Below, one piece after another: positions 1 through 64,000 of a DNA stretch of 64,000 bases (the first letter of the stretch is position 1; every line of letters starts with the position of its first letter). The position numbers were made by a program, and so were the translations under genes. Under the pieces are notes generated by a model. The model worked only from the letters and a program-made list of their open reading frames with translations. It did no database searches and had not been told where the DNA came from. Source of the stretch: Aeromicrobium erythreum (lineage in GTDB: Bacteria; Actinomycetota; Actinomycetes; Propionibacteriales; Nocardioidaceae); assembly GCA_036946185.1 (NCBI GenBank), contig JAQIJP010000018.1, forward strand, positions 6,349 to 70,348, in the 5' to 3' direction.

Positions 1-450
1 GACCCGCTGCTCGACCCCGTGTGGGACGTGCTGGACGAGGCGCAGGTCCCGACCGTGCTGCACGCCGGATCCAGCCCGACGCCGACCGCGACCACGGGCC
101 CCGGCTCCGTCGAGGCGGTCCTGCGCCGGCGCCCCCGCCTGCCGCTCGTCATCGCCCACCTGGGCATGCCGGAGACCGAGGCGTTCTGCGACCTCGCCCG
201 GCGCTACCCCAACGTCCACCTCGACACGACGATGGCGTTCGTCGACTTCTGGGACGAGCCGCCGGTCACGACGCTCCCGGCGTACCTGCGCGGCCTGGAC
301 GAGCGACTGCTGTTCGGCAGCGACTTCCCGAACATCCCGTACCCGTGGGAGCACCAGGTCGAGGTCCTCGAGCGGATGGAGCCGGGGGAGGACTGGCTGC
401 GAGCCGTCCTGTGGGACAACGGCGCTCGGCTGCTGGGGCTCGCGTCGTGA
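1..450 (+). CDS. Amidohydrolase family protein (Amidohydro_2), 5' part outside window
   Basis: Motifs VLHAGS, IAHLG, HLDT, LFGSDFP; the frame is open from base 1. Confidence 0.85.
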   Translation, partial: DPLLDPVWDVLDEAQVPTVLHAGSSPTPTATTGPGSVEAVLRRRPRLPLVIAHLGMPETEAFCDLARRYPNVHLDTTMAFVDFWDEPPVTTLPAYLRGLDERLLFGSDFPNIPYPWEHQVEVLERMEPGEDWLRAVLWDNGARLLGLAS

Positions 451-1814
451 GGCTCTCCAGCCCGGAGGGGCGCTGGCTCGTCGCCGCGATGGTGCTCGCG
501 TCCGGCATGGCCTTCCTCGACGGGTCGATCGTGAGCCTGGCCCTCCCGACGATCGACCGTGACCTGGGTGCGGGGGTCGCGGGCCTGCAGTGGACGGTCA
601 ACGGCTACACGCTCGCGCTCGCGGCGCTCGTCCTGGTCGCGGGGTCCCTCGGCGACCGGTGGGGACGGCGGCGGGTCTTCGTCGTCGGGGTCGTGTGGTT
701 CGGCGTGGCGTCGCTCCTGTGCGCGGTCGCGCCCTCGATCGAGCTGCTGGTCGCGGCCCGAGTGCTGCAGGGCGTCGGCGGCGCGCTGCTCACCCCGGGC
801 AGCCTCGCGATCATCTCCGCCTCGATCGACCCGCAGGACCGAGGCCGGGCGATCGGCATCTGGTCCGGGCTGTCGGGCGTGACCACGGCGGTCGGTCCGC
901 TCGCGGGCGGCTGGCTCGTCGGGGTCGCCGGCTGGCGATCGGTGTTCTGGCTCAACGTGCCCCTCGTCCTGGCGATCGTGTGGATCGCCCTGCGGCACGT
1001 GCCCGAGTCCCGCGGCGAGCAGGCCCGCCCCGACGTCGTGGGCGGGGTCCTCACCGTCGCGACCCTCGTGCTGCTCACCTACGGCCTGGTCGACGAGGCC
1101 TGGCGGGCCGTCGCGGCGGGCGTCGTGGTGCTGGCGGCGATGGTCGTCCACCAGCGGGCCGCGCGGCACCCGCTCGTGCCGATGGACCTGTTCGCCGACC
1201 GGGTGTTCTCCGCGGCGAACCTGTCGACGTTCGCGATCTACGCCGCGCTCAGCGGGTCGATGTTCCTGCTCGTGCTCCAGCTGCAGTACGTCGCCGGATA
1301 CAGCCCGCTGGAGGCCGGCCTCGCGACGCTGCCCGCGACCGTCCTGATGCTGCTGTTCTCCGGTCGGGCGGGCGCGTGGGGCGACCGGGTCGGACCGCGG
1401 CTGCCGCTGACCCTCGGCCCGCTCGTCGCGGCCGGTGGCCTCGTGCTGTACCTGAGGATCGGTCCGGACGCGTCGCCGTGGACCGACGTGCTGCCGGGCG
1501 CGTTCGTTTTCGGGATCGGCCTGACCATGCTCGTGGCGCCGCTGACGAGTGCCGTGCTGGCCGCCGTGCCGGACCGGGAGGCGGGGATCGCGTCCGGCGT
1601 CAACAACGCCGTCGCCCGGACCGCCGGCCTGCTGGCGGTCGCGGCGATCCCGCCGCTCGCGGGCATCTCGGGGTCGGACTTCGCCTCGCCCAACGTGTTC
1701 GGACCAGGCTTCCGGGCCGGCACCTGGATGTGCGTCGGGCTGCTCGTCGTGGCCGCGGCGACCGCTGCGGTCCTGCTGCGCCCGGCGGATGACGATCGCG
1801 CGACGGCTCGGTGA
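447..1814 (+). CDS. MFS transporter, DHA2/EmrB-QacA-like
   Basis: GTG overlaps the upstream stop; motif A GSLGDRWGRRR, LDGSIVSLALP, many hydrophobic segments. Confidence 0.9.
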   Translation: MRLSSPEGRWLVAAMVLASGMAFLDGSIVSLALPTIDRDLGAGVAGLQWTVNGYTLALAALVLVAGSLGDRWGRRRVFVVGVVWFGVASLLCAVAPSIELLVAARVLQGVGGALLTPGSLAIISASIDPQDRGRAIGIWSGLSGVTTAVGPLAGGWLVGVAGWRSVFWLNVPLVLAIVWIALRHVPESRGEQARPDVVGGVLTVATLVLLTYGLVDEAWRAVAAGVVVLAAMVVHQRAARHPLVPMDLFADRVFSAANLSTFAIYAALSGSMFLLVLQLQYVAGYSPLEAGLATLPATVLMLLFSGRAGAWGDRVGPRLPLTLGPLVAAGGLVLYLRIGPDASPWTDVLPGAFVFGIGLTMLVAPLTSAVLAAVPDREAGIASGVNNAVARTAGLLAVAAIPPLAGISGSDFASPNVFGPGFRAGTWMCVGLLVVAAATAAVLLRPADDDRATAR

Positions 1815-1867
1815 AGCACCGGTCGTGACTCTTGCGGTGCGGGCGCCCGGACCGCGAGGGTGGCCGG

Positions 1868-2644
1868 ATGAAGCATCTCGGGGGAGCCAGGGCCGTCGCC
1901 CTGGCCGTCATCGTCGTCCTGTCCGCCCTCGTCGCGCCACCGGCCTCGGCCGATGCCGTCGACGACTACTACGCGTCCGCCTCGGGCAAGAGCGGGGAGC
2001 AGCTGCGCGACGCGCTGCACGCGATCATCTCGAAGCAGTCGACCGTCAGCTACGACGGCGTGTGGAACGCGCTCAAGAACACCGACCAGGACCCGTCGAA
2101 CAGCAGCAACGTGATCCTGCTCTACTCGCAGAAGTCCCGGTCGAAGTCGCTCAACGGCGGATCGACGGGCGACTGGAACCGTGAGCACGTGTGGGCCAAG
2201 AGCCACGGCGACTTCGGCACCGCGACGGGCCCGGGCACCGACCTGCACCACCTGCGGCCCGAGGACGTGCAGGTCAACTCGATCCGCGGCAACAAGGACT
2301 TCGACGACGGCGGCAGCGCCGTGAGCGGCTGCTCGCAGTGCGCGACCGACAGCGACTCCTTCGAGCCGCCGGACGCCGTCAAGGGCGACGTCGCGCGGAT
2401 GATCCTCTACATGGCCGTGCGCTACGAGGGCGGCGACGGGTTCGCGGACCTGGAGCCGAACGAGTCGACCAGCAACGGCAGCGCGCCGTACATCGGCCGG
2501 CTGTCGGTGCTGCTCGCGTGGAACGCGCAGGACCCGCCCTCGACCTTCGAGAAGCGCCGCAACCAGGTCATCTACGACACCTACCAGCACAACCGGAACC
2601 CGTTCATCGACCACCCGGAGTGGGCCGAGTCCATCTTCGGCTGA
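1868..2644 (+). CDS. Secreted endonuclease I / Bsn-like nuclease
   Basis: Signal peptide; WNREHVWAKSHG, DLHHLRP, KGDVARMILYMAVRY, RNPFIDHPEW. Confidence 0.9.
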   Translation: MKHLGGARAVALAVIVVLSALVAPPASADAVDDYYASASGKSGEQLRDALHAIISKQSTVSYDGVWNALKNTDQDPSNSSNVILLYSQKSRSKSLNGGSTGDWNREHVWAKSHGDFGTATGPGTDLHHLRPEDVQVNSIRGNKDFDDGGSAVSGCSQCATDSDSFEPPDAVKGDVARMILYMAVRYEGGDGFADLEPNESTSNGSAPYIGRLSVLLAWNAQDPPSTFEKRRNQVIYDTYQHNRNPFIDHPEWAESIFG

Positions 2645-2655
2645 CGGTCCCCGTC

Positions 2656-2748
2656 GAGCGGTGGATCCTCAACCGAAAGTCACGATCCCGGGGTGGGCGG
2701 TGGATCCTCAACCGTCCCAGCGCTGAGACGGTTGAAGATCCACCGCTC
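2656..2748. repeat. Intergenic palindromic (REP-like) element with an extra arm
   Basis: GCGGTGGATCCTCAACCG occurs twice in direct orientation and is followed by its near-perfect inverse CGGTTGAAGATCCACCGC. Confidence 0.75.
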
Positions 2749-2831
2749 CCGGGGGTCTTGACCCGGAAGGGACGAGGGAATGCCTGATGTCCGCGCACGG
2801 TTGTAGACTGATGTTGATTGACAATTCCAGA

Positions 2832-3199
2832 GGGGCTGATCGGTTTCGACTGTGGTCGTTCGGATCAGGAGAAGCGGGTAGAGGAGGCAACGTCATCTCT
2901 CGAACGATCGTTGCAAACCCATAAGTGCCGATTCCAAGCGCACTGACTTCGCCCTCGCTGCCTGACAGCGACTGGTGAAGGGCAGACCCGGGAGCGTCCC
3001 CGTCCCGGATCGTCTGTCTCATCTAGGGGACTTGCTGATCACGTCGCGCCGTAGGGCGTGATCGGGACTTTTCTGCGGCTGAGCCTGTCGGTGACGCGTT
3101 CGTCCGAGCACCGGGGCCGAGAAAAGCGCCAGACGAACTGCACCCGGAGAAGTCCTGACCCAGCGCCAGAGGACCGGGGTTCGATTCCCCGCAGCTCCA
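2832..3199 (+). ncRNA. ssrA: tmRNA; tag reading frame ADSKRTDFALAA* at 2927-2965
   Basis: 5' GGGGCTGATCGGTTTCGAC; 3' T-arm GGGTTCGATTCCC plus CAGCTCCA; tag ends in ALAA. Confidence 0.97.
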
Positions 3200-3266
3200 C
3201 GGCATGACAAGGGCCCTCGTGGTTCGCGCTCTGCGCGCGGCCGGCGAGGGCCCTTGTCATGCCGTG
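3198..3266 (+). terminator. Long hairpin directly after ssrA
   Basis: CACGGCATGACAAGGGCCCTCG ... CGAGGGCCCTTGTCATGCCGTG. Confidence 0.75.
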
Positions 3267-3390
3267 AAACAGGCGAGTGAATCGAGTCGGGCCCCCCAGC
3301 GCCGCGAAGCGGCCGCCGAGGGATCCCCGCAGCTCCCAGTCGTCGCCGCGAAGCGGCCGTCACGGACCGAGCCGTGACGACCTCAGCGGC

Positions 3391-4246
3391 TCAGAGCCCG
3401 ACGGCCTCCGCAAGGGTCTGCGGAGCGCGACCGGTCAGGTCCTCGACGACGCTGGTGACGTCCTCGAGCCAGCCCTCACGGGTCGAGGTGCCGAACGAGG
3501 CGAGGAGCTGCGCGACGGGGGTGGGCAGGCCGGCCTGCTCCAGGCCCGCGACGTAGGCCGCGTCGTCGACCTGCACGACGGCGACGTCCGACCCGCTGAT
3601 GCGGCCGGCCAGGGCTGCGAGGTCGTCGGCGCCCACCGCCTCGGGGCCGGTCACGTCGTACGCCTGCCCGTCGTGACCGTCGGTCGCGAGCACGGCCGCG
3701 GCGACGGCGGCGCAGTCCGCGCGGGAGACGTAGGCGGTGCGACCGTCGCCGATGTTGGTCACGAACGAGCCGCTCGCGGCAGCCTGGTCCAGGCTCGGCC
3801 GCTGCATGTCGGCGTAGAGGTTGTTGCGCAGGAAGGTCCAGGCCAGGCCGCTCTCGCGGATCGCGGCCTCGGTGGCGGCGTGGTCGGCCACGACGCCGGC
3901 GGGGTTGTCGTCCTCGGGCCCGGGGACGGAGGTGTAGACGACACGGCGCACACCGGCGTCACGGGCTGCGGCGACGGCGGCGCGCTGCGGCTCGAGCCGC
4001 GAGCCGACGGCGTCGGTCGAGATGATGAGCAGCTCGTCGACGCCCGCGAAGGCCGACGGCAGGGTCGTCGGGTCGGTGAAGTCGCCGCGGCGCAGGTTCT
4101 CGGCCGGGACGCCGGGCGCGAGGTCCGCGAGGCCGGACGGGTCGCGGCTGATGAGCACGAGGTCGGCGGGGGTCGACGCGCTGCAGCAGCTCGGCGACGA
4201 CGAGGCGGCCGAGCTGGCCGGAGGCTCCGGTGAGGGCGATGGTCAT
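3391..4246 (-). pseudogene. NmrA/QorB-like NAD(P)H-binding oxidoreductase with a +1 frameshift at about 4168-4172 (possibly a sequencing error)
   Basis: MTIALTGASGQLG is in one frame and LISRDP...GDFTDP...FLRNNLY in another; removing one base from the G5 run joins them as VDPADLVLISRD. Confidence 0.8.
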
Positions 4247-4258
4247 GAGTTCTCTCCA

Positions 4259-4292
4259 AACTGTCGTCACGATGGTGGCAGTTAGAAACTGT
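4259..4292. promoter_or_regulatory. Putative Rrf2 operator
   Basis: Imperfect inverted repeat AACTGT...GCAGTT plus a second AAACTGT, between the divergent oxidoreductase and Rrf2 genes. Confidence 0.4.
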
Positions 4293-4326
4293 AGCCGATG
4301 TGATGGCGATATGCGATGATGGGGTC

Positions 4327-4749
4327 ATGGCCACCCCGACGAACACCCAGTTCTCCGTGGCCGCTCATGTCATGACCTACCTCGCGGCGGCCGACGGGCG
4401 GGCGGTCGGCGCCACCGAGCTCGCCGCCAGCGCGAACGTCAACCCCGTGCACGTGCGCAAGGTGCTGGGCCCCCTGCGCGACGCCGGTCTGCTCGCCTCG
4501 ACCGCCGGCCGCTCCGGCGGCTGGCGCCTCGCGTGCGACCCGCGGACGACGACGCTCGCCGACGTCTGGGCCGTCGTGCAGGGCGACGACCCCGTCCTCG
4601 GTCTGCACGGCCCGAGCCCCGACTGCCCGGTGGGTCGTCAGGTCGCGGCCGACCTCGGAGCCGTCGAGCGACGCGTCGCGGCCGCCGTGCGCGACGAGCT
4701 GGCTCGGACCACCGTGGCCGACCTCGGCAGCGCCGTCCCGGTCGGCTGA
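4327..4749 (+). CDS. Rrf2 family transcriptional regulator
   Basis: NTQFSVAAH, ELAASANVNPVHVRK, GRSGGWRLA, CPVG. Confidence 0.9.
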   Translation: MATPTNTQFSVAAHVMTYLAAADGRAVGATELAASANVNPVHVRKVLGPLRDAGLLASTAGRSGGWRLACDPRTTTLADVWAVVQGDDPVLGLHGPSPDCPVGRQVAADLGAVERRVAAAVRDELARTTVADLGSAVPVG

Positions 4750-4837
4750 GTCGGACCGGGACCAATTCGTCGGTTCCGCCCCGGGGTGGCTCGATCTGGT
4801 GCACCCTGAGGTCGTCGTCCCCGAGTTCAGGAGCCCC

Positions 4838-5887
4838 ATGTCCGACGCCCCCGCGCCGCTCGACGGTCCGCCACCCGGTCGCCGTCGCCGTCGCCGGCTC
4901 CTGCTCGTGATCGCCCTCGCGGTCGTGCTGGTGCTCGGCGGTGCCGTCGCCGGGTCGGTGGTGGCGGCGCGGGCCGGACAGGAGCGGCTGGAGTCCTACC
5001 GCTCGCAGTGGTCGATCTGGGAGAGCTCGACCCGCAACCGGGTGTTCTACGAGTCGACGATCGTGCCGGAGACGCTCTACGACGCGAAGGACCCGACGAC
5101 CAAGGCCGCGCGGACCGACCAGAAGATCGCGTGCGACGGCATCGCGACGTCGATCGAGAACCTGGACGACGCGATGGAGCAACGACCGGCCCTGCCCGAC
5201 GACCTGCTCGCGACCGTCCACCCGGGACTACGGTCGCAGGCGGCGAAGGCCGACCGCCGCAACCGCGACTCCGACGCCGCGGCGCGCACGGTGCGCCGAG
5301 CGCTCGCCCAGGTCCGGACGGACTGCGCCTGGTCCGTCCGGATCAACGCCGACAGCCGCTTGCGTCGCGGCGTCGAGTCCGTCACCGCCTCGCAGAAGCT
5401 GTACGTCAAGCGCGGCGCGACCGGCTTCGGGCTCGTCTGCGAGGCCAAGCGTTGCCTGCCGCTCGACCCGGCGAAGCGGCGCGAGTCGCTCGAGCTCGGG
5501 GCCCGGGGGCAGGCCCTGCTGAGCGCCTGGACCCGCTCGGCGTTCTCCGGGGACTGCGCGAGGACCTCGTACGGTCCGTTGTGCAGCGCGATCCGCTCCG
5601 AGGCCATCGGCCTCGAGAAGCCCACGAAGGCCTGCCTCGACGGTCTGAAGGAGCCGGGCGAGCCGTCCCAGCGGACCATCGGCCGGTGCAGCGACCTCGT
5701 GCTCGCGGCGCTCGACGCGCAGGCTCGCATCAGCGAGCTGGGTCAGGAGCGCTGGCCGGAGATCAAGGGCGAGAAGGCCGTCGCCGAGCTGGTCGACCAG
5801 CCCGACGTGCTGCTGCACTTCCTCGCGGTGACCCGCCTGGAGAAGGCCTACGAGGAGGTCGGGCCGAAGCCCGTCGACGAGGTGTGA
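4838..5887 (+). CDS. Hypothetical membrane-anchored protein with 8 Cys in the predicted external part
   Basis: Arg run followed by a hydrophobic segment; GC3-biased ORF. Confidence 0.7.
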   Translation: MSDAPAPLDGPPPGRRRRRRLLLVIALAVVLVLGGAVAGSVVAARAGQERLESYRSQWSIWESSTRNRVFYESTIVPETLYDAKDPTTKAARTDQKIACDGIATSIENLDDAMEQRPALPDDLLATVHPGLRSQAAKADRRNRDSDAAARTVRRALAQVRTDCAWSVRINADSRLRRGVESVTASQKLYVKRGATGFGLVCEAKRCLPLDPAKRRESLELGARGQALLSAWTRSAFSGDCARTSYGPLCSAIRSEAIGLEKPTKACLDGLKEPGEPSQRTIGRCSDLVLAALDAQARISELGQERWPEIKGEKAVAELVDQPDVLLHFLAVTRLEKAYEEVGPKPVDEV

Positions 5888-5890
5888 GGC

Positions 5891-6511
5891 TCAGGCCCAG
5901 AGGTTCGAGCCGAACTGGAACCAGATCGCGGCGGCGACGACGACGTACCAGAGCAGGACGACGAGCAGGGTCCAGTTGCTCAGGAACCGGCTGACCGCCG
6001 ACTGCGGGGCGTAGGCGCGCAGGTTGCGGGCGGTGATCAGGACGAACAGCGGGATCATGATCACCCACACGACCATGCACCACGGGCAGAGCTTCCCGAT
6101 CACGAAGATCGACTGGTACTGCAGCCAGGTGATCAGACCGATGCCGAACAGTGCGCCGGCCTGCAGGCCGAGCCAGACCCAGCGGGGGAACCGGACGCCG
6201 GCGGCGAGCAGGACGCCGAGCGTGACGACGATCGAGAAGCCGACGACGCCCATGATCGGGTTCGGGAAGCCGAAGACCGAGGCCTGCTCGGTGTTGATGA
6301 CGCCGCCGCAGCTGACGAAGGCGTTGAGGTCGCAGCTCAGGCCCGTCGGCTTGCCGTCCGCCTGGTTCTGGAGGAAGTTCACCTTCTCGACGAGCAGCGT
6401 GGCCGCGGCGAACAGCGAGATCGCACCGCCGACGATCATGAGCCATCGGGGGTCGCGGGTCTCGACCTCCTCGGAGGAGGCGGCGGCGTCGAGGGTGTCG
6501 GTCTCGGTCAC
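5891..6511 (-). CDS. Vitamin K epoxide reductase family protein
   Basis: SCDLNAFVSCGGV, FGFPNP, LCPWC. Confidence 0.92.
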   Translation of the reverse strand: MTETDTLDAAASSEEVETRDPRWLMIVGGAISLFAAATLLVEKVNFLQNQADGKPTGLSCDLNAFVSCGGVINTEQASVFGFPNPIMGVVGFSIVVTLGVLLAAGVRFPRWVWLGLQAGALFGIGLITWLQYQSIFVIGKLCPWCMVVWVIMIPLFVLITARNLRAYAPQSAVSRFLSNWTLLVVLLWYVVVAAAIWFQFGSNLWA

Positions 6512-6588
6512 GTCCCGATCGTAGACGACGCGGCCGAACGTGATCCGGGCCGCGATCTTGACCGCGGCGGGCTTCCGTGCGGTACATT

Positions 6589-6609
6589 TCAGATACCGAC
6601 GGTATCTGA
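6589..6609. promoter_or_regulatory. Perfect inverted repeat, probable repressor operator of the monooxygenase
   Basis: TCAGATACC-GAC-GGTATCTGA immediately before the RBS GAGGAGG. Confidence 0.6.
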
Positions 6610-6617
6610 GGAGGATC

Positions 6618-8072
6618 ATGACCGACCACGTGGACGTCATCATCATCGGCGCCGGGCTCTCCGGCATCGGGGCGGCCTACCGCCTCAGCACGATGTCCCC
6701 CGATCGCAGCTACGCGATCCTCGAGGCCCGCGAGCGCGTCGGCGGCACGTGGGACCTGTTCCGGTACCCCGGCATCCGCTCGGACTCCGACATGTACACG
6801 CTGAGCTACCCGTTCCGGCCCTGGACCCAGCGCAAGTCCATCGCGGACGGCGCCGACATCCGTCAGTACATCGCCGACGCGGCCGACGAGTTCGGCATCG
6901 CCGACAAGATCCGCTTCGGGCACCGCGTGGCCGCGGCCAGCTGGTCGAGCGAGGACGCCCGCTGGACCGTGACCGCCGAGGTCGACGGCCGGACCGTCAC
7001 CCAGACCGGCAGCTTCCTGTTCTTCTGCAGCGGCTACTACGACTACGACGAGGGCTACACGCCCGACTTCCCGGGCCTCGAGGACTTCCAGGGCGAGGTC
7101 GTGCACCCGCAGTTCTGGCCCGAGGACCTCGACTACGCGGGCAAGAAGGTCGTCGTCATCGGCTCGGGCGCCACGGCGATCACCCTGATCCCGTCGATGG
7201 CCGACGACGCCGAGCACATCACGATGCTCCAGCGCTCGCCCACGTACATCACGTCCCTCCCGCAGGAGGACAAGATCGCCGCCGGTCTGCGCAAGGTGCT
7301 CCCGGCCGAGGCGGCGCACCGCGCGACGCAGGTCAAGAACGCGACGGTGGCCGTCGGCTTCTACGAGTTCTGCCGACGCTTCCCGAAGGTGGCCCGCAAG
7401 ATCCTGCTCACGCGCGCCGAGAAGGCCGTGCCGGAGGACTTCGACCGGACGCACCTGACGCCGCACTACAACCCGTGGGACCAGCGCCTGTGCGTCGTGC
7501 CCAACGGCGACCTGTGGCGAGCGATCCGCCGCGGTCGCGCGTCGATCGTCACCGACCGGATCGAGCGCTTCGACGCCACCGGGATCCGGCTGCAGTCCGG
7601 CGAGCACCTCGACGCCGACGTCGTCGTCACGGCGACCGGTCTCAAGGTCGTGGCGCTCGGCAAGGTCGCGATCGACGTCGACGGCGAGAAGGTCGACCCG
7701 AACGACCGCTTCGTCTACAAGGGCCTGATGCTCAGCGGCGTGCCGAACCTGGCCTGGTGCATCGGCTACACGAACGCGTCGTGGACGCTGCGCGCCGACC
7801 TGACCTGGCGCTACGTCCCGCGCTTCCTCAACCACCTGCGCGAGAAGGGCTACGCCTGGGGCATGCCCGACCCGGCCGGGGCGGCCGGTGACTCGGCACC
7901 CGCCCTGGACCTGCAGTCCGGCTACGTGCAGCGCGCGAAGGACGTGCTGCCGCAGCAGGGCCGCAGCGCGCCGTGGACGGTGCGGCAGAACTGGTTCCTC
8001 GACTCGTGGGACAACGCCCGCACCGACCTCGACGAGGCCATGGTGTGGGAGCGGGAGCGCGCCCGCGTCTGA
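6618..8072 (+). CDS. Flavin-containing (Baeyer-Villiger, EthA-like) monooxygenase
   Basis: GAGLSG, GGTWDLFRYPGIRSDS, FQGEVVHPQFWP, IGSGATA. Confidence 0.92.
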   Translation: MTDHVDVIIIGAGLSGIGAAYRLSTMSPDRSYAILEARERVGGTWDLFRYPGIRSDSDMYTLSYPFRPWTQRKSIADGADIRQYIADAADEFGIADKIRFGHRVAAASWSSEDARWTVTAEVDGRTVTQTGSFLFFCSGYYDYDEGYTPDFPGLEDFQGEVVHPQFWPEDLDYAGKKVVVIGSGATAITLIPSMADDAEHITMLQRSPTYITSLPQEDKIAAGLRKVLPAEAAHRATQVKNATVAVGFYEFCRRFPKVARKILLTRAEKAVPEDFDRTHLTPHYNPWDQRLCVVPNGDLWRAIRRGRASIVTDRIERFDATGIRLQSGEHLDADVVVTATGLKVVALGKVAIDVDGEKVDPNDRFVYKGLMLSGVPNLAWCIGYTNASWTLRADLTWRYVPRFLNHLREKGYAWGMPDPAGAAGDSAPALDLQSGYVQRAKDVLPQQGRSAPWTVRQNWFLDSWDNARTDLDEAMVWERERARV

Positions 8073-8087
8073 CCTCGCGGAACGGGG

Positions 8088-8870
8088 TCAGGCCGGCTGG
8101 CAGTGCGGGCACCAGAACGTCTGACGCTCGGTCGTCGGCCGGTCGCCGAGGTCGCCCCGGCGGATCGGCGTGCCGCAGCGACGGCAGCGTCGGCGCTCGC
8201 GGGAGTAGACCCAGCGGTCCTCGCCCTGCCGGGTGCTGCCGGTGAACGAGCGCTCCACACGGGCCTTGTTGAGGTCGAGCAGCTGCTGCCCGCGCTGCAC
8301 GACACGGCGTACGTCGGGCACGGTGCCGACGGGACGCGTCGGGGCGAGCCCCATGAGGAACAGCAGCTCGTTGACGTACTCGTTGCCGAGGCCGGCGAGG
8401 TTGCGCTGGTCGAGCAGCGCCAGGAACACCGGCCGGTCGGGGTCGGCGGCCACCCGGGCGGTGGCCTCGTCGAGGTCCCAGTCCGGCCCGAGCAGGTCGG
8501 GGCCGAGGTGCCCGACGACGGTGTCCTCGCGGTCGCGGTCGACGACGTCGACGACGCCCAGCGAGAAGCCGACGGCCTGGTGCGTGGCGGTCTCCAGCAC
8601 GACGCGGGCGGTGTGGGCCGGACGGCGCCACCGGGTGCCCTGCCGGTAGACGTGCCAGGCGCCCTCCATCTTGAGGTGGGTGTGCAGCGTCGTGGAGCCG
8701 ATCCGCGTGAGCAGGTGCTTGCCGCGGCTGACGGTCTCGTCGACGACCTGGCCGGTCAGGTCGACCGTGGCGTGCTGCGGCACCCGGACGTCGCAGCGGG
8801 TGAGCTCGTGGCCGGACAACGCCTCGTGCAGGTGGTGCGCCGTCCGCCAGACGGTGTCGCCCTCAGGCAC
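8088..8870 (-). CDS. nei2: Fpg/Nei family DNA glycosylase (Nei2)
   Basis: N-terminal PEGDT, HLKMEG, H2TH LLDQRNLAGLGN, C-terminal Zn finger CRRC...CPHCQ; directly downstream of lhr. Confidence 0.92.
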   Translation of the reverse strand: MPEGDTVWRTAHHLHEALSGHELTRCDVRVPQHATVDLTGQVVDETVSRGKHLLTRIGSTTLHTHLKMEGAWHVYRQGTRWRRPAHTARVVLETATHQAVGFSLGVVDVVDRDREDTVVGHLGPDLLGPDWDLDEATARVAADPDRPVFLALLDQRNLAGLGNEYVNELLFLMGLAPTRPVGTVPDVRRVVQRGQQLLDLNKARVERSFTGSTRQGEDRWVYSRERRRCRRCGTPIRRGDLGDRPTTERQTFWCPHCQPA

Positions 8871-11800
8871 GGCCGGCCCCCTGGCCGATGCGGGCGGGGT
8901 CGAGTCGCAGGCCCTTGGGGTGGGCGACGAAGCCGGCCTCGCGCAGCGTCTCGCCGAACGGGGTGGTGCCCGCGCGCTCGCCCGCGACGGTCTCGACCGT
9001 GAGGCGACCGAGCCGCCCGGACCGCACGAGGGCGGCGAGCACCTCGGCGGCCGCCCGCAGCCGGACCGGGTCGTCGGTGAAGGGCAGGACCCGCCGACCG
9101 CCCCGCTCGAGGTAGACCGCCGCCGAGCCGTCGTGGAGGACCACGAGCGACCCGGCCTTGCGGGCGGGGCGGTGCCGCAGGTCGTCGGCGCCGCCGACGA
9201 CGTCGGGCCAGCCGAGCGCCGCGCCGTGGGGGTTGGCGGGATCGGTCGCGGCGAGGACGACGGCCTCGGCCTGCGGGTCGGGCTCGTCGCGCTGGAAGCC
9301 GCGCAGCCGGTCGATCGTCGGTGCGGCGGCGAACTGGGCCGCCCCGAGGCCGTCGACGAAGTAGCCCCGCAGGCAGGCGCCGGTCTGCTCCAGCTCGCGC
9401 AGGACGCGGTAGGCGCCCGCGAACCCGCCCGGCGTCTGCTCGGCGACGACCGAGCCGCGGGTGACGACGCCGTACCGGGCGAGCAGGGCGTCCGCCCTCG
9501 CCAGGGCGAGCGCCGTCGCGTCGGCGGTGTCGTCGAGCCGGAACCAGCGACCCGACGCGGTCGGCGGCGCGCTGGGCCGGGCGGCGAGCGCCCGACCGGT
9601 CCGCAGCCGGGCCCGCGGCGCCCGTCGGGTGGCGCGGTGGGCCCCGCGCCCGGAGACGAGCGCGCGCAGCGGCGCGAGCGTGTCGCCCGCGACCCGGCCG
9701 GCCCAGACGAGACGCCACAGGGCGTCGAGCACGGCGGAGTCGCCGACGGGTTCCTCGTCGGACGCCGCGCGGACCGCGGCGACGAGCTGGCCGAACAGGT
9801 ACGCCCCGCCGCCGTCGAGCGCCGCCAGGACCTGCTGCTCCAGCGCGTCGGGCTCGACCGGCTCGCGGTGGGCGGGCAGGACGAGGTCTGCCGGGTGCAG
9901 CTGGACCCAGCCGTCACCGCCCGGCAGGCTGCCGGCGCCCGTCCAGACGACCTCGCCGGCCGCGAGCAGCTCGTCGAGGTCGCCCGGTGCGTAGCCCGGC
10001 ACGCGGGCCGGCAGCACGAGGGTCTCCCACGCCGAGGCCGGCAGCGCCACCCCGGCGAGCTGGTCGATCGCCGCGAGCACGCCCTCCGGGCCGCGGGTCC
10101 GTGAGCCCACCCGCTGCCACGCGGGCAGGAAGCGGCCGAACGCGGCCGTGTCGACCGGCTCGACCTGCTGGCGCGCGGCGGCGAGGGACCGGCTGCGCAG
10201 CCGGCGCAGGACGCCCGGCTCGACCCACTCCGAGCCGGAGGCCGACGGCCGGAACTCGCCCTCGGTGAGCCGGCCGTCGCGCGAGAGCCGTCGCAGGACG
10301 TCGCCGACGACCGCGGCCCCGAGTCCGAACCGGGCCGCGGCCTCGGCCGTCGTGAACGGGCCGTGGGTGCGGGCGTGCCGGGCGAGCAGGTCGCCGAGCG
10401 GGTCCTTGACCGGGTCGAGGAACGCCTGGGCCACGCCGAGCGGGACCTGGACGCCGAGCGCGTCGCGCAGCCGGCCGGAGTCCTCGACGCCCGCCCAGCG
10501 GGTCTCGCCCGCGACCGGGACCTCGAGGGCCCGGCGCTGGTCGCGGAGCTCGGCCAGCAGGGCGGCCGCGTCGCCGTCCTTGAGGCGTTCGCCGACCTCG
10601 GCGGTCGTGAGCGGTCCGAGCAGCCGGAGCAGGTCGGCGACCCCCTCGACCCCGGAGACCTTGCGGTCGGCGAGGCGCTGCAGCTCCTGCTCGGTGCGCT
10701 CGATGACCTCGGGGTCGAGCAGCTCGCGCAGCTCCGCCCGCCCGAGCAGCTCCGAGAGCAGCGCCGGGTCGAGCGCGAGCGCCGCGGCGCGACGCTCGGC
10801 GAGCGGGGCGTCGCCCTCGTAGAGGAACGAGGCGACGTAGCCGAACAGCAACGTCTGGGCGAACGGCGACGCGCGCTCGGTGACGACCTCGGCGACCTCG
10901 ACGTCGCGGGTGCGGATGCGTCGCACGAGCTCGAGCAGCGCGGGCAGGTCGTAGACGTCCTTCAGGCACTCGCGGGCCGTCTCGAGCAGGATCGGGAAGT
11001 CGGCGTGCTCGCGGGCGACGTCGAGCAGCTGCGCGGCCCGCTGCCGCTGCTGCCACAGCGGGGCGCGGGCGCCGGGGTTGCGCCGCGGCAGCAGCAGGGC
11101 CCGCGCGGCACACTCGCGGAAGCGGGATGCGAACAGCGCCGACCCGCCGACCTCGACCGTGACGAGGGCCTCGAGCTCGTCGGGGTCGACGACGAACAGG
11201 TCGGCGAACCCGCTCGTGTCGCGCGAGCCGGGGGACTCCGGGTCGTCGCCGAGGTCGGGGATGCGCGCCACGATGCCGTCGTCGTTGCCGACGACCGAGC
11301 CGTCGACGCCGAACCGCTCCCGGATGGTGGCGGCGACGGCGAGCGCCCAGGGTGCGTTGACCCGCCGGCCCCACGGCGAGTGCAGCACGAGCCGCCAGTC
11401 GCCGAGCTCGTCGCGGAACCGCTCGAGCACGAGCGTGCGGTCGGTGGGGACCACGCCCGTCGCCTCGCGCTGCTCCTGCACGAAGGCGACGACGTTGCTG
11501 CGGGCCCGCTCGTCGAGGGAGTCCGGGACGTCGCCGCTCGCGACCCGGCCGACGAAGGCCCCGATGGCCCGCCCCAGCTCGGCGGGGCGGCCGGCGGCGT
11601 CGCCGCGCCAGAACGGCAGCCGTGCCGGCAGGCCGTGGGCGGGCGTGACGACGACGCGGTCGTGGGTGATCTCGTGGATCCGCCAGCTCGTGGCGCCGAG
11701 GGTGAACACGTCGTTGACGCGCGACTCGTAGACCATCTCCTCGTCGAGCTCACCGACCCGCTTGGGCGCCCGGTTGCGGCCGCCGGTGCCGGACTCCTCG

Positions 11801-13494
11801 TCGGCGCCGTCGGCGAGGGTGACCGCGAACATGCCGCGGTCGGGGATCGTGCCGCCGCTCGTGACGGCCAGGCGTTGCGCCCCCGGCCGGCCGGTCAGGG
11901 TGCCCGCGTGCCGGTCCCAGACGAGCCGGGGCCGCAGCTCCGCGAACGCGTCGGACGGGTAGCGACCGGCGAGGAGGTCGAGCGTGGCCTCGAACGCCGA
12001 GCGGGGGAGCGTGGCGTAGGGCGCGCACCGCCGGACGGTGTCGAACCACTCCTCGACGTCGAGCGGCTCCAGCGCGCAGGCGGCGACGGTCTGCTGGGCC
12101 AGCACGTCGAGCGGGTTGGCCGGGACCACGATGGGCTCGATGCCCCCGCTGCGCATGAGGTCGGCGACGACGGCCGAGCCGACGAGGTCGTGCCGGGTCG
12201 TGGGGTAGAGGACGGCGTGCGAGGTCTCGCCGACCTGGTGGCCGGCGCGGCCGACGCGCTGCAGCCCGCTGGCCACCGACGGCGGCGACGACACCTGGAG
12301 CACGAGGTCGACGGCGCCCATGTCGATGCCGAGCTCGAGGCTGGACGTCGCGACGACGCAGCGCAGCCGGCCCGACTTGAGGTCGTCCTCGACGAGCGCT
12401 CGTTGCTCCTTGCTGACGGAGCCGTGGTGGGTGCGGGCGAGGACCGGCGCGTCGTCGGCCTGCGCCGCGCTCGTGCCGCTGAGGCCGCCCATCGACGACG
12501 GCGGCAGCGTGGTGCTGTCGGCGACCTCGACGCCCAGCCGACGGGCGTAGCGCTCGTTGAGGTGGGCGGTGAGGCGCTCGGCCTGGCCGCGCGAGTTGCA
12601 GAACACGATGGACGACCGCACCGCGAGCACGCGGTCAAGCAGGTCGTCCTCGAGGAAGGGCCAGATGCTGCCGCCCGCCTCGTCCGGGTCGGGCTCGAGC
12701 GACCGGGCCCCGGACCCCTCGCCCGGGCCCTCCGGCCGCTGCTCGGCGGGCGGCGCGCCCAGCTGGGTCATGTCGTCGACGGGCACCCGGACCTGCAGGT
12801 CGAGCAGCGCCGTGGACTCCGGCGCCACGACCGTCACCGGGCGGGAGCCGCCGAGGAAGCGCGCGACCTCGTCGTGCGGGCGGACCGTCGCGCTCAGCCC
12901 GATCCGCCGGGCACCGCGGCCCTCCCGCAGGGCGTCGAGCCGCTCGAGCGACAGGGCCAGGTGGGCGCCGCGCTTGGTGCCGGCGACGGCGTGGATCTCG
13001 TCGACGATGACGGTGTCGACGTCGCGCAGCGTCTCGCGCGCCGCCGACGTGAGCATGAGGAACAGGGACTCGGGCGTCGTGATGAGGATGTCCGGCGGCC
13101 GTTGCTGCAGCAGTCGGCGCTCGCGCTGCGGGGTGTCGCCGGAGCGCACGCCGACCGTGACGTCGCGGAAGGACTCGCCGCGCCGCGACGCCGTCTGCGT
13201 GATGCCGACGAGCGGCGCCCGCAGGTTGCGCTCGACGTCGACCGCGAGCGCCTTGAGCGGCGACACGTAGAGGACGCGGGTGCCGCGGGGCGCGGTGTCG
13301 TCGGCGGGCTCGTGCAGCAGCCGGTCGAGCGAGGCGAGGAAGGCCGCGAGGGTCTTGCCCGAGCCCGTCGGGGCCACCACGAGCACGTGCTCGCCCTGGT
13401 CGAGCGCCGTCCAGGCCCCCACCTGGGCCGGCGTGGGGCCGGCGAAGGTGCGCTCGAACCACTCACGCGTCGCGGGGGCGAAGGAGTCGAGCAC
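8863..13494 (-). CDS. lhr: Full-length Lhr ATP-dependent helicase
   Basis: APTGSGKT, DEIH, LSAT, HHGSVS, QRVGRAGH; about 1540 aa with C-terminal domain; overlaps nei2. Confidence 0.93.
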   Translation of the reverse strand: MLDSFAPATREWFERTFAGPTPAQVGAWTALDQGEHVLVVAPTGSGKTLAAFLASLDRLLHEPADDTAPRGTRVLYVSPLKALAVDVERNLRAPLVGITQTASRRGESFRDVTVGVRSGDTPQRERRLLQQRPPDILITTPESLFLMLTSAARETLRDVDTVIVDEIHAVAGTKRGAHLALSLERLDALREGRGARRIGLSATVRPHDEVARFLGGSRPVTVVAPESTALLDLQVRVPVDDMTQLGAPPAEQRPEGPGEGSGARSLEPDPDEAGGSIWPFLEDDLLDRVLAVRSSIVFCNSRGQAERLTAHLNERYARRLGVEVADSTTLPPSSMGGLSGTSAAQADDAPVLARTHHGSVSKEQRALVEDDLKSGRLRCVVATSSLELGIDMGAVDLVLQVSSPPSVASGLQRVGRAGHQVGETSHAVLYPTTRHDLVGSAVVADLMRSGGIEPIVVPANPLDVLAQQTVAACALEPLDVEEWFDTVRRCAPYATLPRSAFEATLDLLAGRYPSDAFAELRPRLVWDRHAGTLTGRPGAQRLAVTSGGTIPDRGMFAVTLADGADEESGTGGRNRAPKRVGELDEEMVYESRVNDVFTLGATSWRIHEITHDRVVVTPAHGLPARLPFWRGDAAGRPAELGRAIGAFVGRVASGDVPDSLDERARSNVVAFVQEQREATGVVPTDRTLVLERFRDELGDWRLVLHSPWGRRVNAPWALAVAATIRERFGVDGSVVGNDDGIVARIPDLGDDPESPGSRDTSGFADLFVVDPDELEALVTVEVGGSALFASRFRECAARALLLPRRNPGARAPLWQQRQRAAQLLDVAREHADFPILLETARECLKDVYDLPALLELVRRIRTRDVEVAEVVTERASPFAQTLLFGYVASFLYEGDAPLAERRAAALALDPALLSELLGRAELRELLDPEVIERTEQELQRLADRKVSGVEGVADLLRLLGPLTTAEVGERLKDGDAAALLAELRDQRRALEVPVAGETRWAGVEDSGRLRDALGVQVPLGVAQAFLDPVKDPLGDLLARHARTHGPFTTAEAAARFGLGAAVVGDVLRRLSRDGRLTEGEFRPSASGSEWVEPGVLRRLRSRSLAAARQQVEPVDTAAFGRFLPAWQRVGSRTRGPEGVLAAIDQLAGVALPASAWETLVLPARVPGYAPGDLDELLAAGEVVWTGAGSLPGGDGWVQLHPADLVLPAHREPVEPDALEQQVLAALDGGGAYLFGQLVAAVRAASDEEPVGDSAVLDALWRLVWAGRVAGDTLAPLRALVSGRGAHRATRRAPRARLRTGRALAARPSAPPTASGRWFRLDDTADATALALARADALLARYGVVTRGSVVAEQTPGGFAGAYRVLRELEQTGACLRGYFVDGLGAAQFAAAPTIDRLRGFQRDEPDPQAEAVVLAATDPANPHGAALGWPDVVGGADDLRHRPARKAGSLVVLHDGSAAVYLERGGRRVLPFTDDPVRLRAAAEVLAALVRSGRLGRLTVETVAGERAGTTPFGETLREAGFVAHPKGLRLDPARIGQGAGRA

Positions 13495-13570
13495 CCGACC
13501 ATCCTGACAGCGGGTCCCGACACCCGCCCTTCTGCCGCGATCGGGGTCGTGCGTGCGGCATGCTGACCGC

Positions 13571-14590
13571 ATGAAGGTGCGACTCCTCGTCCCCGCCCTC
13601 ACGCTCGCGCTCGTGGCGGCGGGCTGCTCGTCCTCCGACGACAAGCCCGACCCGAAGGCCTCGAGGGCCGCGGCGCAGAAGATCGTCGAGGTCTCCCCGC
13701 TGACCGGGCGACCGATGCCGAACGGGCGACCCGACAACCCGGTGTTCATCGTCAAGATCGAGAACACCGAGGGCGGCGCCCCGCAGTACGGGCTCGACCA
13801 GGCGGACCTCGTCGTCGAGGAGCTCGTCGAGGGCGGCCTGACCCGGCTCGCGGCGTTCTTCTACTCCACGCTGCCGTCGAAGGTCGGGCACGTGCGGTCC
13901 ATGCGGGCCACCGACATCGGCATCGCCGCGCCCGTCGACGGCCAGATCGTCGCGTCGGGCGGTGCCTCCGGCACGATCCGCAAGGTCAAGAAGGCCGGCA
14001 TCCGGGTCTGGTCCGAGGACGAGGGCGCCCCCGGCTTCAGCAGCGACCCCCTCAAGGTGCGCCCCTACAACCGGCTCATCGACCTCAAGCGCCTCGACCG
14101 CTCGGCCAAGGTCACGACGATCCCGGGGCCGTACCTGCCGTGGGTGAGCCCTGACGCGAAGAAGTCCGCCGCGCCGTCGGCCTCCGCGTCCGCCTCGACG
14201 CCCGCGCCGCGCAAGGTCTCGCGCGCGACGGTGCGCTTCTCGCCCTCGACCCAGACGTCCTGGAAGCTCTCGGGCGGCGCGTGGCGACGCACCAACGGCC
14301 ACGCGGCCAAGGAGTACCCCGCCGACACCCTCGTCGTGATGTTCTGCGACGTCGGTGACGCCGGCTACACCGACCCCGCCGGCAACCCCGTGCCCGAGAC
14401 GAAGGTCGTCGGCTCCGGCCGCGCCGTCGTCATGCACGGCGGCGAGGCCGTCGAGGCGACCTGGCGCAAGGCCAGCAAGAAGGCCGAGATCGTCTTCACC
14501 GACAAGGCCGGCAAGCCGCTCGAGCTCGACCCGGGACGCGTCTGGATCGAGCTCGTGCCCAAGGGGCAGGGCTCCCTCGACGCCAAGTAG
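13571..14590 (+). CDS. DUF3048 family lipoprotein
   Basis: Lipobox VAAGC; SPLTG, VKIENT, GLDQADLVVEELVEGGLTR. Confidence 0.85.
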   Translation: MKVRLLVPALTLALVAAGCSSSDDKPDPKASRAAAQKIVEVSPLTGRPMPNGRPDNPVFIVKIENTEGGAPQYGLDQADLVVEELVEGGLTRLAAFFYSTLPSKVGHVRSMRATDIGIAAPVDGQIVASGGASGTIRKVKKAGIRVWSEDEGAPGFSSDPLKVRPYNRLIDLKRLDRSAKVTTIPGPYLPWVSPDAKKSAAPSASASASTPAPRKVSRATVRFSPSTQTSWKLSGGAWRRTNGHAAKEYPADTLVVMFCDVGDAGYTDPAGNPVPETKVVGSGRAVVMHGGEAVEATWRKASKKAEIVFTDKAGKPLELDPGRVWIELVPKGQGSLDAK

Positions 14591-14602
14591 TCCGCCCGCG
14601 TC

Positions 14603-14763
14603 GGTCCGCGGTTTACCCGCTCAAGCGGGTAAACCGGACCCGATCGAGGGAAGCCTCCCTTGAGTCGTGCCGTTTGCCTCGACAGGTCCGCGGTTTACCC
14701 GCTGGAGCGGGTAAACCGGACCCGATCGAGGGAAACTTGCCCTGAGTCGCGAGGTTTGCCTCG
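14603..14763. repeat. Tandem pair of 82-bp units, each with a strong hairpin
   Basis: GGTCCGCGGTTTACCCGCTnnAGCGGGTAAACCGGACCCGATCGAGGGAA begins at 14603 and again at 14685. Confidence 0.9.
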
Positions 14764-14777
14764 CCCGGTGCGCGGCG

Positions 14778-15437
14778 TCAGGAGGCGGGGGCGGCGAGCT
14801 GCTCGAGCGAGCGCAGGCCCGCGAGGATGGCGCCGATGACCTGCTCGATCTGCGACGCCGCGAGGTCCGGGTCCTCGGCGTCCGAGACGTACTCCGACGC
14901 CGAACGGATGGCGCCGTAGAAGATGACGGCGAACGTCTCGCCGAGGCCCTCGCCGCCGCCGAGGTCGGCGAGCAGGTCGTCGACGATGCGCTCGACGAGG
15001 CTCAGGGACGCGCTGCGCTCGGCCTCGGCGAACCGTTCGTGCCCGAGCGCGGCCGGCGCCTCCTGCAGGCAGATCCGGCGGAACCGGGGCTCCTGGCAGA
15101 CCTCGAGGAACGCGCGCAGGCCGGTCTGGGCCCGCTCCCACGGGTCGTCGACGGCGTCGATGCGCTGCTCGATCGTCCGGGCCGCGCCCGTCTGCAGCCG
15201 CTCGAAGACGCTCTCGAACAGCGCGAGCTTGCTGGGGAAGTGGTGGTACAGCGCGCCCTTCGTGACGCGAGCCGCCGCGACGACCTCGTCGAGCGAGGTT
15301 CCCGCGTAGCCGTGCGCCGCGAAGAGCTCCGTCGCGTTGTCGAGCAGCGCGCGCTTGGTGCCGGAGTGGCCCGAGCGACGCGGCGTCTTGCGGGCAGCGC
15401 GGAGCACCGAGGCGGGGCGGACCTTCGGGTGCGTCAT
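14778..15437 (-). CDS. TetR/AcrR family regulator (start uncertain)
   Basis: ELFAAHGYAGTSLDEVVAAARVTKGALYHHFPSK. Confidence 0.92.
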   Translation of the reverse strand: MTHPKVRPASVLRAARKTPRRSGHSGTKRALLDNATELFAAHGYAGTSLDEVVAAARVTKGALYHHFPSKLALFESVFERLQTGAARTIEQRIDAVDDPWERAQTGLRAFLEVCQEPRFRRICLQEAPAALGHERFAEAERSASLSLVERIVDDLLADLGGGEGLGETFAVIFYGAIRSASEYVSDAEDPDLAASQIEQVIGAILAGLRSLEQLAAPAS

Positions 15438-15500
15438 GCCGTTCATCCTACGGGTGTCCATCGTCACAGCCGCTCACGTGGTGCGGCCCCGGACCGTCGG

Positions 15501-15530
15501 ACATACTGAGAGTACGTACCGTGAGTATGT
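15501..15530. promoter_or_regulatory. Two overlapping TetR-type operators
   Basis: ACATAC-N5-GTACGT (15501-15517) and ACGTAC-N5-GTATGT (15514-15530), between divergent genes. Confidence 0.65.
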
Positions 15531-15578
15531 TCCGCTCCCGCCGGGAGCCGGGACCACGGTCCTGGAAGGAGCGCCACC

Positions 15579-16073
15579 ATGACCTGGGACGCCTACCACC
15601 GCCGCGCCGCCGCCGTGCGCGAGATCGCGAACGCCGCCGACCGGCAGCGCGCGACCGCCGACCCCGACCACCTCCTCGAGACCGTCCCGCAGGCCGCCGA
15701 GGCCTTCTCGTCCGTCGACGAGCTGCTGCGCGAGGTCCAGATGCGCTGGCTCCGCACGCTCGGCGGCCAGCTCGACCGCCTCGGGGCCGAGGGCCCCGTG
15801 GGCGACGCCGAGTCCGTCGTGGTCCGCGCCTGGACCGAGACGGCCCGCATCCACCCCGGCCTGCGCGTCGTGCTCGACCGCGCCGAGGGCCACCCGGCCC
15901 TCGCGACCGCCCGGGCCACCGAGACCCGCCTGCTCGCCGCGGCCGCCGGCCTGCCCGCCTCCGAGGGCGAGCGCCTGCGTGCCGCCGGCCAGGACGCCAC
16001 CGTCCTGCCCGAGCCGGACGACGACGAGCCGCGCGGCCTGATCGCGCGCCTGCGCGAGGCCCTCGCGGCCTGA
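15579..16073 (+). CDS. Hypothetical protein
   Basis: RBS GAAGGAG, GC3 bias. Confidence 0.75.
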   Translation: MTWDAYHRRAAAVREIANAADRQRATADPDHLLETVPQAAEAFSSVDELLREVQMRWLRTLGGQLDRLGAEGPVGDAESVVVRAWTETARIHPGLRVVLDRAEGHPALATARATETRLLAAAAGLPASEGERLRAAGQDATVLPEPDDDEPRGLIARLREALAA

Positions 16074-16148
16074 CCCACGAACCACCCCGTCCGCCCCGCC
16101 TCTCCCTCCCTCCCTGGCGGGCCGGGCGGGGTCGTGCGTCCTGCGGTC

Positions 16149-16913
16149 TCAGGCGTCCCCGCGACGCTCGGCGATCTCGGTGATCTGCTCGCCGACCTCC
16201 TGGTCGATGGCCTCGACGAGCTGCGCGCGGAAGATGCCGAGCGTGACCTGCTGGGCGACCGGCAGCAGCCGCTCGATCGCGTCGATCATCGGGTCCCACT
16301 GGTCCTCGGGCAGGCCGGCCGCGACGAACGGCTCGACGAGCTCGTCGGCGACGCGCCGCACGAACAGGTCGGCGACGGCCCGCAGGTGTCCCTGGATCTC
16401 GGGGAACAGGCCGATGATCGTCGCGGGCTCGAGGCCGAGCGAGACGGCCGACGCCCCGGCGCGCACGATCGACGGCTGCAGCAGCCGCACGTGGTCGTGG
16501 TCGTCGTCGATCCACTCGGCGAGCCCGAACGCGGTCAGGCCGTCGATGAGCGAGTCGTCGCGGTCGACCCCGGCGAGCGCCGCGAGGGCGTCGCGGGTCA
16601 TGACCTCGGGGTCGACCTGCCGGCGCGGCTCGTCGAGCAGCTGCAGCAGGTCGAGGGCGTGCGCGGGGGCGCTGCGCGGGCTCGCCGCGATCGCGTCCTC
16701 GACCGCCGACAGCGTGTAGCCGCGGTCGAGGAACTCGCGGACCAGGACCAGGCGCTGCAGGTGCGACTGGTCGTAGTAGCCGGTGCGGCCCTCCAGCCGC
16801 GGCGGGTCGATCAGGCCGCGGCCGGCATAGGCGCGGACGTTGCGCACGGTCATCCCGGCGCGGGCGGCGAGCTCGTCGATCGTGAACTCCTCGACCGCGT
16901 CCGCCTCCGCCAT
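16149..16913 (-). CDS. MerR family regulator
   Basis: FTIDELAARAGMTVRNVRAYAGRGLIDPP. Confidence 0.88.
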   Translation of the reverse strand: MAEADAVEEFTIDELAARAGMTVRNVRAYAGRGLIDPPRLEGRTGYYDQSHLQRLVLVREFLDRGYTLSAVEDAIAASPRSAPAHALDLLQLLDEPRRQVDPEVMTRDALAALAGVDRDDSLIDGLTAFGLAEWIDDDHDHVRLLQPSIVRAGASAVSLGLEPATIIGLFPEIQGHLRAVADLFVRRVADELVEPFVAAGLPEDQWDPMIDAIERLLPVAQQVTLGIFRAQLVEAIDQEVGEQITEIAERRGDA

Positions 16914-16992
16914 GGGACGCATCATAGGCGCCGTCGCGGTCGACCCGCCGCGTCTCGCGGCGCCCTGCCCCCGGTGCGGGCATCATGGGCCC

Positions 16993-17541
16993 ATGGACAC
17001 GTTGCGAGGGCGTCTGCTCGTCGCGACCCCGGCGATCGAGTCGGGGCCGTTCTGGCGGTCCGTGGTCTACCTGCTGGACCACGACGAGGACGGGGCGCTC
17101 GGCGTCATCGTCAACCGGCCCCTGCCGTCCGACGTCGAGGACGTCCTGCCGCAGTGGAGCCGCTTCGTGAACGCCCCCGACTGCCTGTTCGACGGCGGAC
17201 CGGTCGCGATGGACTCGGCGCTCGCCGTCGGGGTGTCGCTCGAGGGCAGCGAGCCGGAGGGCTGGCGACCCATGACCGGCCGCGTGGGCCTGGTCGACCT
17301 GGACGGTCCGCCGCCGGCGGCCGGCGTGCTGCGCGGCCTGCGGGTGTTCGCGGGCTACGCGGGCTGGTCCGGGGGACAGCTCGAGGGCGAGCTGGAGGAG
17401 GGCTCGTGGGTCGTCGTCGACGCCCGCGACGAGGACCTCGTGTCGCCCCGCCCGGAGGACCTGTGGCGCGACGTCCTGCGCCGCCAGGACGACGACACCC
17501 GCTTCTGGACGACGTTCCCGGCCGACCCGCACGTCAACTGA
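16993..17541 (+). CDS. YqgE/AlgH family protein
   Basis: GRLLVATP, GALGVIVNRP, GGPV, FAGYAGWSGGQLEGEL. Confidence 0.92.
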   Translation: MDTLRGRLLVATPAIESGPFWRSVVYLLDHDEDGALGVIVNRPLPSDVEDVLPQWSRFVNAPDCLFDGGPVAMDSALAVGVSLEGSEPEGWRPMTGRVGLVDLDGPPPAAGVLRGLRVFAGYAGWSGGQLEGELEEGSWVVVDARDEDLVSPRPEDLWRDVLRRQDDDTRFWTTFPADPHVN

Positions 17542-17573
17542 CCGGCGTCCGTCGCGGCGTCTACGATGGGCCC

Positions 17574-17843
17574 GTGGGATTCTTCGGACGCGGCACGCAG
17601 ACCGTCACGGACGAGCGCACCGACCTGCGCCCCGAGGCGGGTGATCACGAGCGGTTCAGCCACTACGTCCCGCGCGAGACCCTGACCGAGGCGATGGTCA
17701 TGGGCACGCCGGTCGTGGCCCTGTGCGGCAAGGTCTGGGTGCCGAGCCGCGACCCCCAGCGCTTCCCGGTGTGCCCGGAGTGCAAGGAGATCTGGGAGGG
17801 CATGGAGTCCGGCGACGAGGGGGACGACTCCTCCGATGCCTAG
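17574..17843 (+). CDS. DUF3039 family protein
   Basis: GDHERFSHYV, ALCGKVWVPSRDP, PVCPECKEI. Confidence 0.88.
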   Translation: MGFFGRGTQTVTDERTDLRPEAGDHERFSHYVPRETLTEAMVMGTPVVALCGKVWVPSRDPQRFPVCPECKEIWEGMESGDEGDDSSDA

Positions 17844-19533
17844 CCGGCGCCTCAGAGCCTGGCAGCAGGAGGCGTTCGACCTCTACCGGAGCAAGCAGCC
17901 GCGGGACTTCCTCGCGGTGGCGACGCCCGGTGCCGGCAAGACCACCTTCGCCCTGACGATCGCCGCCGACCTCCTGGAGCGCGGCCTGGTCGAGCGGGTC
18001 GTCGTCGTGACCCCCACCGACCACCTCAAGACCCAGTGGGCGCTGGCCGCGTCCGGCCTCGGCATCAGCCTCGACCCCGCGCTGGGCGGCTCCGGCGTGC
18101 TCGGTCGCGAGTTCCGGGGGTTCTGCGTCACCTACGCAGGCCTCGGGGTCAACCCGAACGCCTACCGGGCCCGGATCGAGGCGCGCCGCACGCTCGTGAT
18201 CCTCGACGAGGTCCACCACGCCGGCGACGCGCTGTCGTGGGGCGAGGCGGTGCGTGAGGCGTGCGACCCCGCCGAGCGTCGGCTGGCGCTCACGGGCACG
18301 CCGTTCCGCTCCGACCAGAACCCGATCCCGTTCGTCACCTACGCGCCGCAGGACGACGGCACGAAGCAGAGCGTCGCCGACTACTCCTACGGCTACGGCC
18401 GGGCCCTGCGCGACGGCGTCGTGCGTCCGGTCCTGTTCATGGCGTACTCGGGCGAGATGCAGTGGCGCACGCGGGCGGGCGACGAGGTCGCGGCCCGGCT
18501 CGGCGAGCCCCTTACCAAGGACCAGACGGCGCAGGCGCTGCGGACCGCGCTCGACCCGCAGGGCTCGTGGATCCCGACCGTCCTGGCGGCGGCGCATCGT
18601 CGCCTCACCGAGGTGCGCCGCGACATCCCGGACGCCGGCGGGCTCGTCATCGCCACCGACCAGGACTCCGCGCGGGCCTACGGGGCGATCCTGCGCGACG
18701 TCACGGGCGTGGAACCGACCGTCGTGCTGTCCGACGAGACCGGCGCCAGCGCCCGGATCGCGGAGTTCTCGGCCAGCATGAGTCCCTGGCTCGTGGCTGT
18801 CCGCATGGTCAGCGAGGGCGTCGACATCCCGCGGCTCGCGGTCGGCGTCTACGCCACCACGACCTCCACGCCGCTGTTCTTCGCCCAGGCGATCGGCCGC
18901 TTCGTGCGCGCCCGCCGCCGGGGCGAGACCGCCTCGGTCTTCGTGCCCAGCGTGCCGGGGCTGCTGACCCTCGCGGGCGACCTCGAGGCCGTGCGCGACC
19001 ACGTCGTCGGTCGGCCGGTCAAGGACGAGGACGACCTGTTCGCCGCCGAGGCCGAGCTGCTGGCGCGGGCGCAGCAGTCGGAGTCCGCCTCGGCCGAGGA
19101 GCTCGGCAGCTACCAGGCGCTCGGCAGCGAGGCGGCGTTCGACCGCGTCGTGTACGACGGGGCCGACTTCGGCGGCGAGGACGTCGCCGAGGACGAGCTC
19201 GACTTCATCGGCATCCCGGGCCTGCTCGACCCCGACCAGGTGGCCGAGCTGCTGCGCGCGAACCGGTCGCGCAAGGCCAAGGGCGGTGGCAAGGCCGCCG
19301 CCGTCGACGAGCAGGCCGAGAAGGACGCGCTGTTCGAGCGCCGCTCGGACCTGCGGCGTGAGCTCAACGGGCTCGTCGGGGCCTGGCACCACCGCACCGG
19401 CCAGCCGCACGGCGTCACCCACGCCCAGCTGCGCAGCGCCTGCGGCGGACCGCCCGCGGCCCAGGCCACCGGCGACCAGCTGCAGCAGCGCATCGACCTG
19501 ATCCGCCGCTGGGCCCTGCGCGCCTCGGGCTGA
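17836..19533 (+). CDS. DEAD/DEAH-box (SF2) helicase
   Basis: LRAWQ, ATPGAGKT, DEVHH, LTGTP, VSEGVD, QAIGRFVR. Confidence 0.92.
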   Translation: MPSRRLRAWQQEAFDLYRSKQPRDFLAVATPGAGKTTFALTIAADLLERGLVERVVVVTPTDHLKTQWALAASGLGISLDPALGGSGVLGREFRGFCVTYAGLGVNPNAYRARIEARRTLVILDEVHHAGDALSWGEAVREACDPAERRLALTGTPFRSDQNPIPFVTYAPQDDGTKQSVADYSYGYGRALRDGVVRPVLFMAYSGEMQWRTRAGDEVAARLGEPLTKDQTAQALRTALDPQGSWIPTVLAAAHRRLTEVRRDIPDAGGLVIATDQDSARAYGAILRDVTGVEPTVVLSDETGASARIAEFSASMSPWLVAVRMVSEGVDIPRLAVGVYATTTSTPLFFAQAIGRFVRARRRGETASVFVPSVPGLLTLAGDLEAVRDHVVGRPVKDEDDLFAAEAELLARAQQSESASAEELGSYQALGSEAAFDRVVYDGADFGGEDVAEDELDFIGIPGLLDPDQVAELLRANRSRKAKGGGKAAAVDEQAEKDALFERRSDLRRELNGLVGAWHHRTGQPHGVTHAQLRSACGGPPAAQATGDQLQQRIDLIRRWALRASG

Positions 19534-19581
19534 GCGCCCACGCGCCGGGTCCGTCGGCGTGGCACCCGCGCGTCGCCTACC

Positions 19582-20541
19582 GTGGCGCTCGTGAGCCTCC
19601 CCCTGAGCACGCGGGTCTTCGGGATCCTCGAGCACGCGACGTCCCGCCCCGTCGAGCAGGAGACGGACTTCCCGCGCCGACGCTCGGCCCGGCTGGCCCT
19701 GCAGCGCTCGCCGGTGGGGCAGTGGCTGTTCGGGACGAGCGACCGCACGGTCCTGACCGACGTCCGGACGGTCGACGTCGACGGGCGGGCCTGCCGCATG
19801 ATCGTGCACCGGCCGATCGACGCCCAGGGGGCGCCGATCGTGCTCAACCTGCACGGCGGTGGCTGGGTCCAGGGCAACCCCGAGCAGTCGGCGTGGTTCG
19901 CGAGCCGCGTCGCCGCCCGCGCCGGCGTCGTCGTGGTGTCGCCGGACTACCGCCTCGCGCCGGAGCACCCCTTCCCGGCGGCCGTCGACGACACGTGGGC
20001 GCTGCTGCAGTGGGTCCACGCGCACGCCGAGGAGCTGCACGGCGACGCCGACCGGATCGCGGTCATGGGCGACAGCGCCGGCGGGGGACTGGCCGCGACG
20101 GTCGCGCTGCAGGCCCGCGACGCCGGGTCGCCGAGGATCGCCGCCCAGGTGCTGATCTACCCCGGCGTCGAGGCCTACGACCGCTGGCCCTCGGAGGACG
20201 AGTTCGCGGACGCTCCGGTCCTGACGTCGGCCAACATGCGCGCCTTCGTGCGGCTCTACCTCGGGGAGTCCTACGGGACGCGCGACTGGCGGGCCTCGCC
20301 GATCCGCGCGGCGTCGCACGCGGGGGTCGCGCCGGCGTTCGTCGTCGTCGCCGACCACGACCCGCTGCGCGACCACGGCCGCCGGTACGCCGAGACGCTG
20401 CGCCGGGCAGGGGTGCCGGCCACGCTGCGCGAGTACCCGGGCTGGCACGGCTTCATCAGCCTGCCCGGCGTCCACCCGGCGGCACGCGACGCCGTCCGCG
20501 ACGTCGCCGACTTCCTGACGACGACCTTCGGGCGAGGCTGA
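19582..20541 (+). CDS. Alpha/beta hydrolase (HSL-family esterase)
   Basis: HGGGW, DYRLAPEHPFP, GDSAGG, DPLRD, HGF. Confidence 0.92.
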   Translation: MALVSLPLSTRVFGILEHATSRPVEQETDFPRRRSARLALQRSPVGQWLFGTSDRTVLTDVRTVDVDGRACRMIVHRPIDAQGAPIVLNLHGGGWVQGNPEQSAWFASRVAARAGVVVVSPDYRLAPEHPFPAAVDDTWALLQWVHAHAEELHGDADRIAVMGDSAGGGLAATVALQARDAGSPRIAAQVLIYPGVEAYDRWPSEDEFADAPVLTSANMRAFVRLYLGESYGTRDWRASPIRAASHAGVAPAFVVVADHDPLRDHGRRYAETLRRAGVPATLREYPGWHGFISLPGVHPAARDAVRDVADFLTTTFGRG

Positions 20542-20572
20542 CAGCGCCGCTGTCACGGTAGGGTCGTCGGGC

Positions 20573-21457
20573 ATGAGGCTGCGTCCCCTGCCCCGCGACC
20601 ACTGGCAGCGCGAGATCGACCGGCTCGACCCCGAGACCGACTACGAGCAGATCGCCCGGATCCTCGGCACGCACGAGTTCCCCTGGGACGTCGAGCAGGC
20701 GCTGAGCTTCGCCCTGTTCCGCACCTACGCGATCCCGACGGTCGGTCGTCTGCTCGCCGCGACCGACGAGTTCACCGAGCGCACCCAGAAGCGCCACGAC
20801 GACACCGTGCTGGTGCTGGAGGCCGTGCTGGTCGGCGGCATGGAGTCGGCCGACGGGCGCGCCGCGGTCCGCCGGATGAACCAGATGCACGGCAGCTACG
20901 ACATCAGCAACGAGGACATGCTGTACGTCCTGTCGACGTTCGTCGTGATGCCGGTCCGCTGGATCGACCGCTACGGCTACCGGCCCCTGCGCGAGGCGGA
21001 GGTCGTCGCCCTGACGCGCTACTACCAGCGGCTCGGCCGGCTCATGGGGATCCGTGACGTGCCACCCGACTACGCAGCCTTCGAGCGGCTGCTCGACGAG
21101 GACGAGGCGCGGCGCTTCGCGTACGACCCGGGTGCCCGCGCCGTCGCCGACGCGACCCTCACGCTCTTCACCACCTTCTTCCCGCGCCCGCTGCGTCGGT
21201 TCATGCACCTCTTCGCGCGGGCCCTGATGGACGACCACCTGCTGCGCGCGTTCGGCTACGCGCGGCCGCCGGCCTGGTTCCGTGACCTGGCGCACCGGTC
21301 CCTCGCCCTGCGGGGACGGCTGGTGTCCCGGCTGCCGGCGAGGCGGCGCCCGTTCCGCGCCGCGTCGTCGCACCGGGTCCGCAGCTACCCGGGCGGGTTC
21401 CTGGTCGAGCACCTGGGCACGTTCCCCGACGAGGACCCGGGGCGTCGTGTCGCCTGA
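20573..21457 (+). CDS. MpaB/Lcp-like oxygenase family protein (DUF2236)
   Basis: ALFRTYAIP, QKRHDDT, RMNQMHGSYDISNEDMLYVLSTF. Confidence 0.85.
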   Translation: MRLRPLPRDHWQREIDRLDPETDYEQIARILGTHEFPWDVEQALSFALFRTYAIPTVGRLLAATDEFTERTQKRHDDTVLVLEAVLVGGMESADGRAAVRRMNQMHGSYDISNEDMLYVLSTFVVMPVRWIDRYGYRPLREAEVVALTRYYQRLGRLMGIRDVPPDYAAFERLLDEDEARRFAYDPGARAVADATLTLFTTFFPRPLRRFMHLFARALMDDHLLRAFGYARPPAWFRDLAHRSLALRGRLVSRLPARRRPFRAASSHRVRSYPGGFLVEHLGTFPDEDPGRRVA

Positions 21458-22073
21458 ATGGGTCGAGTGGTGGCACAAGCGGCGCTGGCACGGCCGCGGG
21501 CAGCGGCCGCTCGCCCGGCTGGCGCTCACGCGGGAGCTCGCCCGCCGTCGCGCCTACGCCCGCGGCCGCCTGCTCGGCGAGCCGTTGGAGATGCTCCGCG
21601 ACGGCCGGCTCGTGCTGGGCGAGCAGGTGATGCTGGAGCCCGACGTCTGGATCACCGGCTCGGGGCACGTGTCGATCGGTGCGGGCTCGATCCTGAACGT
21701 CGGCGTCATGGTGGCCGCCCTCGACCGGGTGTCGATCGGGTCGGGCTGCATGCTCGCGAACGGCTGCGTCGTCACGGACTCGGACCACGTCATCTCCGAC
21801 CCCGACCGTCCGGCCACGTGGCAGGGCTTCACCTCGCGCGGACCCACGACGATCGGTGACGACACGTGGCTCGGGGCGCACGTCGTCGTGACGAGCGGCG
21901 TCTCGATCGGCAACCGGTGCATCATCGGCGCGGGGGCCGTCGTGACCCACGACGTGCCGGACTGGTCGGTCGCCGTCGGCGTGCCGGCCCGGGTCGTGCG
22001 GAGCCTGCGCGCAGAGCCAGGGGGTGGGCCGGGGAGTGGGCCGGAAAGTGGGCCGGGTCACATTCACCCGTGA
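21447..22073 (+). CDS. Hexapeptide-repeat acyltransferase
   Basis: TIGDDTWLGAHVVVTSGVSIGNRCIIGAGAVVTHDVP...GVPARV. Confidence 0.88.
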   Translation: MSPEWVEWWHKRRWHGRGQRPLARLALTRELARRRAYARGRLLGEPLEMLRDGRLVLGEQVMLEPDVWITGSGHVSIGAGSILNVGVMVAALDRVSIGSGCMLANGCVVTDSDHVISDPDRPATWQGFTSRGPTTIGDDTWLGAHVVVTSGVSIGNRCIIGAGAVVTHDVPDWSVAVGVPARVVRSLRAEPGGGPGSGPESGPGHIHP

Positions 22074-22104
22074 CGTCCTGGACGTTCGTCCCGTTGTTCC
22101 CTCC

Positions 22105-24642
22105 GTGAGGAACCGTCGTCGTGAGACCTGGCCGATCGCGGCCGCCGTCGTGAGCATCGTCGTGTGCGGCGCTGCCTACCCCGCCTACGCGGACTGGGTG
22201 CGCAGCCTGCCCGCCGACGGCGCGACCACCGCGGCCCCGGCCGCCGATCCAGCCCTGGCGCAGCAGGCCGCGGACGACGGCCACGACCACAGCCACACCG
22301 ACCCGGCGACGAAGAACGCGCTCTCCCGCACGCCGGCGACCGCCGCCACGAAGGACCCGACGACCGCCGCCCAGGCCACGGCGTCGCGCGACGTCGTCGC
22401 GAAGCAGCGGGCCGAGAAGGACCCCACCCTCGTCCCGGCGGCCAAGCCCGCCGCCCGGACCGACGTGCCCGCGGACCGCTACGCCATGGCCGGGGGCTGC
22501 TACGCCCTGCAGGACCCCCGGAGCGGGCGCTGGGTGGCCCGCTCGGGCGCCGCGCTCGCCGCGACGGCCACGTCGCGCACCGGCGCCGCGCCGTTGCACT
22601 TCCAGGCGACCGACCTCGGCACCTACCTGCTCTACGGCGCCGACCGCTCGTTCGTGGCGGCCGGCAGCGGCAGCCAGGTCGCCGTCGTGTCGGCGCCGAG
22701 CGAGGCCGCGGAGTGGACGGTCCAGCGTGGCAGTCGGGGCTTCACCTTCGCCACCGGCAAGGGCGCGCTGTCCGCCGGTGCCGACGGGACCCTCGGCCAG
22801 GGCCCGGCGACGGCGTTCGCGCTGCGCCGCACCACCGGCTGCGCGGCCTACCCGGAGATCTCGACCAACGTGCGCGGCGGCCCGTTCGCCGGCACGAGCC
22901 GCTTCCAGGAGGTCCGCGGCTACCTCGACGCCCACACCCACGGCATGGCCTTCGAGTTCCTCGGCGGCAAGGTGCACTGCGGGCGGCCCTGGCACAAGTA
23001 CGGCGTCGAGCACGCGCTCCAGGACTGCGACGACCACAAGATCGCCAACGGCACCGGCGCGATCCTCGAGAACTTCATGCGCACCGGCGCCCCGGTCGGC
23101 ACGCACGACCCCGTCGGCTGGCCGACCTTCAAGGACTGGCCGGCCCCGGACTCGCTCACCCACGAGGGCACGTACTACAAGTGGCTGGAGCGCTCGTGGC
23201 GCGGCGGTCAGCGGATCCTGGTCAACCTGCTCGTCGAGAACAACCAGCTCTGCAACGTCTACCCGCTCAAGAAGAACTCCTGCGACGACATGACGTCGAT
23301 CCGGCTGCAGGCCAAGGACATGCGCGAGCTCGAGCGGTACATCGACGCGCAGAACGGTGGTCCCGGCAAGGGCTGGTACCGGATCGTGACGAGCCCGTGG
23401 CAGGCGCGCCAGGTCATCAACCAGGGCAAGCTCGCCGTCGTCATGGGCGTCGAGACCAGCGTGCTGTTCGGCTGCTCGAGCAAGCTCGGCCGGCCCACGT
23501 GCACGACCGCCGACATCGACCGCCAGCTCGACGAGCTGCACACGATGGGCGTGCGGCAGATGGAGCTCGTCAACAAGTTCGACAACGGTCTGGCGGGCGT
23601 CGCCGGCGACAGCGGCGCGATCGCCCCGCTCGTCAACGCGGCCAACTTCCTCGAGACCGGCAGCTTCTGGGACATGCGCGCGTGCGCCGGCACCGACGGG
23701 GTCAGCGACCGCACGCAGCTCACCGCGGTCCCGAGCCAGGTGCCGTCGCAGACGCAGGACGCCCTCTTCGGCGGCATCGCCAAGCTGTCGCTGCCGATCA
23801 GCCTGCCGATCTACCCGTCCGGCCCGACGTGCAACGCGCGCGGCCTGACGTCGCTCGGCGACCACACCATCACCCAGATGGCGAAGCGGAAGATGATCTT
23901 CGACCCGGACCACATGAGCGTCGCGGCCCGGAAGTCGTCGCTCGACCTCACCGAGCGGCTGAAGTACCCCGGCGTCGTGTCGAGCCACTCGTGGTCGACG
24001 CCGGACGCCTACCCGCGGATCTACCGCGCCGGCGGCGTCATCACGCCCTACGCGGGCGACAGCGCCGGCTTCGTCGCGAAGTGGCGCGAGCACCTGCGCT
24101 GGGCGGACCCGCGGTACTACTTCGGCTTCGGCTACGGGGCCGACATCAACGGCCTCGGCGCGCAGGGCAACCCGCGCGGCGCCGACGCGAAGAACCCGGT
24201 GACGTACCCGTTCAGGGGCCTCGGCGGCGTCACGATCGACAAGAACACGAGCGGCAGCCGCACGTACGACATCAACACCGACGGCGTCTCGCACTACGGC
24301 CTCTACCCGGACTGGGTCGAGGACCTGCGCCGTCAGGGTGGCAACGCGATCGCCGAGGACATGGCGCGCGGCGCGGAGGCCTACCTGCAGATGTGGGAGC
24401 GTGCCGAGGGCGCGCGGACCGACGCGTGCCGGGACCGGACGGTGCGGCGCAGCGACGCCTCGCTGCGCTCGATCGCCCGGCGCGGGACGAGCGTGAAGGA
24501 CGTCCTGCTGCGGGCCGGCCAGCCGCACACCCGCCTGGGACGGACGTTCGGGTACTGCGCCTGGAAGGGCTCGTCGCGGACGGCGTCGCGGACCGTGACG
24601 GTCACGTTCACGTCGTCGGGCCGGGTGGCGTCGGTGCGCTGA
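22105..24642 (+). CDS. Secreted multidomain metallo-amidohydrolase (membrane dipeptidase-like fold; possibly ceramide N-deacylase-like); start uncertain
   Basis: Signal-like N-terminus, HDHSH segment, beta-rich domain, then DAHTHG, MGVE, DPDHMS, SSHS, GADING. Confidence 0.7.
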   Translation: MRNRRRETWPIAAAVVSIVVCGAAYPAYADWVRSLPADGATTAAPAADPALAQQAADDGHDHSHTDPATKNALSRTPATAATKDPTTAAQATASRDVVAKQRAEKDPTLVPAAKPAARTDVPADRYAMAGGCYALQDPRSGRWVARSGAALAATATSRTGAAPLHFQATDLGTYLLYGADRSFVAAGSGSQVAVVSAPSEAAEWTVQRGSRGFTFATGKGALSAGADGTLGQGPATAFALRRTTGCAAYPEISTNVRGGPFAGTSRFQEVRGYLDAHTHGMAFEFLGGKVHCGRPWHKYGVEHALQDCDDHKIANGTGAILENFMRTGAPVGTHDPVGWPTFKDWPAPDSLTHEGTYYKWLERSWRGGQRILVNLLVENNQLCNVYPLKKNSCDDMTSIRLQAKDMRELERYIDAQNGGPGKGWYRIVTSPWQARQVINQGKLAVVMGVETSVLFGCSSKLGRPTCTTADIDRQLDELHTMGVRQMELVNKFDNGLAGVAGDSGAIAPLVNAANFLETGSFWDMRACAGTDGVSDRTQLTAVPSQVPSQTQDALFGGIAKLSLPISLPIYPSGPTCNARGLTSLGDHTITQMAKRKMIFDPDHMSVAARKSSLDLTERLKYPGVVSSHSWSTPDAYPRIYRAGGVITPYAGDSAGFVAKWREHLRWADPRYYFGFGYGADINGLGAQGNPRGADAKNPVTYPFRGLGGVTIDKNTSGSRTYDINTDGVSHYGLYPDWVEDLRRQGGNAIAEDMARGAEAYLQMWERAEGARTDACRDRTVRRSDASLRSIARRGTSVKDVLLRAGQPHTRLGRTFGYCAWKGSSRTASRTVTVTFTSSGRVASVR

Positions 24643-24720
24643 GACAGGTCCGGGACACCGCCGGCGGCTCGAACCTGTTCACCGGGGAAGCATCCGGGCC
24701 GCCGCGTCGTTGAGCAGGAC

Positions 24721-25761
24721 ATGCGTCTGTCCGTGCTCGACCTCGTCCCGATCCGCACCGACCAGACGACGGCGGACGCGGTGGCGGCCAGCGTGGGTCT
24801 CGCGCGGACGGCCGACCGGCTCGGGTTCACCCGGCTGTGGGTCGCCGAGCACCACAACATGCCGTCGGTCGCGGCGACGAGCCCGCCGGTGCTCGTGGCC
24901 CACCTCGCGGCGGCCACCGAGCGCATCCGCGTCGGGTCGGGCGGCGTCATGCTGCCGAACCACGCGCCGCTCGCGGTGGCCGAGCAGTTCGCGCTGCTCG
25001 AGGCCGCGCACCCGGGCCGGATCGACCTGGGCCTCGGTCGGGCGCCGGGCTCGGACCCCGTCACGTCGATGGCGCTGCGCGGCGCGGCCGGCCGCGACGA
25101 CACCGACGTCCAGAACTTCCCGCAGTACCTCGACGACGTCGTCGCGCTGATGGGCCGCGACGGCGTGCGCGTGCCGATCCCACGTCAGCACTACGTCCTC
25201 AAGGCGACGCCGCACGCGGCGAGCGAGCCAGCCGTGTGGCTGCTCGGCTCGTCCATGTACTCGGCGCAGCTCGCGGCCGCGAAGGGCCTGCCGTACGTGT
25301 TCGCGCACCACTTCGCCGGACGGGGCACCGCGGAGGCGCTCGCGCACTACCGCGCGAACTTCGTGCCGAGCGACCTCGCGAGCGAGCCCGTCACGCTGCT
25401 GACCGTCAACGCCGTCGTCGCGGAGGACCACGACGAGGCCCTCGCGCTCGCCCTGCCCAACCTGCAGAGCATGGCGCGGCTGCGCACCGGACTCCCGCTG
25501 TCGGCGCTCGACCTCGTCGAGGACGCCGAGAAGGCCGAGCTTCCCGACGCCGCCCGGGCGATGGTCGACGCGGGCCTGGCCCGGCCGGCGATCGGCACCC
25601 CGGCCGAGGCGGCCGCACAGGTCCGCGAGCTGGCCGAGACGTTCGGCGTCGACGAGGTCATGCTGCACCCCGTCGCGTCGGCCCGGCAGGGCGTCGACCC
25701 GCGCACCTCGCCCGCCCGCGAGCGCACCCTCGAGCTGCTCGCCGCCGAGCTCCTCGACTGA
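24721..25761 (+). CDS. LLM class flavin-dependent oxidoreductase (luciferase-like)
   Basis: WVAEHHN, GSGGVMLPNHAP, GRIDLGLGRAPG. Confidence 0.92.
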   Translation: MRLSVLDLVPIRTDQTTADAVAASVGLARTADRLGFTRLWVAEHHNMPSVAATSPPVLVAHLAAATERIRVGSGGVMLPNHAPLAVAEQFALLEAAHPGRIDLGLGRAPGSDPVTSMALRGAAGRDDTDVQNFPQYLDDVVALMGRDGVRVPIPRQHYVLKATPHAASEPAVWLLGSSMYSAQLAAAKGLPYVFAHHFAGRGTAEALAHYRANFVPSDLASEPVTLLTVNAVVAEDHDEALALALPNLQSMARLRTGLPLSALDLVEDAEKAELPDAARAMVDAGLARPAIGTPAEAAAQVRELAETFGVDEVMLHPVASARQGVDPRTSPARERTLELLAAELLD

Positions 25762-25785
25762 CCCACCCCCTCCGGGTCCCCTCCC

Positions 25786-25848
25786 CGCTGGGAGTGACGT
25801 TCTGACGTCGACACGCCGGCGTGTCGCGTCGAAACGTCACTCCCAGCG
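25786..25848. repeat. Intergenic long palindrome between convergent genes
   Basis: CGCTGGGAGTGACGTT ... CGACACGCCGGCGTGTCG ... AACGTCACTCCCAGCG. Confidence 0.8.
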
Positions 25849-25875
25849 AGGAGCGGGCCCACGGATCGGGGCGGG

Positions 25876-27165
25876 TCAGACGTACTGGGTCGGCAGGACC
25901 GGGTCGCCCTTGGTGAGCCGGTGGGCGGCGGCGGGCAGCTCGGCCTTGGCGGCGGCGTGGTGGGCGCGGGCCTGCGCGAGGTCGACCTCGTGGACCCGGC
26001 GCCCCTGCTGCACGAGCGGCACGAGCAGGGACCGGTCGTCGCCGTCGCTGTCGGGCGGCGCGCCGATCCCGATGACCTCGGCCGTGGCGGTGCCGTCGGG
26101 GGAGCGGCGCCGCAGCGCGTGCTTGCGACCCCCGACCGACTGCTTGTCGGCGCTCTTCTTGGCGACCGGCACGAGCTCGCCCGCGTCGTCCGCGCGCGCG
26201 ACGAGCTTGTAGACGAACCCGCAGGTCGGGCTCCCTGACCCCGTCACGAGCGCGGTCCCGACGCCGTAGCCGTCGACCGGGGCGGCGGCGAGCCGCGCGA
26301 TCGCGTGCTCGTCGAGGTCCGACGTCACGATGATGCGGGTGTCGTGCGCCCCCAGCGCGTCGAGCTGCTCGCGGACCTGTCGCGCGAGCAGGGGCAGGTC
26401 GCCGGAGTCGAGCCGGACCGCGCCGAGACCCGGCCCCGCGACCTCGACCCCGACCCGGACGGCCTCGGTGACGTCGTAGGTGTCGACGAGCAGCGTCGTC
26501 CCGGCGCCCAGCGACGCGACCTGGGCCGTGAAGGCGTCGCGCTCGGTGTCGTGCAGCAGCGTGAAGGCGTGCGCGCTGGTGCCCGTCGTCGGGACGCCGT
26601 GGGTGCGCCCGGCCTCCAGGTTCGACGTCGCCGCGAACCCCACGAGGTACGCCGCCCGCGCCGCCGCGACGGCCGAGCGCTCCTGGGTGCGCCGTGAGCC
26701 CATCTCGATGCAGGGACGCTCGCCGGCCGCGGTGATCATCCGCGCGCCGGCCGTCGCGATGGCCGCGTCGTGGTTGAGGATCGACAGCAGCAGCGTCTCG
26801 AGCACGACCCCCTCCGCGAAGGTCGACTCGACGACCAGCACCGGGGAGCCCGGGAAGTAGAGCTCGCCCTCCGCGTAGCCCCACACGTCGCCGGAGAAGC
26901 GGTAGTCCGCGAGCCAGTCGGCGGTCGGGCCGTCGACGACGTCGTGCTCGCGCAGCCACGCCAGCTCCTCGTCGCCGAACCGGAACTGCTCGATCGCGTC
27001 GAGCACGCGCCCCGTGCCGGCGACGACCCCGTACCGGCGTCCGCCGGGCAGCCGCCGGGCGAACAGCTCGAACACCGACGACCGGTGCGCCGTCCCGTCG
27101 GCGAGTGCCGCCTGCAGCATCGTGAGCTCGTAGTGGTCGGTCAGCAGCGCCGTCGAGTCCGCCAT
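25876..27165 (-). CDS. pncB: Nicotinate phosphoribosyltransferase
   Basis: [37 protein letters not shown]. Confidence 0.95.
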
Positions 27166-27243
27166 GGCGACAGCGTAGGGCCGCGCGCCCGGGACCTCGA
27201 CCGCGCGGTTTTCCGGCCCGGCGGCGTGAGCCACAATGGACGG

Positions 27244-27540
27244 GTGACCGCGCCCGCCCCGATCGAGCTCGACCAGCCGGACACGTCCGGCCTCACGCAG
27301 CTCGAGGACCCGTGGGTGACGATCGTGTGGAACGACCCGGTCAACCTGATGTCGTACGTCGCGTACGTGTTCCGCAACTACTTCGGCTACACCGAGGAGA
27401 AGGCGAACGAGCTGATGCTGGCCGTCCACCACGAGGGCAAGGCGGTCGTCTCCAGCGGCAGCCGCGAGCAGATGGAGCGTCACGTGCAGGCCATGCACGA
27501 GTACGGCCTCTGGGCGACCGTGCAGCAGGCGGACGCGTGA
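27244..27540 (+). CDS. clpS: Clp protease adaptor ClpS
   Basis: [27 protein letters not shown]. Confidence 0.95.
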
Positions 27541-28112
27541 AGCCGTTCCGTCGACGCCGCCGTGGCGGCCTGTGTGCCACGTTCGAGCCCGGCGAGGCCC
27601 AGGTCCTCGCGAGCCTGACCGGCCAGGTCGTCGAGCTCCTGCACGACCGCGGCGGCACGGAGGAGTCGAGCCCGGACCCGCTCGCGATGGAGCTCGGGCT
27701 CGGCGGACCCACCCAGCCGCCCGAGGACCCCGTCCTGCAGCGGCTGCTGCCCGACGCCTACCGCGACGACCCCGAGGACTCCGCCGAGTTCCGCAAGTTC
27801 ACCGAGCGCTCGCTGCTGTCGGCCAAGGTCGCGAACGCCGAGACCCTGCTCACGAGCCTCGCCGAGGCCGGGTTCAGCCCCGACGGTGACGGCGAGTCGG
27901 TCGTCGAGGTCGAGCTCGACCCGGGCCAGGTCCAGGCCTGGCTGCGGTCCCTGACCGACGTCCGGCTCGCGCTGGCCGTCCGCCTCGGCATCGAGACCGA
28001 CGAGGACTCGCTGCTCGTCCACGAGTCCGAGGACGAGGCCGTCGCGGCGATGGCCGACGTGTACGACTGGCTCGGCTACGTGCAGGAGTCGCTCGTCCTC
28101 GCCCTCGAGTGA
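27537..28112 (+). CDS. DUF2017 family protein
   Basis: [33 protein letters not shown]; conserved position after clpS. Confidence 0.88.
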
Positions 28113-28180
28113 GCCGTCGGCCGTCTCACGCCCCGACACCGGACGGGCGGGCGACCGGCACGCCGATAAACTCGGGCACC

Positions 28181-28639
28181 GTGCTGACCATCGAGCGGGC
28201 GATCCACGACGCGATCGTCGAGCACGCCCGTCGCGACCACCCCGACGAGGCGTGCGGCGTCGTCGCCGGGCCCTTCGGCAGCGACCGGCCCGAGCGCCAC
28301 GTCCCGATGCTCAACGCGGCGATGTCGCCGACGTTCTACGAGTTCGACTCCGGCGACCTGCTGCGGCTCTACCGCGAGATGGACGACCGCGACGAGGAGC
28401 CCGTCGTCATCTACCACTCGCACACCGCGACCGAGGCCTACCCGTCCCGCACCGACGTGTCCCTGGCCCAGGAGCCCAACGCCCACTACGTCCTGGTGTC
28501 CACGCGCGACGGCGCCCACGAGTCCGGCCCCGTCGACTTCCGGTCCTTCCGGATCGTCGACGGCGAGGTCACCGAGGAAGAAGTCACCGTCGTCGAGCGT
28601 TACGACGATGTCGCTCCCGACGAGAGAAGGAACGCCTGA
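28181..28639 (+). CDS. mec: CysO-cysteine peptidase (JAB/M67 metallopeptidase)
   Basis: HPDEACG, IYHSHTATEAYPSRTD. Confidence 0.92.
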   Translation: MLTIERAIHDAIVEHARRDHPDEACGVVAGPFGSDRPERHVPMLNAAMSPTFYEFDSGDLLRLYREMDDRDEEPVVIYHSHTATEAYPSRTDVSLAQEPNAHYVLVSTRDGAHESGPVDFRSFRIVDGEVTEEEVTVVERYDDVAPDERRNA

Positions 28640-29899
<1,260 letters not shown>

Positions 29900-29961
29900 G
29901 CGGGCGTCCGCCCCTCGGCGAAGGGTTCCCGCCGTCGGGGCCGCTCGGCTAGCCTCGCCTC

Positions 29962-30939
29962 GTGCGGGACATCGTCGTCTTCTCCGGCAGCGCCCATCGC
30001 GGCCTGGCCGAGAGCATCTGCAACGACCTGGGCGTCCCGCTGTCGCCGTCGGAGACCGTGCGGTTCAGCAACGACTGCCTCCAGGTCCAGCTGCTCGCCA
30101 ACTGCCGCCAACGCGACGTCTACATCGTGCAGCCGCTCGTGCCGCCGACGCAGGACCACCTGATGGAGCTGCTGCTCATGGTCGACGCCGCCCGCGGCGC
30201 GTCGGCCGCGTCGATCACGGTCGTGGTGCCGCACTTCGCCTACGCCCGCTCGGACAAGAAGGACGCCTCGCGCATCTCCATCGGCGGCAAGCTCGTGGCC
30301 GACATGATGGCCACCGCCGGCGTCACGCGGGTCGTCACGATGACCCTGCACGCGCCGCAGGTGCACGGCTTCTTCTCGATGCCGCTCGACCACCTGACCG
30401 CGATCGGCGAGCTCGCCGACTACTACCGCGGCACCGACCTGACCGACGCGGTCGTCGTGTCGCCGGACTTCGGCAACGCCAAGACGGCGTCGCAGTTCGC
30501 CCGGCTGCTCGGCCTGCCCGTCGCCGCCGGCAGCAAGCAGCGCAAGGCCGACGACAAGGTCGTCATCGACGCCATCGTCGGCGACGTCGCGGGCAAGCGG
30601 GCGATCGTCCTCGACGACGAGATCGCGACGGGCGGCTCGATCGTCGAGCTCGTCTCGATGCTGGAGCTGCAGGGCGTCACCGAGATCTCCGTCGCCTGCA
30701 CCCACGGACTCTTCACGGGCAAGGCGGTCGAACGGCTGCGCGACCACCCGGCGATCGCCGAGGTCGTCACGACCGACACCGTGCCGGCCCCCGACGACTG
30801 GCCTGAGCTGCGCATCCGCTCCGTCGCCCCCCTGTTCGCGCAGGCCATCGCCCGCATCCACGCGGGCGAGTCGGTCAGCAGCCTCTTCGACGGCGTCGAC
30901 CCGTCGCACGCCCCGCCGCAGCCCAAGCTCCCGCTCTGA
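29962..30939 (+). CDS. prs: Ribose-phosphate pyrophosphokinase
   Basis: FSGSAH, FAYARSDKK, VVSPDFG, LDDEIATGGS, CTHGLF. Confidence 0.92.
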   Translation: MRDIVVFSGSAHRGLAESICNDLGVPLSPSETVRFSNDCLQVQLLANCRQRDVYIVQPLVPPTQDHLMELLLMVDAARGASAASITVVVPHFAYARSDKKDASRISIGGKLVADMMATAGVTRVVTMTLHAPQVHGFFSMPLDHLTAIGELADYYRGTDLTDAVVVSPDFGNAKTASQFARLLGLPVAAGSKQRKADDKVVIDAIVGDVAGKRAIVLDDEIATGGSIVELVSMLELQGVTEISVACTHGLFTGKAVERLRDHPAIAEVVTTDTVPAPDDWPELRIRSVAPLFAQAIARIHAGESVSSLFDGVDPSHAPPQPKLPL

Positions 30940-30967
30940 GCCGCGACGGGGTCGTGCCGGCCGGCGA

Positions 30968-31897
30968 TCAGCGCTGCTGCTCCTCAGCCTGTCGCTCGGC
31001 CGCCCGGCGGACCTCGGCCGGCACCGCGTCGACACGCCGGACCGAGAACCGCGACACCTGCTGCGCGCCGCCGTCCTGGGTGGTGCTCGCCTCGAGCCGC
31101 ACGAGCGCTCCGTCGCGGTCGCGGAACGTGAGCGTCTCGTCTCCGCGCTTGGACTGCATCCAGTGGCTCACGGTCGTCTCGCCCGCCGCCGCGTCGTGGC
31201 GGACGCGCACGCCCGGGACGGAGCCCAGGGCCGTCAAGGCGGTGGCGTAGACGTCGGACGGCGCGTAGCCGTCGGACAGGACGCCGACGAGCGCCTCGGC
31301 CGCACGGCGTCGTGCCGCGTCGTCGACCTCGGCGCCCGGCGGCACCTGAGCGACCCTCCGGACCAGGGCGTCCGGGTCGGTCGGCAGCTCGGCCACGGCG
31401 ACCGGCGTGCGCAGCGGGTTCATCGGGTCTGACGCGTACGTGAACACGCGGTCCTCGGGGTCGGTCCCGGGCCGCAGGTCCGTGCTGCGCTCGTAGAACC
31501 GGCCGTCCGGCAGGACCCAGGTCTCGGTCCGTCGGTCGATGCGCAGGTTCGGCGTGGAAGCGGTCTGACGCAGGCGCTCGACCCGAAGGACGACCTCGCC
31601 GGTGGCGAGCGGACCGCGGTCGGTGCCCTCGGCCGCGGCGGCGACGGCGGCGAGCGGGTTCGGGCGGCCGGAGTCCTCGGCGGGCAGCAGGCTCGGCCCG
31701 ACGACGAGCGCACCGGCGGCCGCGGCGGCGACCAGGCCCACGGCCAGGACGCGTCGACGGGTGGGGCGGCGCACGGGTGCGGGACCGTCCGGGGTCACGC
31801 GGGACGCGCGGGCGAGCACGTCGCCGCGCAGCTCCTCGACGCGACGGGTCGAGCGCTCGAGGACGGGGGAGGGGGACAGCTGCTGGTCGATGCTCAT
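30968..31897 (-). CDS. Membrane-anchored putative anti-sigma factor (CU044_5270-like)
   Basis: Overlaps the ECF sigma stop; RRR followed by a TM segment; ELPTDPDAL motif. Confidence 0.7.
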   Translation of the reverse strand: MSIDQQLSPSPVLERSTRRVEELRGDVLARASRVTPDGPAPVRRPTRRRVLAVGLVAAAAAGALVVGPSLLPAEDSGRPNPLAAVAAAAEGTDRGPLATGEVVLRVERLRQTASTPNLRIDRRTETWVLPDGRFYERSTDLRPGTDPEDRVFTYASDPMNPLRTPVAVAELPTDPDALVRRVAQVPPGAEVDDAARRRAAEALVGVLSDGYAPSDVYATALTALGSVPGVRVRHDAAAGETTVSHWMQSKRGDETLTFRDRDGALVRLEASTTQDGGAQQVSRFSVRRVDAVPAEVRRAAERQAEEQQR

Positions 31898-32448
31898 GAG
31901 GGGACTCCGTCGTCGGTGCGGACAAGGATGCGGGGCGCGCGGGACCCGGGTGGCGACTCGCCGAGCGCCGCGGCGAGCCGCTGGCGTGCCCGGCCGAGCC
32001 GACCGCGGAAGGCCCGCTCGCGACAGCCCGCGGCGACCGCGGCCTGCGCCAGGTCGAGCCCGTCCCAGGTCACGAGGAGCAGGGCCTCCTGCTCCTTGTC
32101 GGTCAGCGTCGCGAACGCCGACGCCAGGTCCATCCGCTCGACGGAGGTGTCCTCGACCGAGGGCCCGCGGGGCGTGGGCTGGGCCTGCAGGAGCGCTCGG
32201 GTCCGCTCTCGACGCCGGCCGGAGCGCCGGTCGTTGGCAGCCAGGTGGCGGGCGGTGACGACCAACCACGGCAGGGCGTCGTCCGGCACGTCGTCGATGC
32301 GGCGCATCGCGACGAGGAACACCTCGGACAGCAGGTCGTCGGCACCGTCGGGGCCGACGTGCCGCACGAGGTAGGCGTGGACGCGTGCGGCGCACGTGTC
32401 GTAGAGCTCGGCGAGACGGCGCTCGCTCTCGTATCGGTTCACACCCAC
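31894..32448 (-). CDS. ECF RNA polymerase sigma factor
   Basis: ADDLLSEVFL, LPWLVVTAR, LLLVTWDGL, RGRLGRARQRL. Confidence 0.9.
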   Translation of the reverse strand: MGVNRYESERRLAELYDTCAARVHAYLVRHVGPDGADDLLSEVFLVAMRRIDDVPDDALPWLVVTARHLAANDRRSGRRRERTRALLQAQPTPRGPSVEDTSVERMDLASAFATLTDKEQEALLLVTWDGLDLAQAAVAAGCRERAFRGRLGRARQRLAAALGESPPGSRAPRILVRTDDGVPS

Positions 32449-32636
32449 TCATGTCCGGCCGCGGGACCTGCGCCACGTCACCTGCCGCACGAGTCTGGCA
32501 CGGGTCCTGCGGTGTCCGAACTCATTCAGCCCGATCGGCGTCCACGAGCCGCTGACCTGGGCAAACGTCCTGGTGTGGCGCGCGGCACCCAGGTTCAGGT
32601 GACGGCGGGGCGGGCGACTGCCTACCCTGGGTCGTC

Positions 32637-33455
32637 ATGAGCGCGACACCGATCGGCATCTTCGACTCCGGTTTCGGGGGTCTCACGGTCGCGCGCGCCG
32701 TCATCGACCAGCTGCCCCGCGAGTCGGTGCTGTACCTCGGCGACACCGCCCGGCAGCCGTACGGGCCGCAGTCGATCGCCGCGGTGCGCGAGTTCGCGCT
32801 CGAGTGCCTGGACCACCTGGTCGACGAGGGCGTCAAGCTGCTCGTCATCGCCTGCAACTCCGCGAGCGCCGCGGTGCTGCGCGACGCCCGCGAGCGCTAC
32901 GACGTCCCGGTCGTCGAGGTCATCGTCCCGGCGACGCGACGCGCCGTCCGCGCCACCCGCAACGGCCGCGTCGGCGTCATCTGCACGCAGGCGACCGCGT
33001 CCTCGCGCGCCTACGACGACGCCTTCGCCGCCAACCCCGACGTCACGCTGGTCACGCAGGCCTGCCCGCGCTTCGTCGAGCTCGTCGAGTCCGGCGTCAC
33101 GAGCGGGCCCGAGACGGAGGCCGTCGCCCGCGAGTACCTGACCCCGCTGCTGGAGCAGGGCATCGACACCCTCGTGCTGGGCTGCACGCACTACCCGCTC
33201 CTGGCCGGTGCCATCGCCCACGTGATGGGTCCGGACGTCACGCTCGTCTCGAGCGCCGACGAGACCGCCAAGGACGTCTACTCGCTGCTCGCCCGCGAGG
33301 GCCTCGAGGTCGGTCCGGACGCCGGGCCGCCGGAGCACCGCTTCCTGACCACCGGTCGGCCCGAGGACTTCGGGGTCCTCGGCCGCCGCTTCCTCGGCCC
33401 CGAGGTGGGGTCCGTGCAGCAGCTGGTCCACCTGCGCGGCAGGATCAGCGCATGA
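32637..33455 (+). CDS. murI: Glutamate racemase
   Basis: [24 protein letters not shown]. Confidence 0.96.
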
Positions 33456-34210
33456 GGCTCACGATCGTCGGCTGCGCGGGCTCGTACCCGGGTCCCAGCT
33501 CGGCCGCGAGCTGCTACCTGCTGGAGGCGGACCACGAGGGCCGCACGTGGCGACTCGTCCTCGACCTCGGCAACGGCGCGCTCGGACAGCTCCAGCGCTA
33601 CTGCGACCCCCGTGACGTCGACGCGTTCGCGCTGTCGCACCTGCACCCCGACCACTGCATCGACATGGCCAGCTGGGCCGTGCTGAGCAAGTACCACCCC
33701 GACGGCCCGTACGACGAGATCCCGGTCCTGTCGCCCCCGGGCGCGCTGGGCTACCTCGGCTGGGCCGGCGGGCCGGGCGGCGAGCCCGCCGACACCGGCG
33801 TCCGGTTCGTCGAGTGGGAGAGCGCGCCGGTCCACGAGGTCGGGCCGTTCCGCATCACGTGGGCCCAGGTCGACCACCCGGTGCCCGCGTACGGCATGCG
33901 CATCGAGGCCGGCCGGTCCGTCATCAGCTACTCGGGCGACAGCGGCCCGGTCGACTCCCTCGTCGACCTCGCCCGTGACGCCGACCTGTTCCTGTGCGAG
34001 GCGTCGTTCGTCGAGTCCGCCGACAACCCGCCGCACCTGCACCTGACCGGTGCCGAGGCCGGGACGATCGCGACCGACGCGGCCGCCCGTCGGCTGCTCG
34101 TCACCCACGTCCCCGCGTGGACCGACGTCGCCGAGGTCGAGTCCGACGTCAAGACGACCTGGCAGGGCCCGTACGACATCGTGGCGCCTGGCGACACCTT
34201 CGAGGTCTGA
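33452..34210 (+). CDS. MBL-fold metallo-hydrolase (Rv1339-like)
   Basis: SHLHPDH, YSGDSG, THVP; lies between murI and rph. Confidence 0.9.
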
Positions 34211-34263
34211 GGCGCGCCTCGGCCGGACGCCGTCCCGTCGGCACGACGGCCTAGGCTCGGGTC

Positions 34264-34989
34264 ATGGCTACACGTGAGGACGGCCGCGCCGTCGACGAGC
34301 TCCGCCCCGTGACCCTGACCCGCAACTGGCTCGACCACGCGCAGGGGTCGTGCCTCGTCGAGTTCGGGCGCACCCGCGTGCTGTGCGCCGCGAGCGCGCA
34401 GGAGGGCGTGCCGCGCTGGCGCAAGGGCTCCGGCCTCGGCTGGGTCACCGCCGAGTACGCGATGCTGCCGCAGGCCACGCACGACCGCTCGGCGCGCGAG
34501 TCGGTCAAGGGCCGCATCGGTGGTCGCACCCACGAGATCTCCCGCCTGGTCGGCCGCGCGCTGCGCGCTGCCGTCGACTACGAGGCGCTCGGCGAGAACA
34601 CCATCACGATCGACTGCGACGTGCTCCAGGCCGACGGCGGCACGCGCACGGCGGCGATCACGGGCGCCTACGTCGCGCTCGCCGACGCCGTCGCGCACCT
34701 GCAGGGCAAGGGCGCCACGGTCGGCAACCCGCTCGTCACGTCCGTCGCCGCGATCAGCGTCGGCATCATCGACGGCACGCCGATGCTCGACCTGCCCTAC
34801 GTCGAGGACGTCCGCGCCGAGACCGACATGAACGTCGTCATGACCGGTGGGGGCTCCTTCGTCGAGGTCCAGGGCACTGCCGAGGGCGCCCCGTTCGACA
34901 AGGCCGAGCTCGACGCGCTCCTCGCGCTCGCGACCAAGGGCTGCGCCGACCTGACCCGCCTGCAGGAGCAGGCGCTCGCCGGCGCATGA
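34264..34989 (+). CDS. rph: Ribonuclease PH
   Basis: [31 protein letters not shown]. Confidence 0.97.
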
Positions 34990-35600
34990 GCCGCGTCGTC
35001 CTGGCGTCCAACAACGCCAAGAAGCTCGCCGAGCTGCAGCGGATCCTGGCGCCGCTCGTCCCGGACGTCGAGGTCGTCGGGCTGGCCGACGTCGCCGACT
35101 ACCCGGAGCCGGCCGAGACCGAGGCGACGTTCGAGGGCAACGCGCTGCTGAAGGCCCGCGCCTGCCTGCAGGCCACGGGGCTGCCGTCCCTCGCCGACGA
35201 CTCGGGCCTGTGCGTCGACGCCCTCAACGGCATGCCCGGCGTCCTGTCGGCGCGCTGGTCCGGCGTCCCGAAGGACCAGGGCGGCGACCAGGCCAACAAC
35301 GACCTGCTGCTCAAGCAGATCGGCGACGTCCCCGACGAGCGGCGCACGGCGGTCTTCCGCTGCGTCATCGCGTTCTGCACGCCGGACGGTGCCGAGGTCG
35401 TCGAGGTCGGCGAGATGCCGGGCCGGATCCTGCACGAGGAGCGCGGCGCGGGCGGCTTCGGCTACGACCCGCTGTTCGCGGCCGACGGCTACGACGTCTC
35501 GACCGCCGAGCTGCCGAGCGAGGAGAAGGACCGCATCAGCCACCGCGGCCGCGCCCTCGCGCGGATCGCCCCGCACGTCGCCGCCGCCCTGCGCCCCTGA
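34986..35600 (+). CDS. rdgB: Non-canonical purine NTP pyrophosphatase
   Basis: [27 protein letters not shown]. Confidence 0.95.
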
Positions 35601-35610
35601 GTCCCGCGGG

Positions 35611-35696
35611 GGACGAAGGATTCTGCATTCCGCACGGGGGGCTAAGGATTCTGCATCCGACACGACCGTCCGTGTCGGATGCAGAATCCTTCGTCC
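35611..35696. repeat. REP-like palindrome of the GGACGAAGGATTCTGCAT family, with an extra arm
   Basis: AAGGATTCTGCAT occurs twice, then the inverse ATGCAGAATCCTTCGTCC; same family as 50487-50542. Confidence 0.85.
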
Positions 35697-35708
35697 ACCC
35701 GGGACGGG

Positions 35709-36416
35709 TCAGGACGCGCTGCGGGGCTTGCTGAGGTCGGCGATGACGCGGTCGGCGATGCGGGTGCTGCCGGCTCGGTTCGGGTGGATGCCGTCGACGA
35801 CGTGGTCCCACGAGTCGAGGGTGCCGGTCGTGTCGACGTACTCGAGCCCGAGCCGGTCGGCGGCGGCGTGCACGATCGACGTGATGCGCCGGCCCTCCCA
35901 CGGGTCGAGCGGCCCCCACGGCGGGCCGAGCACGACGATGCGGGTCGAGCGCGGCATCCGGGTCTTGACGAGGGTCAGGTAGCGGGTGACGGCCCGCTCG
36001 ACGCGCGCGTCGCTCGCGCGCACGAAGCGGCCCTCGACGCACCGCGCCCAGTCGTTGCGTCCGCCCTCGACGATGAAGACCGACGGGGCCGGACGACGCA
36101 GCGCCTGCGGCCGGTCGACGAACTCGTTGCCCGTGCACCGCAGGCCCGGGCGCTGGTAGCCGGAGCCCGACTGCGCGTACGTGCGCACCGGGGCGTCGAA
36201 GTGCCGGCCGACCATGCTCCACCAGCCCTGCGCCTCGCTGCCGGGGTCGTCGTCGTACCGCGCGGTGATCGAGTCGCCCACGACGACGATGCCGTGCCGG
36301 TAGGGCCCGGACCCGGTGTCGGCGGCGCCGGTGCGCACGGCCGACCAGACGACGAGCAGGGCCGCCACGAGTGCCACGACGACACCGATCCGCAGCCCTG
36401 GCCTGAGTACCTTCAT
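35709..36416 (-). CDS. Secreted SGNH/GDSL hydrolase
   Basis: VGDSIT, GGRND, DGIHPN. Confidence 0.88.
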   Translation of the reverse strand: MKVLRPGLRIGVVVALVAALLVVWSAVRTGAADTGSGPYRHGIVVVGDSITARYDDDPGSEAQGWWSMVGRHFDAPVRTYAQSGSGYQRPGLRCTGNEFVDRPQALRRPAPSVFIVEGGRNDWARCVEGRFVRASDARVERAVTRYLTLVKTRMPRSTRIVVLGPPWGPLDPWEGRRITSIVHAAADRLGLEYVDTTGTLDSWDHVVDGIHPNRAGSTRIADRVIADLSKPRSAS

Positions 36417-36547
36417 CGCCGTTCGTCCTCCCGAGTCCGAGTGAACTGTACGCCCACGTCTGCGCAGGTGAGGGGCACTCTCAGCAAGTTCATCGAAACG
36501 ACTCCGGGGTCGCCCGCGAACCTGCTCAGAAGGTGTTCAGAACTCCC

Positions 36548-37021
36548 TCAGGAGGGATGGTCGACGCCCTCGAAGCCCTGCTGGCGCCATGCCTCGTAGA
36601 CCGCGATCGCGGCGCAGTTCGCGAGGTTCATCGAGCGCCGCCCCGCGAGCATCGGCAGCCGGAGCCGGTCGGTGATCCGCGGGTGGGCGAGGACCTCGTC
36701 GGGCAGCCCGGTCGGCTCGGCCCCGAACATCAGCACGTCGCCCGGGTCGAAGGCGACGTCGGTGTAGGTGCGGGTCGCGCGCGTCGTGAAGGCGAACACC
36801 CGTGCGTCCGGCAGGGCCGTCAGCGCGGCCTCGAGGTCGGCGTGGACCGTCACCGACGCGAGGTCGTGGTAGTCCAGGCCGGCCCGGCGCAGCTTGGCGT
36901 CCGACAAGTCGAAGCCGAGCGGCTCGACCAGGTGCAGCGCGGCACCGGTCGCGGCGGCGAGACGGATCGTGTTGCCGGTGTTGCCCGGGATGCGGGGCTC
37001 GTGGAACAGGATCCGGAACAC
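36548..37021 (-). CDS. trmL: tRNA (cytidine(34)-2'-O)-methyltransferase
   Basis: EPRIPGNTGN, LRRAGLDY, FGAEPTGL, SMNLAN. Confidence 0.93.
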   Translation of the reverse strand: MFRILFHEPRIPGNTGNTIRLAAATGAALHLVEPLGFDLSDAKLRRAGLDYHDLASVTVHADLEAALTALPDARVFAFTTRATRTYTDVAFDPGDVLMFGAEPTGLPDEVLAHPRITDRLRLPMLAGRRSMNLANCAAIAVYEAWRQQGFEGVDHPS

Positions 37022-37059
37022 GACGGTCAGCCTAGGCCGTCGGGTGCTAGCGTCCGCGC

Positions 37060-37488
37060 ATGGCTGCCCCGCTGCGCGTCCACGTGACGCACGTCTTCGC
37101 GTCCGACCCCGCCACCGTCCACGCCGCGCTCTCCGAGCACGAGAACCTCGGCGCCGTGTTCGCCCCGGCGAAGATCACCCGCGTCCGCGACGGCGACACG
37201 TCGCGCAACGGCGTCGGGTCCGTCCGACGGCTCAAGATCGGCCCGCTGCCCGCGTTCGAGGAGACGGTCACCCGCAGCGAGGAGCCGTCGCTCATCGAGT
37301 ACGAGATCACCAAGGGCGGTCCGCTGAAGGGCCACTGGGCCGTGCAGAACCTGACGCCGACGGCGCAGGGCGGCACCCGCCTGGAGTACCGGATCGGCTT
37401 CGACGCCCCGGTGCCCGGCCTCGCCAAGGTCGTCGGACTGGCCCTGACCCGGTCGATCAGCGCCGGGCTGCCCAAGCTCGCCGACTGA
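37060..37488 (+). CDS. SRPBCC family protein
   Basis: GVGSVRRL, FEETVT, IEYEITKG. Confidence 0.82.
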   Translation: MAAPLRVHVTHVFASDPATVHAALSEHENLGAVFAPAKITRVRDGDTSRNGVGSVRRLKIGPLPAFEETVTRSEEPSLIEYEITKGGPLKGHWAVQNLTPTAQGGTRLEYRIGFDAPVPGLAKVVGLALTRSISAGLPKLAD

Positions 37489-37489
37489 C

Positions 37490-38401
37490 TCAGTCGCCGA
37501 CGACCATCTCGTCGCGCCACGGCGGCTGCGCCCCGGCCCGGCCGACGGTGATGGCGGCCGCGCGGCTCGCGACGCTCGCGACGCGACGCCAGAACGGCAG
37601 GTCGGCCTCCTCCAGCACGCTGCGCCCGTCCGGGCCGAGCGCAGCCTCGTCGTCGAGCGCGGCGATCAGGCCTGCCATGTAGGAGTCGCCGGCGCCGACG
37701 GTGTCGACGACGTGCGGAGCCGTCGCGGGCAGCCGGACCGAGCCGCGCGCGGTGTGGACCCGGGAGCCGTGGGCGCCGAACGTGACCGCGACCGCCACGG
37801 GCCCGTGCCCGATCCAGCGCCGCGCGACGTCGGCCGGGTCGTCGTGCGGGTGCAGGAACGCGAGGTCCTCGTCGCTGACCTTGACGACGTCGCTGAGCGC
37901 CACGAGCGACTCGATCCGGGCGGTCGCCTCGGCCCGGTCGGGGACGAGGTCGGGCCGCAGGTTCGGGTCGAGCGTCACGACGCTCGTCGGCGCGAGCCGG
38001 CGCAGGGCGTCCTCGACCTCGTCGGCACCCGGCTCGAGGAACGTCGCGATCGAACCGGTGTGGACGGCGTCCGGCGACGTCGTGGGCTCGATCCGGCCCG
38101 GGTCCCAGGCGAGGTCGAAGGTGTACGTCGCGCTGCCGGCGGCGTCCAGCCGGGCGATCGCCGTGGCGGTGCGGTCGGGCTCGCGGAGCCCCGGCACGAC
38201 CTGCACGCCGGACTCGGCCAGGTGCATCCGCACGAGCGCGCCGTGGTCGTCGGTGGCGAGCATCGTCGCGAGCTGGGTCTGCAGCCCGAGCCGGGCCAGC
38301 CCGACCGCGACGTTCGCCGGGCTCCCGCCCGGGTGCTCGGTCCGGGAGCCGTCCGGGCGCTCGACGACGTCGACGAGCGACTCACCGACGACGAGGATCA
38401 T
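37490..38401 (-). CDS. PfkB family carbohydrate kinase
   Basis: GGSPANVA, DPNLR, VKVSDED, DTVGAGD. Confidence 0.92.
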   Translation of the reverse strand: MILVVGESLVDVVERPDGSRTEHPGGSPANVAVGLARLGLQTQLATMLATDDHGALVRMHLAESGVQVVPGLREPDRTATAIARLDAAGSATYTFDLAWDPGRIEPTTSPDAVHTGSIATFLEPGADEVEDALRRLAPTSVVTLDPNLRPDLVPDRAEATARIESLVALSDVVKVSDEDLAFLHPHDDPADVARRWIGHGPVAVAVTFGAHGSRVHTARGSVRLPATAPHVVDTVGAGDSYMAGLIAALDDEAALGPDGRSVLEEADLPFWRRVASVASRAAAITVGRAGAQPPWRDEMVVGD

Positions 38402-38471
38402 GCGTCCGATCTTGCCGCACCCGAGCGGTCGGGCGCAGCGCAGCGCGCCGTCGCCCTATCCTGGGCCGCGG

Positions 38472-38557
38472 GCCGGTGTGGCGGAACGGGTAGACGCGCA
38501 GGGTTTAGGTCTCTGTGTCCACTGGGCGTGCAGGTTCGACTCCTGTCACCGGCACCA
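38472..38557 (+). tRNA. tRNA-Leu(TAG)
   Basis: Acceptor GCCGGTG/CACCGGC-ACCA; anticodon arm CAGGG-TTTAGGT-CTCTG; long variable arm; GGTTCGACTCC. Confidence 0.95.
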
Positions 38558-38588
38558 CGCGACCCCCACCACCCCGGGGGAGGGGGCG

Positions 38589-39065
38589 TCAGGCGGCGTC
38601 GAGGCCGAGGTCGCGACGCAGCTTGGCGACGTGGCCGGTGGCCTTGACGTTGTACTGCGCGAGCTCGATCGCGCCCTGCTCGTCGACGACGAACGTCGAG
38701 CGGATGACGCCCTCGACGACCTTGCCGTAGAGCTTCTTCTCGCCGAAGGCGCCCCACGCCGTCAGGACCTCCTTCTCGGGGTCGGACAGCAGCGTGATCG
38801 TGAGACCGTCGCGCTCGCGGAACTTCGCCAGCTTCTCGGGCTGGTCGGGGGAGATGCCGAGGACGGTGTAGCCCTCGGACTGCAGCCGGTCGATCGAGTC
38901 CGAGAAGTCGCAGGCCTGCTTCGTGCAGCCGGGCGTCATGGCGGCGGGGTAGAAGTACACGATGACCTTGCGGCCGCGCAGATCCGAGAGGGTGACCGAC
39001 GAACCGGTGTCGTCGGGGAGCGTGAAGTCGGGGGCGGGGTCACCGGGCTGCAGTCGCGTCGTCAT
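38589..39065 (-). CDS. bcp: Thioredoxin-dependent thiol peroxidase Bcp
   Basis: YFYPAAMTPGCTKQACDF. Confidence 0.95.
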   Translation of the reverse strand: MTTRLQPGDPAPDFTLPDDTGSSVTLSDLRGRKVIVYFYPAAMTPGCTKQACDFSDSIDRLQSEGYTVLGISPDQPEKLAKFRERDGLTITLLSDPEKEVLTAWGAFGEKKLYGKVVEGVIRSTFVVDEQGAIELAQYNVKATGHVAKLRRDLGLDAA

Positions 39066-39116
39066 GGGTCCTATCCTTGCAAGACGTTCCCGGCACCACC
39101 GACGAGAGGCGCATCC

Positions 39117-39365
39117 GTGGGCAAGTCTGAGACCGACGAGCTGGTCGACGAGATCGAGCAGATCCGGCTGCGCCTGGCCGACACGGTCGACGAGCTGGTC
39201 GACCGCACGAGCCCCAAGAACATCGCGCGCCGGACGATGGACAACGTCCGCTCGAAGTTCGTCGACGAGACCGGCTCGGTCCGGCTCGAGACCGTCGTGC
39301 CGATCGTCGTCGGTGTGGCCGGCATCGTCGCGGCCGCCGTCGTCGCGCGCCGGGTCCTGCGCTGA
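39117..39365 (+). CDS. DUF3618 family small membrane protein
   Basis: EIEQIRLRLADTVDELVDRTSPK plus a C-terminal TM segment. Confidence 0.8.
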   Translation: MGKSETDELVDEIEQIRLRLADTVDELVDRTSPKNIARRTMDNVRSKFVDETGSVRLETVVPIVVGVAGIVAAAVVARRVLR

Positions 39366-39373
39366 GCCGTCCC

Positions 39374-39700
39374 ATGAGCGACGACCGCAAGCTCCCGATC
39401 CGGATGCTGCACGACCGTCTGCTCGTGCGTCTGGACGACGAGGCCGGCGACCGGCGCTCCGCGGGCGGCATCGTCATCCCCGCGACGGCGGCGATGGGCA
39501 AGCGGCTCGCGTGGGCGCGCGTCGAGGCGACCGGGGCCCAGGTGCGGTCGGTCGAGGTCGGTGACCGCGTGCTGTTCGACCCCGAGGACCGGGCCGAGGT
39601 CGAGGTGCGCGGCGAGGACTTCGTGCTGCTGCGCGAGCGCGACCTGCACGCCGTGGCCTCCGAGCGGATCGAGGAGGGCCAGACCGGCCTGTACCTCTGA
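39374..39700 (+). CDS. GroES family co-chaperonin paralog
   Basis: MLHDRLLV, GGIVIP, VGDRVLF, LLRERD. Confidence 0.88.
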   Translation: MSDDRKLPIRMLHDRLLVRLDDEAGDRRSAGGIVIPATAAMGKRLAWARVEATGAQVRSVEVGDRVLFDPEDRAEVEVRGEDFVLLRERDLHAVASERIEEGQTGLYL

Positions 39701-39715
39701 GACCGGTCGGACGCC

Positions 39716-40831
39716 ATGCGCCGAGCACTCGACGGCCGCTTCGGCCGGTACCTCCCACGACCCCAGGAGACCCTGGCCGACCGGCTGCTGTCGCTGCGCC
39801 GTCGCTGGCGGCTGCTGCTGCGCCTGAGCGTCTCCACGACCCTCGCCTACGCGATCTCGACCCACCTGCTCGGCCACCAGCAGGCCTTCTTCGCGCCGAT
39901 CTCGGCCGTCATCGTCATCACGGCGGGGGCCGGGCTGCGAGGCCGCACGCTCTACGAGCTCGTCGCGGGCGTGGCGCTCGGCGTGCTGGTCGGCGAGCTG
40001 CTCATCCTCACGATCGGCCGGGGGACGTGGCAGATGGCGCTCGTCGTCGGCCTGACGGTCGTCCTGGCGACGCTCGTCGGGATCAAGGGGCTCGCCCTGA
40101 CGCAGGCCGCGAGCTCGTCGGTCCTGCTCGCGGCGGTGCTGCCGGCTGCCGGCGCCGGCAACCCGGCGGTCACCAGGTTCCTCGACGCGCTGGTCGGCGG
40201 CCTGTGCGGCCTGCTGCTCGTGCTGCTGCTGCCGAGGAACCCGCTGCGGGACATCGACCGCGAGGTCCAGTCGCTGCTCGAGCGGCTCTCGATCGCGCTG
40301 GGCGACGTCGCGCTCGCCCTGCGCGAGCAGGAGTTCGAGCACGCCGAGCGGGCGCTGGCGACGGCCCGCGGCATGACCGGCCTGATCGGGACGGTCGAGG
40401 CGACCGCGGCGAACGTCGCCGAGATCGCGCGGATGTCGCCGATGCGGTGGCGCCAGCGCCAGCGGGTCGAGCAGTACGTGCGCAGCGTCCAGAACTTCGA
40501 CAACGCCGTGCGTGACACCCGCGTGCTGGCGCGACGGACGTCGGCGATGCTGCGCCACCACGAGGTGCCGCCCGAGGACTTCGCCCTCGCCGTCGAGTCG
40601 ATGGCCGAGGCGGTGCGGATCTTCGCCGACGACCTCGCGCAGGACGAGCAGTTCGACCACGCCCGCCAGCGGCTCGTCGACGCCGCCCGGATCGCGGTCA
40701 CCAGCCTGCCGACCGCGATGACCCTCAACAGCGCAGCCATCGCCGCGCAGGTGCGCTCGCTCGCGGCCGACCTGCTGTACGCGAGCGGCTTCACCCGCGA
40801 CGAGATCGACGAGCGCCTGGACTTCGACTGA
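39716..40831 (+). CDS. FUSC / aromatic acid exporter family protein
   Basis: GHQQAFFAPISAVI, RFLDALVGG; N-terminal TM bundle. Confidence 0.85.
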   Translation: MRRALDGRFGRYLPRPQETLADRLLSLRRRWRLLLRLSVSTTLAYAISTHLLGHQQAFFAPISAVIVITAGAGLRGRTLYELVAGVALGVLVGELLILTIGRGTWQMALVVGLTVVLATLVGIKGLALTQAASSSVLLAAVLPAAGAGNPAVTRFLDALVGGLCGLLLVLLLPRNPLRDIDREVQSLLERLSIALGDVALALREQEFEHAERALATARGMTGLIGTVEATAANVAEIARMSPMRWRQRQRVEQYVRSVQNFDNAVRDTRVLARRTSAMLRHHEVPPEDFALAVESMAEAVRIFADDLAQDEQFDHARQRLVDAARIAVTSLPTAMTLNSAAIAAQVRSLAADLLYASGFTRDEIDERLDFD

Positions 40832-40924
40832 GCGGCGCGGCGGGGTCGACAACCGCCGTCCCGCCGCGCTAGGTTGGCCAGGCGTCGACCGACGCGACCC
40901 CGACTGACCAGGAGGTGAGCCCCG

Positions 40925-41008
40925 ATGAACCCGATCTTCGACTCGATCACGTTCGCCGGTGCCGCCTTCCGCGGTGCCGCCCACCGCTCCGGAGCAGTCC
41001 ACGTCTAG
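40925..41008 (+). CDS. Putative 27-aa leader peptide MNPIFDSITFAGAAFRGAAHRSGAVHV
   Basis: Strong SD AGGAGGTG at 40910-40917; ATG..TAG; followed by an intrinsic terminator. Confidence 0.65.
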   Translation: MNPIFDSITFAGAAFRGAAHRSGAVHV

Positions 41009-41033
41009 CCAGCCAGTGCTGGCTGCACACCCG

Positions 41034-41067
41034 CCGCTCCGGACACCGTCCGGGGCGGTTTTCTTTT
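41034..41067 (+). terminator. Intrinsic terminator (attenuator) in the leader
   Basis: CCGCTCCGGAC-ACC-GTCCGGGGCGG followed by TTTTCTTTT. Confidence 0.85.
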
Positions 41068-41128
41068 GCCCACCCACCGAGTCCTGTCCCCGATTCCCGT
41101 CCACCAGCTCACCGAGAGGAGGCGCGCA

Positions 41129-41383
41129 ATGAACCAGACCGACCAGACCTTGCCCGCAGACATCCCGACGACGACCACCGATCCCACGATCGACCCAGTC
41201 CCCGGAGAGGGGGTGAAGGCCATGACCGCATCCGAGAAGAAGCGTCGGACCAAGCGCGCCTGGGACGAGATGTCGACGACCGACCGCGAGGTCCTGCTCG
41301 AGTCCGTCCGTGCGCGTCGTCAGGCCGGCGTCGAGCGGGACACCCGCGAGCTCATGCTCTGGCTGTCGCGCGCGGGGCGCTGA
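41129..41383 (+). CDS. Hypothetical 84-aa protein
   Basis: SD AGAGGAGG; flanked by the leader terminator and a downstream hairpin. Confidence 0.7.
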   Translation: MNQTDQTLPADIPTTTTDPTIDPVPGEGVKAMTASEKKRRTKRAWDEMSTTDREVLLESVRARRQAGVERDTRELMLWLSRAGR

Positions 41384-41400
41384 CCCGCCGCACCGAACGC

Positions 41401-41437
41401 CGAGGGCCCCGGAACCGCAGTGGTTCCGGGGCCCTCG
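41401..41437. terminator. Hairpin between convergent genes
   Basis: CGAGGGCCCCGGAACC-N5-GGTTCCGGGGCCCTCG. Confidence 0.75.
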
Positions 41438-41443
41438 TGCGTG

Positions 41444-42418
41444 TCACTCCGTGACCTCGGCGCGCAGGTCGCCCATCAACCGCCAGCCGGCGGGGTCGGC
41501 CGCGCGGTAGCGGGCCCGCAGGACGACGACGGCGAGACGGCGGGTGCGGTCGATGCCGAGCCACGTCCGGAACCCGCCCGTGCCGCCGTTGTGCCACACG
41601 ACGTCACCGCCCGGTCGGGGCGACGTGAGCCACGCGGCGCCGATACGCACACCGCGCAGGCCGAAGTCGGCCGTCGGCTCCAGGGCACCCAGGCCGGGGG
41701 CCCTGTCCTGCGCGAGAGCCTGCGCGAGGGCCGCCGCGTCCTGCAGGTCCATCCGGATGCCGCCGGCCGGACCGAGGCCCTCGCCCGTCCACGGTGCGCT
41801 GCGACGACCCCACCGGGACCGCCCCACGAGGTCGCGGTCCTCGAGCTCGGCCGCACCGGCCGGGACGGTGACGGAGTCGAGCCCGAGGGGCTTCGCCACC
41901 CGCTCGCGCACCAGGTCGGCGTACGACGTCCCGGCCGCGGCGGCCACCGCGTGGCCGAGGAGCTGGAACCCGAGGTTGGAGTACCGGGGTCGCGCTCGTC
42001 CGACCCGCACGGGACGGGTCGCCCGCAGCAGGGTCTCGAGGTCGTCGCCGTAGGGGTTGCGTTGCAGGACGAGCCAGCGCAGGCTCCGCGTCACCGCCTG
42101 ACCTGGCGGCAGTGTCGGCAGTCCGGAGCGGTGGGTCGCCAGCGCCGAGAGTCGGACCTGTGCGACCGCACTGTCGCCGAGCGGCAGGTGCTCGCCGAGC
42201 CGGTCGTACGGTCGGACCTCGGCCCGGTCGACGGCCTCGTCGTACAGCAGGCCCGTGACGCCTTTGGAGATCGAGCCGATCTCGAACCGGTCGGTCGGCC
42301 GGCAGTCATGGGTCGCCAGCGTGACCTGGTCGTCGCGGACCGTCGCAACGGCCCAGGGCTCGTCGCCGAGCAGACGACCGGCCTGCCCCCGCAAGGTGTC
42401 GGAGGTGATGTGGTCCAT
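41444..42418 (-). CDS. Serine hydrolase (beta-lactamase family)
   Basis: FEIGSISK, HRSGLP, YSNLG, WHNGGTGG. Confidence 0.88.
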   Translation of the reverse strand: MDHITSDTLRGQAGRLLGDEPWAVATVRDDQVTLATHDCRPTDRFEIGSISKGVTGLLYDEAVDRAEVRPYDRLGEHLPLGDSAVAQVRLSALATHRSGLPTLPPGQAVTRSLRWLVLQRNPYGDDLETLLRATRPVRVGRARPRYSNLGFQLLGHAVAAAAGTSYADLVRERVAKPLGLDSVTVPAGAAELEDRDLVGRSRWGRRSAPWTGEGLGPAGGIRMDLQDAAALAQALAQDRAPGLGALEPTADFGLRGVRIGAAWLTSPRPGGDVVWHNGGTGGFRTWLGIDRTRRLAVVVLRARYRAADPAGWRLMGDLRAEVTE

Positions 42419-42537
42419 GACGCCAGCATCGACCGGGCGGCGCCGCCGTCGCATCGGCCGCAGGGCTGAACCGGGGTCCGTCGCCCGGACGACGTGGGCC
42501 CCACGACCGTCGGTCGCGAGGCCCACGTCGGTGCGTG

Positions 42538-43416
42538 TCAGCGGTTCTGGATCGCCTCGTGGAAGGCGAGGATCCGGCGCGCGTCGCGCACGTGCAGCTC
42601 CTCGACCATCTTGCCGTTGAACGTGACGACGCCCTGGCCCTGCGCCTTGGCCTGCTCGAACGTCTCGATGAGGCCCTGGGCCTTCTCGACGTCGTCGGCG
42701 GACGGGGCGAACGCGGTGTTGGCGGGCTCGACCTGCGAGGGGTGGATGAGGGTCTTGCCGTCGAAGCCCATCTCGCGGCCCTGTCGGGCCTCGGCCTCGA
42801 AGCCCTCGGGGTCCTTCACGGCGTTGTAGACGCCGTCGATGATGACCTTGCCGGCGGCCCGGACGGCGAGCAGCGTCCAGGCGAGCGACGTCAGGACGGT
42901 CGCGTTGCGGCCCGGCACGTGCAGGCCGTACGTCTCGTTGACGATGTCGTTGGTGCCCATGACGATGACGGTCAGCCGGTCGTGGGCGGCGGCGATCTCC
43001 TCGGCGTGCAGCAGCGCGCGCGGGGTCTCGATCATGGCCCACAGCTGGGTGCGCTCGGGCGCGCCGTTCTCCTCGAGGGCCGCGACGAGCTGGAGCACCT
43101 GCTCGGCGGACTCGACCTTGGGCACGAGGATCGCGTCCGGGCCGGCCTCGCAGGCGGCCTTGACGTCGTCGTCGTGCCACTGGGTGCCGATCGAGTTCAC
43201 GCGGATCGCGAGCTCGCGGTGGCCGTACTCGCCGGAGCGGACGGCCGCGACGACGTTCGCGCGGCCCTGCTCCTTGCTGTCGGGGGCGACGGAGTCCTCG
43301 AGGTCGAGGATCAGCGCGTCGGCGTCGATCGTCTTGGCCTTCTCGAGCGCACGCTCGTTGGCGCCCGGCATGTAGAGGACGGAACGACGGGCGCGCAGGG
43401 TGGGGGTCTCGGTCAT
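42538..43416 (-). CDS. CitE/HpcH family CoA-ester lyase
   Basis: RRSVLYMPG, ILDLEDSV, MIETP, GFDGKTLIHPSQ. Confidence 0.9.
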   Translation of the reverse strand: MTETPTLRARRSVLYMPGANERALEKAKTIDADALILDLEDSVAPDSKEQGRANVVAAVRSGEYGHRELAIRVNSIGTQWHDDDVKAACEAGPDAILVPKVESAEQVLQLVAALEENGAPERTQLWAMIETPRALLHAEEIAAAHDRLTVIVMGTNDIVNETYGLHVPGRNATVLTSLAWTLLAVRAAGKVIIDGVYNAVKDPEGFEAEARQGREMGFDGKTLIHPSQVEPANTAFAPSADDVEKAQGLIETFEQAKAQGQGVVTFNGKMVEELHVRDARRILAFHEAIQNR

Positions 43417-43427
43417 GACGGGGCTCC

Positions 43428-44477
43428 TCAGAGGTCGTAGGCGTCGGCGAGCTCGGGGTCGCGCTCGGCGAGCGCCCGGGCGAGGTCGAGCATCACGAGG
43501 CACTGCTTGCAGGACGCGTCGTCCTCCATCTTGCCGTCGATCATGACGGCGCCGGAGCCGTCGCCCATCGCCTCGACGACGCGCTTGGCGTGCGCCACGT
43601 CGGCGGGGTCGGGCGAGAAGACGCGCTTGGCGATCTCGATCTGCACGGGGTGCAGGCTCCACGCGCCGACGCAGCCGAGCAGGAAGGCGTTGCGGAACTG
43701 GTCCTCGCACGCGACGACGTCCTTGATGTCGCCGAACGGGCCGTAGAACGGGAGGATGTCGTTCGCCGCGCAGGCGTCGACCATGCGCGCGATCGTGTAG
43801 TGCCACAGGTCCTGCTGGTAGGTGGCGCGGCCCTCGGTGAGGTCCTCGCCCGTCGGGTCCTGGCGCACGAGGTAGCCGGGGTGGCCGCCGCCGACGCGGG
43901 TGGTCTTCATCCGGCGGCTCGCGGCGAGGTCGGCCGGGCCGAGGCTGATGCCCTGCATGCGCGGGCTCGCCCCGGCGATCTCCTCGACGTTCGCGACGCC
44001 CTCGGCGGTCTCGAGGATTGCGTGCACCAGGATCGGGCGCTCCAGGCCGGCGCGGGCCTCGAGCTGCGCGAGCAGGCGGTCGACGTAGTGGATGTCCTGG
44101 GCGCCCTCGACCTTCGGGACCATGACGACGTCGAGCTTGTGGCCGATCTCGGTCACGAGCGTGATCAGGTCGTCGAGCACCCAGGGGGAGTCGAGGCTGT
44201 TGACGCGGGTCCACAGCTGCGTCTGGCCGAAGTCCGTGGCCTTCGCGATGTCGACGAGGCCCTGGCGCGCGGCCTCCTTCTTCTCCGTCTTCACGGCGTC
44301 CTCGAGGTTGCCGAGGATGATGTCTACCTTCTGCGCGATGTCCGGCACCTTGGCCGCCATCTTCTCGTTGCTCGGGTCGAAGAAGTGGATCATCCGCGAC
44401 GGGCGGAAGGGGATGTCCGCGGCCGGGGCCGGGGCACCGACGGCGAGGGGACGAAGGAAAGCACGGGGGTTGCGCAC
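43428..44477 (-). CDS. Malyl-CoA/methylmalyl-CoA lyase-like CoA-ester lyase
   Basis: [34 protein letters not shown]. Confidence 0.85.
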
Positions 44478-44571
44478 GCTGCAGCTCTTCCTGCCGGGGT
44501 CTGGGTTACCCCACAGTATGGAGGCGTGAGGCGACCCACACCCCCTCGGGTGCGCCGCGACCCCGCCGTCG

Positions 44572-45690
44572 TCAGGCCGTCAGCAGCGGCAGCAGGTCGG
44601 CGGTCTCCAGGTCGAGGGCCTCGCCGACGGAGTGGTTGTAGAGACGGCCGTCGTGGGCGTTGAGGCCGAGGGCGAGCGCGGCGTCGTCGGCGAGGGCGTC
44701 GCGCCAGCCGCGGTTCGCGAGGGCGACGGCGTACGGCATCGTCACGTTCGTCAGCGCGAAGGTCGACGTGCGCGGCACGGAGCCGGGCATGTTGGCGACG
44801 CAGTAGAAGACCGAGTCGTGGACGGCGAACGTCGGGTCGGCGTGCGTCGTCGGGCGCGAGTCCTCGAAGCAGCCGCCCTGGTCGATCGCGATGTCGACGA
44901 GGACGGAGCCGGGGCGCATCCGCGACACGAGCTCGTTCGAGACGAGCTTCGGGGCGCGGGCACCGGGCACGAGCACCGCACCGACGACGAGGTCGGACTG
45001 CGTCACGGCCTCCTCGATCGCGAGCGGGTTCGAGCGGATCGTGCGGACGCGGCCGGCGAACCGGGCGTCGAGCTCGCGCAGGCGCGGGACGCTCAGGTCG
45101 AGGATCGTGACGTCGGCGCCGAGACCCACGGCCATGGTCGCCGCGTGGGTGCCGGAGACGCCGCCGCCGATGACGGTGACCTGCGCCGGCGCGGTGCCCG
45201 GGACGCCGCCCATGAGGACGCCGCGCCCGCCGTCCTGGCGCATCAGGTGGTACGCGCCGACCTGCGTCGCGAGGCGGCCGGCGACCTCCGACATCGGGGC
45301 GAGCAGCGGCAGCGACCCGTCGCGCAGCTGGACCGTCTCGTACGCGATCGCAGTGATGCCGCTGTCGAGGATCGCCTGCGCGCAGGCGGCGTCGGCCGCG
45401 AGGTGCAGGTAGGTGAAGAGCACCTGGTCGCGGCGCATGCGGTGCCACTCCTGCTCGATCGGCTCCTTGACCTTCATGACCATGTCGGCCGCGGCCCACA
45501 CGGCGTCGGCGTCGGGCAGGATGCTTGCGCCGGCGGCGACGTACTCGTCGTCGGTGAGCGACGAGCCGAGGCCGGCACCCGCCTGGACGACGACGTCGTG
45601 GCCGTGGTGACGCAGCTCGGCGACCCCGGCGGGGGTCAGCGCGACGCGGTACTCGTGGTTCTTGACCTCGGTGGGCACTCCGATCAGCAT
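44572..45690 (-). CDS. ald: Alanine dehydrogenase
   Basis: [49 protein letters not shown]. Confidence 0.96.
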
Positions 45691-45797
45691 GCTCGATGGT
45701 CGAACGAATGCCCTGTTGGACACAACAGGATCGGCAGATCATTCTGTGAATCGTTCAGATTAACGCGTATCCTTCGGTCCAGGACCGAGGAGGACCC

Positions 45798-46268
45798 ATG
45801 GCGCCGAAGCATCTTCGACCGCTCGACCCCGTCGACCGCGAGCTCGTCGTGCTGCTGCAGCGCGACGGCCGCATGCCCAACAGCGAGCTCGCCCGTCGGG
45901 TCGGCATCGCCCCGTCGACCTGCCTGGCCCGGGTGCGGTCGCTGCAGGAGCGCGGCGTCGTCCGGGGTGTCCACGCCGACGTCGACCTCGGGGCCCTCGG
46001 CCTGACGATCGAGGCGATGATCGCCGTCTCGCTGCGCCGCGAGGCGCGGGCGTCGATCCCGGGCTTCGCCCGGACGATGACGGAGAAGCCGTACGTCATC
46101 AACGCGTTCTACGTCTCGGGCTCCTACGACTACCTGCTCCACGTCGCGTGCGACGACACCGACGGCCTGCGCGACGTGGTCAACGAGCTCAGCACGATGC
46201 CGCAGGTCGCGGGCACCGAGACGCACCTGATCTTCGAGCACCGGCCCGGCCGGGCCGTGGGGGAGTAG
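45798..46268 (+). CDS. aldR: Lrp/AsnC regulator divergent from ald (AldR-like)
   Basis: LQRDGRMPNSELARRVGIAPSTCLARVRSL; synteny with ald. Confidence 0.85.
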   Translation: MAPKHLRPLDPVDRELVVLLQRDGRMPNSELARRVGIAPSTCLARVRSLQERGVVRGVHADVDLGALGLTIEAMIAVSLRREARASIPGFARTMTEKPYVINAFYVSGSYDYLLHVACDDTDGLRDVVNELSTMPQVAGTETHLIFEHRPGRAVGE

Positions 46269-46271
46269 GCG

Positions 46272-46568
46272 CTAGACGTCGTCGTGCCGCAGCACGCGGC
46301 GCTGGACGTCGAGCAGCTCGACCTCGGGCCGGTTCGCGACGAGTCGCTCGACGTGGTCGAGCACGTCGCCCACGTGCGCGGGGTCGGTGGACGTGACGGC
46401 GACGCCGATCGTGGTGCGACGGTGCTGGTCGACGTGGTCGACCTCGGCGACCGACACGTCGAACCGCCGCCGCACCTCGGCCACGACCGGTCGGACCACG
46501 GACCGCTTCTGCTTGAGCGAGTGGACGTCACCCAGCAGCAGGTCGACCCGCAGCCAGCCGACCCACAT
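46272..46568 (-). CDS. DUF503 family protein
   Basis: DVHSLKQKRSVVRP, RRFDVSVAEV. Confidence 0.88.
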   Translation of the reverse strand: MWVGWLRVDLLLGDVHSLKQKRSVVRPVVAEVRRRFDVSVAEVDHVDQHRRTTIGVAVTSTDPAHVGDVLDHVERLVANRPEVELLDVQRRVLRHDDV

Positions 46569-47416
46569 CAGCGCAGCGCGCGGAGCTCGTCGACGAGGCC
46601 GGGACGCGTCGGCTGCCAGCCGAAGGCCTCGCGGGCCTTCGCGCCGGTCGCCTGCTGGTCCAGCAGCAGGGCCTCGGCGAACGGCTCGCCGAGGCGGGCG
46701 ACCGTCTGCTCGACGCTCTGCGGGGCGACGCGGTCGGCGAGCGCCTCGCCGAGCTCGCGGACCGTCGGGTTCTCGCCGCTGACGCCGAGGTAGCGCTCGC
46801 CGCCCGGCGCCTGCTCCAGGACCGCGAGGTAGAGGTCGGCGAGGTCGTCGACGTGGATCGTCGTCCAGTGCTGGCTCCCGTCGCCGACGAGGGCGAGGGC
46901 CCCGGACTCGTCGCGCGGCGCGTCCACCAGGACCATCGGGACGCCCTGCGGTCGACCGTGGACGATCCCGGGCTGCACGACCGAGGCGACGAGCCCGGAG
47001 TCGAGCAGCCGGTGCTCGCGATCGAGCCGCCAGGCCGTCATCGCCGGCGGCGCCTCGGGGCTGTCCTCGGTCAGGTCGGCGCCCGACCCGTAGGTCCAGA
47101 CGCCACCGGTGTGCACGAACGGCTTGGCCGTGCCCCCGAACGCCTCGATCACTGCGTCGACGACGGCGTCGTCGAACCCGGCGGCGTCCTCGGCGGGCGA
47201 CGCGGTGTGGATCGCGCCGTCGACGTCGCGGAGCTGGTCGGCGAACCAGGCGCGGTCGGTCACGTCGCCGACGACGGCGGTGGCGCCGACCTTCTCGACC
47301 TGGCGCGCGGAATCGCCGCTGCGGACGACGGCGACGACGTCGTGGCCGGCCGAACGGAGCCGCTCGAGGACGGCGCTGCCGATGAACCCGGTTCCCCCGG
47401 TGAGCAGGATCTTCAT
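46568..47416 (-). CDS. NAD-dependent epimerase/dehydratase family protein
   Basis: TGGTGFIG, IHVDDLA. Confidence 0.88.
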   Translation of the reverse strand: MKILLTGGTGFIGSAVLERLRSAGHDVVAVVRSGDSARQVEKVGATAVVGDVTDRAWFADQLRDVDGAIHTASPAEDAAGFDDAVVDAVIEAFGGTAKPFVHTGGVWTYGSGADLTEDSPEAPPAMTAWRLDREHRLLDSGLVASVVQPGIVHGRPQGVPMVLVDAPRDESGALALVGDGSQHWTTIHVDDLADLYLAVLEQAPGGERYLGVSGENPTVRELGEALADRVAPQSVEQTVARLGEPFAEALLLDQQATGAKAREAFGWQPTRPGLVDELRALR

Positions 47417-47452
47417 GTCTGCGGCAACGGGCCGCGGTGGGGACCTATTCCG

Positions 47453-47674
47453 TCAGGCGCGTCGGCGCAGCCGCGCCAGGCCGGCGTCGGCGGCCGCGAC
47501 GGACCACAGCACGACGCACAGGCTCACGAGGGCCCAGCCCGTGCCGTTGACGACGACGTGCGGCCAGCGCGGTCCGCCGGGCTGGTAGGTGACGAGGGCG
47601 AGGACGACGAGTGCTCCGAGCCCGACGAGGAACAGCCAGGTGGCGTCGAGCGCGGTCCGTGCGGGGCGGGACAT
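47453..47674 (-). CDS. Small two-TM membrane protein
   Basis: Two hydrophobic segments; fills the intergenic space. Confidence 0.5.
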   Translation of the reverse strand: MSRPARTALDATWLFLVGLGALVVLALVTYQPGGPRWPHVVVNGTGWALVSLCVVLWSVAAADAGLARLRRRA

Positions 47675-47715
47675 GCGCCCACGGTACGTCAGGACTGTGA
47701 CGTGGACCACAGGTC

Positions 47716-48900
47716 TCAGTCGTCGGACCGGCCGGCGCACAGGGCGCGGTCGACAACGCGGTTGACCGCCCGGGTCCGCTGCAGGGTCTCGGCCGGGCTG
47801 GAGGCGATGCTCCCGGGCATGGCGGTCACGGCGACCGTGACCGCTCGACCGTCCGGGGTGACGGCGTTGCGGGTCTCGTACCCGGGGATGTCGCCGCCGT
47901 GGCCCCACGCGAAGCCGCCGCAGCTGAGCGGCAGGCGCATCAGGCCGAGGCCGTAGCGGGCGCCGGTCCAGGCGTCGGTCGACGGCACGGTCGTCTGCAT
48001 CTCCTCGAGCATCGCGTCGTCGAGCAGGCGGCCGCCCACGAGGGCGCGCATGAACCGGTTCAGGTCGCCGGGCGTCGAGGTCATCTGCCCGGCGGCCCAG
48101 GCCCAGGACGGGTCCATCGTCGTGATGTCGCGCAGCCGCTCCTCGGCGTCGCGGGCGTACCCGTGGGCGACGTCGCCGCCGAGCCGGCGGTCGCCCGCGT
48201 CGGGGAACCGGGTGTGCTCCAGGCGCAGCGGCCGGATGATCATCGACCGGACGAGCTCGTCGATCGGTCGCCCGCTCACCCGCTCGGCGACGAGCCCGGC
48301 GACGACGAAGTTGGTGTTGCTGTAGCTCCAGCGCTGTCCTGGCTCACCCGTCGAGCGCTGCGTGCCGGCGAGGTCGACCAGGTCGCGCGGCGACAGGTAG
48401 GCGTCGCGCAGCTCGAACGGGTCACGCGGCAGGGCCGCGGTGTAGTTCGGCAGCCCGCTCGTGTGCTGGAGCAGCTGGCGCACGGTGATGCCGTCGTCGC
48501 GGATGCCTGCGCGCGGCAGGACGCGAGGGAGGTAGGTGGCGACGGGACGGTCGAGGTCGATCTTGCCCTGCTCGGCGAGGCGCAGGACGACGACGGCCGT
48601 GAACATCTTGGTGTTGCTGCCGATCCGCACGACCGGGTCCTCGGGCGGCCGACCCGGCTCGCCGCGGACGGCCCGCCCGGCGGCGAACGACTCCTGGTCG
48701 TCGTCGGTCGTGACGGTCGCGACGGCGGCAGGGAAGCCGTCGTCGACCAGGCCCTGCAGCCTCGACTCGAGCGGCCCGGGCTCCCGCGTCCCGAGGACGG
48801 CGTAGGTGACCCCGATGCCGACCACCGCGAGCACGAGCGCCGCAGCCGTCGAGATCGCCGCGATCGCGACGATCCGCCCTGTCGACCGGCGTGGTCCCAC
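47716..48900 (-). CDS. Serine hydrolase / D-Ala-D-Ala carboxypeptidase-like
   Basis: RIGSNTK, LLQHTSG, YSNTN, WGHGGDIPGY. Confidence 0.9.
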   Translation of the reverse strand: MGPRRSTGRIVAIAAISTAAALVLAVVGIGVTYAVLGTREPGPLESRLQGLVDDGFPAAVATVTTDDDQESFAAGRAVRGEPGRPPEDPVVRIGSNTKMFTAVVVLRLAEQGKIDLDRPVATYLPRVLPRAGIRDDGITVRQLLQHTSGLPNYTAALPRDPFELRDAYLSPRDLVDLAGTQRSTGEPGQRWSYSNTNFVVAGLVAERVSGRPIDELVRSMIIRPLRLEHTRFPDAGDRRLGGDVAHGYARDAEERLRDITTMDPSWAWAAGQMTSTPGDLNRFMRALVGGRLLDDAMLEEMQTTVPSTDAWTGARYGLGLMRLPLSCGGFAWGHGGDIPGYETRNAVTPDGRAVTVAVTAMPGSIASSPAETLQRTRAVNRVVDRALCAGRSDD

Positions 48901-48984
48901 GGTCGCCCCCTTCTCCTCGTGTCCCCACTGTGTCGCATGGTCCAGCGCGCCGCGCGTCCGCATCGCGGACGAGAGGCGGCCGAA

Positions 48985-49014
48985 TTCATGCAGATGTGTT
49001 TATGTATGCATGAA
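48985..49014. promoter_or_regulatory. AT-rich inverted repeat, putative ArsR/SmtB operator
   Basis: TTCATGCA-N14-TGCATGAA upstream of the His-rich gene. Confidence 0.6.
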
Positions 49015-49046
49015 GAGCCTTTCCCCCCCGATCCTGAAGGACGCCC

Positions 49047-49343
49047 ATGACCACGACGCACGAGGTCCACGAGACCCACGACCACGAGCACGGCGAGGGC
49101 TGCGGCCACGTCGCCGTGAAGCACGAGGACCACGTCGACTACCTGCACGACGGCCACGCCCACCACGAGCACGACGGCCACTACGACGAGCACGAGGTCG
49201 ACGCCCACGTGCCGGCCGAGGACCACGACCACGAGCACGGCGAGGGCTGCGGCCACAAGACCGTGCAGCACGGCGACCACGTCGACTACGTCCACGGCGA
49301 GCACCGGCACGCGGCCCACGACGGCCACTACGACGAGCACTGA
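49047..49343 (+). CDS. His-rich putative metal-binding protein with two 39-aa repeats
   Basis: 28 His in 98 aa; HDHEHGEGCGH...HVDY...HDGHYDEH twice; SD GAAGGA. Confidence 0.85.
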   Translation: MTTTHEVHETHDHEHGEGCGHVAVKHEDHVDYLHDGHAHHEHDGHYDEHEVDAHVPAEDHDHEHGEGCGHKTVQHGDHVDYVHGEHRHAAHDGHYDEH

Positions 49344-49363
49344 GAACGACCCAGGAGGCGACC

Positions 49364-49669
49364 GTGCCGGACCCGCGACGAGAGCTCGACGTGCGGTACG
49401 GCGCGGTCGCCGACCTGTTCGGGGCCCTCGCCACGCCCGTCCGCGCCGCGATCGTGCACGCGCTCACGCAGCGTGCGTGGGGAGTCGGCGAGCTCGCCGA
49501 GGAGCTGGGCATCTCGCAGCCGCTCGCGTCGCAGCACCTTCGCACCCTGCGGACGGCGGGGCTGGTGGAGTCGGTCCGTCAGGGACGGTCCGTCGAGTAC
49601 GGCCTGGTCGACGATCACGTCGCCCACGTGTTCCTGGACGCGCTGGCGCACAGCGACGAGACGTCCTGA
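49364..49669 (+). CDS. ArsR/SmtB family metalloregulator
   Basis: FGALATPVR, ELGISQPLASQHLRTLR; C-terminal DDHV...ALAHSDE resembling an alpha5 metal site. Confidence 0.9.
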   Translation: MPDPRRELDVRYGAVADLFGALATPVRAAIVHALTQRAWGVGELAEELGISQPLASQHLRTLRTAGLVESVRQGRSVEYGLVDDHVAHVFLDALAHSDETS

Positions 49670-49679
49670 GGTCAGGACG

Positions 49680-49716
49680 CGACGAGGCCCCGGTCCGCTG
49701 GACCGGGGCCTCGTCG
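49680..49716. terminator. Hairpin between the ArsR gene and tRNA-Lys
   Basis: CGACGAGGCCCCGGTCC-GCT-GGACCGGGGCCTCGTCG. Confidence 0.75.
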
Positions 49717-49722
49717 TTCGGC

Positions 49723-49798
<76 letters not shown>

Positions 49799-49897
49799 GC
49801 GTTGTGCCGAGGTAAAACACTACCAGCCGATCCGGGTCGTCGCGAAATCAGGGGTCTGGTCGTGACGGAAGTCGGTGCGACGTGCTGCGATGGGTCC

Positions 49898-50437
49898 ATG
49901 AGCGACATGTGGACCGACGAGGCGACCGACCCGCGCACGTACGGGAACCCTGTCGGTGAGCTGGCGACGTACGTCGAGTACCTGGCGAACTACCGGATCA
50001 CCCTCGAGCTCAAGTGCCAGGACCTGACGCCGGAGCAGCTGGCGACCCGCAGCATCCCGCCGAGCACGATGAGCCTGCTCGGGCTGGTCCGGCACATGGC
50101 GCGCGTGGAGCACCACTGGTTCGAGCGGGTCGCCCAGGGCGTCGACGAGCCGCGGCTGTTCCACGAGCGTCGCGATCTCGACTTCGACGGGGCCCTCGGC
50201 ACGCAGGAGTGCGTCGACGACGCCTTCGCGTTGTGGCGTGCGCACGTCCGGCGCGCCGAGGAGTGGGTCGTGTCGCTCGACGAGTCCGACCTCGGCCGCG
50301 AGCTGCCGATGCCCGGCGCCGCCGACGAGACGGTCAGCATCCGCGACCTGCTGGTCCACATGATCGAGGAGTACGCACGGCACTGCGGCCACGCCGACCT
50401 GCTGCGTGAGTGCGTCGACGGGCGCACGGGGCAGTAG
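49898..50437 (+). CDS. DinB/DUF664 family protein
   Basis: SLLGLVRHMARVE, HMIEEYARHCGHAD. Confidence 0.9.
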   Translation: MSDMWTDEATDPRTYGNPVGELATYVEYLANYRITLELKCQDLTPEQLATRSIPPSTMSLLGLVRHMARVEHHWFERVAQGVDEPRLFHERRDLDFDGALGTQECVDDAFALWRAHVRRAEEWVVSLDESDLGRELPMPGAADETVSIRDLLVHMIEEYARHCGHADLLRECVDGRTGQ

Positions 50438-50486
50438 GCGCGTCGGTCCCTGGGCGCGCGGGTCCGGGGTGGCGCGGGCCCGGGGT

Positions 50487-50542
50487 GGACGAAGGATTCT
50501 GCATTCCGCACGACCGTTCGTGCGGGATGCAGAATCCTTCGT
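50487..50542. repeat. REP-like palindrome of the GGACGAAGGATTCTGCAT family
   Basis: GGACGAAGGATTCTGCATTCCGCACG is identical to 35611-35636 and is followed by an inverse arm. Confidence 0.85.
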
Positions 50543-50566
50543 GTCCCGCCCGGCATGTTCGCGGCG

Positions 50567-51403
50567 TCAGACCGAGCGAACGCGCTCCAGGATCGCGTCG
50601 GCGAGCGGGTCGGGCGCCTCGGTGGGGATCCAGTGCGAGACCCCCGGCAGCTCGACGAGCCGGTAGTCGGCCTGCACGAAGCGCTCGTTGCCGCCCAGGG
50701 ACTCGCGGCTCACGTAGAGGTCGCCGTCGCTCCAGACCATCGTCGTCGGGGCCTCGACCCGGGTCCCGCGGGTGCGGTCGGAGAACGGCATCGCCCGGTA
50801 CCAGCCGATCGCGCCGGGCAGGGCGCCGTCCTCGACGATGTCGTGCCGCACGCGGGCGATCGCGGCGCCGTCCATGCCGCCGGCGCGCATCCACGCCTCG
50901 GCCGGGCCACCCTTCCAGCGCGCCACGAGCTCGGGCAGCACGGGCACCTGGAACGCGAACATGTACCAGGACTTGAGCAGCTGCTTCGAGCCCTTGGCCG
51001 CGTGCATGAACGACGCCGGGTGCGGCACCGAGACGGCCGTCAGGGTGCGGACGAGCTCCGGCTTCGCGATCGCGAGCGACCACGCGACCATCGAGCCCCA
51101 GTCGTGCCCGACGACGTGGACGGGTCCGCCGACCTGCTCGACCAGGGCCGCGACGTCGTCGACGAGCAGCTCGACGCGGTAGTTCTTGCGACCGCGCGGG
51201 CGGGCGCCGGGGGAGTAGCCGCGCTGGTCCGGTGCGAGCGTCCGGTAGCCCTCGGCGTGCAGCCGCTCGGACACCGCCGCCCACGACGTCGCCCGCTCGG
51301 GGAACCCGTGCAGCAGGACGACGACCTCGCCGTCGATCGGGCCGGCGTCGACGACGTCGAACGTCAGGCCGTCGTGCCGGTAGGACGTGATGCGCTCGCT
51401 CAT
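50567..51403 (-). CDS. Alpha/beta hydrolase (epoxide hydrolase-like)
   Basis: LHGFP, DQRGYS, GHDWG, SHW. Confidence 0.92.
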   Translation of the reverse strand: MSERITSYRHDGLTFDVVDAGPIDGEVVVLLHGFPERATSWAAVSERLHAEGYRTLAPDQRGYSPGARPRGRKNYRVELLVDDVAALVEQVGGPVHVVGHDWGSMVAWSLAIAKPELVRTLTAVSVPHPASFMHAAKGSKQLLKSWYMFAFQVPVLPELVARWKGGPAEAWMRAGGMDGAAIARVRHDIVEDGALPGAIGWYRAMPFSDRTRGTRVEAPTTMVWSDGDLYVSRESLGGNERFVQADYRLVELPGVSHWIPTEAPDPLADAILERVRSV

Positions 51404-51446
51404 GCCCGCAGGATGGCACGCCGCCTCGGACGACCACCTCCCGGTT

Positions 51447-51495
51447 CGTGACCTTGTGGTCGCTTCAGCGCGCTCGAAGCGACCACATCGTCACG
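51447..51495. repeat. Intergenic palindrome / possible terminator
   Basis: CGTGAC..TGTGGTCGCTTC ... GAAGCGACCACA..GTCACG. Confidence 0.7.
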
Positions 51496-51500
51496 AGTCG

Positions 51501-52053
51501 TCAGGTCAGGTCCTCGACGCGGATGCTGTCGTAGTCGGTCGGCAGGTCGTCGGTGCTGCCGCAGGAGACCTCGCGGGTGTCGTCGACGTCGACGGACTTG
51601 CCGAGGCAGTCGGCGCTCGCGACCTCCTGGCCGCCGCTCAGGAACGTGATGGAGATCGACGGCGACGAGACGACGTTGCCCTGGTTGGTCGCCTCCAGGT
51701 CGGTGATCTGCAGGTCACCGAGCTCGTCGGCGGAGACCTTCCAGCCGGCCGCGTACCGGTAGCCGTCGATCTCGAACGCCGCGCCCTCCTGGACCGTCAC
51801 GGGCTTCGCGGGTCCGGAGGCCTTGCTGTTCTCGACGACGTTCTTGACGCCGTCGGCGGTCCGGCCGACCAGGTAGGCGATGCCGACGGCGCCCGCGACG
51901 ACGAGGACGGTGAAGAGGACCAGGACGTTGCGGACGGTGTGCTTCTTCCGCGGCGGCTTCCCACCGGTGTTCGGCACCCACGCGGTTGCCGTTCCAGCGG
52001 TAGCGCCCGTCGGGGCTGATCTGGCCGGTCGGCGACGGCTGCGGCGTGGACAT
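51501..52053 (-). pseudogene. Membrane-anchored hypothetical protein (DUF2510-like N-terminus) with a +1 frameshift at about 51986 (possibly a sequencing error)
   Basis: MSTPQPSPTGQISPDGRYRWNG is in one frame and TAWVPNTGGKPP...TM in another; they join if one base is removed. Confidence 0.7.
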
Positions 52054-52230
52054 CGGCTTCCCCCTGGGTCGGACGGTCGAGCGCGACCGATCGAACCAGG
52101 TCGGCGGTCGCGGCGGCAACTCCCGGTCGTGCGCGACCGATGTCCGATCTGGGCCTGTCCAAAACCGTCTTGACCGTCCGCGCGGTCCGGTGCAGGGTTC
52201 CTGCATCGACTGGCTGGATCGGGGGACGTC

Positions 52231-52746
52231 ATGGAGTCGTCGACGGATCTGTCGACTCGCGTGCGCGAGGCCGTGCGCGAGCGTCGGCTCGACCCACGCA
52301 CCCAGGTCGACGAGGTGCGCCGGCTCGCGCTCGACGCGGTCGCCGAGCACGAACGCCGTTCGCTGACCGGCGCGGTCCGGCCGCTCGACGAGCCCGAGCA
52401 CGTGGTCGGCCAGATCGTCGCCGACGTCAGCGGCTTCGGCCCGCTCCAGGCCTACCTGGACGACCCGACGGTCGAGGAGCTCTGGATCAACGCGCCCGAC
52501 CGCGTCTTCGTCGCGCGCCAGGGGGTCCACGAGCTGACCCCGACGGTGCTGACCGCCGAGCAGGTCCGCGACCTCGTCGAGCGGATGCTCCAGTCCTCCG
52601 GCCGTCGGCTCGACATCTCGCAGCCGTTCGTCGACGCGACCTTGCCGGGGGGCCACCGGCTGCACGTCGTGCTCGACGGGATCAGCCGCGGCTTCTCGGC
52701 GGTCAACGTCCGCAAGTTCGACAGACTCGCTGTTGACGTGGCTTGA
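52231..52746 (+). pseudogene. cpaF: 5' part of a CpaF/TadA pilus ATPase gene, interrupted after ...AVNVRKF
   Basis: GFGPLQAYLDDPTVEELWIN, RRLDISQPFVDATLPGGHRL, NVRKF; stops before any Walker A motif; composition changes at about 52720. Confidence 0.88.
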
Positions 52747-52761
52747 ACTGCATAAACGTGC

Positions 52762-53271
52762 TCACTCGGATTCCTCAGTCCGCATCGAGTCCGCATCAAT
52801 CAGACCTGCACCTGCCGCCGCTCGCCGGATGAAGGGTCTAGCCCGCGCATCGAGTCGCGCTAGTTCCGTCTCCAGTTGCCGCCACTGCGCGGCATTCGCC
52901 GGGACCAGTTCGAGGTAGTACTCAGTCGTCCCGTCGGGTCGCCTGTCTTTCTTCGCGCGCGATCCGATCGGCATGCCCCTCGTGATCCCTCCGCGCGAGG
53001 ACCCTACGACGCCCCAAGTCGAATGGATGAGTTGATGCCTTCTTTCCAGTGAGACCTCGCACTCTTGAAGCCACTGGGCCAGATCTACGGAGCCGGTGCT
53101 CTTGGCGGTCTTCGCGAGTTTTTCTCGGGCGACTGATGGTCGGGTCATGAGCTGTGTGACGTTGGCCTTGTTGCCGTCAAGAAGGACGTGCAGCATGCAT
53201 AGGCTGCTCTCAAGCGCTGTCGCGGCGATAGCGACGCGACCGATGGCTGCGTAGTGCTCTTCAGTCAGCAT
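52762..53271 (-). CDS. Hypothetical protein, HEPN-like
   Basis: AIGRVAIAATALE helix and an RxxxxH motif (RHQLIH); start overlaps the integrase 3' end. Confidence 0.6.
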   Translation of the reverse strand: MLTEEHYAAIGRVAIAATALESSLCMLHVLLDGNKANVTQLMTRPSVAREKLAKTAKSTGSVDLAQWLQECEVSLERRHQLIHSTWGVVGSSRGGITRGMPIGSRAKKDRRPDGTTEYYLELVPANAAQWRQLETELARLDARARPFIRRAAAGAGLIDADSMRTEESE

Positions 53272-54358
53272 GTCGGACCTCCGTCGCTGCTGCTCCAAGC
53301 ACGCTGTCGACGGCGGCCCGGGTCTGGTCGTCAGAGTCTGGCCAGAGGTGAGAGTAGGTGTCCAGGGTTTCCTTGGCGGACGCGTGGCCGAGCCGAGCCT
53401 GCACGACCTTCACGCTCTCGCCGTGACGGATGAGCAGTGAGGCGTAGTAGTGCCGCAGGTCGTGCAAGCGCGTGCCGGGTGGAGCGCCCGCCGTCGAGGC
53501 GGCAGCACGGAACGCTCGCGTGACGTAGTCGCGGTTCAGCATCGACCCGTCGGCGGCCGTGAACAGCATGTCGTGCTGGCCGGTGCCGTAGGTCTCCAGG
53601 TGCCGGGCGAGTGCGTCGATGACGACCTGGGGGAGCGGCACGCTCCGGTAGCCCGACTCCGACTTCGGGGGGCCCCGAACGTGTGCGGCCCGCGTCAGCA
53701 ACAGCTGCTGGTCGACGCGAAGGGTTCGGCGCAGGAAGTCCACGCGGTCTAGCACGAGGCCGGCGGCCTCGCCGGGGCGAAGGCCGGTCCCGGCCATCAG
53801 AGTGATGAGCGCGCGCCAGTGAGGCGGCATCGCGTCGGCCAACCGATGCACGACCCCGGTCTCCAGTGGCACGATCGTCGGCCGGCGGACCGAAGGCAGC
53901 TTCACGCCCTCGGCCGGGTTCACTCCGATGATGCGGTCGACGTGGGCAGCCTTGAAGACGGACCGAGCATGCTGGAACGTCACCCGGACGGTCGACGGGG
54001 CGAGCGACCGCGTCATGTCGTGAACCCAGGCCTCGAGCTCAGTGCGACGGATGTTGGCGATCGGACGATCCCCAAACCGCGGGAACGCGTGGACCCGGAG
54101 CGCGCTGTTCACGGCCGCGGTCGTGTTCGCGCGATGGATGCGGGTGGTCTGCCACTGCGTGGCGTACTCGCGGAACGTGATGCGTCCGGCCCTCGGGTCG
54201 ACGTAGGCGCCGGTCAATACTGAGGCCGTGACCTCGTCGAGCCAGCGCTGCGCGTCGACCTTGCGGTCGAAGTGACGGGCGTGCTCCTTGCCGGTGTCAT
54301 CGCGATACCTAGCGCGCCAACGGCCGTTGGGTCGCTTGGCGATGTTGCGGCTAGCCAT
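53261..54358 (-). CDS. int: Tyrosine recombinase / phage integrase
   Basis: Arm-binding WRARYRD; TGLRPGE, PKS, LHDLRHYYAS, LGHAS, TLDTYSHLW. Confidence 0.95.
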   Translation of the reverse strand: MASRNIAKRPNGRWRARYRDDTGKEHARHFDRKVDAQRWLDEVTASVLTGAYVDPRAGRITFREYATQWQTTRIHRANTTAAVNSALRVHAFPRFGDRPIANIRRTELEAWVHDMTRSLAPSTVRVTFQHARSVFKAAHVDRIIGVNPAEGVKLPSVRRPTIVPLETGVVHRLADAMPPHWRALITLMAGTGLRPGEAAGLVLDRVDFLRRTLRVDQQLLLTRAAHVRGPPKSESGYRSVPLPQVVIDALARHLETYGTGQHDMLFTAADGSMLNRDYVTRAFRAAASTAGAPPGTRLHDLRHYYASLLIRHGESVKVVQARLGHASAKETLDTYSHLWPDSDDQTRAAVDSVLGAAATEVRHAD

Positions 54359-55094
54359 CGTGATCACCGTGGCGCAGATGCTCAAGCAGTTCCAGGGCTT
54401 CCGGTGTCATCGCGCCGCCGCGCCGGCCGTGCCCGGAACTCGTAAAGAGGCGCGGATCGGACTTGTGACGTGCCCAGGTGAGGAGGTCCCGAAGAGAGGA
54501 CCGGCTGATACCGAGGTCGGCGGCTAGTTCGTCCATGGTCACATCGCTCGCGTAGGCGGCTTCGATCGCAGCGAGGGTCTCGAGCTTCTCTCGGAGCGAA
54601 AGCTTCGGGGGCCGGCCGACCTTCTGATTGCTCTCGAGCAGCATCGCCACCTGTGCTGGCTGGAGGCGCTCAGCCTGGCGGCTGCGGCTCACGGCCGAAC
54701 GGAGGCCGCGCAGCAGCTGTGACTCGGACGCTTCTTCGAAGACGTACCGCGGCATGCCTCTTCCGCTGGCTGCAGCAGGTGGCAAGCGATCGCCGCCGGT
54801 CATGTCGTCGAACATCAACCGGGCCAGCTGGGTGTGCATGACATCGCCTGCTGCGCCGGCCACGTCCTCGACTCGCCTGACGCGTAGATCGACGCAGGTG
54901 GGGTCGCCCGAAGCGTTAGGACGGAACAGGCTCACGACAATCCAGCCGGGATGTGGCTCGCGGCCGCCGGCTGACGGACTCGCCGTCGATTGGCGCTGAA
55001 TCCGAGCTCGTGCGGCTCGGTCGTAGACCAGCGCCCAGGCTCCGAGCATGTCGTCGGGCCCTTCCAAGTAGGTCGGAACAAGCGCGTCAGGCAT
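54351..55094 (-). CDS. Hypothetical regulator with a C-terminal HTH
   Basis: VGRPPK and TMDELAADLGISRSSLRDLL; coupled to int and divergent from the excisionase. Confidence 0.65.
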   Translation of the reverse strand: MPDALVPTYLEGPDDMLGAWALVYDRAARARIQRQSTASPSAGGREPHPGWIVVSLFRPNASGDPTCVDLRVRRVEDVAGAAGDVMHTQLARLMFDDMTGGDRLPPAAASGRGMPRYVFEEASESQLLRGLRSAVSRSRQAERLQPAQVAMLLESNQKVGRPPKLSLREKLETLAAIEAAYASDVTMDELAADLGISRSSLRDLLTWARHKSDPRLFTSSGHGRRGGAMTPEALELLEHLRHGDHDG

Positions 55095-55104
55095 GACGGG
55101 CCAG

Positions 55105-55174
55105 GAAATGTCGTGCGGTCATTTCTCAACTCTAGACATGAGTCGTGAAACTCGTCAACGGGAACACCCGTTGA
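55105..55174. promoter_or_regulatory. Divergent control region with inverted repeats
   Basis: GAAATG-N9-CATTTC (55105-55125); TCAACGGG-AACA-CCCGTTGA (55155-55174) abutting the RBS of the excisionase gene. Confidence 0.55.
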
Positions 55175-55187
55175 AAGGACCCGAATC

Positions 55188-55373
55188 ATGGCGGAGTACA
55201 TGACCACCGAAGAGGTGGCTGAGTTGGCGCGGACCAAGCCAGAGACCGTTCGCTACTGGCGGCACATCAGAAAGGGGCCGGCAAGCTTCAAGGTCGGCCG
55301 GCGTGTGCTGTACGCCAGAATCGACGTCGAGAAGTGGCTCGAGGACGCGCGAGCAGCGGCGGTGTCGGGGTGA
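55188..55373 (+). CDS. Excisionase/AlpA-like HTH protein
   Basis: YMTTEEVAE, TVRYWR, GPASFKVGRRVLY. Confidence 0.9.
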   Translation: MAEYMTTEEVAELARTKPETVRYWRHIRKGPASFKVGRRVLYARIDVEKWLEDARAAAVSG

Positions 55374-57274
55374 TCGAGACCGACGAAAGCCGCCCCGGCC
55401 AGGAGACCGAGGCGGCACAGACGTTTGGCGGCGTCGACAGCATCCTAGGCGAACCTCCTCGCTTGAAGGCGTACCTCGATGAGGACGAGGACCAGCTCTG
55501 GATCTGGTGCACGCACGAACGCCTCTGGCACCGGCACGGCCGAGGCGATGGCCACCGGACCGCGCACTGCCGTTGCGAGCACAGTCCCTACCACGCGGTC
55601 GGATACGAGTTGGTCGAGGTTGGGCCGCTGACCGATGAAGTCCTCGCGCAGCATCGAGAGACGAGCTGGATCGACGGCTGCCGCCCGAGGAACTGCCGCG
55701 TCCGTCGCCGAGAGGTGCGGGTCGCGCGACAGAGTCCGCACCTGCTGCCGGCGCCAGACGCTCCGCTCGAGGTAGCGAGGGCCGTCGCGCGCAGCTACGC
55801 AGACCCGACCTACATCGAGGACCTCGCGGCCGAGGACGACATGCTCGCCCTTTTCGACTCCCCGAACGCGCCTGCTTGGGTGCCGCGAGGTGCGATGCCG
55901 TACTCCGTGAGCATGCACGGCCAGCTGCCGCTGCGGTTCTGGCGCGGGCAGTGGATGCGGTGGCAGAAGAGTCACTGGAGCGAGCTCAGCGACGACTCCT
56001 TCAAGTCCGAGCTCTACGAGCTGCTTGGCGGCGCGTCCTTCGAGAAGACCAAGCCAGACGGCAGCAAGAAGGCGCTGCCGTGGAACCCGAACCGACGCAC
56101 CGTCTCCGAGCTGCTGGCGGCGCTGGAGGCGATCGCGCTCATCCCGCCAGAGGTGGATGCCCCGAGTTGGCTCACCCTGTCGGGATCGTCGCGGATGGTG
56201 GCGTGCGCGAATGGGCTGCTCGACCTGTCGACGCGCCAGCTCCACGACCATGACCCGGACTGGTTCAACCTCGTCGCCGTGCCCTTCGACTACGACGAGC
56301 ACGCCCCGCCGCCGGCGCGCTGGCTGCAGTTCCTGGACCAGCTCTGGCCGGGCGATCCGCACGCCATCGCCGCGCTGCAGGAGTGGTTCGGCTACGTCCT
56401 CTCGGGCCGCACGGACCTGCAGAAGCTCTTCCTGCTCATCGGTCCGCCGCGCTCGGGCAAGGGCACGATCGTGCGCATCCTGCAGGCGCTCGTCGGTCGC
56501 GGGAACTACACCGGACCGACGCTCAACTCCCTCGGCACCAACTTCGGCCTGCAGCCCCTGATCGGCAAGCCGCTCGCCGTCGTCGCCGACGCTCGCCTCA
56601 GCGGACGAGACACCCACGTCGTCGTCGAGCGCCTGCTGTCCATCAGCGGTGAGGACACGCTGACGATCGATCGCAAGTACCGAGATCCGTGGAGCGGCCG
56701 GCTCCCGACCCGGATCATGGTGCTGAGCAACGAGCTGCCCTACTTCGGCGACGCCTCGGGGGCGATCGCCACTCGGTTCATCGTCCTGACGCTCCAGACG
56801 TCGTGGCTCGGTCGCGAGAACATCGGACTCGAGCCGGAGCTCAAGGCTGAGCTCCCGGGGATCCTCTCGTGGGCACTCGATGGACTCGAGCGGCTCCAGG
56901 TCAACGAGCGATTCACCGAGGCGGCATCCGCCACCGATTCGGTCCTGGCCATGCACGACAGCGCCTCACCAATGTCAGCGTTCATCAGGGACCGGTGCGA
57001 GGTCGGCGCCGGCCACGAGGTGGCCGTTCGGACGCTGTTCGATGCGTGGCGCGGTTGGTGCCTCGACAACGGCCGGGACAAGCCAGGCAGCTTGCAGACC
57101 TTCGGCCGCTCGCTCCAGGCCGTGCTCCCGCAGGTCAAGGTCACGCGCCCGCGCGACGAGGCCGGCAATCAGGTGCGCACCTACACCGGTGTGCGTCTGA
57201 GTCGCCCTGAGTCGCGACACATCTCATTGTCAGCTCAGATCGCCCCTCAACTTCCCCTCGGAGGCTCCCAGTGA
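55370..57274 (+). CDS. P4/D5-family (SF3) helicase with a Cys/His-rich N-terminal domain
   Basis: ANGLLDL, LQEWFGY, Walker A GPPRSGKGT, ISGED, LSNELP; C-terminal winged-helix-like LFDAWRGWC. Confidence 0.88.
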   Translation: MIETDESRPGQETEAAQTFGGVDSILGEPPRLKAYLDEDEDQLWIWCTHERLWHRHGRGDGHRTAHCRCEHSPYHAVGYELVEVGPLTDEVLAQHRETSWIDGCRPRNCRVRRREVRVARQSPHLLPAPDAPLEVARAVARSYADPTYIEDLAAEDDMLALFDSPNAPAWVPRGAMPYSVSMHGQLPLRFWRGQWMRWQKSHWSELSDDSFKSELYELLGGASFEKTKPDGSKKALPWNPNRRTVSELLAALEAIALIPPEVDAPSWLTLSGSSRMVACANGLLDLSTRQLHDHDPDWFNLVAVPFDYDEHAPPPARWLQFLDQLWPGDPHAIAALQEWFGYVLSGRTDLQKLFLLIGPPRSGKGTIVRILQALVGRGNYTGPTLNSLGTNFGLQPLIGKPLAVVADARLSGRDTHVVVERLLSISGEDTLTIDRKYRDPWSGRLPTRIMVLSNELPYFGDASGAIATRFIVLTLQTSWLGRENIGLEPELKAELPGILSWALDGLERLQVNERFTEAASATDSVLAMHDSASPMSAFIRDRCEVGAGHEVAVRTLFDAWRGWCLDNGRDKPGSLQTFGRSLQAVLPQVKVTRPRDEAGNQVRTYTGVRLSRPESRHISLSAQIAPQLPLGGSQ

Positions 57275-57389
57275 CCAGGTTCAAGAGGTCTAGTACGGGA
57301 GACATTAGGAAAAGTCGCGTCTCAGAGCGGCTCAGGGGCGAGCCGCCGGCGAAGCAATGGGCGGCGAAGCAGCGATCGGCAGGCGCATC

Positions 57390-57683
57390 GTGAGCGACGA
57401 CTTCCGGCCACAGCGCCCCGTGCAGCCGCTTCACGAGCTGCTCAAGCACATCGCCGAGCTCGAGGCCGCCGGCCGGTCGGTGCCGTGCGTGAACCCGATC
57501 GTCGGGCACTACTGGCTGTCGGAGGACCGCGAGTTCCAGGCGGCGGCCGTGGCGGGTTGTCAGAGCTGCCCCGCGCTCCAGGCGTGCGCCGCGTACGTCG
57601 ACCGCAACCCCGAGCCCGGGGGCGTCTGGGCGGGCCGGCCCCCTGTGCATGGGACTCAGAGGAGGCGCGATGCCGACGGCTGA
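57390..57683 (+). CDS. WhiB family Fe-S regulator
   Basis: C..CQSCPALQAC and GGVWAG. Confidence 0.85.
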   Translation: MSDDFRPQRPVQPLHELLKHIAELEAAGRSVPCVNPIVGHYWLSEDREFQAAAVAGCQSCPALQACAAYVDRNPEPGGVWAGRPPVHGTQRRRDADG

Positions 57684-58077
57684 CGGCGCGTACCTGGTCC
57701 GCCCGGGCTCGGTCATCGTCGAGCCACACCTGGCGGGCTTCGCCTGGGACGCGGTGCGCCAGCACGCAGAGAGACGACGCCGCAACGGATCGCGCCTGCG
57801 ACCCGATGAGGAGGCCCTGCTGCAGGTCCTGCGACGGGCCGCCGGCGAGCACCTCCGCGCGACGCCGAACGGACATCGCGGACACGTTTCTCGGTCAGGC
57901 GCGGACATGGCCCCATCGTCAGAACTGACCACCAAGCAAGCCGCAGAGGAGCTCAACGTGAGCACACGCCACTACCGACGACTCGCCAACGCGGCGAACG
58001 TCAGCCCACTCGGCCGCAACCGGTGGCACCGCGACGACCACCTCGCGATCACCGCCCACTGGAAGGACGCCTCATGA
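57670..58077 (+). CDS. Hypothetical protein with a C-terminal HTH
   Basis: SD GGAGG; LTTKQAAEELNVSTRHYRRL. Confidence 0.75.
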   Translation: MPTADGAYLVRPGSVIVEPHLAGFAWDAVRQHAERRRRNGSRLRPDEEALLQVLRRAAGEHLRATPNGHRGHVSRSGADMAPSSELTTKQAAEELNVSTRHYRRLANAANVSPLGRNRWHRDDHLAITAHWKDAS

Positions 58078-58808
58078 CGATCACCCCCCTGCCCCCGATC
58101 AACGAGAACCCCCTGATCACCACCGCTCACCAGATCCGCCAGCAGTACACCGACGAGATCGCTGTGGCTCGCGCCCGAACCGACCTCGCCGACCTGCAGA
58201 AGGCCGAAGCGATCATCGACTTCTGGAGGCGCTGCCGCGACGCACTGCGCAAGGCCGAGGCCGAGCTCCGCCAGGAGTACCGAGACCAGCACGACGCCAT
58301 CAACGAGCTGTTCCCCTTCGGCCCCGACAACAGCGCGAGCAACCCGGCGGACCGCACCGTCATGCAGGAGGCCTTCCACCGCCAGCTCGACGTCGCACGC
58401 GAGGCGCAGACGCTCGCGGCCAACGACCCCTCACGTCGACAGTCGTTGCTCAACGACGCGGTCGCGTTCGACGACGACACGCTGCTGCGCGCGATCCTGA
58501 CCGCCGCCTCCCAGGCCCGCGACGACAAGTTCCTCCGCGGCTGGGCGAGCGGCCGGCCCGAGTTCGAGGGGCTGCTGCCGGAGCTGCTGCGCGTCCGTGA
58601 GTTCCTCATCGGCCTGTCCGCCGAGGCTCTCATCGCTCACCAGGTCTTCGCCCCGCTCGAGGAGCCGACGCGTGAGGTTGAGGACCTACCTCGCCTCGAA
58701 CGTGCACGTGACGCCGCCGAGGCCGAGATGGCAGCGCAGCGACGTGGTCGCCCGCAGGTCGTCGATCCCAACCTCCCGACGTTCGGGGTGGCCGGGGGAG
58801 TGCGCTGA
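58074..58808 (+). CDS. Hypothetical alpha-helical protein
   Basis: ATGA overlap, SD GAAGGA, GC3 bias. Confidence 0.75.
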   Translation: MTITPLPPINENPLITTAHQIRQQYTDEIAVARARTDLADLQKAEAIIDFWRRCRDALRKAEAELRQEYRDQHDAINELFPFGPDNSASNPADRTVMQEAFHRQLDVAREAQTLAANDPSRRQSLLNDAVAFDDDTLLRAILTAASQARDDKFLRGWASGRPEFEGLLPELLRVREFLIGLSAEALIAHQVFAPLEEPTREVEDLPRLERARDAAEAEMAAQRRGRPQVVDPNLPTFGVAGGVR

Positions 58809-59254
58809 TGGCGACGCGCGAGGCGAGTGGCCGTCCGCAGCCCAGCAACTGGCGCACCACCGAGCGCCGCATCCTCGAGCGCGACGAGTACCGCTGCTAC
58901 CTCGGCTCCCACGACGCGACCACGGTCGACCACATCGTGCCCGTTGCTCGAGGCGGCAGCCACGACGACGACAACCTGGCCGCCATCTGCCAGCCGTGCG
59001 CCGAAGATCGGGCATTCCTGGCGCACCGCGTCCCAGGCGGAGCTCTGACAGCCGTTGACCTTGCCCTGGTTGATCTTTGGAGTCGAGCCTGCGCTCGAGT
59101 GCTGACCGTGGCGGAGGTCCTCGACGAACACCGGAGACTCCTCGGCGGACGCGTTGACGCCGAGACCCCCTCCCCCCACCTCCGGCCGTGCGGTTCACCT
59201 AGCGGTGCAGATTCAGCTAGGTCTTCGGCCGCCGATTTTCTCGGAGACCGCTGA
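58808..59254 (+). CDS. HNH endonuclease-like protein
   Basis: ILERDEYRC, TVDHIVPVARGGS, DNLAAICQPC. Confidence 0.82.
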   Translation: MATREASGRPQPSNWRTTERRILERDEYRCYLGSHDATTVDHIVPVARGGSHDDDNLAAICQPCAEDRAFLAHRVPGGALTAVDLALVDLWSRACARVLTVAEVLDEHRRLLGGRVDAETPSPHLRPCGSPSGADSARSSAADFLGDR

Positions 59255-59256
59255 GC

Positions 59257-59697
59257 ATGCGTCTGTGCTCCGAATGTGACGAGAAGTTCGCCTGGTCCCG
59301 GCCTGAGGGGCAGCGCGGACGCCCGCCCGGATTCTGCTCGGACCGTTGCCGCGCTGCCGCGCGCGCTCGGCGACGGCGCAAGGGTCCAGCGCCTGTCGAG
59401 GTGCGCCGTGCGGGGTCCCGCAAGGGAGGCCAGGCCCGCTGGCAAGGCGTGCCCGCAGCCGAGCGGACGGCGGCCGCGCGTGCGGCAGCGCTGAGTCGGG
59501 GCACACCGGAACGCCGCGCTGAGATCGCAGCCCGCCAGGCCGAGCTCGCCCTCAGACGCCAGGCGCCGTGCCCGTTCTGCGGCGAACCGGTCGGAAGCGC
59601 CCGCCGGGTCACCTGCGCTCGAATCGACTGCACCCTGGCCCGCCGAGCTGAGCGAGCGCGCACCCGTCACGCGGCAGCGAGCGAGGCCCGGGCATGA
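59257..59697 (+). CDS. Basic double Zn-finger hypothetical protein
   Basis: CSEC...GRPPGFCSDRCR and CPFCG...TCARIDC. Confidence 0.65.
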   Translation: MRLCSECDEKFAWSRPEGQRGRPPGFCSDRCRAAARARRRRKGPAPVEVRRAGSRKGGQARWQGVPAAERTAAARAAALSRGTPERRAEIAARQAELALRRQAPCPFCGEPVGSARRVTCARIDCTLARRAERARTRHAAASEARA

Positions 59698-60005
59698 GCG
59701 CGGAGGAGATGCGTGAGCGCCTGATCCCGCTCTTCGAAGGTCTGCGCGGGGCGATGGTCACTGTCGAGGCGACCGGCGATCCGACGATCGCCTTCACCGA
59801 GTTCATGACCGTGTTCAGCGACGACCTCAACGAGGCGCACACACGCGGACCCGACGCTGTGCTGCGCACGTACGAAGGCATCTTCGGCGTGCTGGGCAGC
59901 GCCGTCTTCAACCTTGTCGGGCTCGCCGCAGCTCTCGACGGAGTGCCGCCCGACCAGCTGCTCGAGCAGGTCCTCATCACCCTGAAGGAGAACCGAGATG
60001 CCTGA
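59694..60005 (+). CDS. Hypothetical acidic protein directly upstream of the TMP-like gene
   Basis: ATGA overlap upstream; overlaps the TMP-like start. Confidence 0.7.
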   Translation: MSAEEMRERLIPLFEGLRGAMVTVEATGDPTIAFTEFMTVFSDDLNEAHTRGPDAVLRTYEGIFGVLGSAVFNLVGLAAALDGVPPDQLLEQVLITLKENRDA

Positions 60006-62180
60006 CGACGACATCATCGTCGGCTCAGCCGCCGTCGAGATCAACGCGACCACCCGCGGCTTCATCGCGGACCTGCGCGCGCAGATCGAGCCGGGCGTGC
60101 GGCAGCTCGCGGAGAACCTCGGCAAGGTCCTCGAGGACAAGATTGCCGCCGGCATCGCGAAGGGCACGGGCCAGGGGTTCACCACGGCCGAGCCGCTCGC
60201 GAAGCAGAAGGGCAAGCAGTCCGGCGAGGGCTTCGGCGGCGAGTTCGGCCGCCAGGCCCAGGCCCGCATCCGCGCGGGCCCTCGCCGCGCTGCCCGAGGC
60301 CAAGATCGGCGTGGCCAAGACCGAGGCCGAGCAGAAGCTCAAGGACCTCCGCGCCGAGATCGCCTCCCTCGGCGACAAGCGCATCGGCGTCGACATCGAC
60401 GCGGCCGAGGCCAAGGCGAAGATTCTCGAGCTGCAGGCCGAGCTCGCCGCGCTCGCCGCGCGATCGCCGGACATCGACGTCCGCGTGAACACCGCGGCGG
60501 CCGCGGCCGAGCTCGCCGCCTTCAGCGCCGCGATCGACCCGCTCCTCGACGCCGGCAGCGGACTCCCCGCTCTCGGCAGCGCCGGCAGCCGAGCTGCGGC
60601 TGGTACGTCGAGCGTCGCCGCGTCCTTCGGTGCGACCGCCGTGGCCGGCGCCGGACTGCTGGCAGTCCTCTCGCCCGTCCTCGGAGCACTCGGCGGCATC
60701 ATCGCCGCCCTCGGCGCCCCGCTCGGCGCCGCCACCCGCCGGCGGCACGCTCTACGCTCTGCTGGCCGGCAAGGCGATCAAGGACACGAACAAGGTCGCC
60801 AAGCAGATCGACGAGCTCCGCAAGAAGGCCGACACCCTCCAGGACCCGAAGGCAGCCCAGGCCGCCCGCGACCAGGCCAAGGCCCTCGAAGACTCGCTCA
60901 CCGGCCCGCAGAAGCGGTTCCTCGAGGCCAAGTCCGAGCTCTCCAAGGCCTTCGGCGAGTTCATGGACGGCCCCGCCGGCGACGCGGTGTTCGACCCGAT
61001 CGTCTCTGGCATGGAGCTGCTCGAGAAGATCCTGCCCAAGGTCAGCCCGCTCCTGGTCGAGACCAGCGACGCCGTCTCCGACCTCCTCGACAGCCTCGCG
61101 AAGAAGGCCGGCGGCTCCGACGAGTTCTTCGAGAGCCTCGGCAAGCTCGCAGGCGACGGCATCCGCGATGGTGGCCGCACGCTCGGCAATCTGGCGGGCG
61201 CGATCTCGTCGGTTCTGGAAGCTGGTTCCGACACCGGCGCCGCGGCCATGGACTCCATCGCCGACGGCGCGGAGCGGCTCTACAAGTACCTCAAGTCCCC
61301 GGAAGGCCAGGAGCAGCTCGAAGAGTTCTTCACCTGGCTCGAGGAACACGGTCCCGGCATCGCCGAGAACATCGGAGACCTGGCCGAGTACTTCGTGAAC
61401 TGGATGATCAGCGCCGCGCCGGTCGGTGAGCAGCTGCTCGACCTCGCGGGCGATGCCGCGAAGTTCGGCACCGCGATCACCAAGGTCGTGCGTCCTGTCT
61501 ACCGCTTCGCCGACGCCATCGACGCGGCGAAGGCGTTCACGTTCCCGCTTCGCCTCGGACTGTCCGGAATCATCGAGGCGGCAGCCGGCGTGATGACGGT
61601 CTTCGGCAAGATGCTCGGCGCACTGGCGCGCATCCCAGGCGACAAGTTCGAGTGGGCGCGCGAGGGCGCACGAGAGATGGACAAGGCCGCCGCCGATGCG
61701 CGCGGACTGGCGAAGGACGTCCGCGCTATCCCCGGCAAGAAGACGATCTTCGTCAAGGCGGAGACCGCCGAAGCGAAGCGCGCCATCAAGAACCTCATCG
61801 ACGCGGCCGAGTCCTGGGTGGTGAACCTGCCGATCGTCGGCGAGAAGGCCGGCGGCAACGCCAAGGGCACCAACAACTGGCGCGGCGGCTGGTCCTGGGT
61901 CGGCGAGGAGGGCCCCGAGCTGATGCGTCTGCCCGCGGGCACGCAGATCCGCTCCAACCCCGACTCGATGGCCATGGTCCGCGCGTCGGCACCCGCTCCG
62001 GCAGCCGTCATGGCCGCCACTGCCGGACCGTCCCTCGGCTTCGACCTCGGCCAGCTCGAGCCGAGCCTGCACGTCATCTCGGCCGAGACCAACCTCGACA
62101 CCGGCACGATCGAGGTCCTCGTGGAGGCCCACCTGGACAACCTCGTCGACTTCAACGACCAGCAGGATCGGTGGGAGTGA
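59998..62180 (+). CDS. Tape-measure-like protein (about 726 aa once two +1 frameshifts at about 60277 and 60736 are corrected)
   Basis: N-terminal IVGSAAVEINATTRGF; Ala/Gly-rich helical body; C-terminal NAKGTNNWRGGWSWVGEEGPEL. Confidence 0.75.
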
Positions 62181-62229
62181 GCGATGGGTCGTCTAGAGGG
62201 GACTGTCCCCGGGCGGTCCTAACCTTGAC

Positions 62230-62700
62230 ATGTACCCACCGAGCAACTCGCCGCTTCACCTGGAGGTCGGCCAGAGCACGTGGACGCCGCCGGCCGTCGC
62301 CTACGACGCGATCTGGTCGCTGACAGGTGACGAACCGGTCGTCGCGTCGTGCTGCCAGCGCACGCCCGAGGGCGCTAGCGGGGACTTCATCGCGTTCGCT
62401 GTCACGCCGACCCGGCTGGTCCGCGTGGTCGTAGAGGGCGAAGACGCTGATCGGGGCGAGCTCATCGCGGCCGACTCGTACTGGCTCGCTGACTCTCGGT
62501 CGATGCACGTTCTCCGCGTCCGAGAGCGGCGAACGGGTGAAGGCCGCGGTTGGAGCGCCGACTATGAGGTCGTCTTCGGCGACGTGCCCGTAGAGCTCCC
62601 GCGTGCAACGGAGTCTGGATTTGACGACGAGCGTCGTCGGATTGAGCTGATCACCTCGGCTGTGCGGGACGCCCGTTGTGGCGGAGGCGCTGCCTCGTGA
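62230..62700 (+). CDS. Hypothetical cargo protein
   Basis: ORF whose stop overlaps the next start (GTGA). Confidence 0.55.
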   Translation: MYPPSNSPLHLEVGQSTWTPPAVAYDAIWSLTGDEPVVASCCQRTPEGASGDFIAFAVTPTRLVRVVVEGEDADRGELIAADSYWLADSRSMHVLRVRERRTGEGRGWSADYEVVFGDVPVELPRATESGFDDERRRIELITSAVRDARCGGGAAS

Positions 62701-62903
62701 AGGTCACCGCCTACGCCACCCGCTCCGACGGCTGGTGGTCCGTCACCGTCCCTGAGGTCGACGGCGCCCTCACACAAGCTAGGAGTCTCGAGGAAGTGCC
62801 CGGCATGGTGGCCGATGCTGTCTCGCTTCTGGAGGACGTCTCCGTCGACGACGTCGAGGTCACGGTGGTGCAGGTCGCCGCGGCAAAGGCCGAAGGCTTG
62901 TGA
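62697..62903 (+). CDS. HicB-like antitoxin domain protein
   Basis: RSDGWWSVTVPEVDGALTQARSLEEVPGMVADAV. Confidence 0.75.
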   Translation: MKVTAYATRSDGWWSVTVPEVDGALTQARSLEEVPGMVADAVSLLEDVSVDDVEVTVVQVAAAKAEGL

Positions 62904-63235
62904 CGAAGTCCAGCCGCCGGCGCCGGCCACCCACCCCTGCGCAGCTGGCGCGCAAGGAGGCCCGGAAGCAGGCCGGCCTCCAGGCCGCGAAGCTCGAGCC
63001 CCTGCGGCCCGTGAAGGTGACGAGCCGGAAGTCGTCCGACGGTGCCCCGTTGCTCGAGGACGGTCAGGTCTACGCGACGCGGGGCGGGACCGTATTCCAC
63101 CCCGGCTGGTGCGGAACCGTCGGCGACCTCTGGGACAGGCACCCGACGTCGCTGCTCGTGGTGCTGCGGTCCGAGGTCGGCAGCCGCCGGGAGTGCCAGA
63201 ACTGCGCCTTGTACCCGCTGACCGGCAACTTCTAG
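62900..63235 (+). CDS. Hypothetical protein with a possible metal site (H..WC...CQNC)
   Basis: GTGA overlap; VYATRGGTVFHPGWC, ECQNC. Confidence 0.55.
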   Translation: MTKSSRRRRPPTPAQLARKEARKQAGLQAAKLEPLRPVKVTSRKSSDGAPLLEDGQVYATRGGTVFHPGWCGTVGDLWDRHPTSLLVVLRSEVGSRRECQNCALYPLTGNF

Positions 63236-63297
63236 GCGGTGTCGCACGATCCGCCGTTTCACTGCGGCCCGGGCGTAGCGAGTCCTACCCTGCTCGG

Positions 63298-63870
63298 ATG
63301 AGCGAGAACGACGAGGCTGCCCAGCCGCAGCCCGAGGCCGTCACCCGCGCCTGCCGGAAGTGCAGTGCCGTCAGCACCACCGAGGGCGCCTTCTGCCCGC
63401 AGTGCGGCACGCCGTTCATGCGCGGCCAGAACAAGAAGGGCCGGCGCAGGCTCGTCGCGTTGGTTGCCGCGATCCTCGTCCTCGCACTGGCCGGCGGAGG
63501 CGCGGCGTACGCGTTCAAGGAGAAGTCCGACCGTGACGCGGCGGCAGCCCAGGCTGATCGTGAGCGGGCCGCCAAGCGCGCCGACGACGCGAAGCGCGCG
63601 GAGCGCCAGGAGTACGTGAAGTTCCTCGAACAGACCATCACCAAGGACGCGAAGAAGGACTACGACCCGGACGGCCTCATCGACAAGAAGGTCAAGGAGA
63701 CCTCCTGCACGGCGACCGGCGGGGGATCCGTCGACGACCTCACCGCCCTGACGGGCACCTTCGAGTGCATCGCGGCGCACACGATCAAGGACGGCACGAT
63801 GACCGGCTTCCGCTACTCCGGCACGATCGACTGGAACACCGGAGACGTCACCTGGAAGCTCGGAGGCTAG
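63298..63870 (+). CDS. Zinc-ribbon membrane protein
   Basis: CRKC...FCPQCG, TM segment, external domain with 2 Cys. Confidence 0.8.
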   Translation: MSENDEAAQPQPEAVTRACRKCSAVSTTEGAFCPQCGTPFMRGQNKKGRRRLVALVAAILVLALAGGGAAYAFKEKSDRDAAAAQADRERAAKRADDAKRAERQEYVKFLEQTITKDAKKDYDPDGLIDKKVKETSCTATGGGSVDDLTALTGTFECIAAHTIKDGTMTGFRYSGTIDWNTGDVTWKLGG

Positions 63871-63935
63871 ACCGGCGTCGAGTGCCCGCCAAGTACCCCA
63901 ATAGATCGACTACTGAGAAGACCTAGGACCCCAGG

Positions 63936-64000
63936 ATGCCCAAGCTCACGATCGAGTTGCCGAGCAACAACAAGATCAACAAGGCCGGCAAGTTCCTCCG
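63936..64000 (+). CDS. Start of an ORF (MPKLTIELPSNNKINKAGKFLR), possibly a RelA/SpoT-domain protein; truncated by window
   Basis: S-x3-I-N-K-A-G-x2-L resembles the N-termini of mobile small alarmone synthetases; only about 21 codons visible. Confidence 0.4.
   Translation, partial: MPKLTIELPSNNKINKAGKFL

Follow-up and report, generated by a model that had tools for sequence, protein, structure and literature searches.

A genomic island of at least 12.4 kb interrupts the chromosomal cpaF gene of Aeromicrobium erythreum and is best explained as an integrative, self-replicating element, one of a conserved family in actinobacteria that has a single virion-type gene, the one for the tape measure protein (TMP) of a phage tail. 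The island occupies the right end of the window, the stretch of 64,000 nucleotides analyzed here, and its features are collected in Table 1. Pfam and PHROG searches bore out the gene order read in an earlier note on this DNA (integrase, HTH-like gene, xis, D5 helicase, WhiB, HNH, zinc-ribbon ORF, acidic ORF, TMP, and cargo), and the Pfam search recognized the island's own integration and replication modules in the integrase, xis, and primase-helicase.

Table 1. Features of the cpaF-inserted island and its left flank, in window coordinates.
Feature	Position	Strand	Basis
cpaF N-terminal fragment (host Tad-pilus ATPase)	52174..52746	+	tblastn and alignment to intact cpaF of Aeromicrobium sp. Root495
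178-aa ORF between junction and int	52762..53298	-	ORF call
Tyrosine integrase	53261..54385	-	PF00589, E 9e-23
Putative regulator, 247 aa, weak HTH support	54351..55094	-	DUF134/HTH_10, E 0.004-0.01
xis, excisionase / AlpA-like HTH_17	55188..55373	+	PF12728, E 2.9e-12
D5-type (SF3) primase-helicase	55334..57274	+	D5_N, DUF5906, Pox_D5; PHROG DNA primase, E 1.5e-67
WhiB-like protein	57357..57683	+	PF02467, 26.4 bits vs cut-off 23.6
142-aa ORF, weakly excisionase/MerR-like	57649..58077	+	phrog_66, E 4e-4
orf261-family protein, all-helical, 244-261 aa, marker of conserved TMP cassette	58074..58808 (alternative start 58023)	+	31% identical homologs
HNH endonuclease	58808..59254	+	PF01844, E 1.5e-9
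Arginine-rich double zinc-ribbon protein, 146 aa, pI 11.6	59257..59697	+	translation: two pairs of CxxC-type motifs
Acidic four-helix protein, 103 aa, pI 4.25	59694..60005	+	translation; AF2 model, pLDDT 73
TMP, most likely 726 aa after dropping extra bases at 60276 and 60735	59998..62180	+	PHROG TMP families, E 1e-8
156-aa cargo ORF	62230..62700	+	ORF call
75-aa ORF, weakly HicB-like	62676..62903	+	PF15919, E 0.003, below curated cut-off
111-aa cargo ORF	62900..63235	+	ORF call
Zinc-ribbon protein, 190 aa, one hydrophobic segment	63298..63870	+	weak DZR matches; translation
RelA/SpoT-domain (toxSAS-like) gene, start	63936..64000, on to 64683 beyond window	+	PF04607 on both halves

The left end of the island is marked by the point at which homology to the intact cpaF of Aeromicrobium sp. 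Root495 stops (52720), beside a sequence resembling an attL core, GTCCGCAAGT, at approximately 52709–52718; an 11-bp core, CATCCGCAAGT, lies at both ends of a sister element of Nocardioides psychrotolerans inserted at the same cpaF codon. The contig ends 1183 bp past the window with the right end of the island not assembled, and an independent assembly (a Logan contig from the same sample) breaks where the deposited one does. Neither the expected attR nor a 125-bp middle piece of cpaF was found in the genome assembly (65 contigs, 65% complete), in which a second, unrelated island of the serine-recombinase type follows on another contig. The Logan contig spans window positions 53690–65179 with 0 mismatches and exactly three 1-base deletions (60276, 60735, and 64352), and all island ORFs are intact once these assembly-error bases are removed.

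The deposited sequence spreads the TMP over three frames, the reading frame slipping by +1 at a GGG run near 60276 and again at a CCC run near 60735. These frames are colinear with the uninterrupted 725-aa siphophage TMP P0005, and because the Logan contig lacks both extra bases exactly at the shifts, the gene is most likely a single intact ORF. P0005, whose gene follows those of a major tail protein and two tail assembly chaperones, is the closest TMP relative (45% identity over the best-aligned 363 residues), and a C-terminal motif links the island protein to the TMP (713 aa) of a prophage of ordinary appearance from the same genus. The island protein matches 155 phage records, with 8 of 8 among the matches listed being annotated tape measure genes, as well as 20 plasmid records, for which the matches listed are ~32-kb Clostridioides difficile plasmids in 6 of 6 cases. 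Sequence comparison thus identifies it as a genuine homolog of siphophage TMPs, with phage ancestry. Its third-position GC (0.90) is the highest among the profiled island genes.

Directly upstream, the stop of the 103-aa acidic ORF overlaps the TMP start, and an ORF of 95–104 aa holds this place in all five related elements; the protein is a candidate TMP partner or chaperone, a sequence orphan with no sequence or fold match to known tail chaperones. From the HNH gene through the zinc-ribbon and 103-aa ORFs to the TMP, neighboring genes abut or overlap by 1–8 bp. Weakly similar HNH genes occur in the Streptosporangium sp. G11 and Nonomuraea elements, and the zinc-ribbon ORF has a partial phrog_1271 match (E 2e-6). 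At the position of the 142-aa ORF, all five related elements have a gene of ~150 aa, which is weakly MerR-like in the Streptosporangium sp. G11 copy. On the leftward side, the gene that the earlier note had called HTH is present, but its HTH identity is weak; an HTH_31 gene holds the same place in related elements, and a promoter-like site lies by it at 55158–55129 on the minus strand. The 178-aa ORF next to the junction matched no Pfam family at E up to 0.01.

The ORFs running from xis to the TMP either overlap or are separated by ~82 bp at most, which leaves no space for a head or tail-tube gene, just as had been argued for terminase, portal, capsid, and major tail genes. Pfam and PHROG scans of all ORFs found no capsid, portal, terminase, tail tube, or lysis genes in the visible 12.4 kb, and no small terminase, Ppi, or Cpm family in the island; no match to a capsid, large-terminase ATPase, or portal family was found on any of the 65 contigs of the 65% complete genome, and no helper phage and no cos or pac site were identified for the island. 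The complete head, tail, and lysis modules of an intact prophage are absent from the visible island, there being no room between the HNH gene and the TMP and accessory-type genes following the TMP directly. That cargo follows the TMP without distal-tail genes holds for the 3 kb visible, and the claim is limited to this stretch because the contig stops shortly past the window, short of the element's right end.

The arrangement is not confined to this island: a cassette of an orf261-family gene, a ~100-aa ORF, and a TMP lies behind int, xis, and helicase genes in five Streptosporangiales genomes (Streptosporangium, Sphaerisporangium, Nonomuraea, Actinomadura, and Microbispora). The order in these elements is recombinase, regulator, xis or HTH gene, helicase, orf261-family gene, 95–104-aa ORF, and TMP, with TMPs of 769–1078 aa and the orf261 homologs two or three genes upstream of them, and no capsid, terminase, or portal family appears among their called genes. 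The Streptosporangium sp. G11 copy (~16.9 kb) is bounded by exact 27-bp repeats; like the visible 12.4 kb of the island, it lies within the ~7–20 kb expected of a small phage satellite. Because the TMPs are too diverged for BLAST, the link between the island and these elements is drawn from the orf261 family and the gene order. As the layout recurs in other genomes, the island is not a one-off deletion remnant of an intact prophage, an outcome that the earlier note had named as refuting a satellite.

Integrases 66–67% identical to that of the island were found in Aeromicrobium and Nocardioides elements, and the closest-integrase elements carry terminase, portal, protease, and capsid genes; in the elements with the closest helicases, which share 57% identity and come from the same bacterial family, either an HK97 capsid gene stands alone (in an element of ~7.2 kb) or a large terminase is present, so the island's lineage trades parts with phages. 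The 16.45-kb element of N. psychrotolerans CGMCC 1.11156 has an integrase 66% identical to the island's and likewise runs from int, regulator, xis, helicase, and HNH to a TMP and accessory genes. The island has no counterpart of its HNH-large-terminase fusion, portal-protease-capsid fusion, or major tail protein, and neither its helicase (AAA_25 type) nor its TMP is related to that of the island. The proposal of an actinobacterial satellite class is borne out in that the head-less TMP layout is real and recurrent, whereas this nearest integrase relative, which shares the cpaF site, does have terminase, portal, protease, capsid, and tail-tube genes.

The same stripped-down layout in distant actinobacteria points toward a phage parasite that tampers with tails, and our tentative reading, held at somewhat short of an even chance, is that the island is a satellite that puts its own TMP into the tail of a helper. 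It would be kept integrated under the leftward regulator until infection by a helper phage or induction led to excision (by the integrase and xis) and replication (by the primase-helicase). A rightward, translationally coupled late operon comprising the orf261-family gene, HNH, the zinc-ribbon ORF, the 103-aa ORF, and the TMP would then be expressed, and the TMP, held soluble by the small upstream protein, would take the place of the helper siphophage's TMP, or compete with it, as tails are assembled. The island would consequently leave in particles made of helper heads and tail parts built around its own ruler. Helper tail assembly may suffer at the same time, and outright sabotage of the helper's tail, as suggested earlier, is a matter for speculation.

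Other satellites provide precedents. The Vibrio PLEs named in the earlier note were a correct one: these Vibrio cholerae satellites of phage ICP1 encode a tail assembly chaperone as well as a TMP and build chimeric tails, as shown in 2026, and tmp genes are also carried by PLE-like elements and, putatively, by cf-PICIs (PMC12987554). Like the island, PLE11, PLE1, and PLE4 are integrated, self-replicating, and without capsid genes, and have their own TMP with an adjoining small gene (PMC12987554). The PLE TMP replaces that of the helper in chimeric tails. No sequence relationship between PLEs and the island was seen. The helper that PLEs parasitize is a lytic myovirus, and their gene content extends to a baseplate hub and to capsid-remodeling and packaging factors; the island, in contrast, has a tyrosine recombinase integrase and a siphophage-type TMP, with the 103-aa ORF as a candidate chaperone only. 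EPIPs, 11-kb satellites of the Mycolicibacterium aichiense prophage HerbertWM, are likewise small, actinobacterial, TMP-encoding, and without tail-tube and lysis genes, but they encode a small terminase, head-tail adaptor, stopper, scaffold, major capsid protein, and serine integrase, all of which the island lacks (PMC12822802). With PICIs and cf-PICIs, as defined for SatelliteFinder (PMC10085698), it shares a terminal integrase, divergent regulators, an AlpA/xis-like gene, a primase-helicase module, and small size; it departs from them in lacking small terminase, Ppi/Cpm-type, and capsid modules, in its actinobacterial host, and in its insertion within a protein-coding gene.

The arrangement of int, xis, and primase-helicase, which the earlier note took to be that of PICIs, is not specific to them and is equally the backbone of AICEs, in which int and xis accompany a prim-pol/D5 replication protein. 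Elements of the pSAM2, SLP1, and pMEA300 type resemble the island in these genes, in being integrative and 9–24 kb in size, and in their Actinomycetota hosts. The main rival reading, which we consider somewhat unlikely, is that the island is an AICE-type conjugative or mobilizable element. The role of the phage-derived TMP and the small protein encoded beside it would then be cell-to-cell DNA transfer without virions; the two might act as an envelope-penetrating or peptidoglycan-remodeling conduit with a TraB-like translocase, the transfer genes lying in the unassembled right part. Several relatives carry genes typical of conjugative AICEs: a GntR gene occurs in two related elements, DUF2637-like or DUF6907 genes occur in all five cassette relatives, and the Sphaerisporangium element has its GntR gene beside a 596-aa FtsK_SpoIIIE-like gene, together with DUF2637 and DUF6907 genes. 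A Streptomyces element has an 816-aa FtsK-like protein with a Walker A motif alongside a helicase of the island's family, and encodes a TMP-like protein of 1442 aa that bears an NlpC/P60 motif and whose first ~160 residues resemble the island TMP. No match to the orf261 family or the DUF2637-like protein was found among 50,697 phage records, but the same is true of 72,556 plasmid records. Moreover, neither the visible 12.4 kb nor the rest of the 65% assembly yielded an FtsK/TraB-like (Tra), DUF2637, or DUF6907 gene of this kind, the matches elsewhere in the assembly being a housekeeping FtsK, an EccC-like protein, and one weak match in host-GC DNA only. The repeat-bounded and complete Streptosporangium element has no FtsK-like gene by BLAST, the relatives of the island TMP are phage TMPs, and capsid or terminase genes, rather than transfer genes, are found in the elements closest by integrase and helicase. 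A literature search listed zero occurrences of "tape measure" in two AICE surveys (PMC2440964, PMC3218068). An unlikely, broader possibility is that actinobacterial integrative elements of one widespread family have domesticated a phage TMP, its small partner, and the orf261-family protein as a DNA-passage device, used for TraB-associated conjugation, or for conjugation without a phage and tail hijacking upon helper infection; if true, this would tie AICE conjugation to phage satellitism mechanistically.

Origin by decay from a small temperate phage, one resembling the 16.5-kb N. psychrotolerans element at the same cpaF site, is improbable; the island would then have lost its terminase, portal, capsid, and tail-tube genes, and its TMP would be without current function. 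The gene order is indeed that of the N. psychrotolerans element minus the head and tail-tube block, several island genes are sequence orphans, and no exact copy of the island was found elsewhere; the corrected ORFs, however, are all intact, the genes from HNH to TMP remain tightly packed, the TMP has the highest third-position GC among the profiled genes, and five distant genomes share the conserved head-less cassette. Siphophages generally place their head and tail-tube genes before the TMP, an order also seen in the siphophage-type relatives examined, and the island has no room there. This speaks against a larger, oddly ordered ordinary prophage with head and tail genes in the assembly gap that separates this contig from contig C42, as do the 3 kb of accessory-type genes already following the TMP, the 65 contigs free of capsid, large-terminase, and portal matches, and the complete relatives, in which these genes are lacking. 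We regard such a prophage as very unlikely, even given the coinciding breaks of the two assemblies 1183 bp after the window, the 65% completeness of the genome, and the missing attR and cpaF piece.

Under the favored satellite reading, the genes downstream of the TMP (a toxSAS-like RelA/SpoT pair, the HicB-like ORF, and the zinc-ribbon membrane protein) may be defense or addiction cargo. The 156-aa and 111-aa ORFs among them have no family match in Pfam or PHROG. In the RelA/SpoT-like gene, the extra base at 64352 is missing from the Logan contig, which restores an ORF of 248 aa; both halves of the gene, as well as the next ORF of 86 aa, match one family, phrog_4773.

The TMP island, which begins at window position ~52720 inside cpaF and runs from an integrase gene to a tail tape measure protein (TMP) gene plus cargo, was checked with third-position GC profiles, ORF lists, and Pfam and PHROG scans. 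The gene order from int to TMP given in the earlier note was confirmed, and its claim that no space is left for head or tail-tube genes between xis and TMP was also borne out: from HNH through TMP neighbouring ORFs abut or overlap by 1–8 bp, and the largest gap between xis and TMP in the ORF lists is ~82 bp, so such genes cannot hide there. The assembly containing the window comprises 2.44 Mb in 65 contigs and is 64.9% complete; contig C18, on which the window occupies 6349-70348, runs 1183 bp past the window and then stops, and the visible island measures at least 12.4 kb. Profiles for capsid (PF05065), large-terminase ATPase (PF03354), and portal (PF04860) had no match on any contig, a weak result in a genome that is 65% complete, and homologs of virion or transfer genes were missing from the low-GC contig ends considered as possible continuations (C13, C20, C48, and C61).

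Genes of the TMP island, from the left junction rightward (window coordinates)
Feature	Coordinates	Strand	Position	Remarks
178-aa ORF	52762-53298	-	Between int and left junction	Pfam: none at E up to 0.01
Integrase (int)	53261-54385	-
247-aa leftward gene		-	Between int and xis	HTH support weak only
xis			Right of 247-aa gene	HTH_17
Primase-helicase			After xis	D5_N/DUF5906/Pox_D5
WhiB			After primase-helicase
142-aa ORF			After WhiB	Weakly excisionase-like
orf261	58074-58808 (start 58023 or 58074)	+	Upstream of HNH	244-261 aa; no assigned function
HNH			After orf261
Double zinc-ribbon ORF			After HNH	Arginine-rich
103-aa ORF	59694-60005	+	Before TMP	Acidic, pI 4.25
TMP-like gene	59998-62180	+	Last of reported order

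In the deposited sequence, the TMP is spread over three frames, with one shift in a run of GGG near 60276 and another in a run of CCC near 60735, and its closest homolog, P0005 (725 aa), is colinear with it over all three. Logan contigs from two runs of the same sample, from which the assembly probably derives, were aligned to the locus at low depth (~3.5); one 11.6-kb contig spans window 53690-65179 with 0 mismatches and exactly three single-base deletions (60276, 60735, and 64352). Removal of these bases, which all fall in a 4.1-kb stretch of the deposited sequence, restores an unbroken 726-aa TMP and an unbroken 248-aa RelA/SpoT-domain protein, the latter containing 64352. Since the three differences coincide exactly with the frame breaks, the frameshifts are most likely assembly errors rather than decay, and the reading of the TMP as a pseudogene was rejected, the indels being missing from the independent Logan contig. 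The RelA/SpoT-domain protein and the next ORF, of 86 aa (window 63936-64956, ending at 12956 of locus L001), both match phrog_4773 at successive profile positions and resemble a fused phage toxSAS toxin-antitoxin divided into two ORFs. Further single-base errors may mimic pseudogenes in the deposited assembly; left uncorrected, such errors would get both the TMP and this toxSAS-like gene mislabelled.

The TMP derives from a phage. On the 3.8-kb contig that carries P0005, genes for a major tail protein and for two tail assembly chaperones immediately precede it, and the TMP shares its C-terminal motif with a 713-aa TMP in another Aeromicrobium genome, which sits in a long same-strand run of ~20 ORFs whose arrangement resembles the structural operon of a prophage. 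Over its C-terminal 480 residues, the TMP matches 155 phage records, the eight listed all falling on annotated tape measure genes, and 20 plasmid records, the six listed being ~32-kb Clostridioides difficile plasmids. Among 61 related genomes and the genome and viral contig collections, only distant TMPs and no close relatives were found.

As a lone query, the orf261 protein matched only itself. A homolog with 31% identity occurs in Streptosporangium sp. G11, and the family was recovered solely with a two-sequence profile, which extended it to Streptosporangium, Sphaerisporangium, Nonomuraea, Actinomadura, and Microbispora. The same cassette (orf261-family gene, ~100-aa ORF, and TMP) surrounds this gene in all five genomes examined. 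A recombinase stands at one end of these elements (tyrosine in four, serine in Microbispora), along with a leftward gene (HTH_31 in two of five), a xis or HTH gene, a D5-type primase-helicase or DnaB helicase, regulators and then a ~150-aa ORF upstream of the orf261-family gene, in some a following 232–248-aa gene, a 95–104-aa ORF, and a TMP of 769–1078 aa (PF10145 in three of five, with strong PHROG TMP matches in G11). The G11 copy spans ~16.9 kb, with exact 27-bp repeats at both ends, at a host gene 3' end. Among the genes called in the five relatives, none was assigned to a capsid, terminase, or portal family. Because the cassette recurs without head genes in five further genomes, the head-less, TMP-carrying design is, on comparative grounds, conserved over two orders and is not the one-off deletion product that the earlier note had considered. 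Neither orf261-family nor DUF2637-like proteins matched any of 50,697 phage or 72,556 plasmid records; therefore, among those collections, only integrated chromosomal elements yielded them.

Genes 3' of the TMP in the cassette relatives include DUF2637-like, DUF6907, and HNH genes, with a GntR gene in two relatives and an FtsK_SpoIIIE-like gene (596 aa) in the Sphaerisporangium copy. These genes are reminiscent of conjugative elements of the AICE type (actinomycete integrative conjugative elements). BLAST found no FtsK-like gene in the complete G11 element, and none of these conjugation-type families turned up in the visible stretch of the TMP island or elsewhere in its own assembly (65% complete); searches of that genome for DUF2637 and DUF6907 also gave no match, a weak result since the controls matched nowhere either.

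Helicases 57% identical to that of the window occur in three other Nocardioidaceae genera, in elements that share with the TMP island only int, helicase, and sometimes WhiB. In a Propionibacteriales metagenome-assembled genome (L016, G159:C77, 959-8145), a ~7.2-kb element between imperfect 28-nt repeats, followed by host genes, carries int, a primase-helicase at this identity, WhiB, and, as its sole virion gene, an HK97-type capsid (449 aa); another of these relatives has a large terminase. PHROG scans of the unknown ORFs of four relatives (L014, L015, L016, and L029) gave no matches. The helicase family is common in Streptomyces in elements with other layouts, such as that of Streptomyces sp. 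LUP47B (L055, 3800-19900), which encodes DUF6907, an FtsK-like protein (816 aa), a primase-helicase, a serine recombinase, and a TMP-like protein (1442 aa) that contains an NlpC/P60 motif. The integrase sister is a 16,454-bp element of Nocardioides psychrotolerans (L186 10468 to L192, G278:C42) in which HNH and large terminase are fused in one 730-aa protein, and portal, protease, and major capsid in another of 949 aa. It also encodes a major tail protein and a TMP of 876 aa, and no genes for a tail tip or for lysis could be recognised in it; N. soli carries a similar element.

The favoured reading is that the TMP island is a satellite contributing its own TMP, which would enter tails assembled from helper-phage parts, with the coupled small upstream protein (the 103-aa ORF) as its likely partner. 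Satellite-supplied TMPs in tails have been demonstrated for the PLEs of Vibrio cholerae (PMC12987554) and proposed for the EPIPs of Mycolicibacterium (PMC12822802). This reading is preferred because the TMP is intact and of phage ancestry, because the nearest integrase and helicase relatives hold phage morphogenesis genes, because an HNH gene is present, and because the cassette recurs. A decayed remnant is less likely, as set against the intact TMP, and so are hidden virion genes, as set against the tight spacing from xis to TMP.

Several observations count against a satellite. Neither a helper nor a packaging signal was found, and the 103-aa ORF is an unproven candidate chaperone with neither sequence nor fold match to known chaperones: an exhaustive HMMER search returned only itself and two marginal matches, a Foldseek comparison with the viral library yielded nothing at E up to 0.001, and its atlas neighbours are unnamed hypothetical proteins. 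Complex prediction with two TMP pieces scored 0.00, which counts neither for nor against binding; the orf244 AF2 model (pLDDT 51) was left out of the fold search. The AICE-like module of some cassette relatives also weighs against a satellite and favours a serious rival, in which the island is an AICE-type element whose TMP has been co-opted to cross the cell envelope during conjugation.

Satellites were long believed to interfere with capsids and packaging alone. Manipulation of tails via a satellite TMP was first shown in 2026, in Vibrio PLEs (PMC12987554), and because such satellites are now published, the concept of a satellite with its own TMP is not new. The literature search found no description of an actinobacterial family with TMP as the only virion gene, built on the orf261-family/small ORF/TMP cassette and possibly conjugation-linked. 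Such a family in Actinomycetota, if real, would show the TMP strategy to be old and broad, and complete copies in Streptosporangium, Nonomuraea, Actinomadura, and Microbispora isolates would offer culturable test systems. Isolates with complete copies are Streptosporangium sp. G11, Sphaerisporangium rhizosphaerae, Nonomuraea sp. SMC257, Actinomadura litoris, and Microbispora sp. SCL1-1. Should the TMP act with TraB-type transfer genes, it would be a new part of the poorly understood double-stranded-DNA conjugation of actinomycetes.

At the left junction, the island interrupts the Tad-pilus ATPase gene cpaF (window fragment 52174-52746), whose homology with the intact Aeromicrobium sp. Root495 gene ends at 52720, ~codon 281. 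Homology picks up again at codon 324 on contig C42 (6119-6754, L027), of which positions 1-6100 form a different island (58–63% GC). Besides an Mrr_N/HNH_2 nuclease and AbiTii, that island encodes an HUH rolling-circle Rep (REP_ORF2-G2P) and a large serine recombinase, whose start is 22 bp away from the junction with cpaF. Aeromicrobium stalagmiti has an island whose recombinase is 97% identical and which occurs alone in cpaF, at about codon 325–327, and the N. psychrotolerans element, with a 66% identical tyrosine integrase, occurs alone at codon 281, bordered by the 11-bp core CATCCGCAAGT. Because each island type occurs alone at its site elsewhere, the window's cpaF was most likely hit by two independent insertions 125 bp apart. 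The Walker A-proximal 125-bp cpaF piece is absent from the assembly and lies, together with the island's right end and attR, in an unassembled gap between the end of C18 and the start of C42; the expected attR would join the core GTCCGCAAGT to cpaF codons 282 to about 327. Searches of the genome with the left junction (blastn-short) and the exact core pattern found nothing with a cpaF continuation, and read joints considered as excision junctions were set aside, their sides being just 20–24 bases from short unrelated contigs. In N. psychrotolerans, a 384-aa ORF starts inside the element and crosses attR into the C-terminal part of cpaF.

What the first reader, a model, noticed from the sequence alone, without database searches (positions are those of the whole stretch)
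52231..52760. Element integrated inside the Tad-pilus ATPase gene cpaF: possible excision-controlled pilus switch
Seen: CpaF-like sequence and host-like codon usage end at ...GTC CGC AAG TTC G (52720), followed by 8 unrelated codons and a stop. The ATPase domain is absent. Established: tyrosine-integrase islands most often target tRNA/tmRNA ends and restore the target. Elements that split a gene and restore it on excision act as switches (comK prophage, sigK skin, mutL SpyCI), and Tad pili can be phage receptors. Inference: integration inactivates the pilus, which could exclude pilus-dependent phages, and excision would restore it.
Basis: partly seen in the sequence, partly recalled or inferred. 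Interest (0 to 1): 0.78.

Follow-up and report, generated by a model that had tools for sequence, protein, structure and literature searches.

The report
Two mobile elements split cpaF
The Tad-pilus motor gene cpaF of this Aeromicrobium genome is cut by two unrelated mobile elements that each always land at their own fixed codon of this gene, a well-supported example of the known habit of such elements to insert into pilus and DNA-uptake genes.

Summary
cpaF stops being cpaF at window 52720, after ...NVRKF, and 8 foreign codons and a stop follow. This junction is a genuine attL. Integrases 64-80% identical to the window's tyrosine integrase sit at the same codon in six other assemblies from four further Nocardioidaceae genera. 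In four complete cases a 13-18 bp repeat, (A)ACATCCGCAAGTTCG, flanks a 13-21 kb element carrying a tape-measure-like gene, and removing the element in silico restores cpaF.

The 3' half of cpaF lies on another contig (C42), but it starts 126 bp further on, at the Walker A lysine codon. There it abuts a large serine integrase. That integrase belongs to a second, small element (replication gene, integrase, defence cargo) that occupies this same codon in five other assemblies. The 126 bp between the two junctions is not in the assembly. An independent metagenome contig shows the same tandem layout with the middle piece intact.

So the gene is split, and excision could in principle restore it, but both elements would have to leave. 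A regulated switch is untested. Durrant et al. 2022 already reported that serine-integrase elements favour competence and type II/IV secretion ATPase genes. This scan has also noted tadA/cpaF splits in three other genomes. I class this as a new member of a known kind.

The parts
52231..52720 (+). cpaF (Tad pilus ATPase) 5' fragment, residues 1-163, ending ...AVNVRKF
   Evidence: 68-79% aa identity to intact orthologues in most same-genus genomes. Weak T2SSE match to model positions 4-88.
52705..52720 (.). attL core AACGTCCGCAAGTTCG of the tyrosine-integrase element
   Evidence: The same core is a 13-18 bp direct repeat at both ends of four complete related elements, and it is the breakpoint in two further contigs.
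52721..52746 (+). Eight element-encoded codons (DRLAVDVA) plus the TGA that ends the truncated ORF
   Evidence: Related attL arms also bring a stop about 25-30 bp after the core.
52762..53298 (-). 178-aa ORF between the integrase and attL, no family match
   Evidence: No hit in Pfam, PHROGs or PADLOC. L068 has a 161-aa ORF in the same position.
53261..54385 (-). Tyrosine integrase of the cpaF-targeting clade
   Evidence: PF00589 9e-23 and PF22022. Homologues of 64-80% identity all lie beside a cpaF 5' fragment.
54351..55094 (-). Candidate HTH regulator
   Evidence: Only weak DUF134 and HTH_10 matches.
55334..57274 (+). D5-type primase/helicase
   Evidence: PF19263, PF08706 and PF03288. No close homologue elsewhere in the genus.
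57357..57683 (+). WhiB-like regulator
   Evidence: phrog_9926, 5e-9. A weak WhiB-like gene (Pfam Whib) lies in a similar place in L068.
57649..58077 (+). Candidate excisionase-type HTH
   Evidence: phrog_66 at 4e-4, weak. L068 has HTH_17 genes in the matching positions.
58808..59254 (+). HNH endonuclease
   Evidence: PF01844, 1.5e-9.
60143..62180 (+). Tape-measure-like gene, readable only across at least two frames
   Evidence: PHROG tape-measure hits. Homology to the uninterrupted genes of L068 and L071 falls in two frames. Frame plot.
63936..64000 (+). Start of a RelA/SpoT-like candidate defence gene (PDC-S33) that runs past the window end. It is split over two frames.
   Evidence: PADLOC PDC-S33 at 2e-22 and 5e-18 for two overlapping ORFs. 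Pfam RelA_SpoT. The homologue lies about 1.2 kb from attR in the G303 element.
52721..64000 (.). Body of the tyrosine-integrase element. It continues to the end of contig C18, 1183 bp past the window.
   Evidence: GC 0.62-0.70 against 0.71-0.75 in the host. No attR on C18.

Best explanation
Window 52705-52720 is the attL of a phage-related integrative element. The element carries a tyrosine integrase, a regulator, a D5 primase-helicase, WhiB, an Xis-like HTH, HNH, a tape-measure-like gene and defence-like cargo. Its integrase recombines a ~16-bp core inside cpaF, at codons N-(I/V)-R-K-F.

About 170 bp downstream in the same gene, at the Walker A GGC|AAG codons, sits a second, unrelated element. 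It is small and consists of a rolling-circle-type Rep, a large serine integrase and anti-phage cargo (AbiTii plus an Mrr/HNH nuclease). Its attR is at contig C42:6119-6123, 22 bp from the integrase start codon.

Each element family uses its own fixed site in cpaF across species. While either is integrated, the Tad ATPase, and with it the downstream tadB/tadC/tadE pilus function, is off.

Shown: the junctions, their recurrence in other assemblies, and in-silico restoration of cpaF in complete relatives.

Inferred: the two elements lie in tandem on one chromosome, with attR(Tyr), a ~170-bp cpaF middle piece and attL(Ser) in the assembly gap. Also inferred: each can excise through its own integrase plus a directionality factor.

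The likeliest reason for the choice of target is that cpaF offers conserved, dispensable sequence, and that its loss may help the element by removing a DNA-uptake pilus or phage receptor. A host-programmed switch is less likely.
For: 1. 5' fragment.
2. 3' fragment: it lies on C42, begins at GKTTLLN and is followed by T2SSF and TadE genes. It is collinear with relatives, leaving exactly 126 bp (42 aa) unaccounted for.
3. Tyrosine clade at the same codon: L068 (80% identity...AVNVRKF|DKWATEAV*), L069 (70%), G284, G303, G375 and G397 (64-69%). Direct-repeat cores of 13-18 bp flank elements of 12.9-21.1 kb. Full ORFs are restored in silico.
4. Serine integrase: Resolvase + Recombinase + Zn_ribbon domains. 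Homologues of 86-97% identity sit at the identical Walker A site in A. stalagmiti, Aeromicrobium sp. Root472D3 and three metagenome contigs. Joining attL and attR restores GGTQAGKTT.
5. Mobility: the G000 and G124 element genes are 93.6-93.8% identical in DNA while the host cpaF is 76-78% identical.
6. Tandem layout: the independent contig L078/L082 reads attR core AACATCCGCAAGTTCG, then cpaF residues VARAH...GGTQAG, then attL of the serine element.
7. The C18 tail matches a gene that lies about 1.2 kb from attR in the G303 element.
8. Cargo and Rep annotation.
Against: - attR of the tyrosine element, attL of the serine element and the 126-bp middle piece are absent from the assembly.
- The genome is a 65%-complete, 65-contig assembly, so the two cpaF halves could come from two strains.
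- No reads could be examined.
- One 67% integrase homologue (G095) has no cpaF core within 1.5 kb.
- The tape-measure-like gene and the PDC-S33-like gene of this copy are frame-broken. This copy may therefore be decaying, or the assembly may carry errors.
- No directionality factor was identified for the serine element.
- There is no direct evidence of excision anywhere.
Confidence: 0.8

Rival explanations
1. Excision-controlled pilus switch. The element or elements leave cpaF under particular conditions, restore piliation and re-integrate, as in comK/phi10403S active lysogeny or the sigK skin element.
For: - Insertions are precise, and the halves are free of stops and frameshifts in all six complete cases.
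- Integrases are intact, and Xis-like genes are present in the tyrosine family.
- In three MAGs, contigs break within 13 bp of the serine core. That is what a population mixing occupied and empty sites would give.
Against: - No excision product, attP or empty site was observed for any of these strains.
- In this genome two elements would have to leave.
- cpaF is also hit by an IS110 (G076), reduced to a remnant (G010) or not found in about ten genus members. So the gene is often simply lost.
- The element is horizontally mobile rather than domesticated.
Confidence: 0.2
2. One composite element plus a 126-bp deletion. The tyrosine and serine modules belong to a single insertion, the middle of cpaF has been lost, and the gene is permanently dead in this genome.
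For: The 42 codons are found nowhere in the assembly. Both contig ends next to the gap have low GC. Several genes of the tyrosine element are frame-broken.
Against: - Both junctions coincide to the base with the natural att sites of two independent element families. A deletion would not be expected to recreate that.
- A contig with both elements and the intact middle piece exists.
- The C18 tail appears to stop about 1 kb short of the expected attR.
Confidence: 0.08
3. Two strains in one bin. One strain carries only the tyrosine element and another only the serine element, and the bin mixes their contigs.
For: This is a metagenome-type assembly. Other Aeromicrobium MAGs show contig breaks or second alleles at these sites.
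Against: - Estimated contamination is 0.26%.
- Both contigs run straight through their junctions. With two abundant alleles they would be expected to break there.
- There is no second copy of either cpaF half.
Confidence: 0.15
4. Assembly chimera at 52720.
For: No positive evidence. It could not be excluded by reads.
Against: The same breakpoint beside a homologous integrase appears in six independent assemblies, including complete genomes.
Confidence: 0.01

Closest known systems
Large-serine-recombinase elements with intragenic attB, surveyed by Durrant et al. 2022 (PMC10083194)
   Same: That survey found distantly related serine integrases converging on one conserved site in a gene. [quoted passage not shown] The C42 integrase has the same three-domain architecture.
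   Different: The survey does not name cpaF/tadA or Nocardioidaceae in the text I could read. Here the exact core (Walker A GGC|AAG), the Rep+Int backbone with swappable defence cargo, and co-occupancy with a tyrosine-integrase element are documented.
Listeria comK prophages (A118/phi10403S), B. subtilis skin (sigK) and SPbeta (spsM). Recalled from my own knowledge; reviewed in PMC8987985.
   Same: An element with its own recombinase splits a host gene precisely, and excision rebuilds the ORF.
   Different: For those elements, regulated excision and a host benefit are shown experimentally. Here nothing beyond sequence is known, and the elements are mobile between species.
Lambda/L5-type tyrosine-integrase prophages and satellites of Actinobacteria
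   Same: PF00589 integrase at the element end. Direct-repeat core of 13-18 bp. Inverted TGACCTGCG/CGCAGGTCA motifs flank the core. Xis-like HTH genes are present.
   Different: The target is the middle of a protein-coding gene rather than a tRNA 3' end, and the element does not supply a replacement 3' end. The gene content (a tape-measure-like gene without visible head genes in the 13-kb forms) is unusual. One relative (L069) does have portal and protease genes.
Actinomycete integrative and conjugative elements (pSAM2 type). Recalled from my own knowledge.
   Same: Small Int + Rep backbone integrated in an actinobacterial chromosome.
   Different: The 5-6 kb elements have no FtsK/TraB-type transfer gene. 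They use a serine rather than a tyrosine integrase, and an intragenic rather than a tRNA target.
Earlier notes of this scan on other genomes (e1-5268770, e1-2127699, e1-5267738)
   Same: They report a Tad ATPase gene split at the Walker A lysine codon by serine-integrase islands, and at a 15-bp repeat by tyrosine-integrase islands.
   Different: Those are single insertions in other lineages. I did not re-examine them.

Membership tests
CpaF/TadA (T2SSE, PF00437) Tad pilus ATPase | T2SSE fold with the N-terminal domain and Walker A/B ATPase core | tested here: met
   Taken together, the 5' fragment (window) and 3' fragment (C42) align end to end with intact orthologues, apart from 42 missing residues. 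The C42 piece matches T2SSE positions 154-278 at 2e-21.
CpaF/TadA (T2SSE, PF00437) Tad pilus ATPase | Placement in a tad operon (tadB/tadC T2SSF genes, TadE pseudopilins) | tested here: met
   T2SSF and TadE genes lie directly downstream on C42 and are collinear with relatives.
Tyrosine-integrase site-specific integrative element | PF00589 catalytic domain integrase at the element end | tested here: met
   The gene ends 541 bp from the junction.
Tyrosine-integrase site-specific integrative element | Identical core repeated at attL and attR | tested here: inconclusive
   In this genome only attL is assembled. The feature is met in four complete relatives, with 13-18 bp cores.
Tyrosine-integrase site-specific integrative element | Excisionase | tested here: inconclusive
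   Only a weak phrog_66 hit for 57649-58077. HTH_17 genes are present in the 80% relative.
Large serine recombinase (serine integrase) element | Resolvase + Recombinase + Zn-ribbon domains | tested here: met
   (C42:4696-6096, outside the window).
Large serine recombinase (serine integrase) element | Short crossover core, no long repeat, imperfectly palindromic attP, precise attB restoration | tested here: met
   G049 and G124 share only GGCAA/GCAAG at attL and attR, and joining them restores GGTQAGKTT. In G000 only attR is assembled.
Large serine recombinase (serine integrase) element | Recombination directionality factor | not tested
   I did not look for one. To my knowledge these factors share no common family.
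Gene-interrupting regulatory switch (active lysogeny, skin-type) | Precise interruption of an otherwise intact gene | tested here: met
   for the six complete relatives. Inconclusive for G000 itself because the middle piece is missing.
Gene-interrupting regulatory switch (active lysogeny, skin-type) | Condition-dependent excision that restores function | not testable with these tools
This needs PCR or culture work.
AICE (pSAM2-type) | FtsK/TraB-type conjugative transfer gene | tested here: not met
   No such ORF or Pfam hit in the 5.0-6.2 kb elements.

The most novel reading that the evidence does not exclude
In Nocardioidaceae, cpaF may be an evolved landing pad. At least four recombinase lineages each own a codon-level att site in it: the tyrosine clade at RKF, and three serine-integrase lineages at nt ~305, at Walker A and at residue ~343. 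Elements stack there in tandem, build a defence island inside the gene, and silence a Tad pilus that serves DNA uptake or phage adsorption. Excision would give reversible, element-controlled phase variation of piliation.
Probability: 0.2. Interest if true: 0.7.

Novelty: new member of a known kind. Interest (0 to 1): 0.48.

Why it matters
This case gives base-level att sites for two integrase families, one tyrosine and one serine, that target a conserved pilus-motor gene. It also shows that such elements can stack in one gene and bring anti-phage cargo with them.

Several cultured strains carry complete copies: Aeromicrobium sp. Root472D3, A. stalagmiti YC3-14, Nocardioides dokdonensis and Marmoricola sp. 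Leaf446. The open question is therefore directly testable in culture: do these elements silence the Tad pilus for their own benefit (blocking DNA uptake or phage adsorption), or do they act as reversible switches? The serine integrase, with its defined ~46-bp attP and its attB, is also a candidate tool for high-GC actinobacteria.

Tried and rejected
- Contig-end overlap between C18 and C42: none.
- Junction or core repeats elsewhere in the assembly: none.
- Search for the missing 42 residues by tblastn: only paralogues found.
- Search for the serine element's left arm in the assembly: none.
- The look-up of encoding contigs with the genome's own proteins: nothing on record.
- Metagenome scan with the Mrr/HNH cargo protein: no close relative.
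- Genus-wide search with the primase: no relative.
- Within-genus homologues of the tyrosine integrase (up to 67% identity): none next to cpaF and none next to a tRNA. This first suggested that the junction might be a deletion scar. The wider protein search overturned that reading.
- An apparent continuation of cpaF past the junction in L069 was a spurious BLAST extension.
- Literature searches for cpaF as an attB: nothing specific.
- I considered a dN/dS test on the split genes and dropped it, because insertion ages are unknown and it could not separate the hypotheses.

Full report
**Setting.** The window is G000:C18:6349-70348. The assembly has 2.44 Mb in 65 contigs and is 65% complete. Database titles of the closest relatives place it in Aeromicrobium, family Nocardioidaceae.

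- ORF 52231-52746 encodes 163 residues that align with the N-termini of intact ~420-aa cpaF orthologues at 68-79% identity in most same-genus genomes.
- Similarity ends at ...AAC GTC CGC AAG TTC G (52720). Eight foreign codons and TGA follow.
- GC drops from about 0.72 to 0.62-0.70.
- Downstream lie a tyrosine integrase (53261-54385, minus strand), a weak HTH gene, a D5-type primase-helicase, WhiB-like and Xis-like genes, an HNH endonuclease and a tape-measure-like gene.

**Where the rest of cpaF is.**
- A T2SSE search of the whole genome found a 214-residue open frame at C42:6119-6754. It starts at GKTTLLN, the Walker A lysine, and is followed by T2SSF and TadE genes.
- Against complete relatives the two fragments map to one orthologue and are collinear downstream. 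Exactly 126 bp (42 residues, VARAH...VSGGTQA) are missing between them.
- That piece is nowhere in the assembly.
- Directly upstream of the C42 fragment, with its ATG 22 bp from the junction, is a 466-aa large serine recombinase.
- It lies in DNA of 58-63% GC that also encodes a REP_ORF2-G2P replication protein, an AbiTii protein and an Mrr_N/HNH nuclease.

**The serine-integrase element is cpaF-specific.**
- Integrases 97% and 86% identical sit at the same place in A. stalagmiti YC3-14 and Aeromicrobium sp. Root472D3. Both cpaF halves are present there, flanking elements of 5.0 and 6.2 kb.
- attL reads ...CAGGCGGGCAA|element and attR reads ...TTGGCAA|GACGACG. Joining them gives GGTQAGKTT and a full ORF.
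- Three metagenome contigs with integrases of 86-91% identity show the same junction.
- The backbone (Rep plus integrase) is conserved, while the cargo differs and is often defence-like: AbiTii plus HNH; an NsnA/GmrSD-like nuclease; an AAA_15/21 ATPase; a ScoMcrA-like nuclease; and, in A. stalagmiti, an AraC/DJ-1-type regulator.
- Element genes of G000 and A. stalagmiti are 93.6-93.8% identical in DNA while their cpaF genes are 76-78% identical. The element therefore moved between species recently and landed on the same codon.
- In three further Aeromicrobium MAGs, contigs end within 13 bp of this core. One ends exactly at GGCAAG.

**The window's tyrosine-integrase junction is also a real att site.**
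- Within the genus the nearest integrase homologues (up to 67% identity) are not beside cpaF. For a time this made a deletion scar plausible.
- The large protein search changed that reading.
  - An 80% homologue on a Logan contig lies in a similar gene order (helicase, WhiB, HTH_17, tape-measure gene). Its contig ends in ...AVNVRKF|DKWATEAV*.
  - A 70% homologue in a Nocardioides MAG prophage lies beside a 180-aa cpaF fragment ending ...AVNIRKF|AGGVLSAV*.
- A family-wide search found four more homologues at 64-69% identity: in Mumia, an unnamed genus, Marmoricola sp. Leaf446 and Nocardioides dokdonensis. In every one cpaF is split at this codon.
- In those four, attL and attR share a direct repeat of 13-18 bp, (A)ACATCCGCAAGTTCG(T), with TGACCTGCG/CGCAGGTCA-type motifs on either side. 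The elements measure 12.9-21.1 kb, and deleting them in silico restores a full cpaF with Walker A.

**Putting the two together.**
- In this genome the two junctions lie at the natural sites of two unrelated element families, 126 bp apart. The simplest reading is tandem occupancy: cpaF(1-163), tyrosine element, cpaF(about 164-205), serine element, cpaF(206-end).
- Under that reading, attR(Tyr), the middle piece and attL(Ser) lie in the gap between C18 and C42.
- Two results support this.
  - A contig from an unrelated sample, seen in 17 runs, shows this architecture with the middle piece intact...GCAGGTC...AACATCCGCAAGTTCG TCGCGCGG...GGGACGCAGGCAGGGAA GGCGACAAACTG....
  - The last gene on C18, a frame-broken RelA/SpoT-like PDC-S33 candidate, has a homologue about 1.2 kb from attR in the G303 element. 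C18 therefore probably stops about 1 kb short of its attR.
A two-strain bin or a deletion cannot be excluded. I give them about 0.15 and 0.08.

**cpaF is a crowded target.** Across 117 genus representatives and the contigs fetched I also saw:
- a 12.2-kb element with another serine integrase and a Prim-Pol helicase at nt ~305 (G036), and a contig that starts at the same position in G006;
- an IS110 at nt ~288 (G076);
- a remnant cpaF beside a truncated tadB (G010);
- a third serine recombinase inserted at residue ~343, in a contig that also carries the Walker A element (L081);
- about ten genomes with no orthologue detected.

**What it does.**
- While an element is integrated, cpaF cannot make an ATPase, so this tad operon should give no pilus.
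- Excision is plausible mechanistically. The integrases are intact, the tyrosine family has Xis-like genes, the serine element has a Rep gene for a circular form, and the gene halves are clean in six complete cases.
- No excision product was seen, and the gene is often simply lost in this genus.
- Published work points to a benefit for the element. [quoted passage not shown] They proposed that blocking transformation is a common strategy (PMC10083194).
- In Micrococcus luteus, another actinobacterium, tad genes are required for natural transformation (PMC4322843). Whether the Aeromicrobium Tad pilus takes up DNA or serves as a phage receptor is unknown.
- I rate a regulated, host-serving switch at about 0.2.

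**Novelty.**
- Gene-splitting integrative elements and their bias towards this protein family are known.
- This scan has noted Tad ATPase splits in three other genomes. I did not re-examine them.
- New here: the two exact att sites in Nocardioidaceae, convergence of tyrosine and serine integrases on one gene, tandem stacking, and the small Rep+integrase backbone with exchangeable defence cargo.
- My verdict is a new member of a known kind, of moderate interest.

Noticed in passing
window 60143-62180 and L017:11284-12031 (window 63936 onward): The tape-measure-like gene and the RelA/SpoT-like PDC-S33 candidate of this element are each readable only across two frames. Their homologues in L068, L071 and L072 are single ORFs. 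This is either decay of this copy or indel errors in the assembly.
   Followed up: partly
L036:4150-16380 (G036:C1): A 12.2-kb element splits cpaF precisely at nt ~305 (GAGCCC|TCACGG). It carries a different large serine recombinase (36% identity), a Prim-Pol/AAA_25 helicase and a small resolvase. A G006 contig starts at the same position.
   Followed up: partly
L081:7544-9417 (JGI 3300066008 contig): A contig that carries the Walker A element has a second, frame-broken serine recombinase inserted further down cpaF, after ...LLAGDN (residue ~343). FtsK-like and sortase genes follow. This is a second example of stacked elements in one cpaF gene.
   Followed up: partly
L057:2960-5600 (G076:C1): An IS110-family transposase insertion of 2.6 kb lies in cpaF at nt ~288, between GTCGAG and GAGATC.
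   Followed up: partly
L058:6183-9359 (G010:C1, complete genome): Only cpaF residues ~32-101 remain. After 2.4 kb of unrelated DNA comes a tadB lacking its first ~98 residues. The tad locus is degraded, starting near the nt ~305 site.
   Followed up: no
L059:2305-5327 (G128:C1): An intact cpaF is preceded, 1 kb upstream, by an extra copy of its first ~254 codons (86% identity to the query). Origin unexplained.
   Followed up: no
L025 and L026 (G038 = A. marinum DSM 15272; G053): Homologues of the serine integrase (59-70% identity) are not in cpaF. The conserved GGTACATTAACAA arm next to their start codon is followed by a sequence resembling the other arm of attP (..TGTGTGTACC). The site may therefore be an unrecombined attP inside some other element.
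   Followed up: no
L082/L083 (Logan SRR30758778 contig, 26.4 kb): The element upstream of the cpaF middle piece spans at least 17 kb of mostly defence-type genes: MmeI/Eco57I/ResIII, ApeA, T4 endonuclease IV-like, UvrD plus DUF2290, and another 595-aa serine recombinase. The cpaF site can therefore grow into a large defence island.
   Followed up: partly
window 44000-52230: The genes upstream of cpaF (beta-lactamase-like, mycothiol S-transferase, alpha/beta hydrolase) are not syntenic with the upstream regions of cpaF in four other Aeromicrobium genomes. Downstream synteny is kept.
   Followed up: partly
G000:C18 last 300 bp (beyond the window): A 39-bp inverted repeat lies at the very end of contig C18. 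It may be why the assembly stops there.
   Followed up: no
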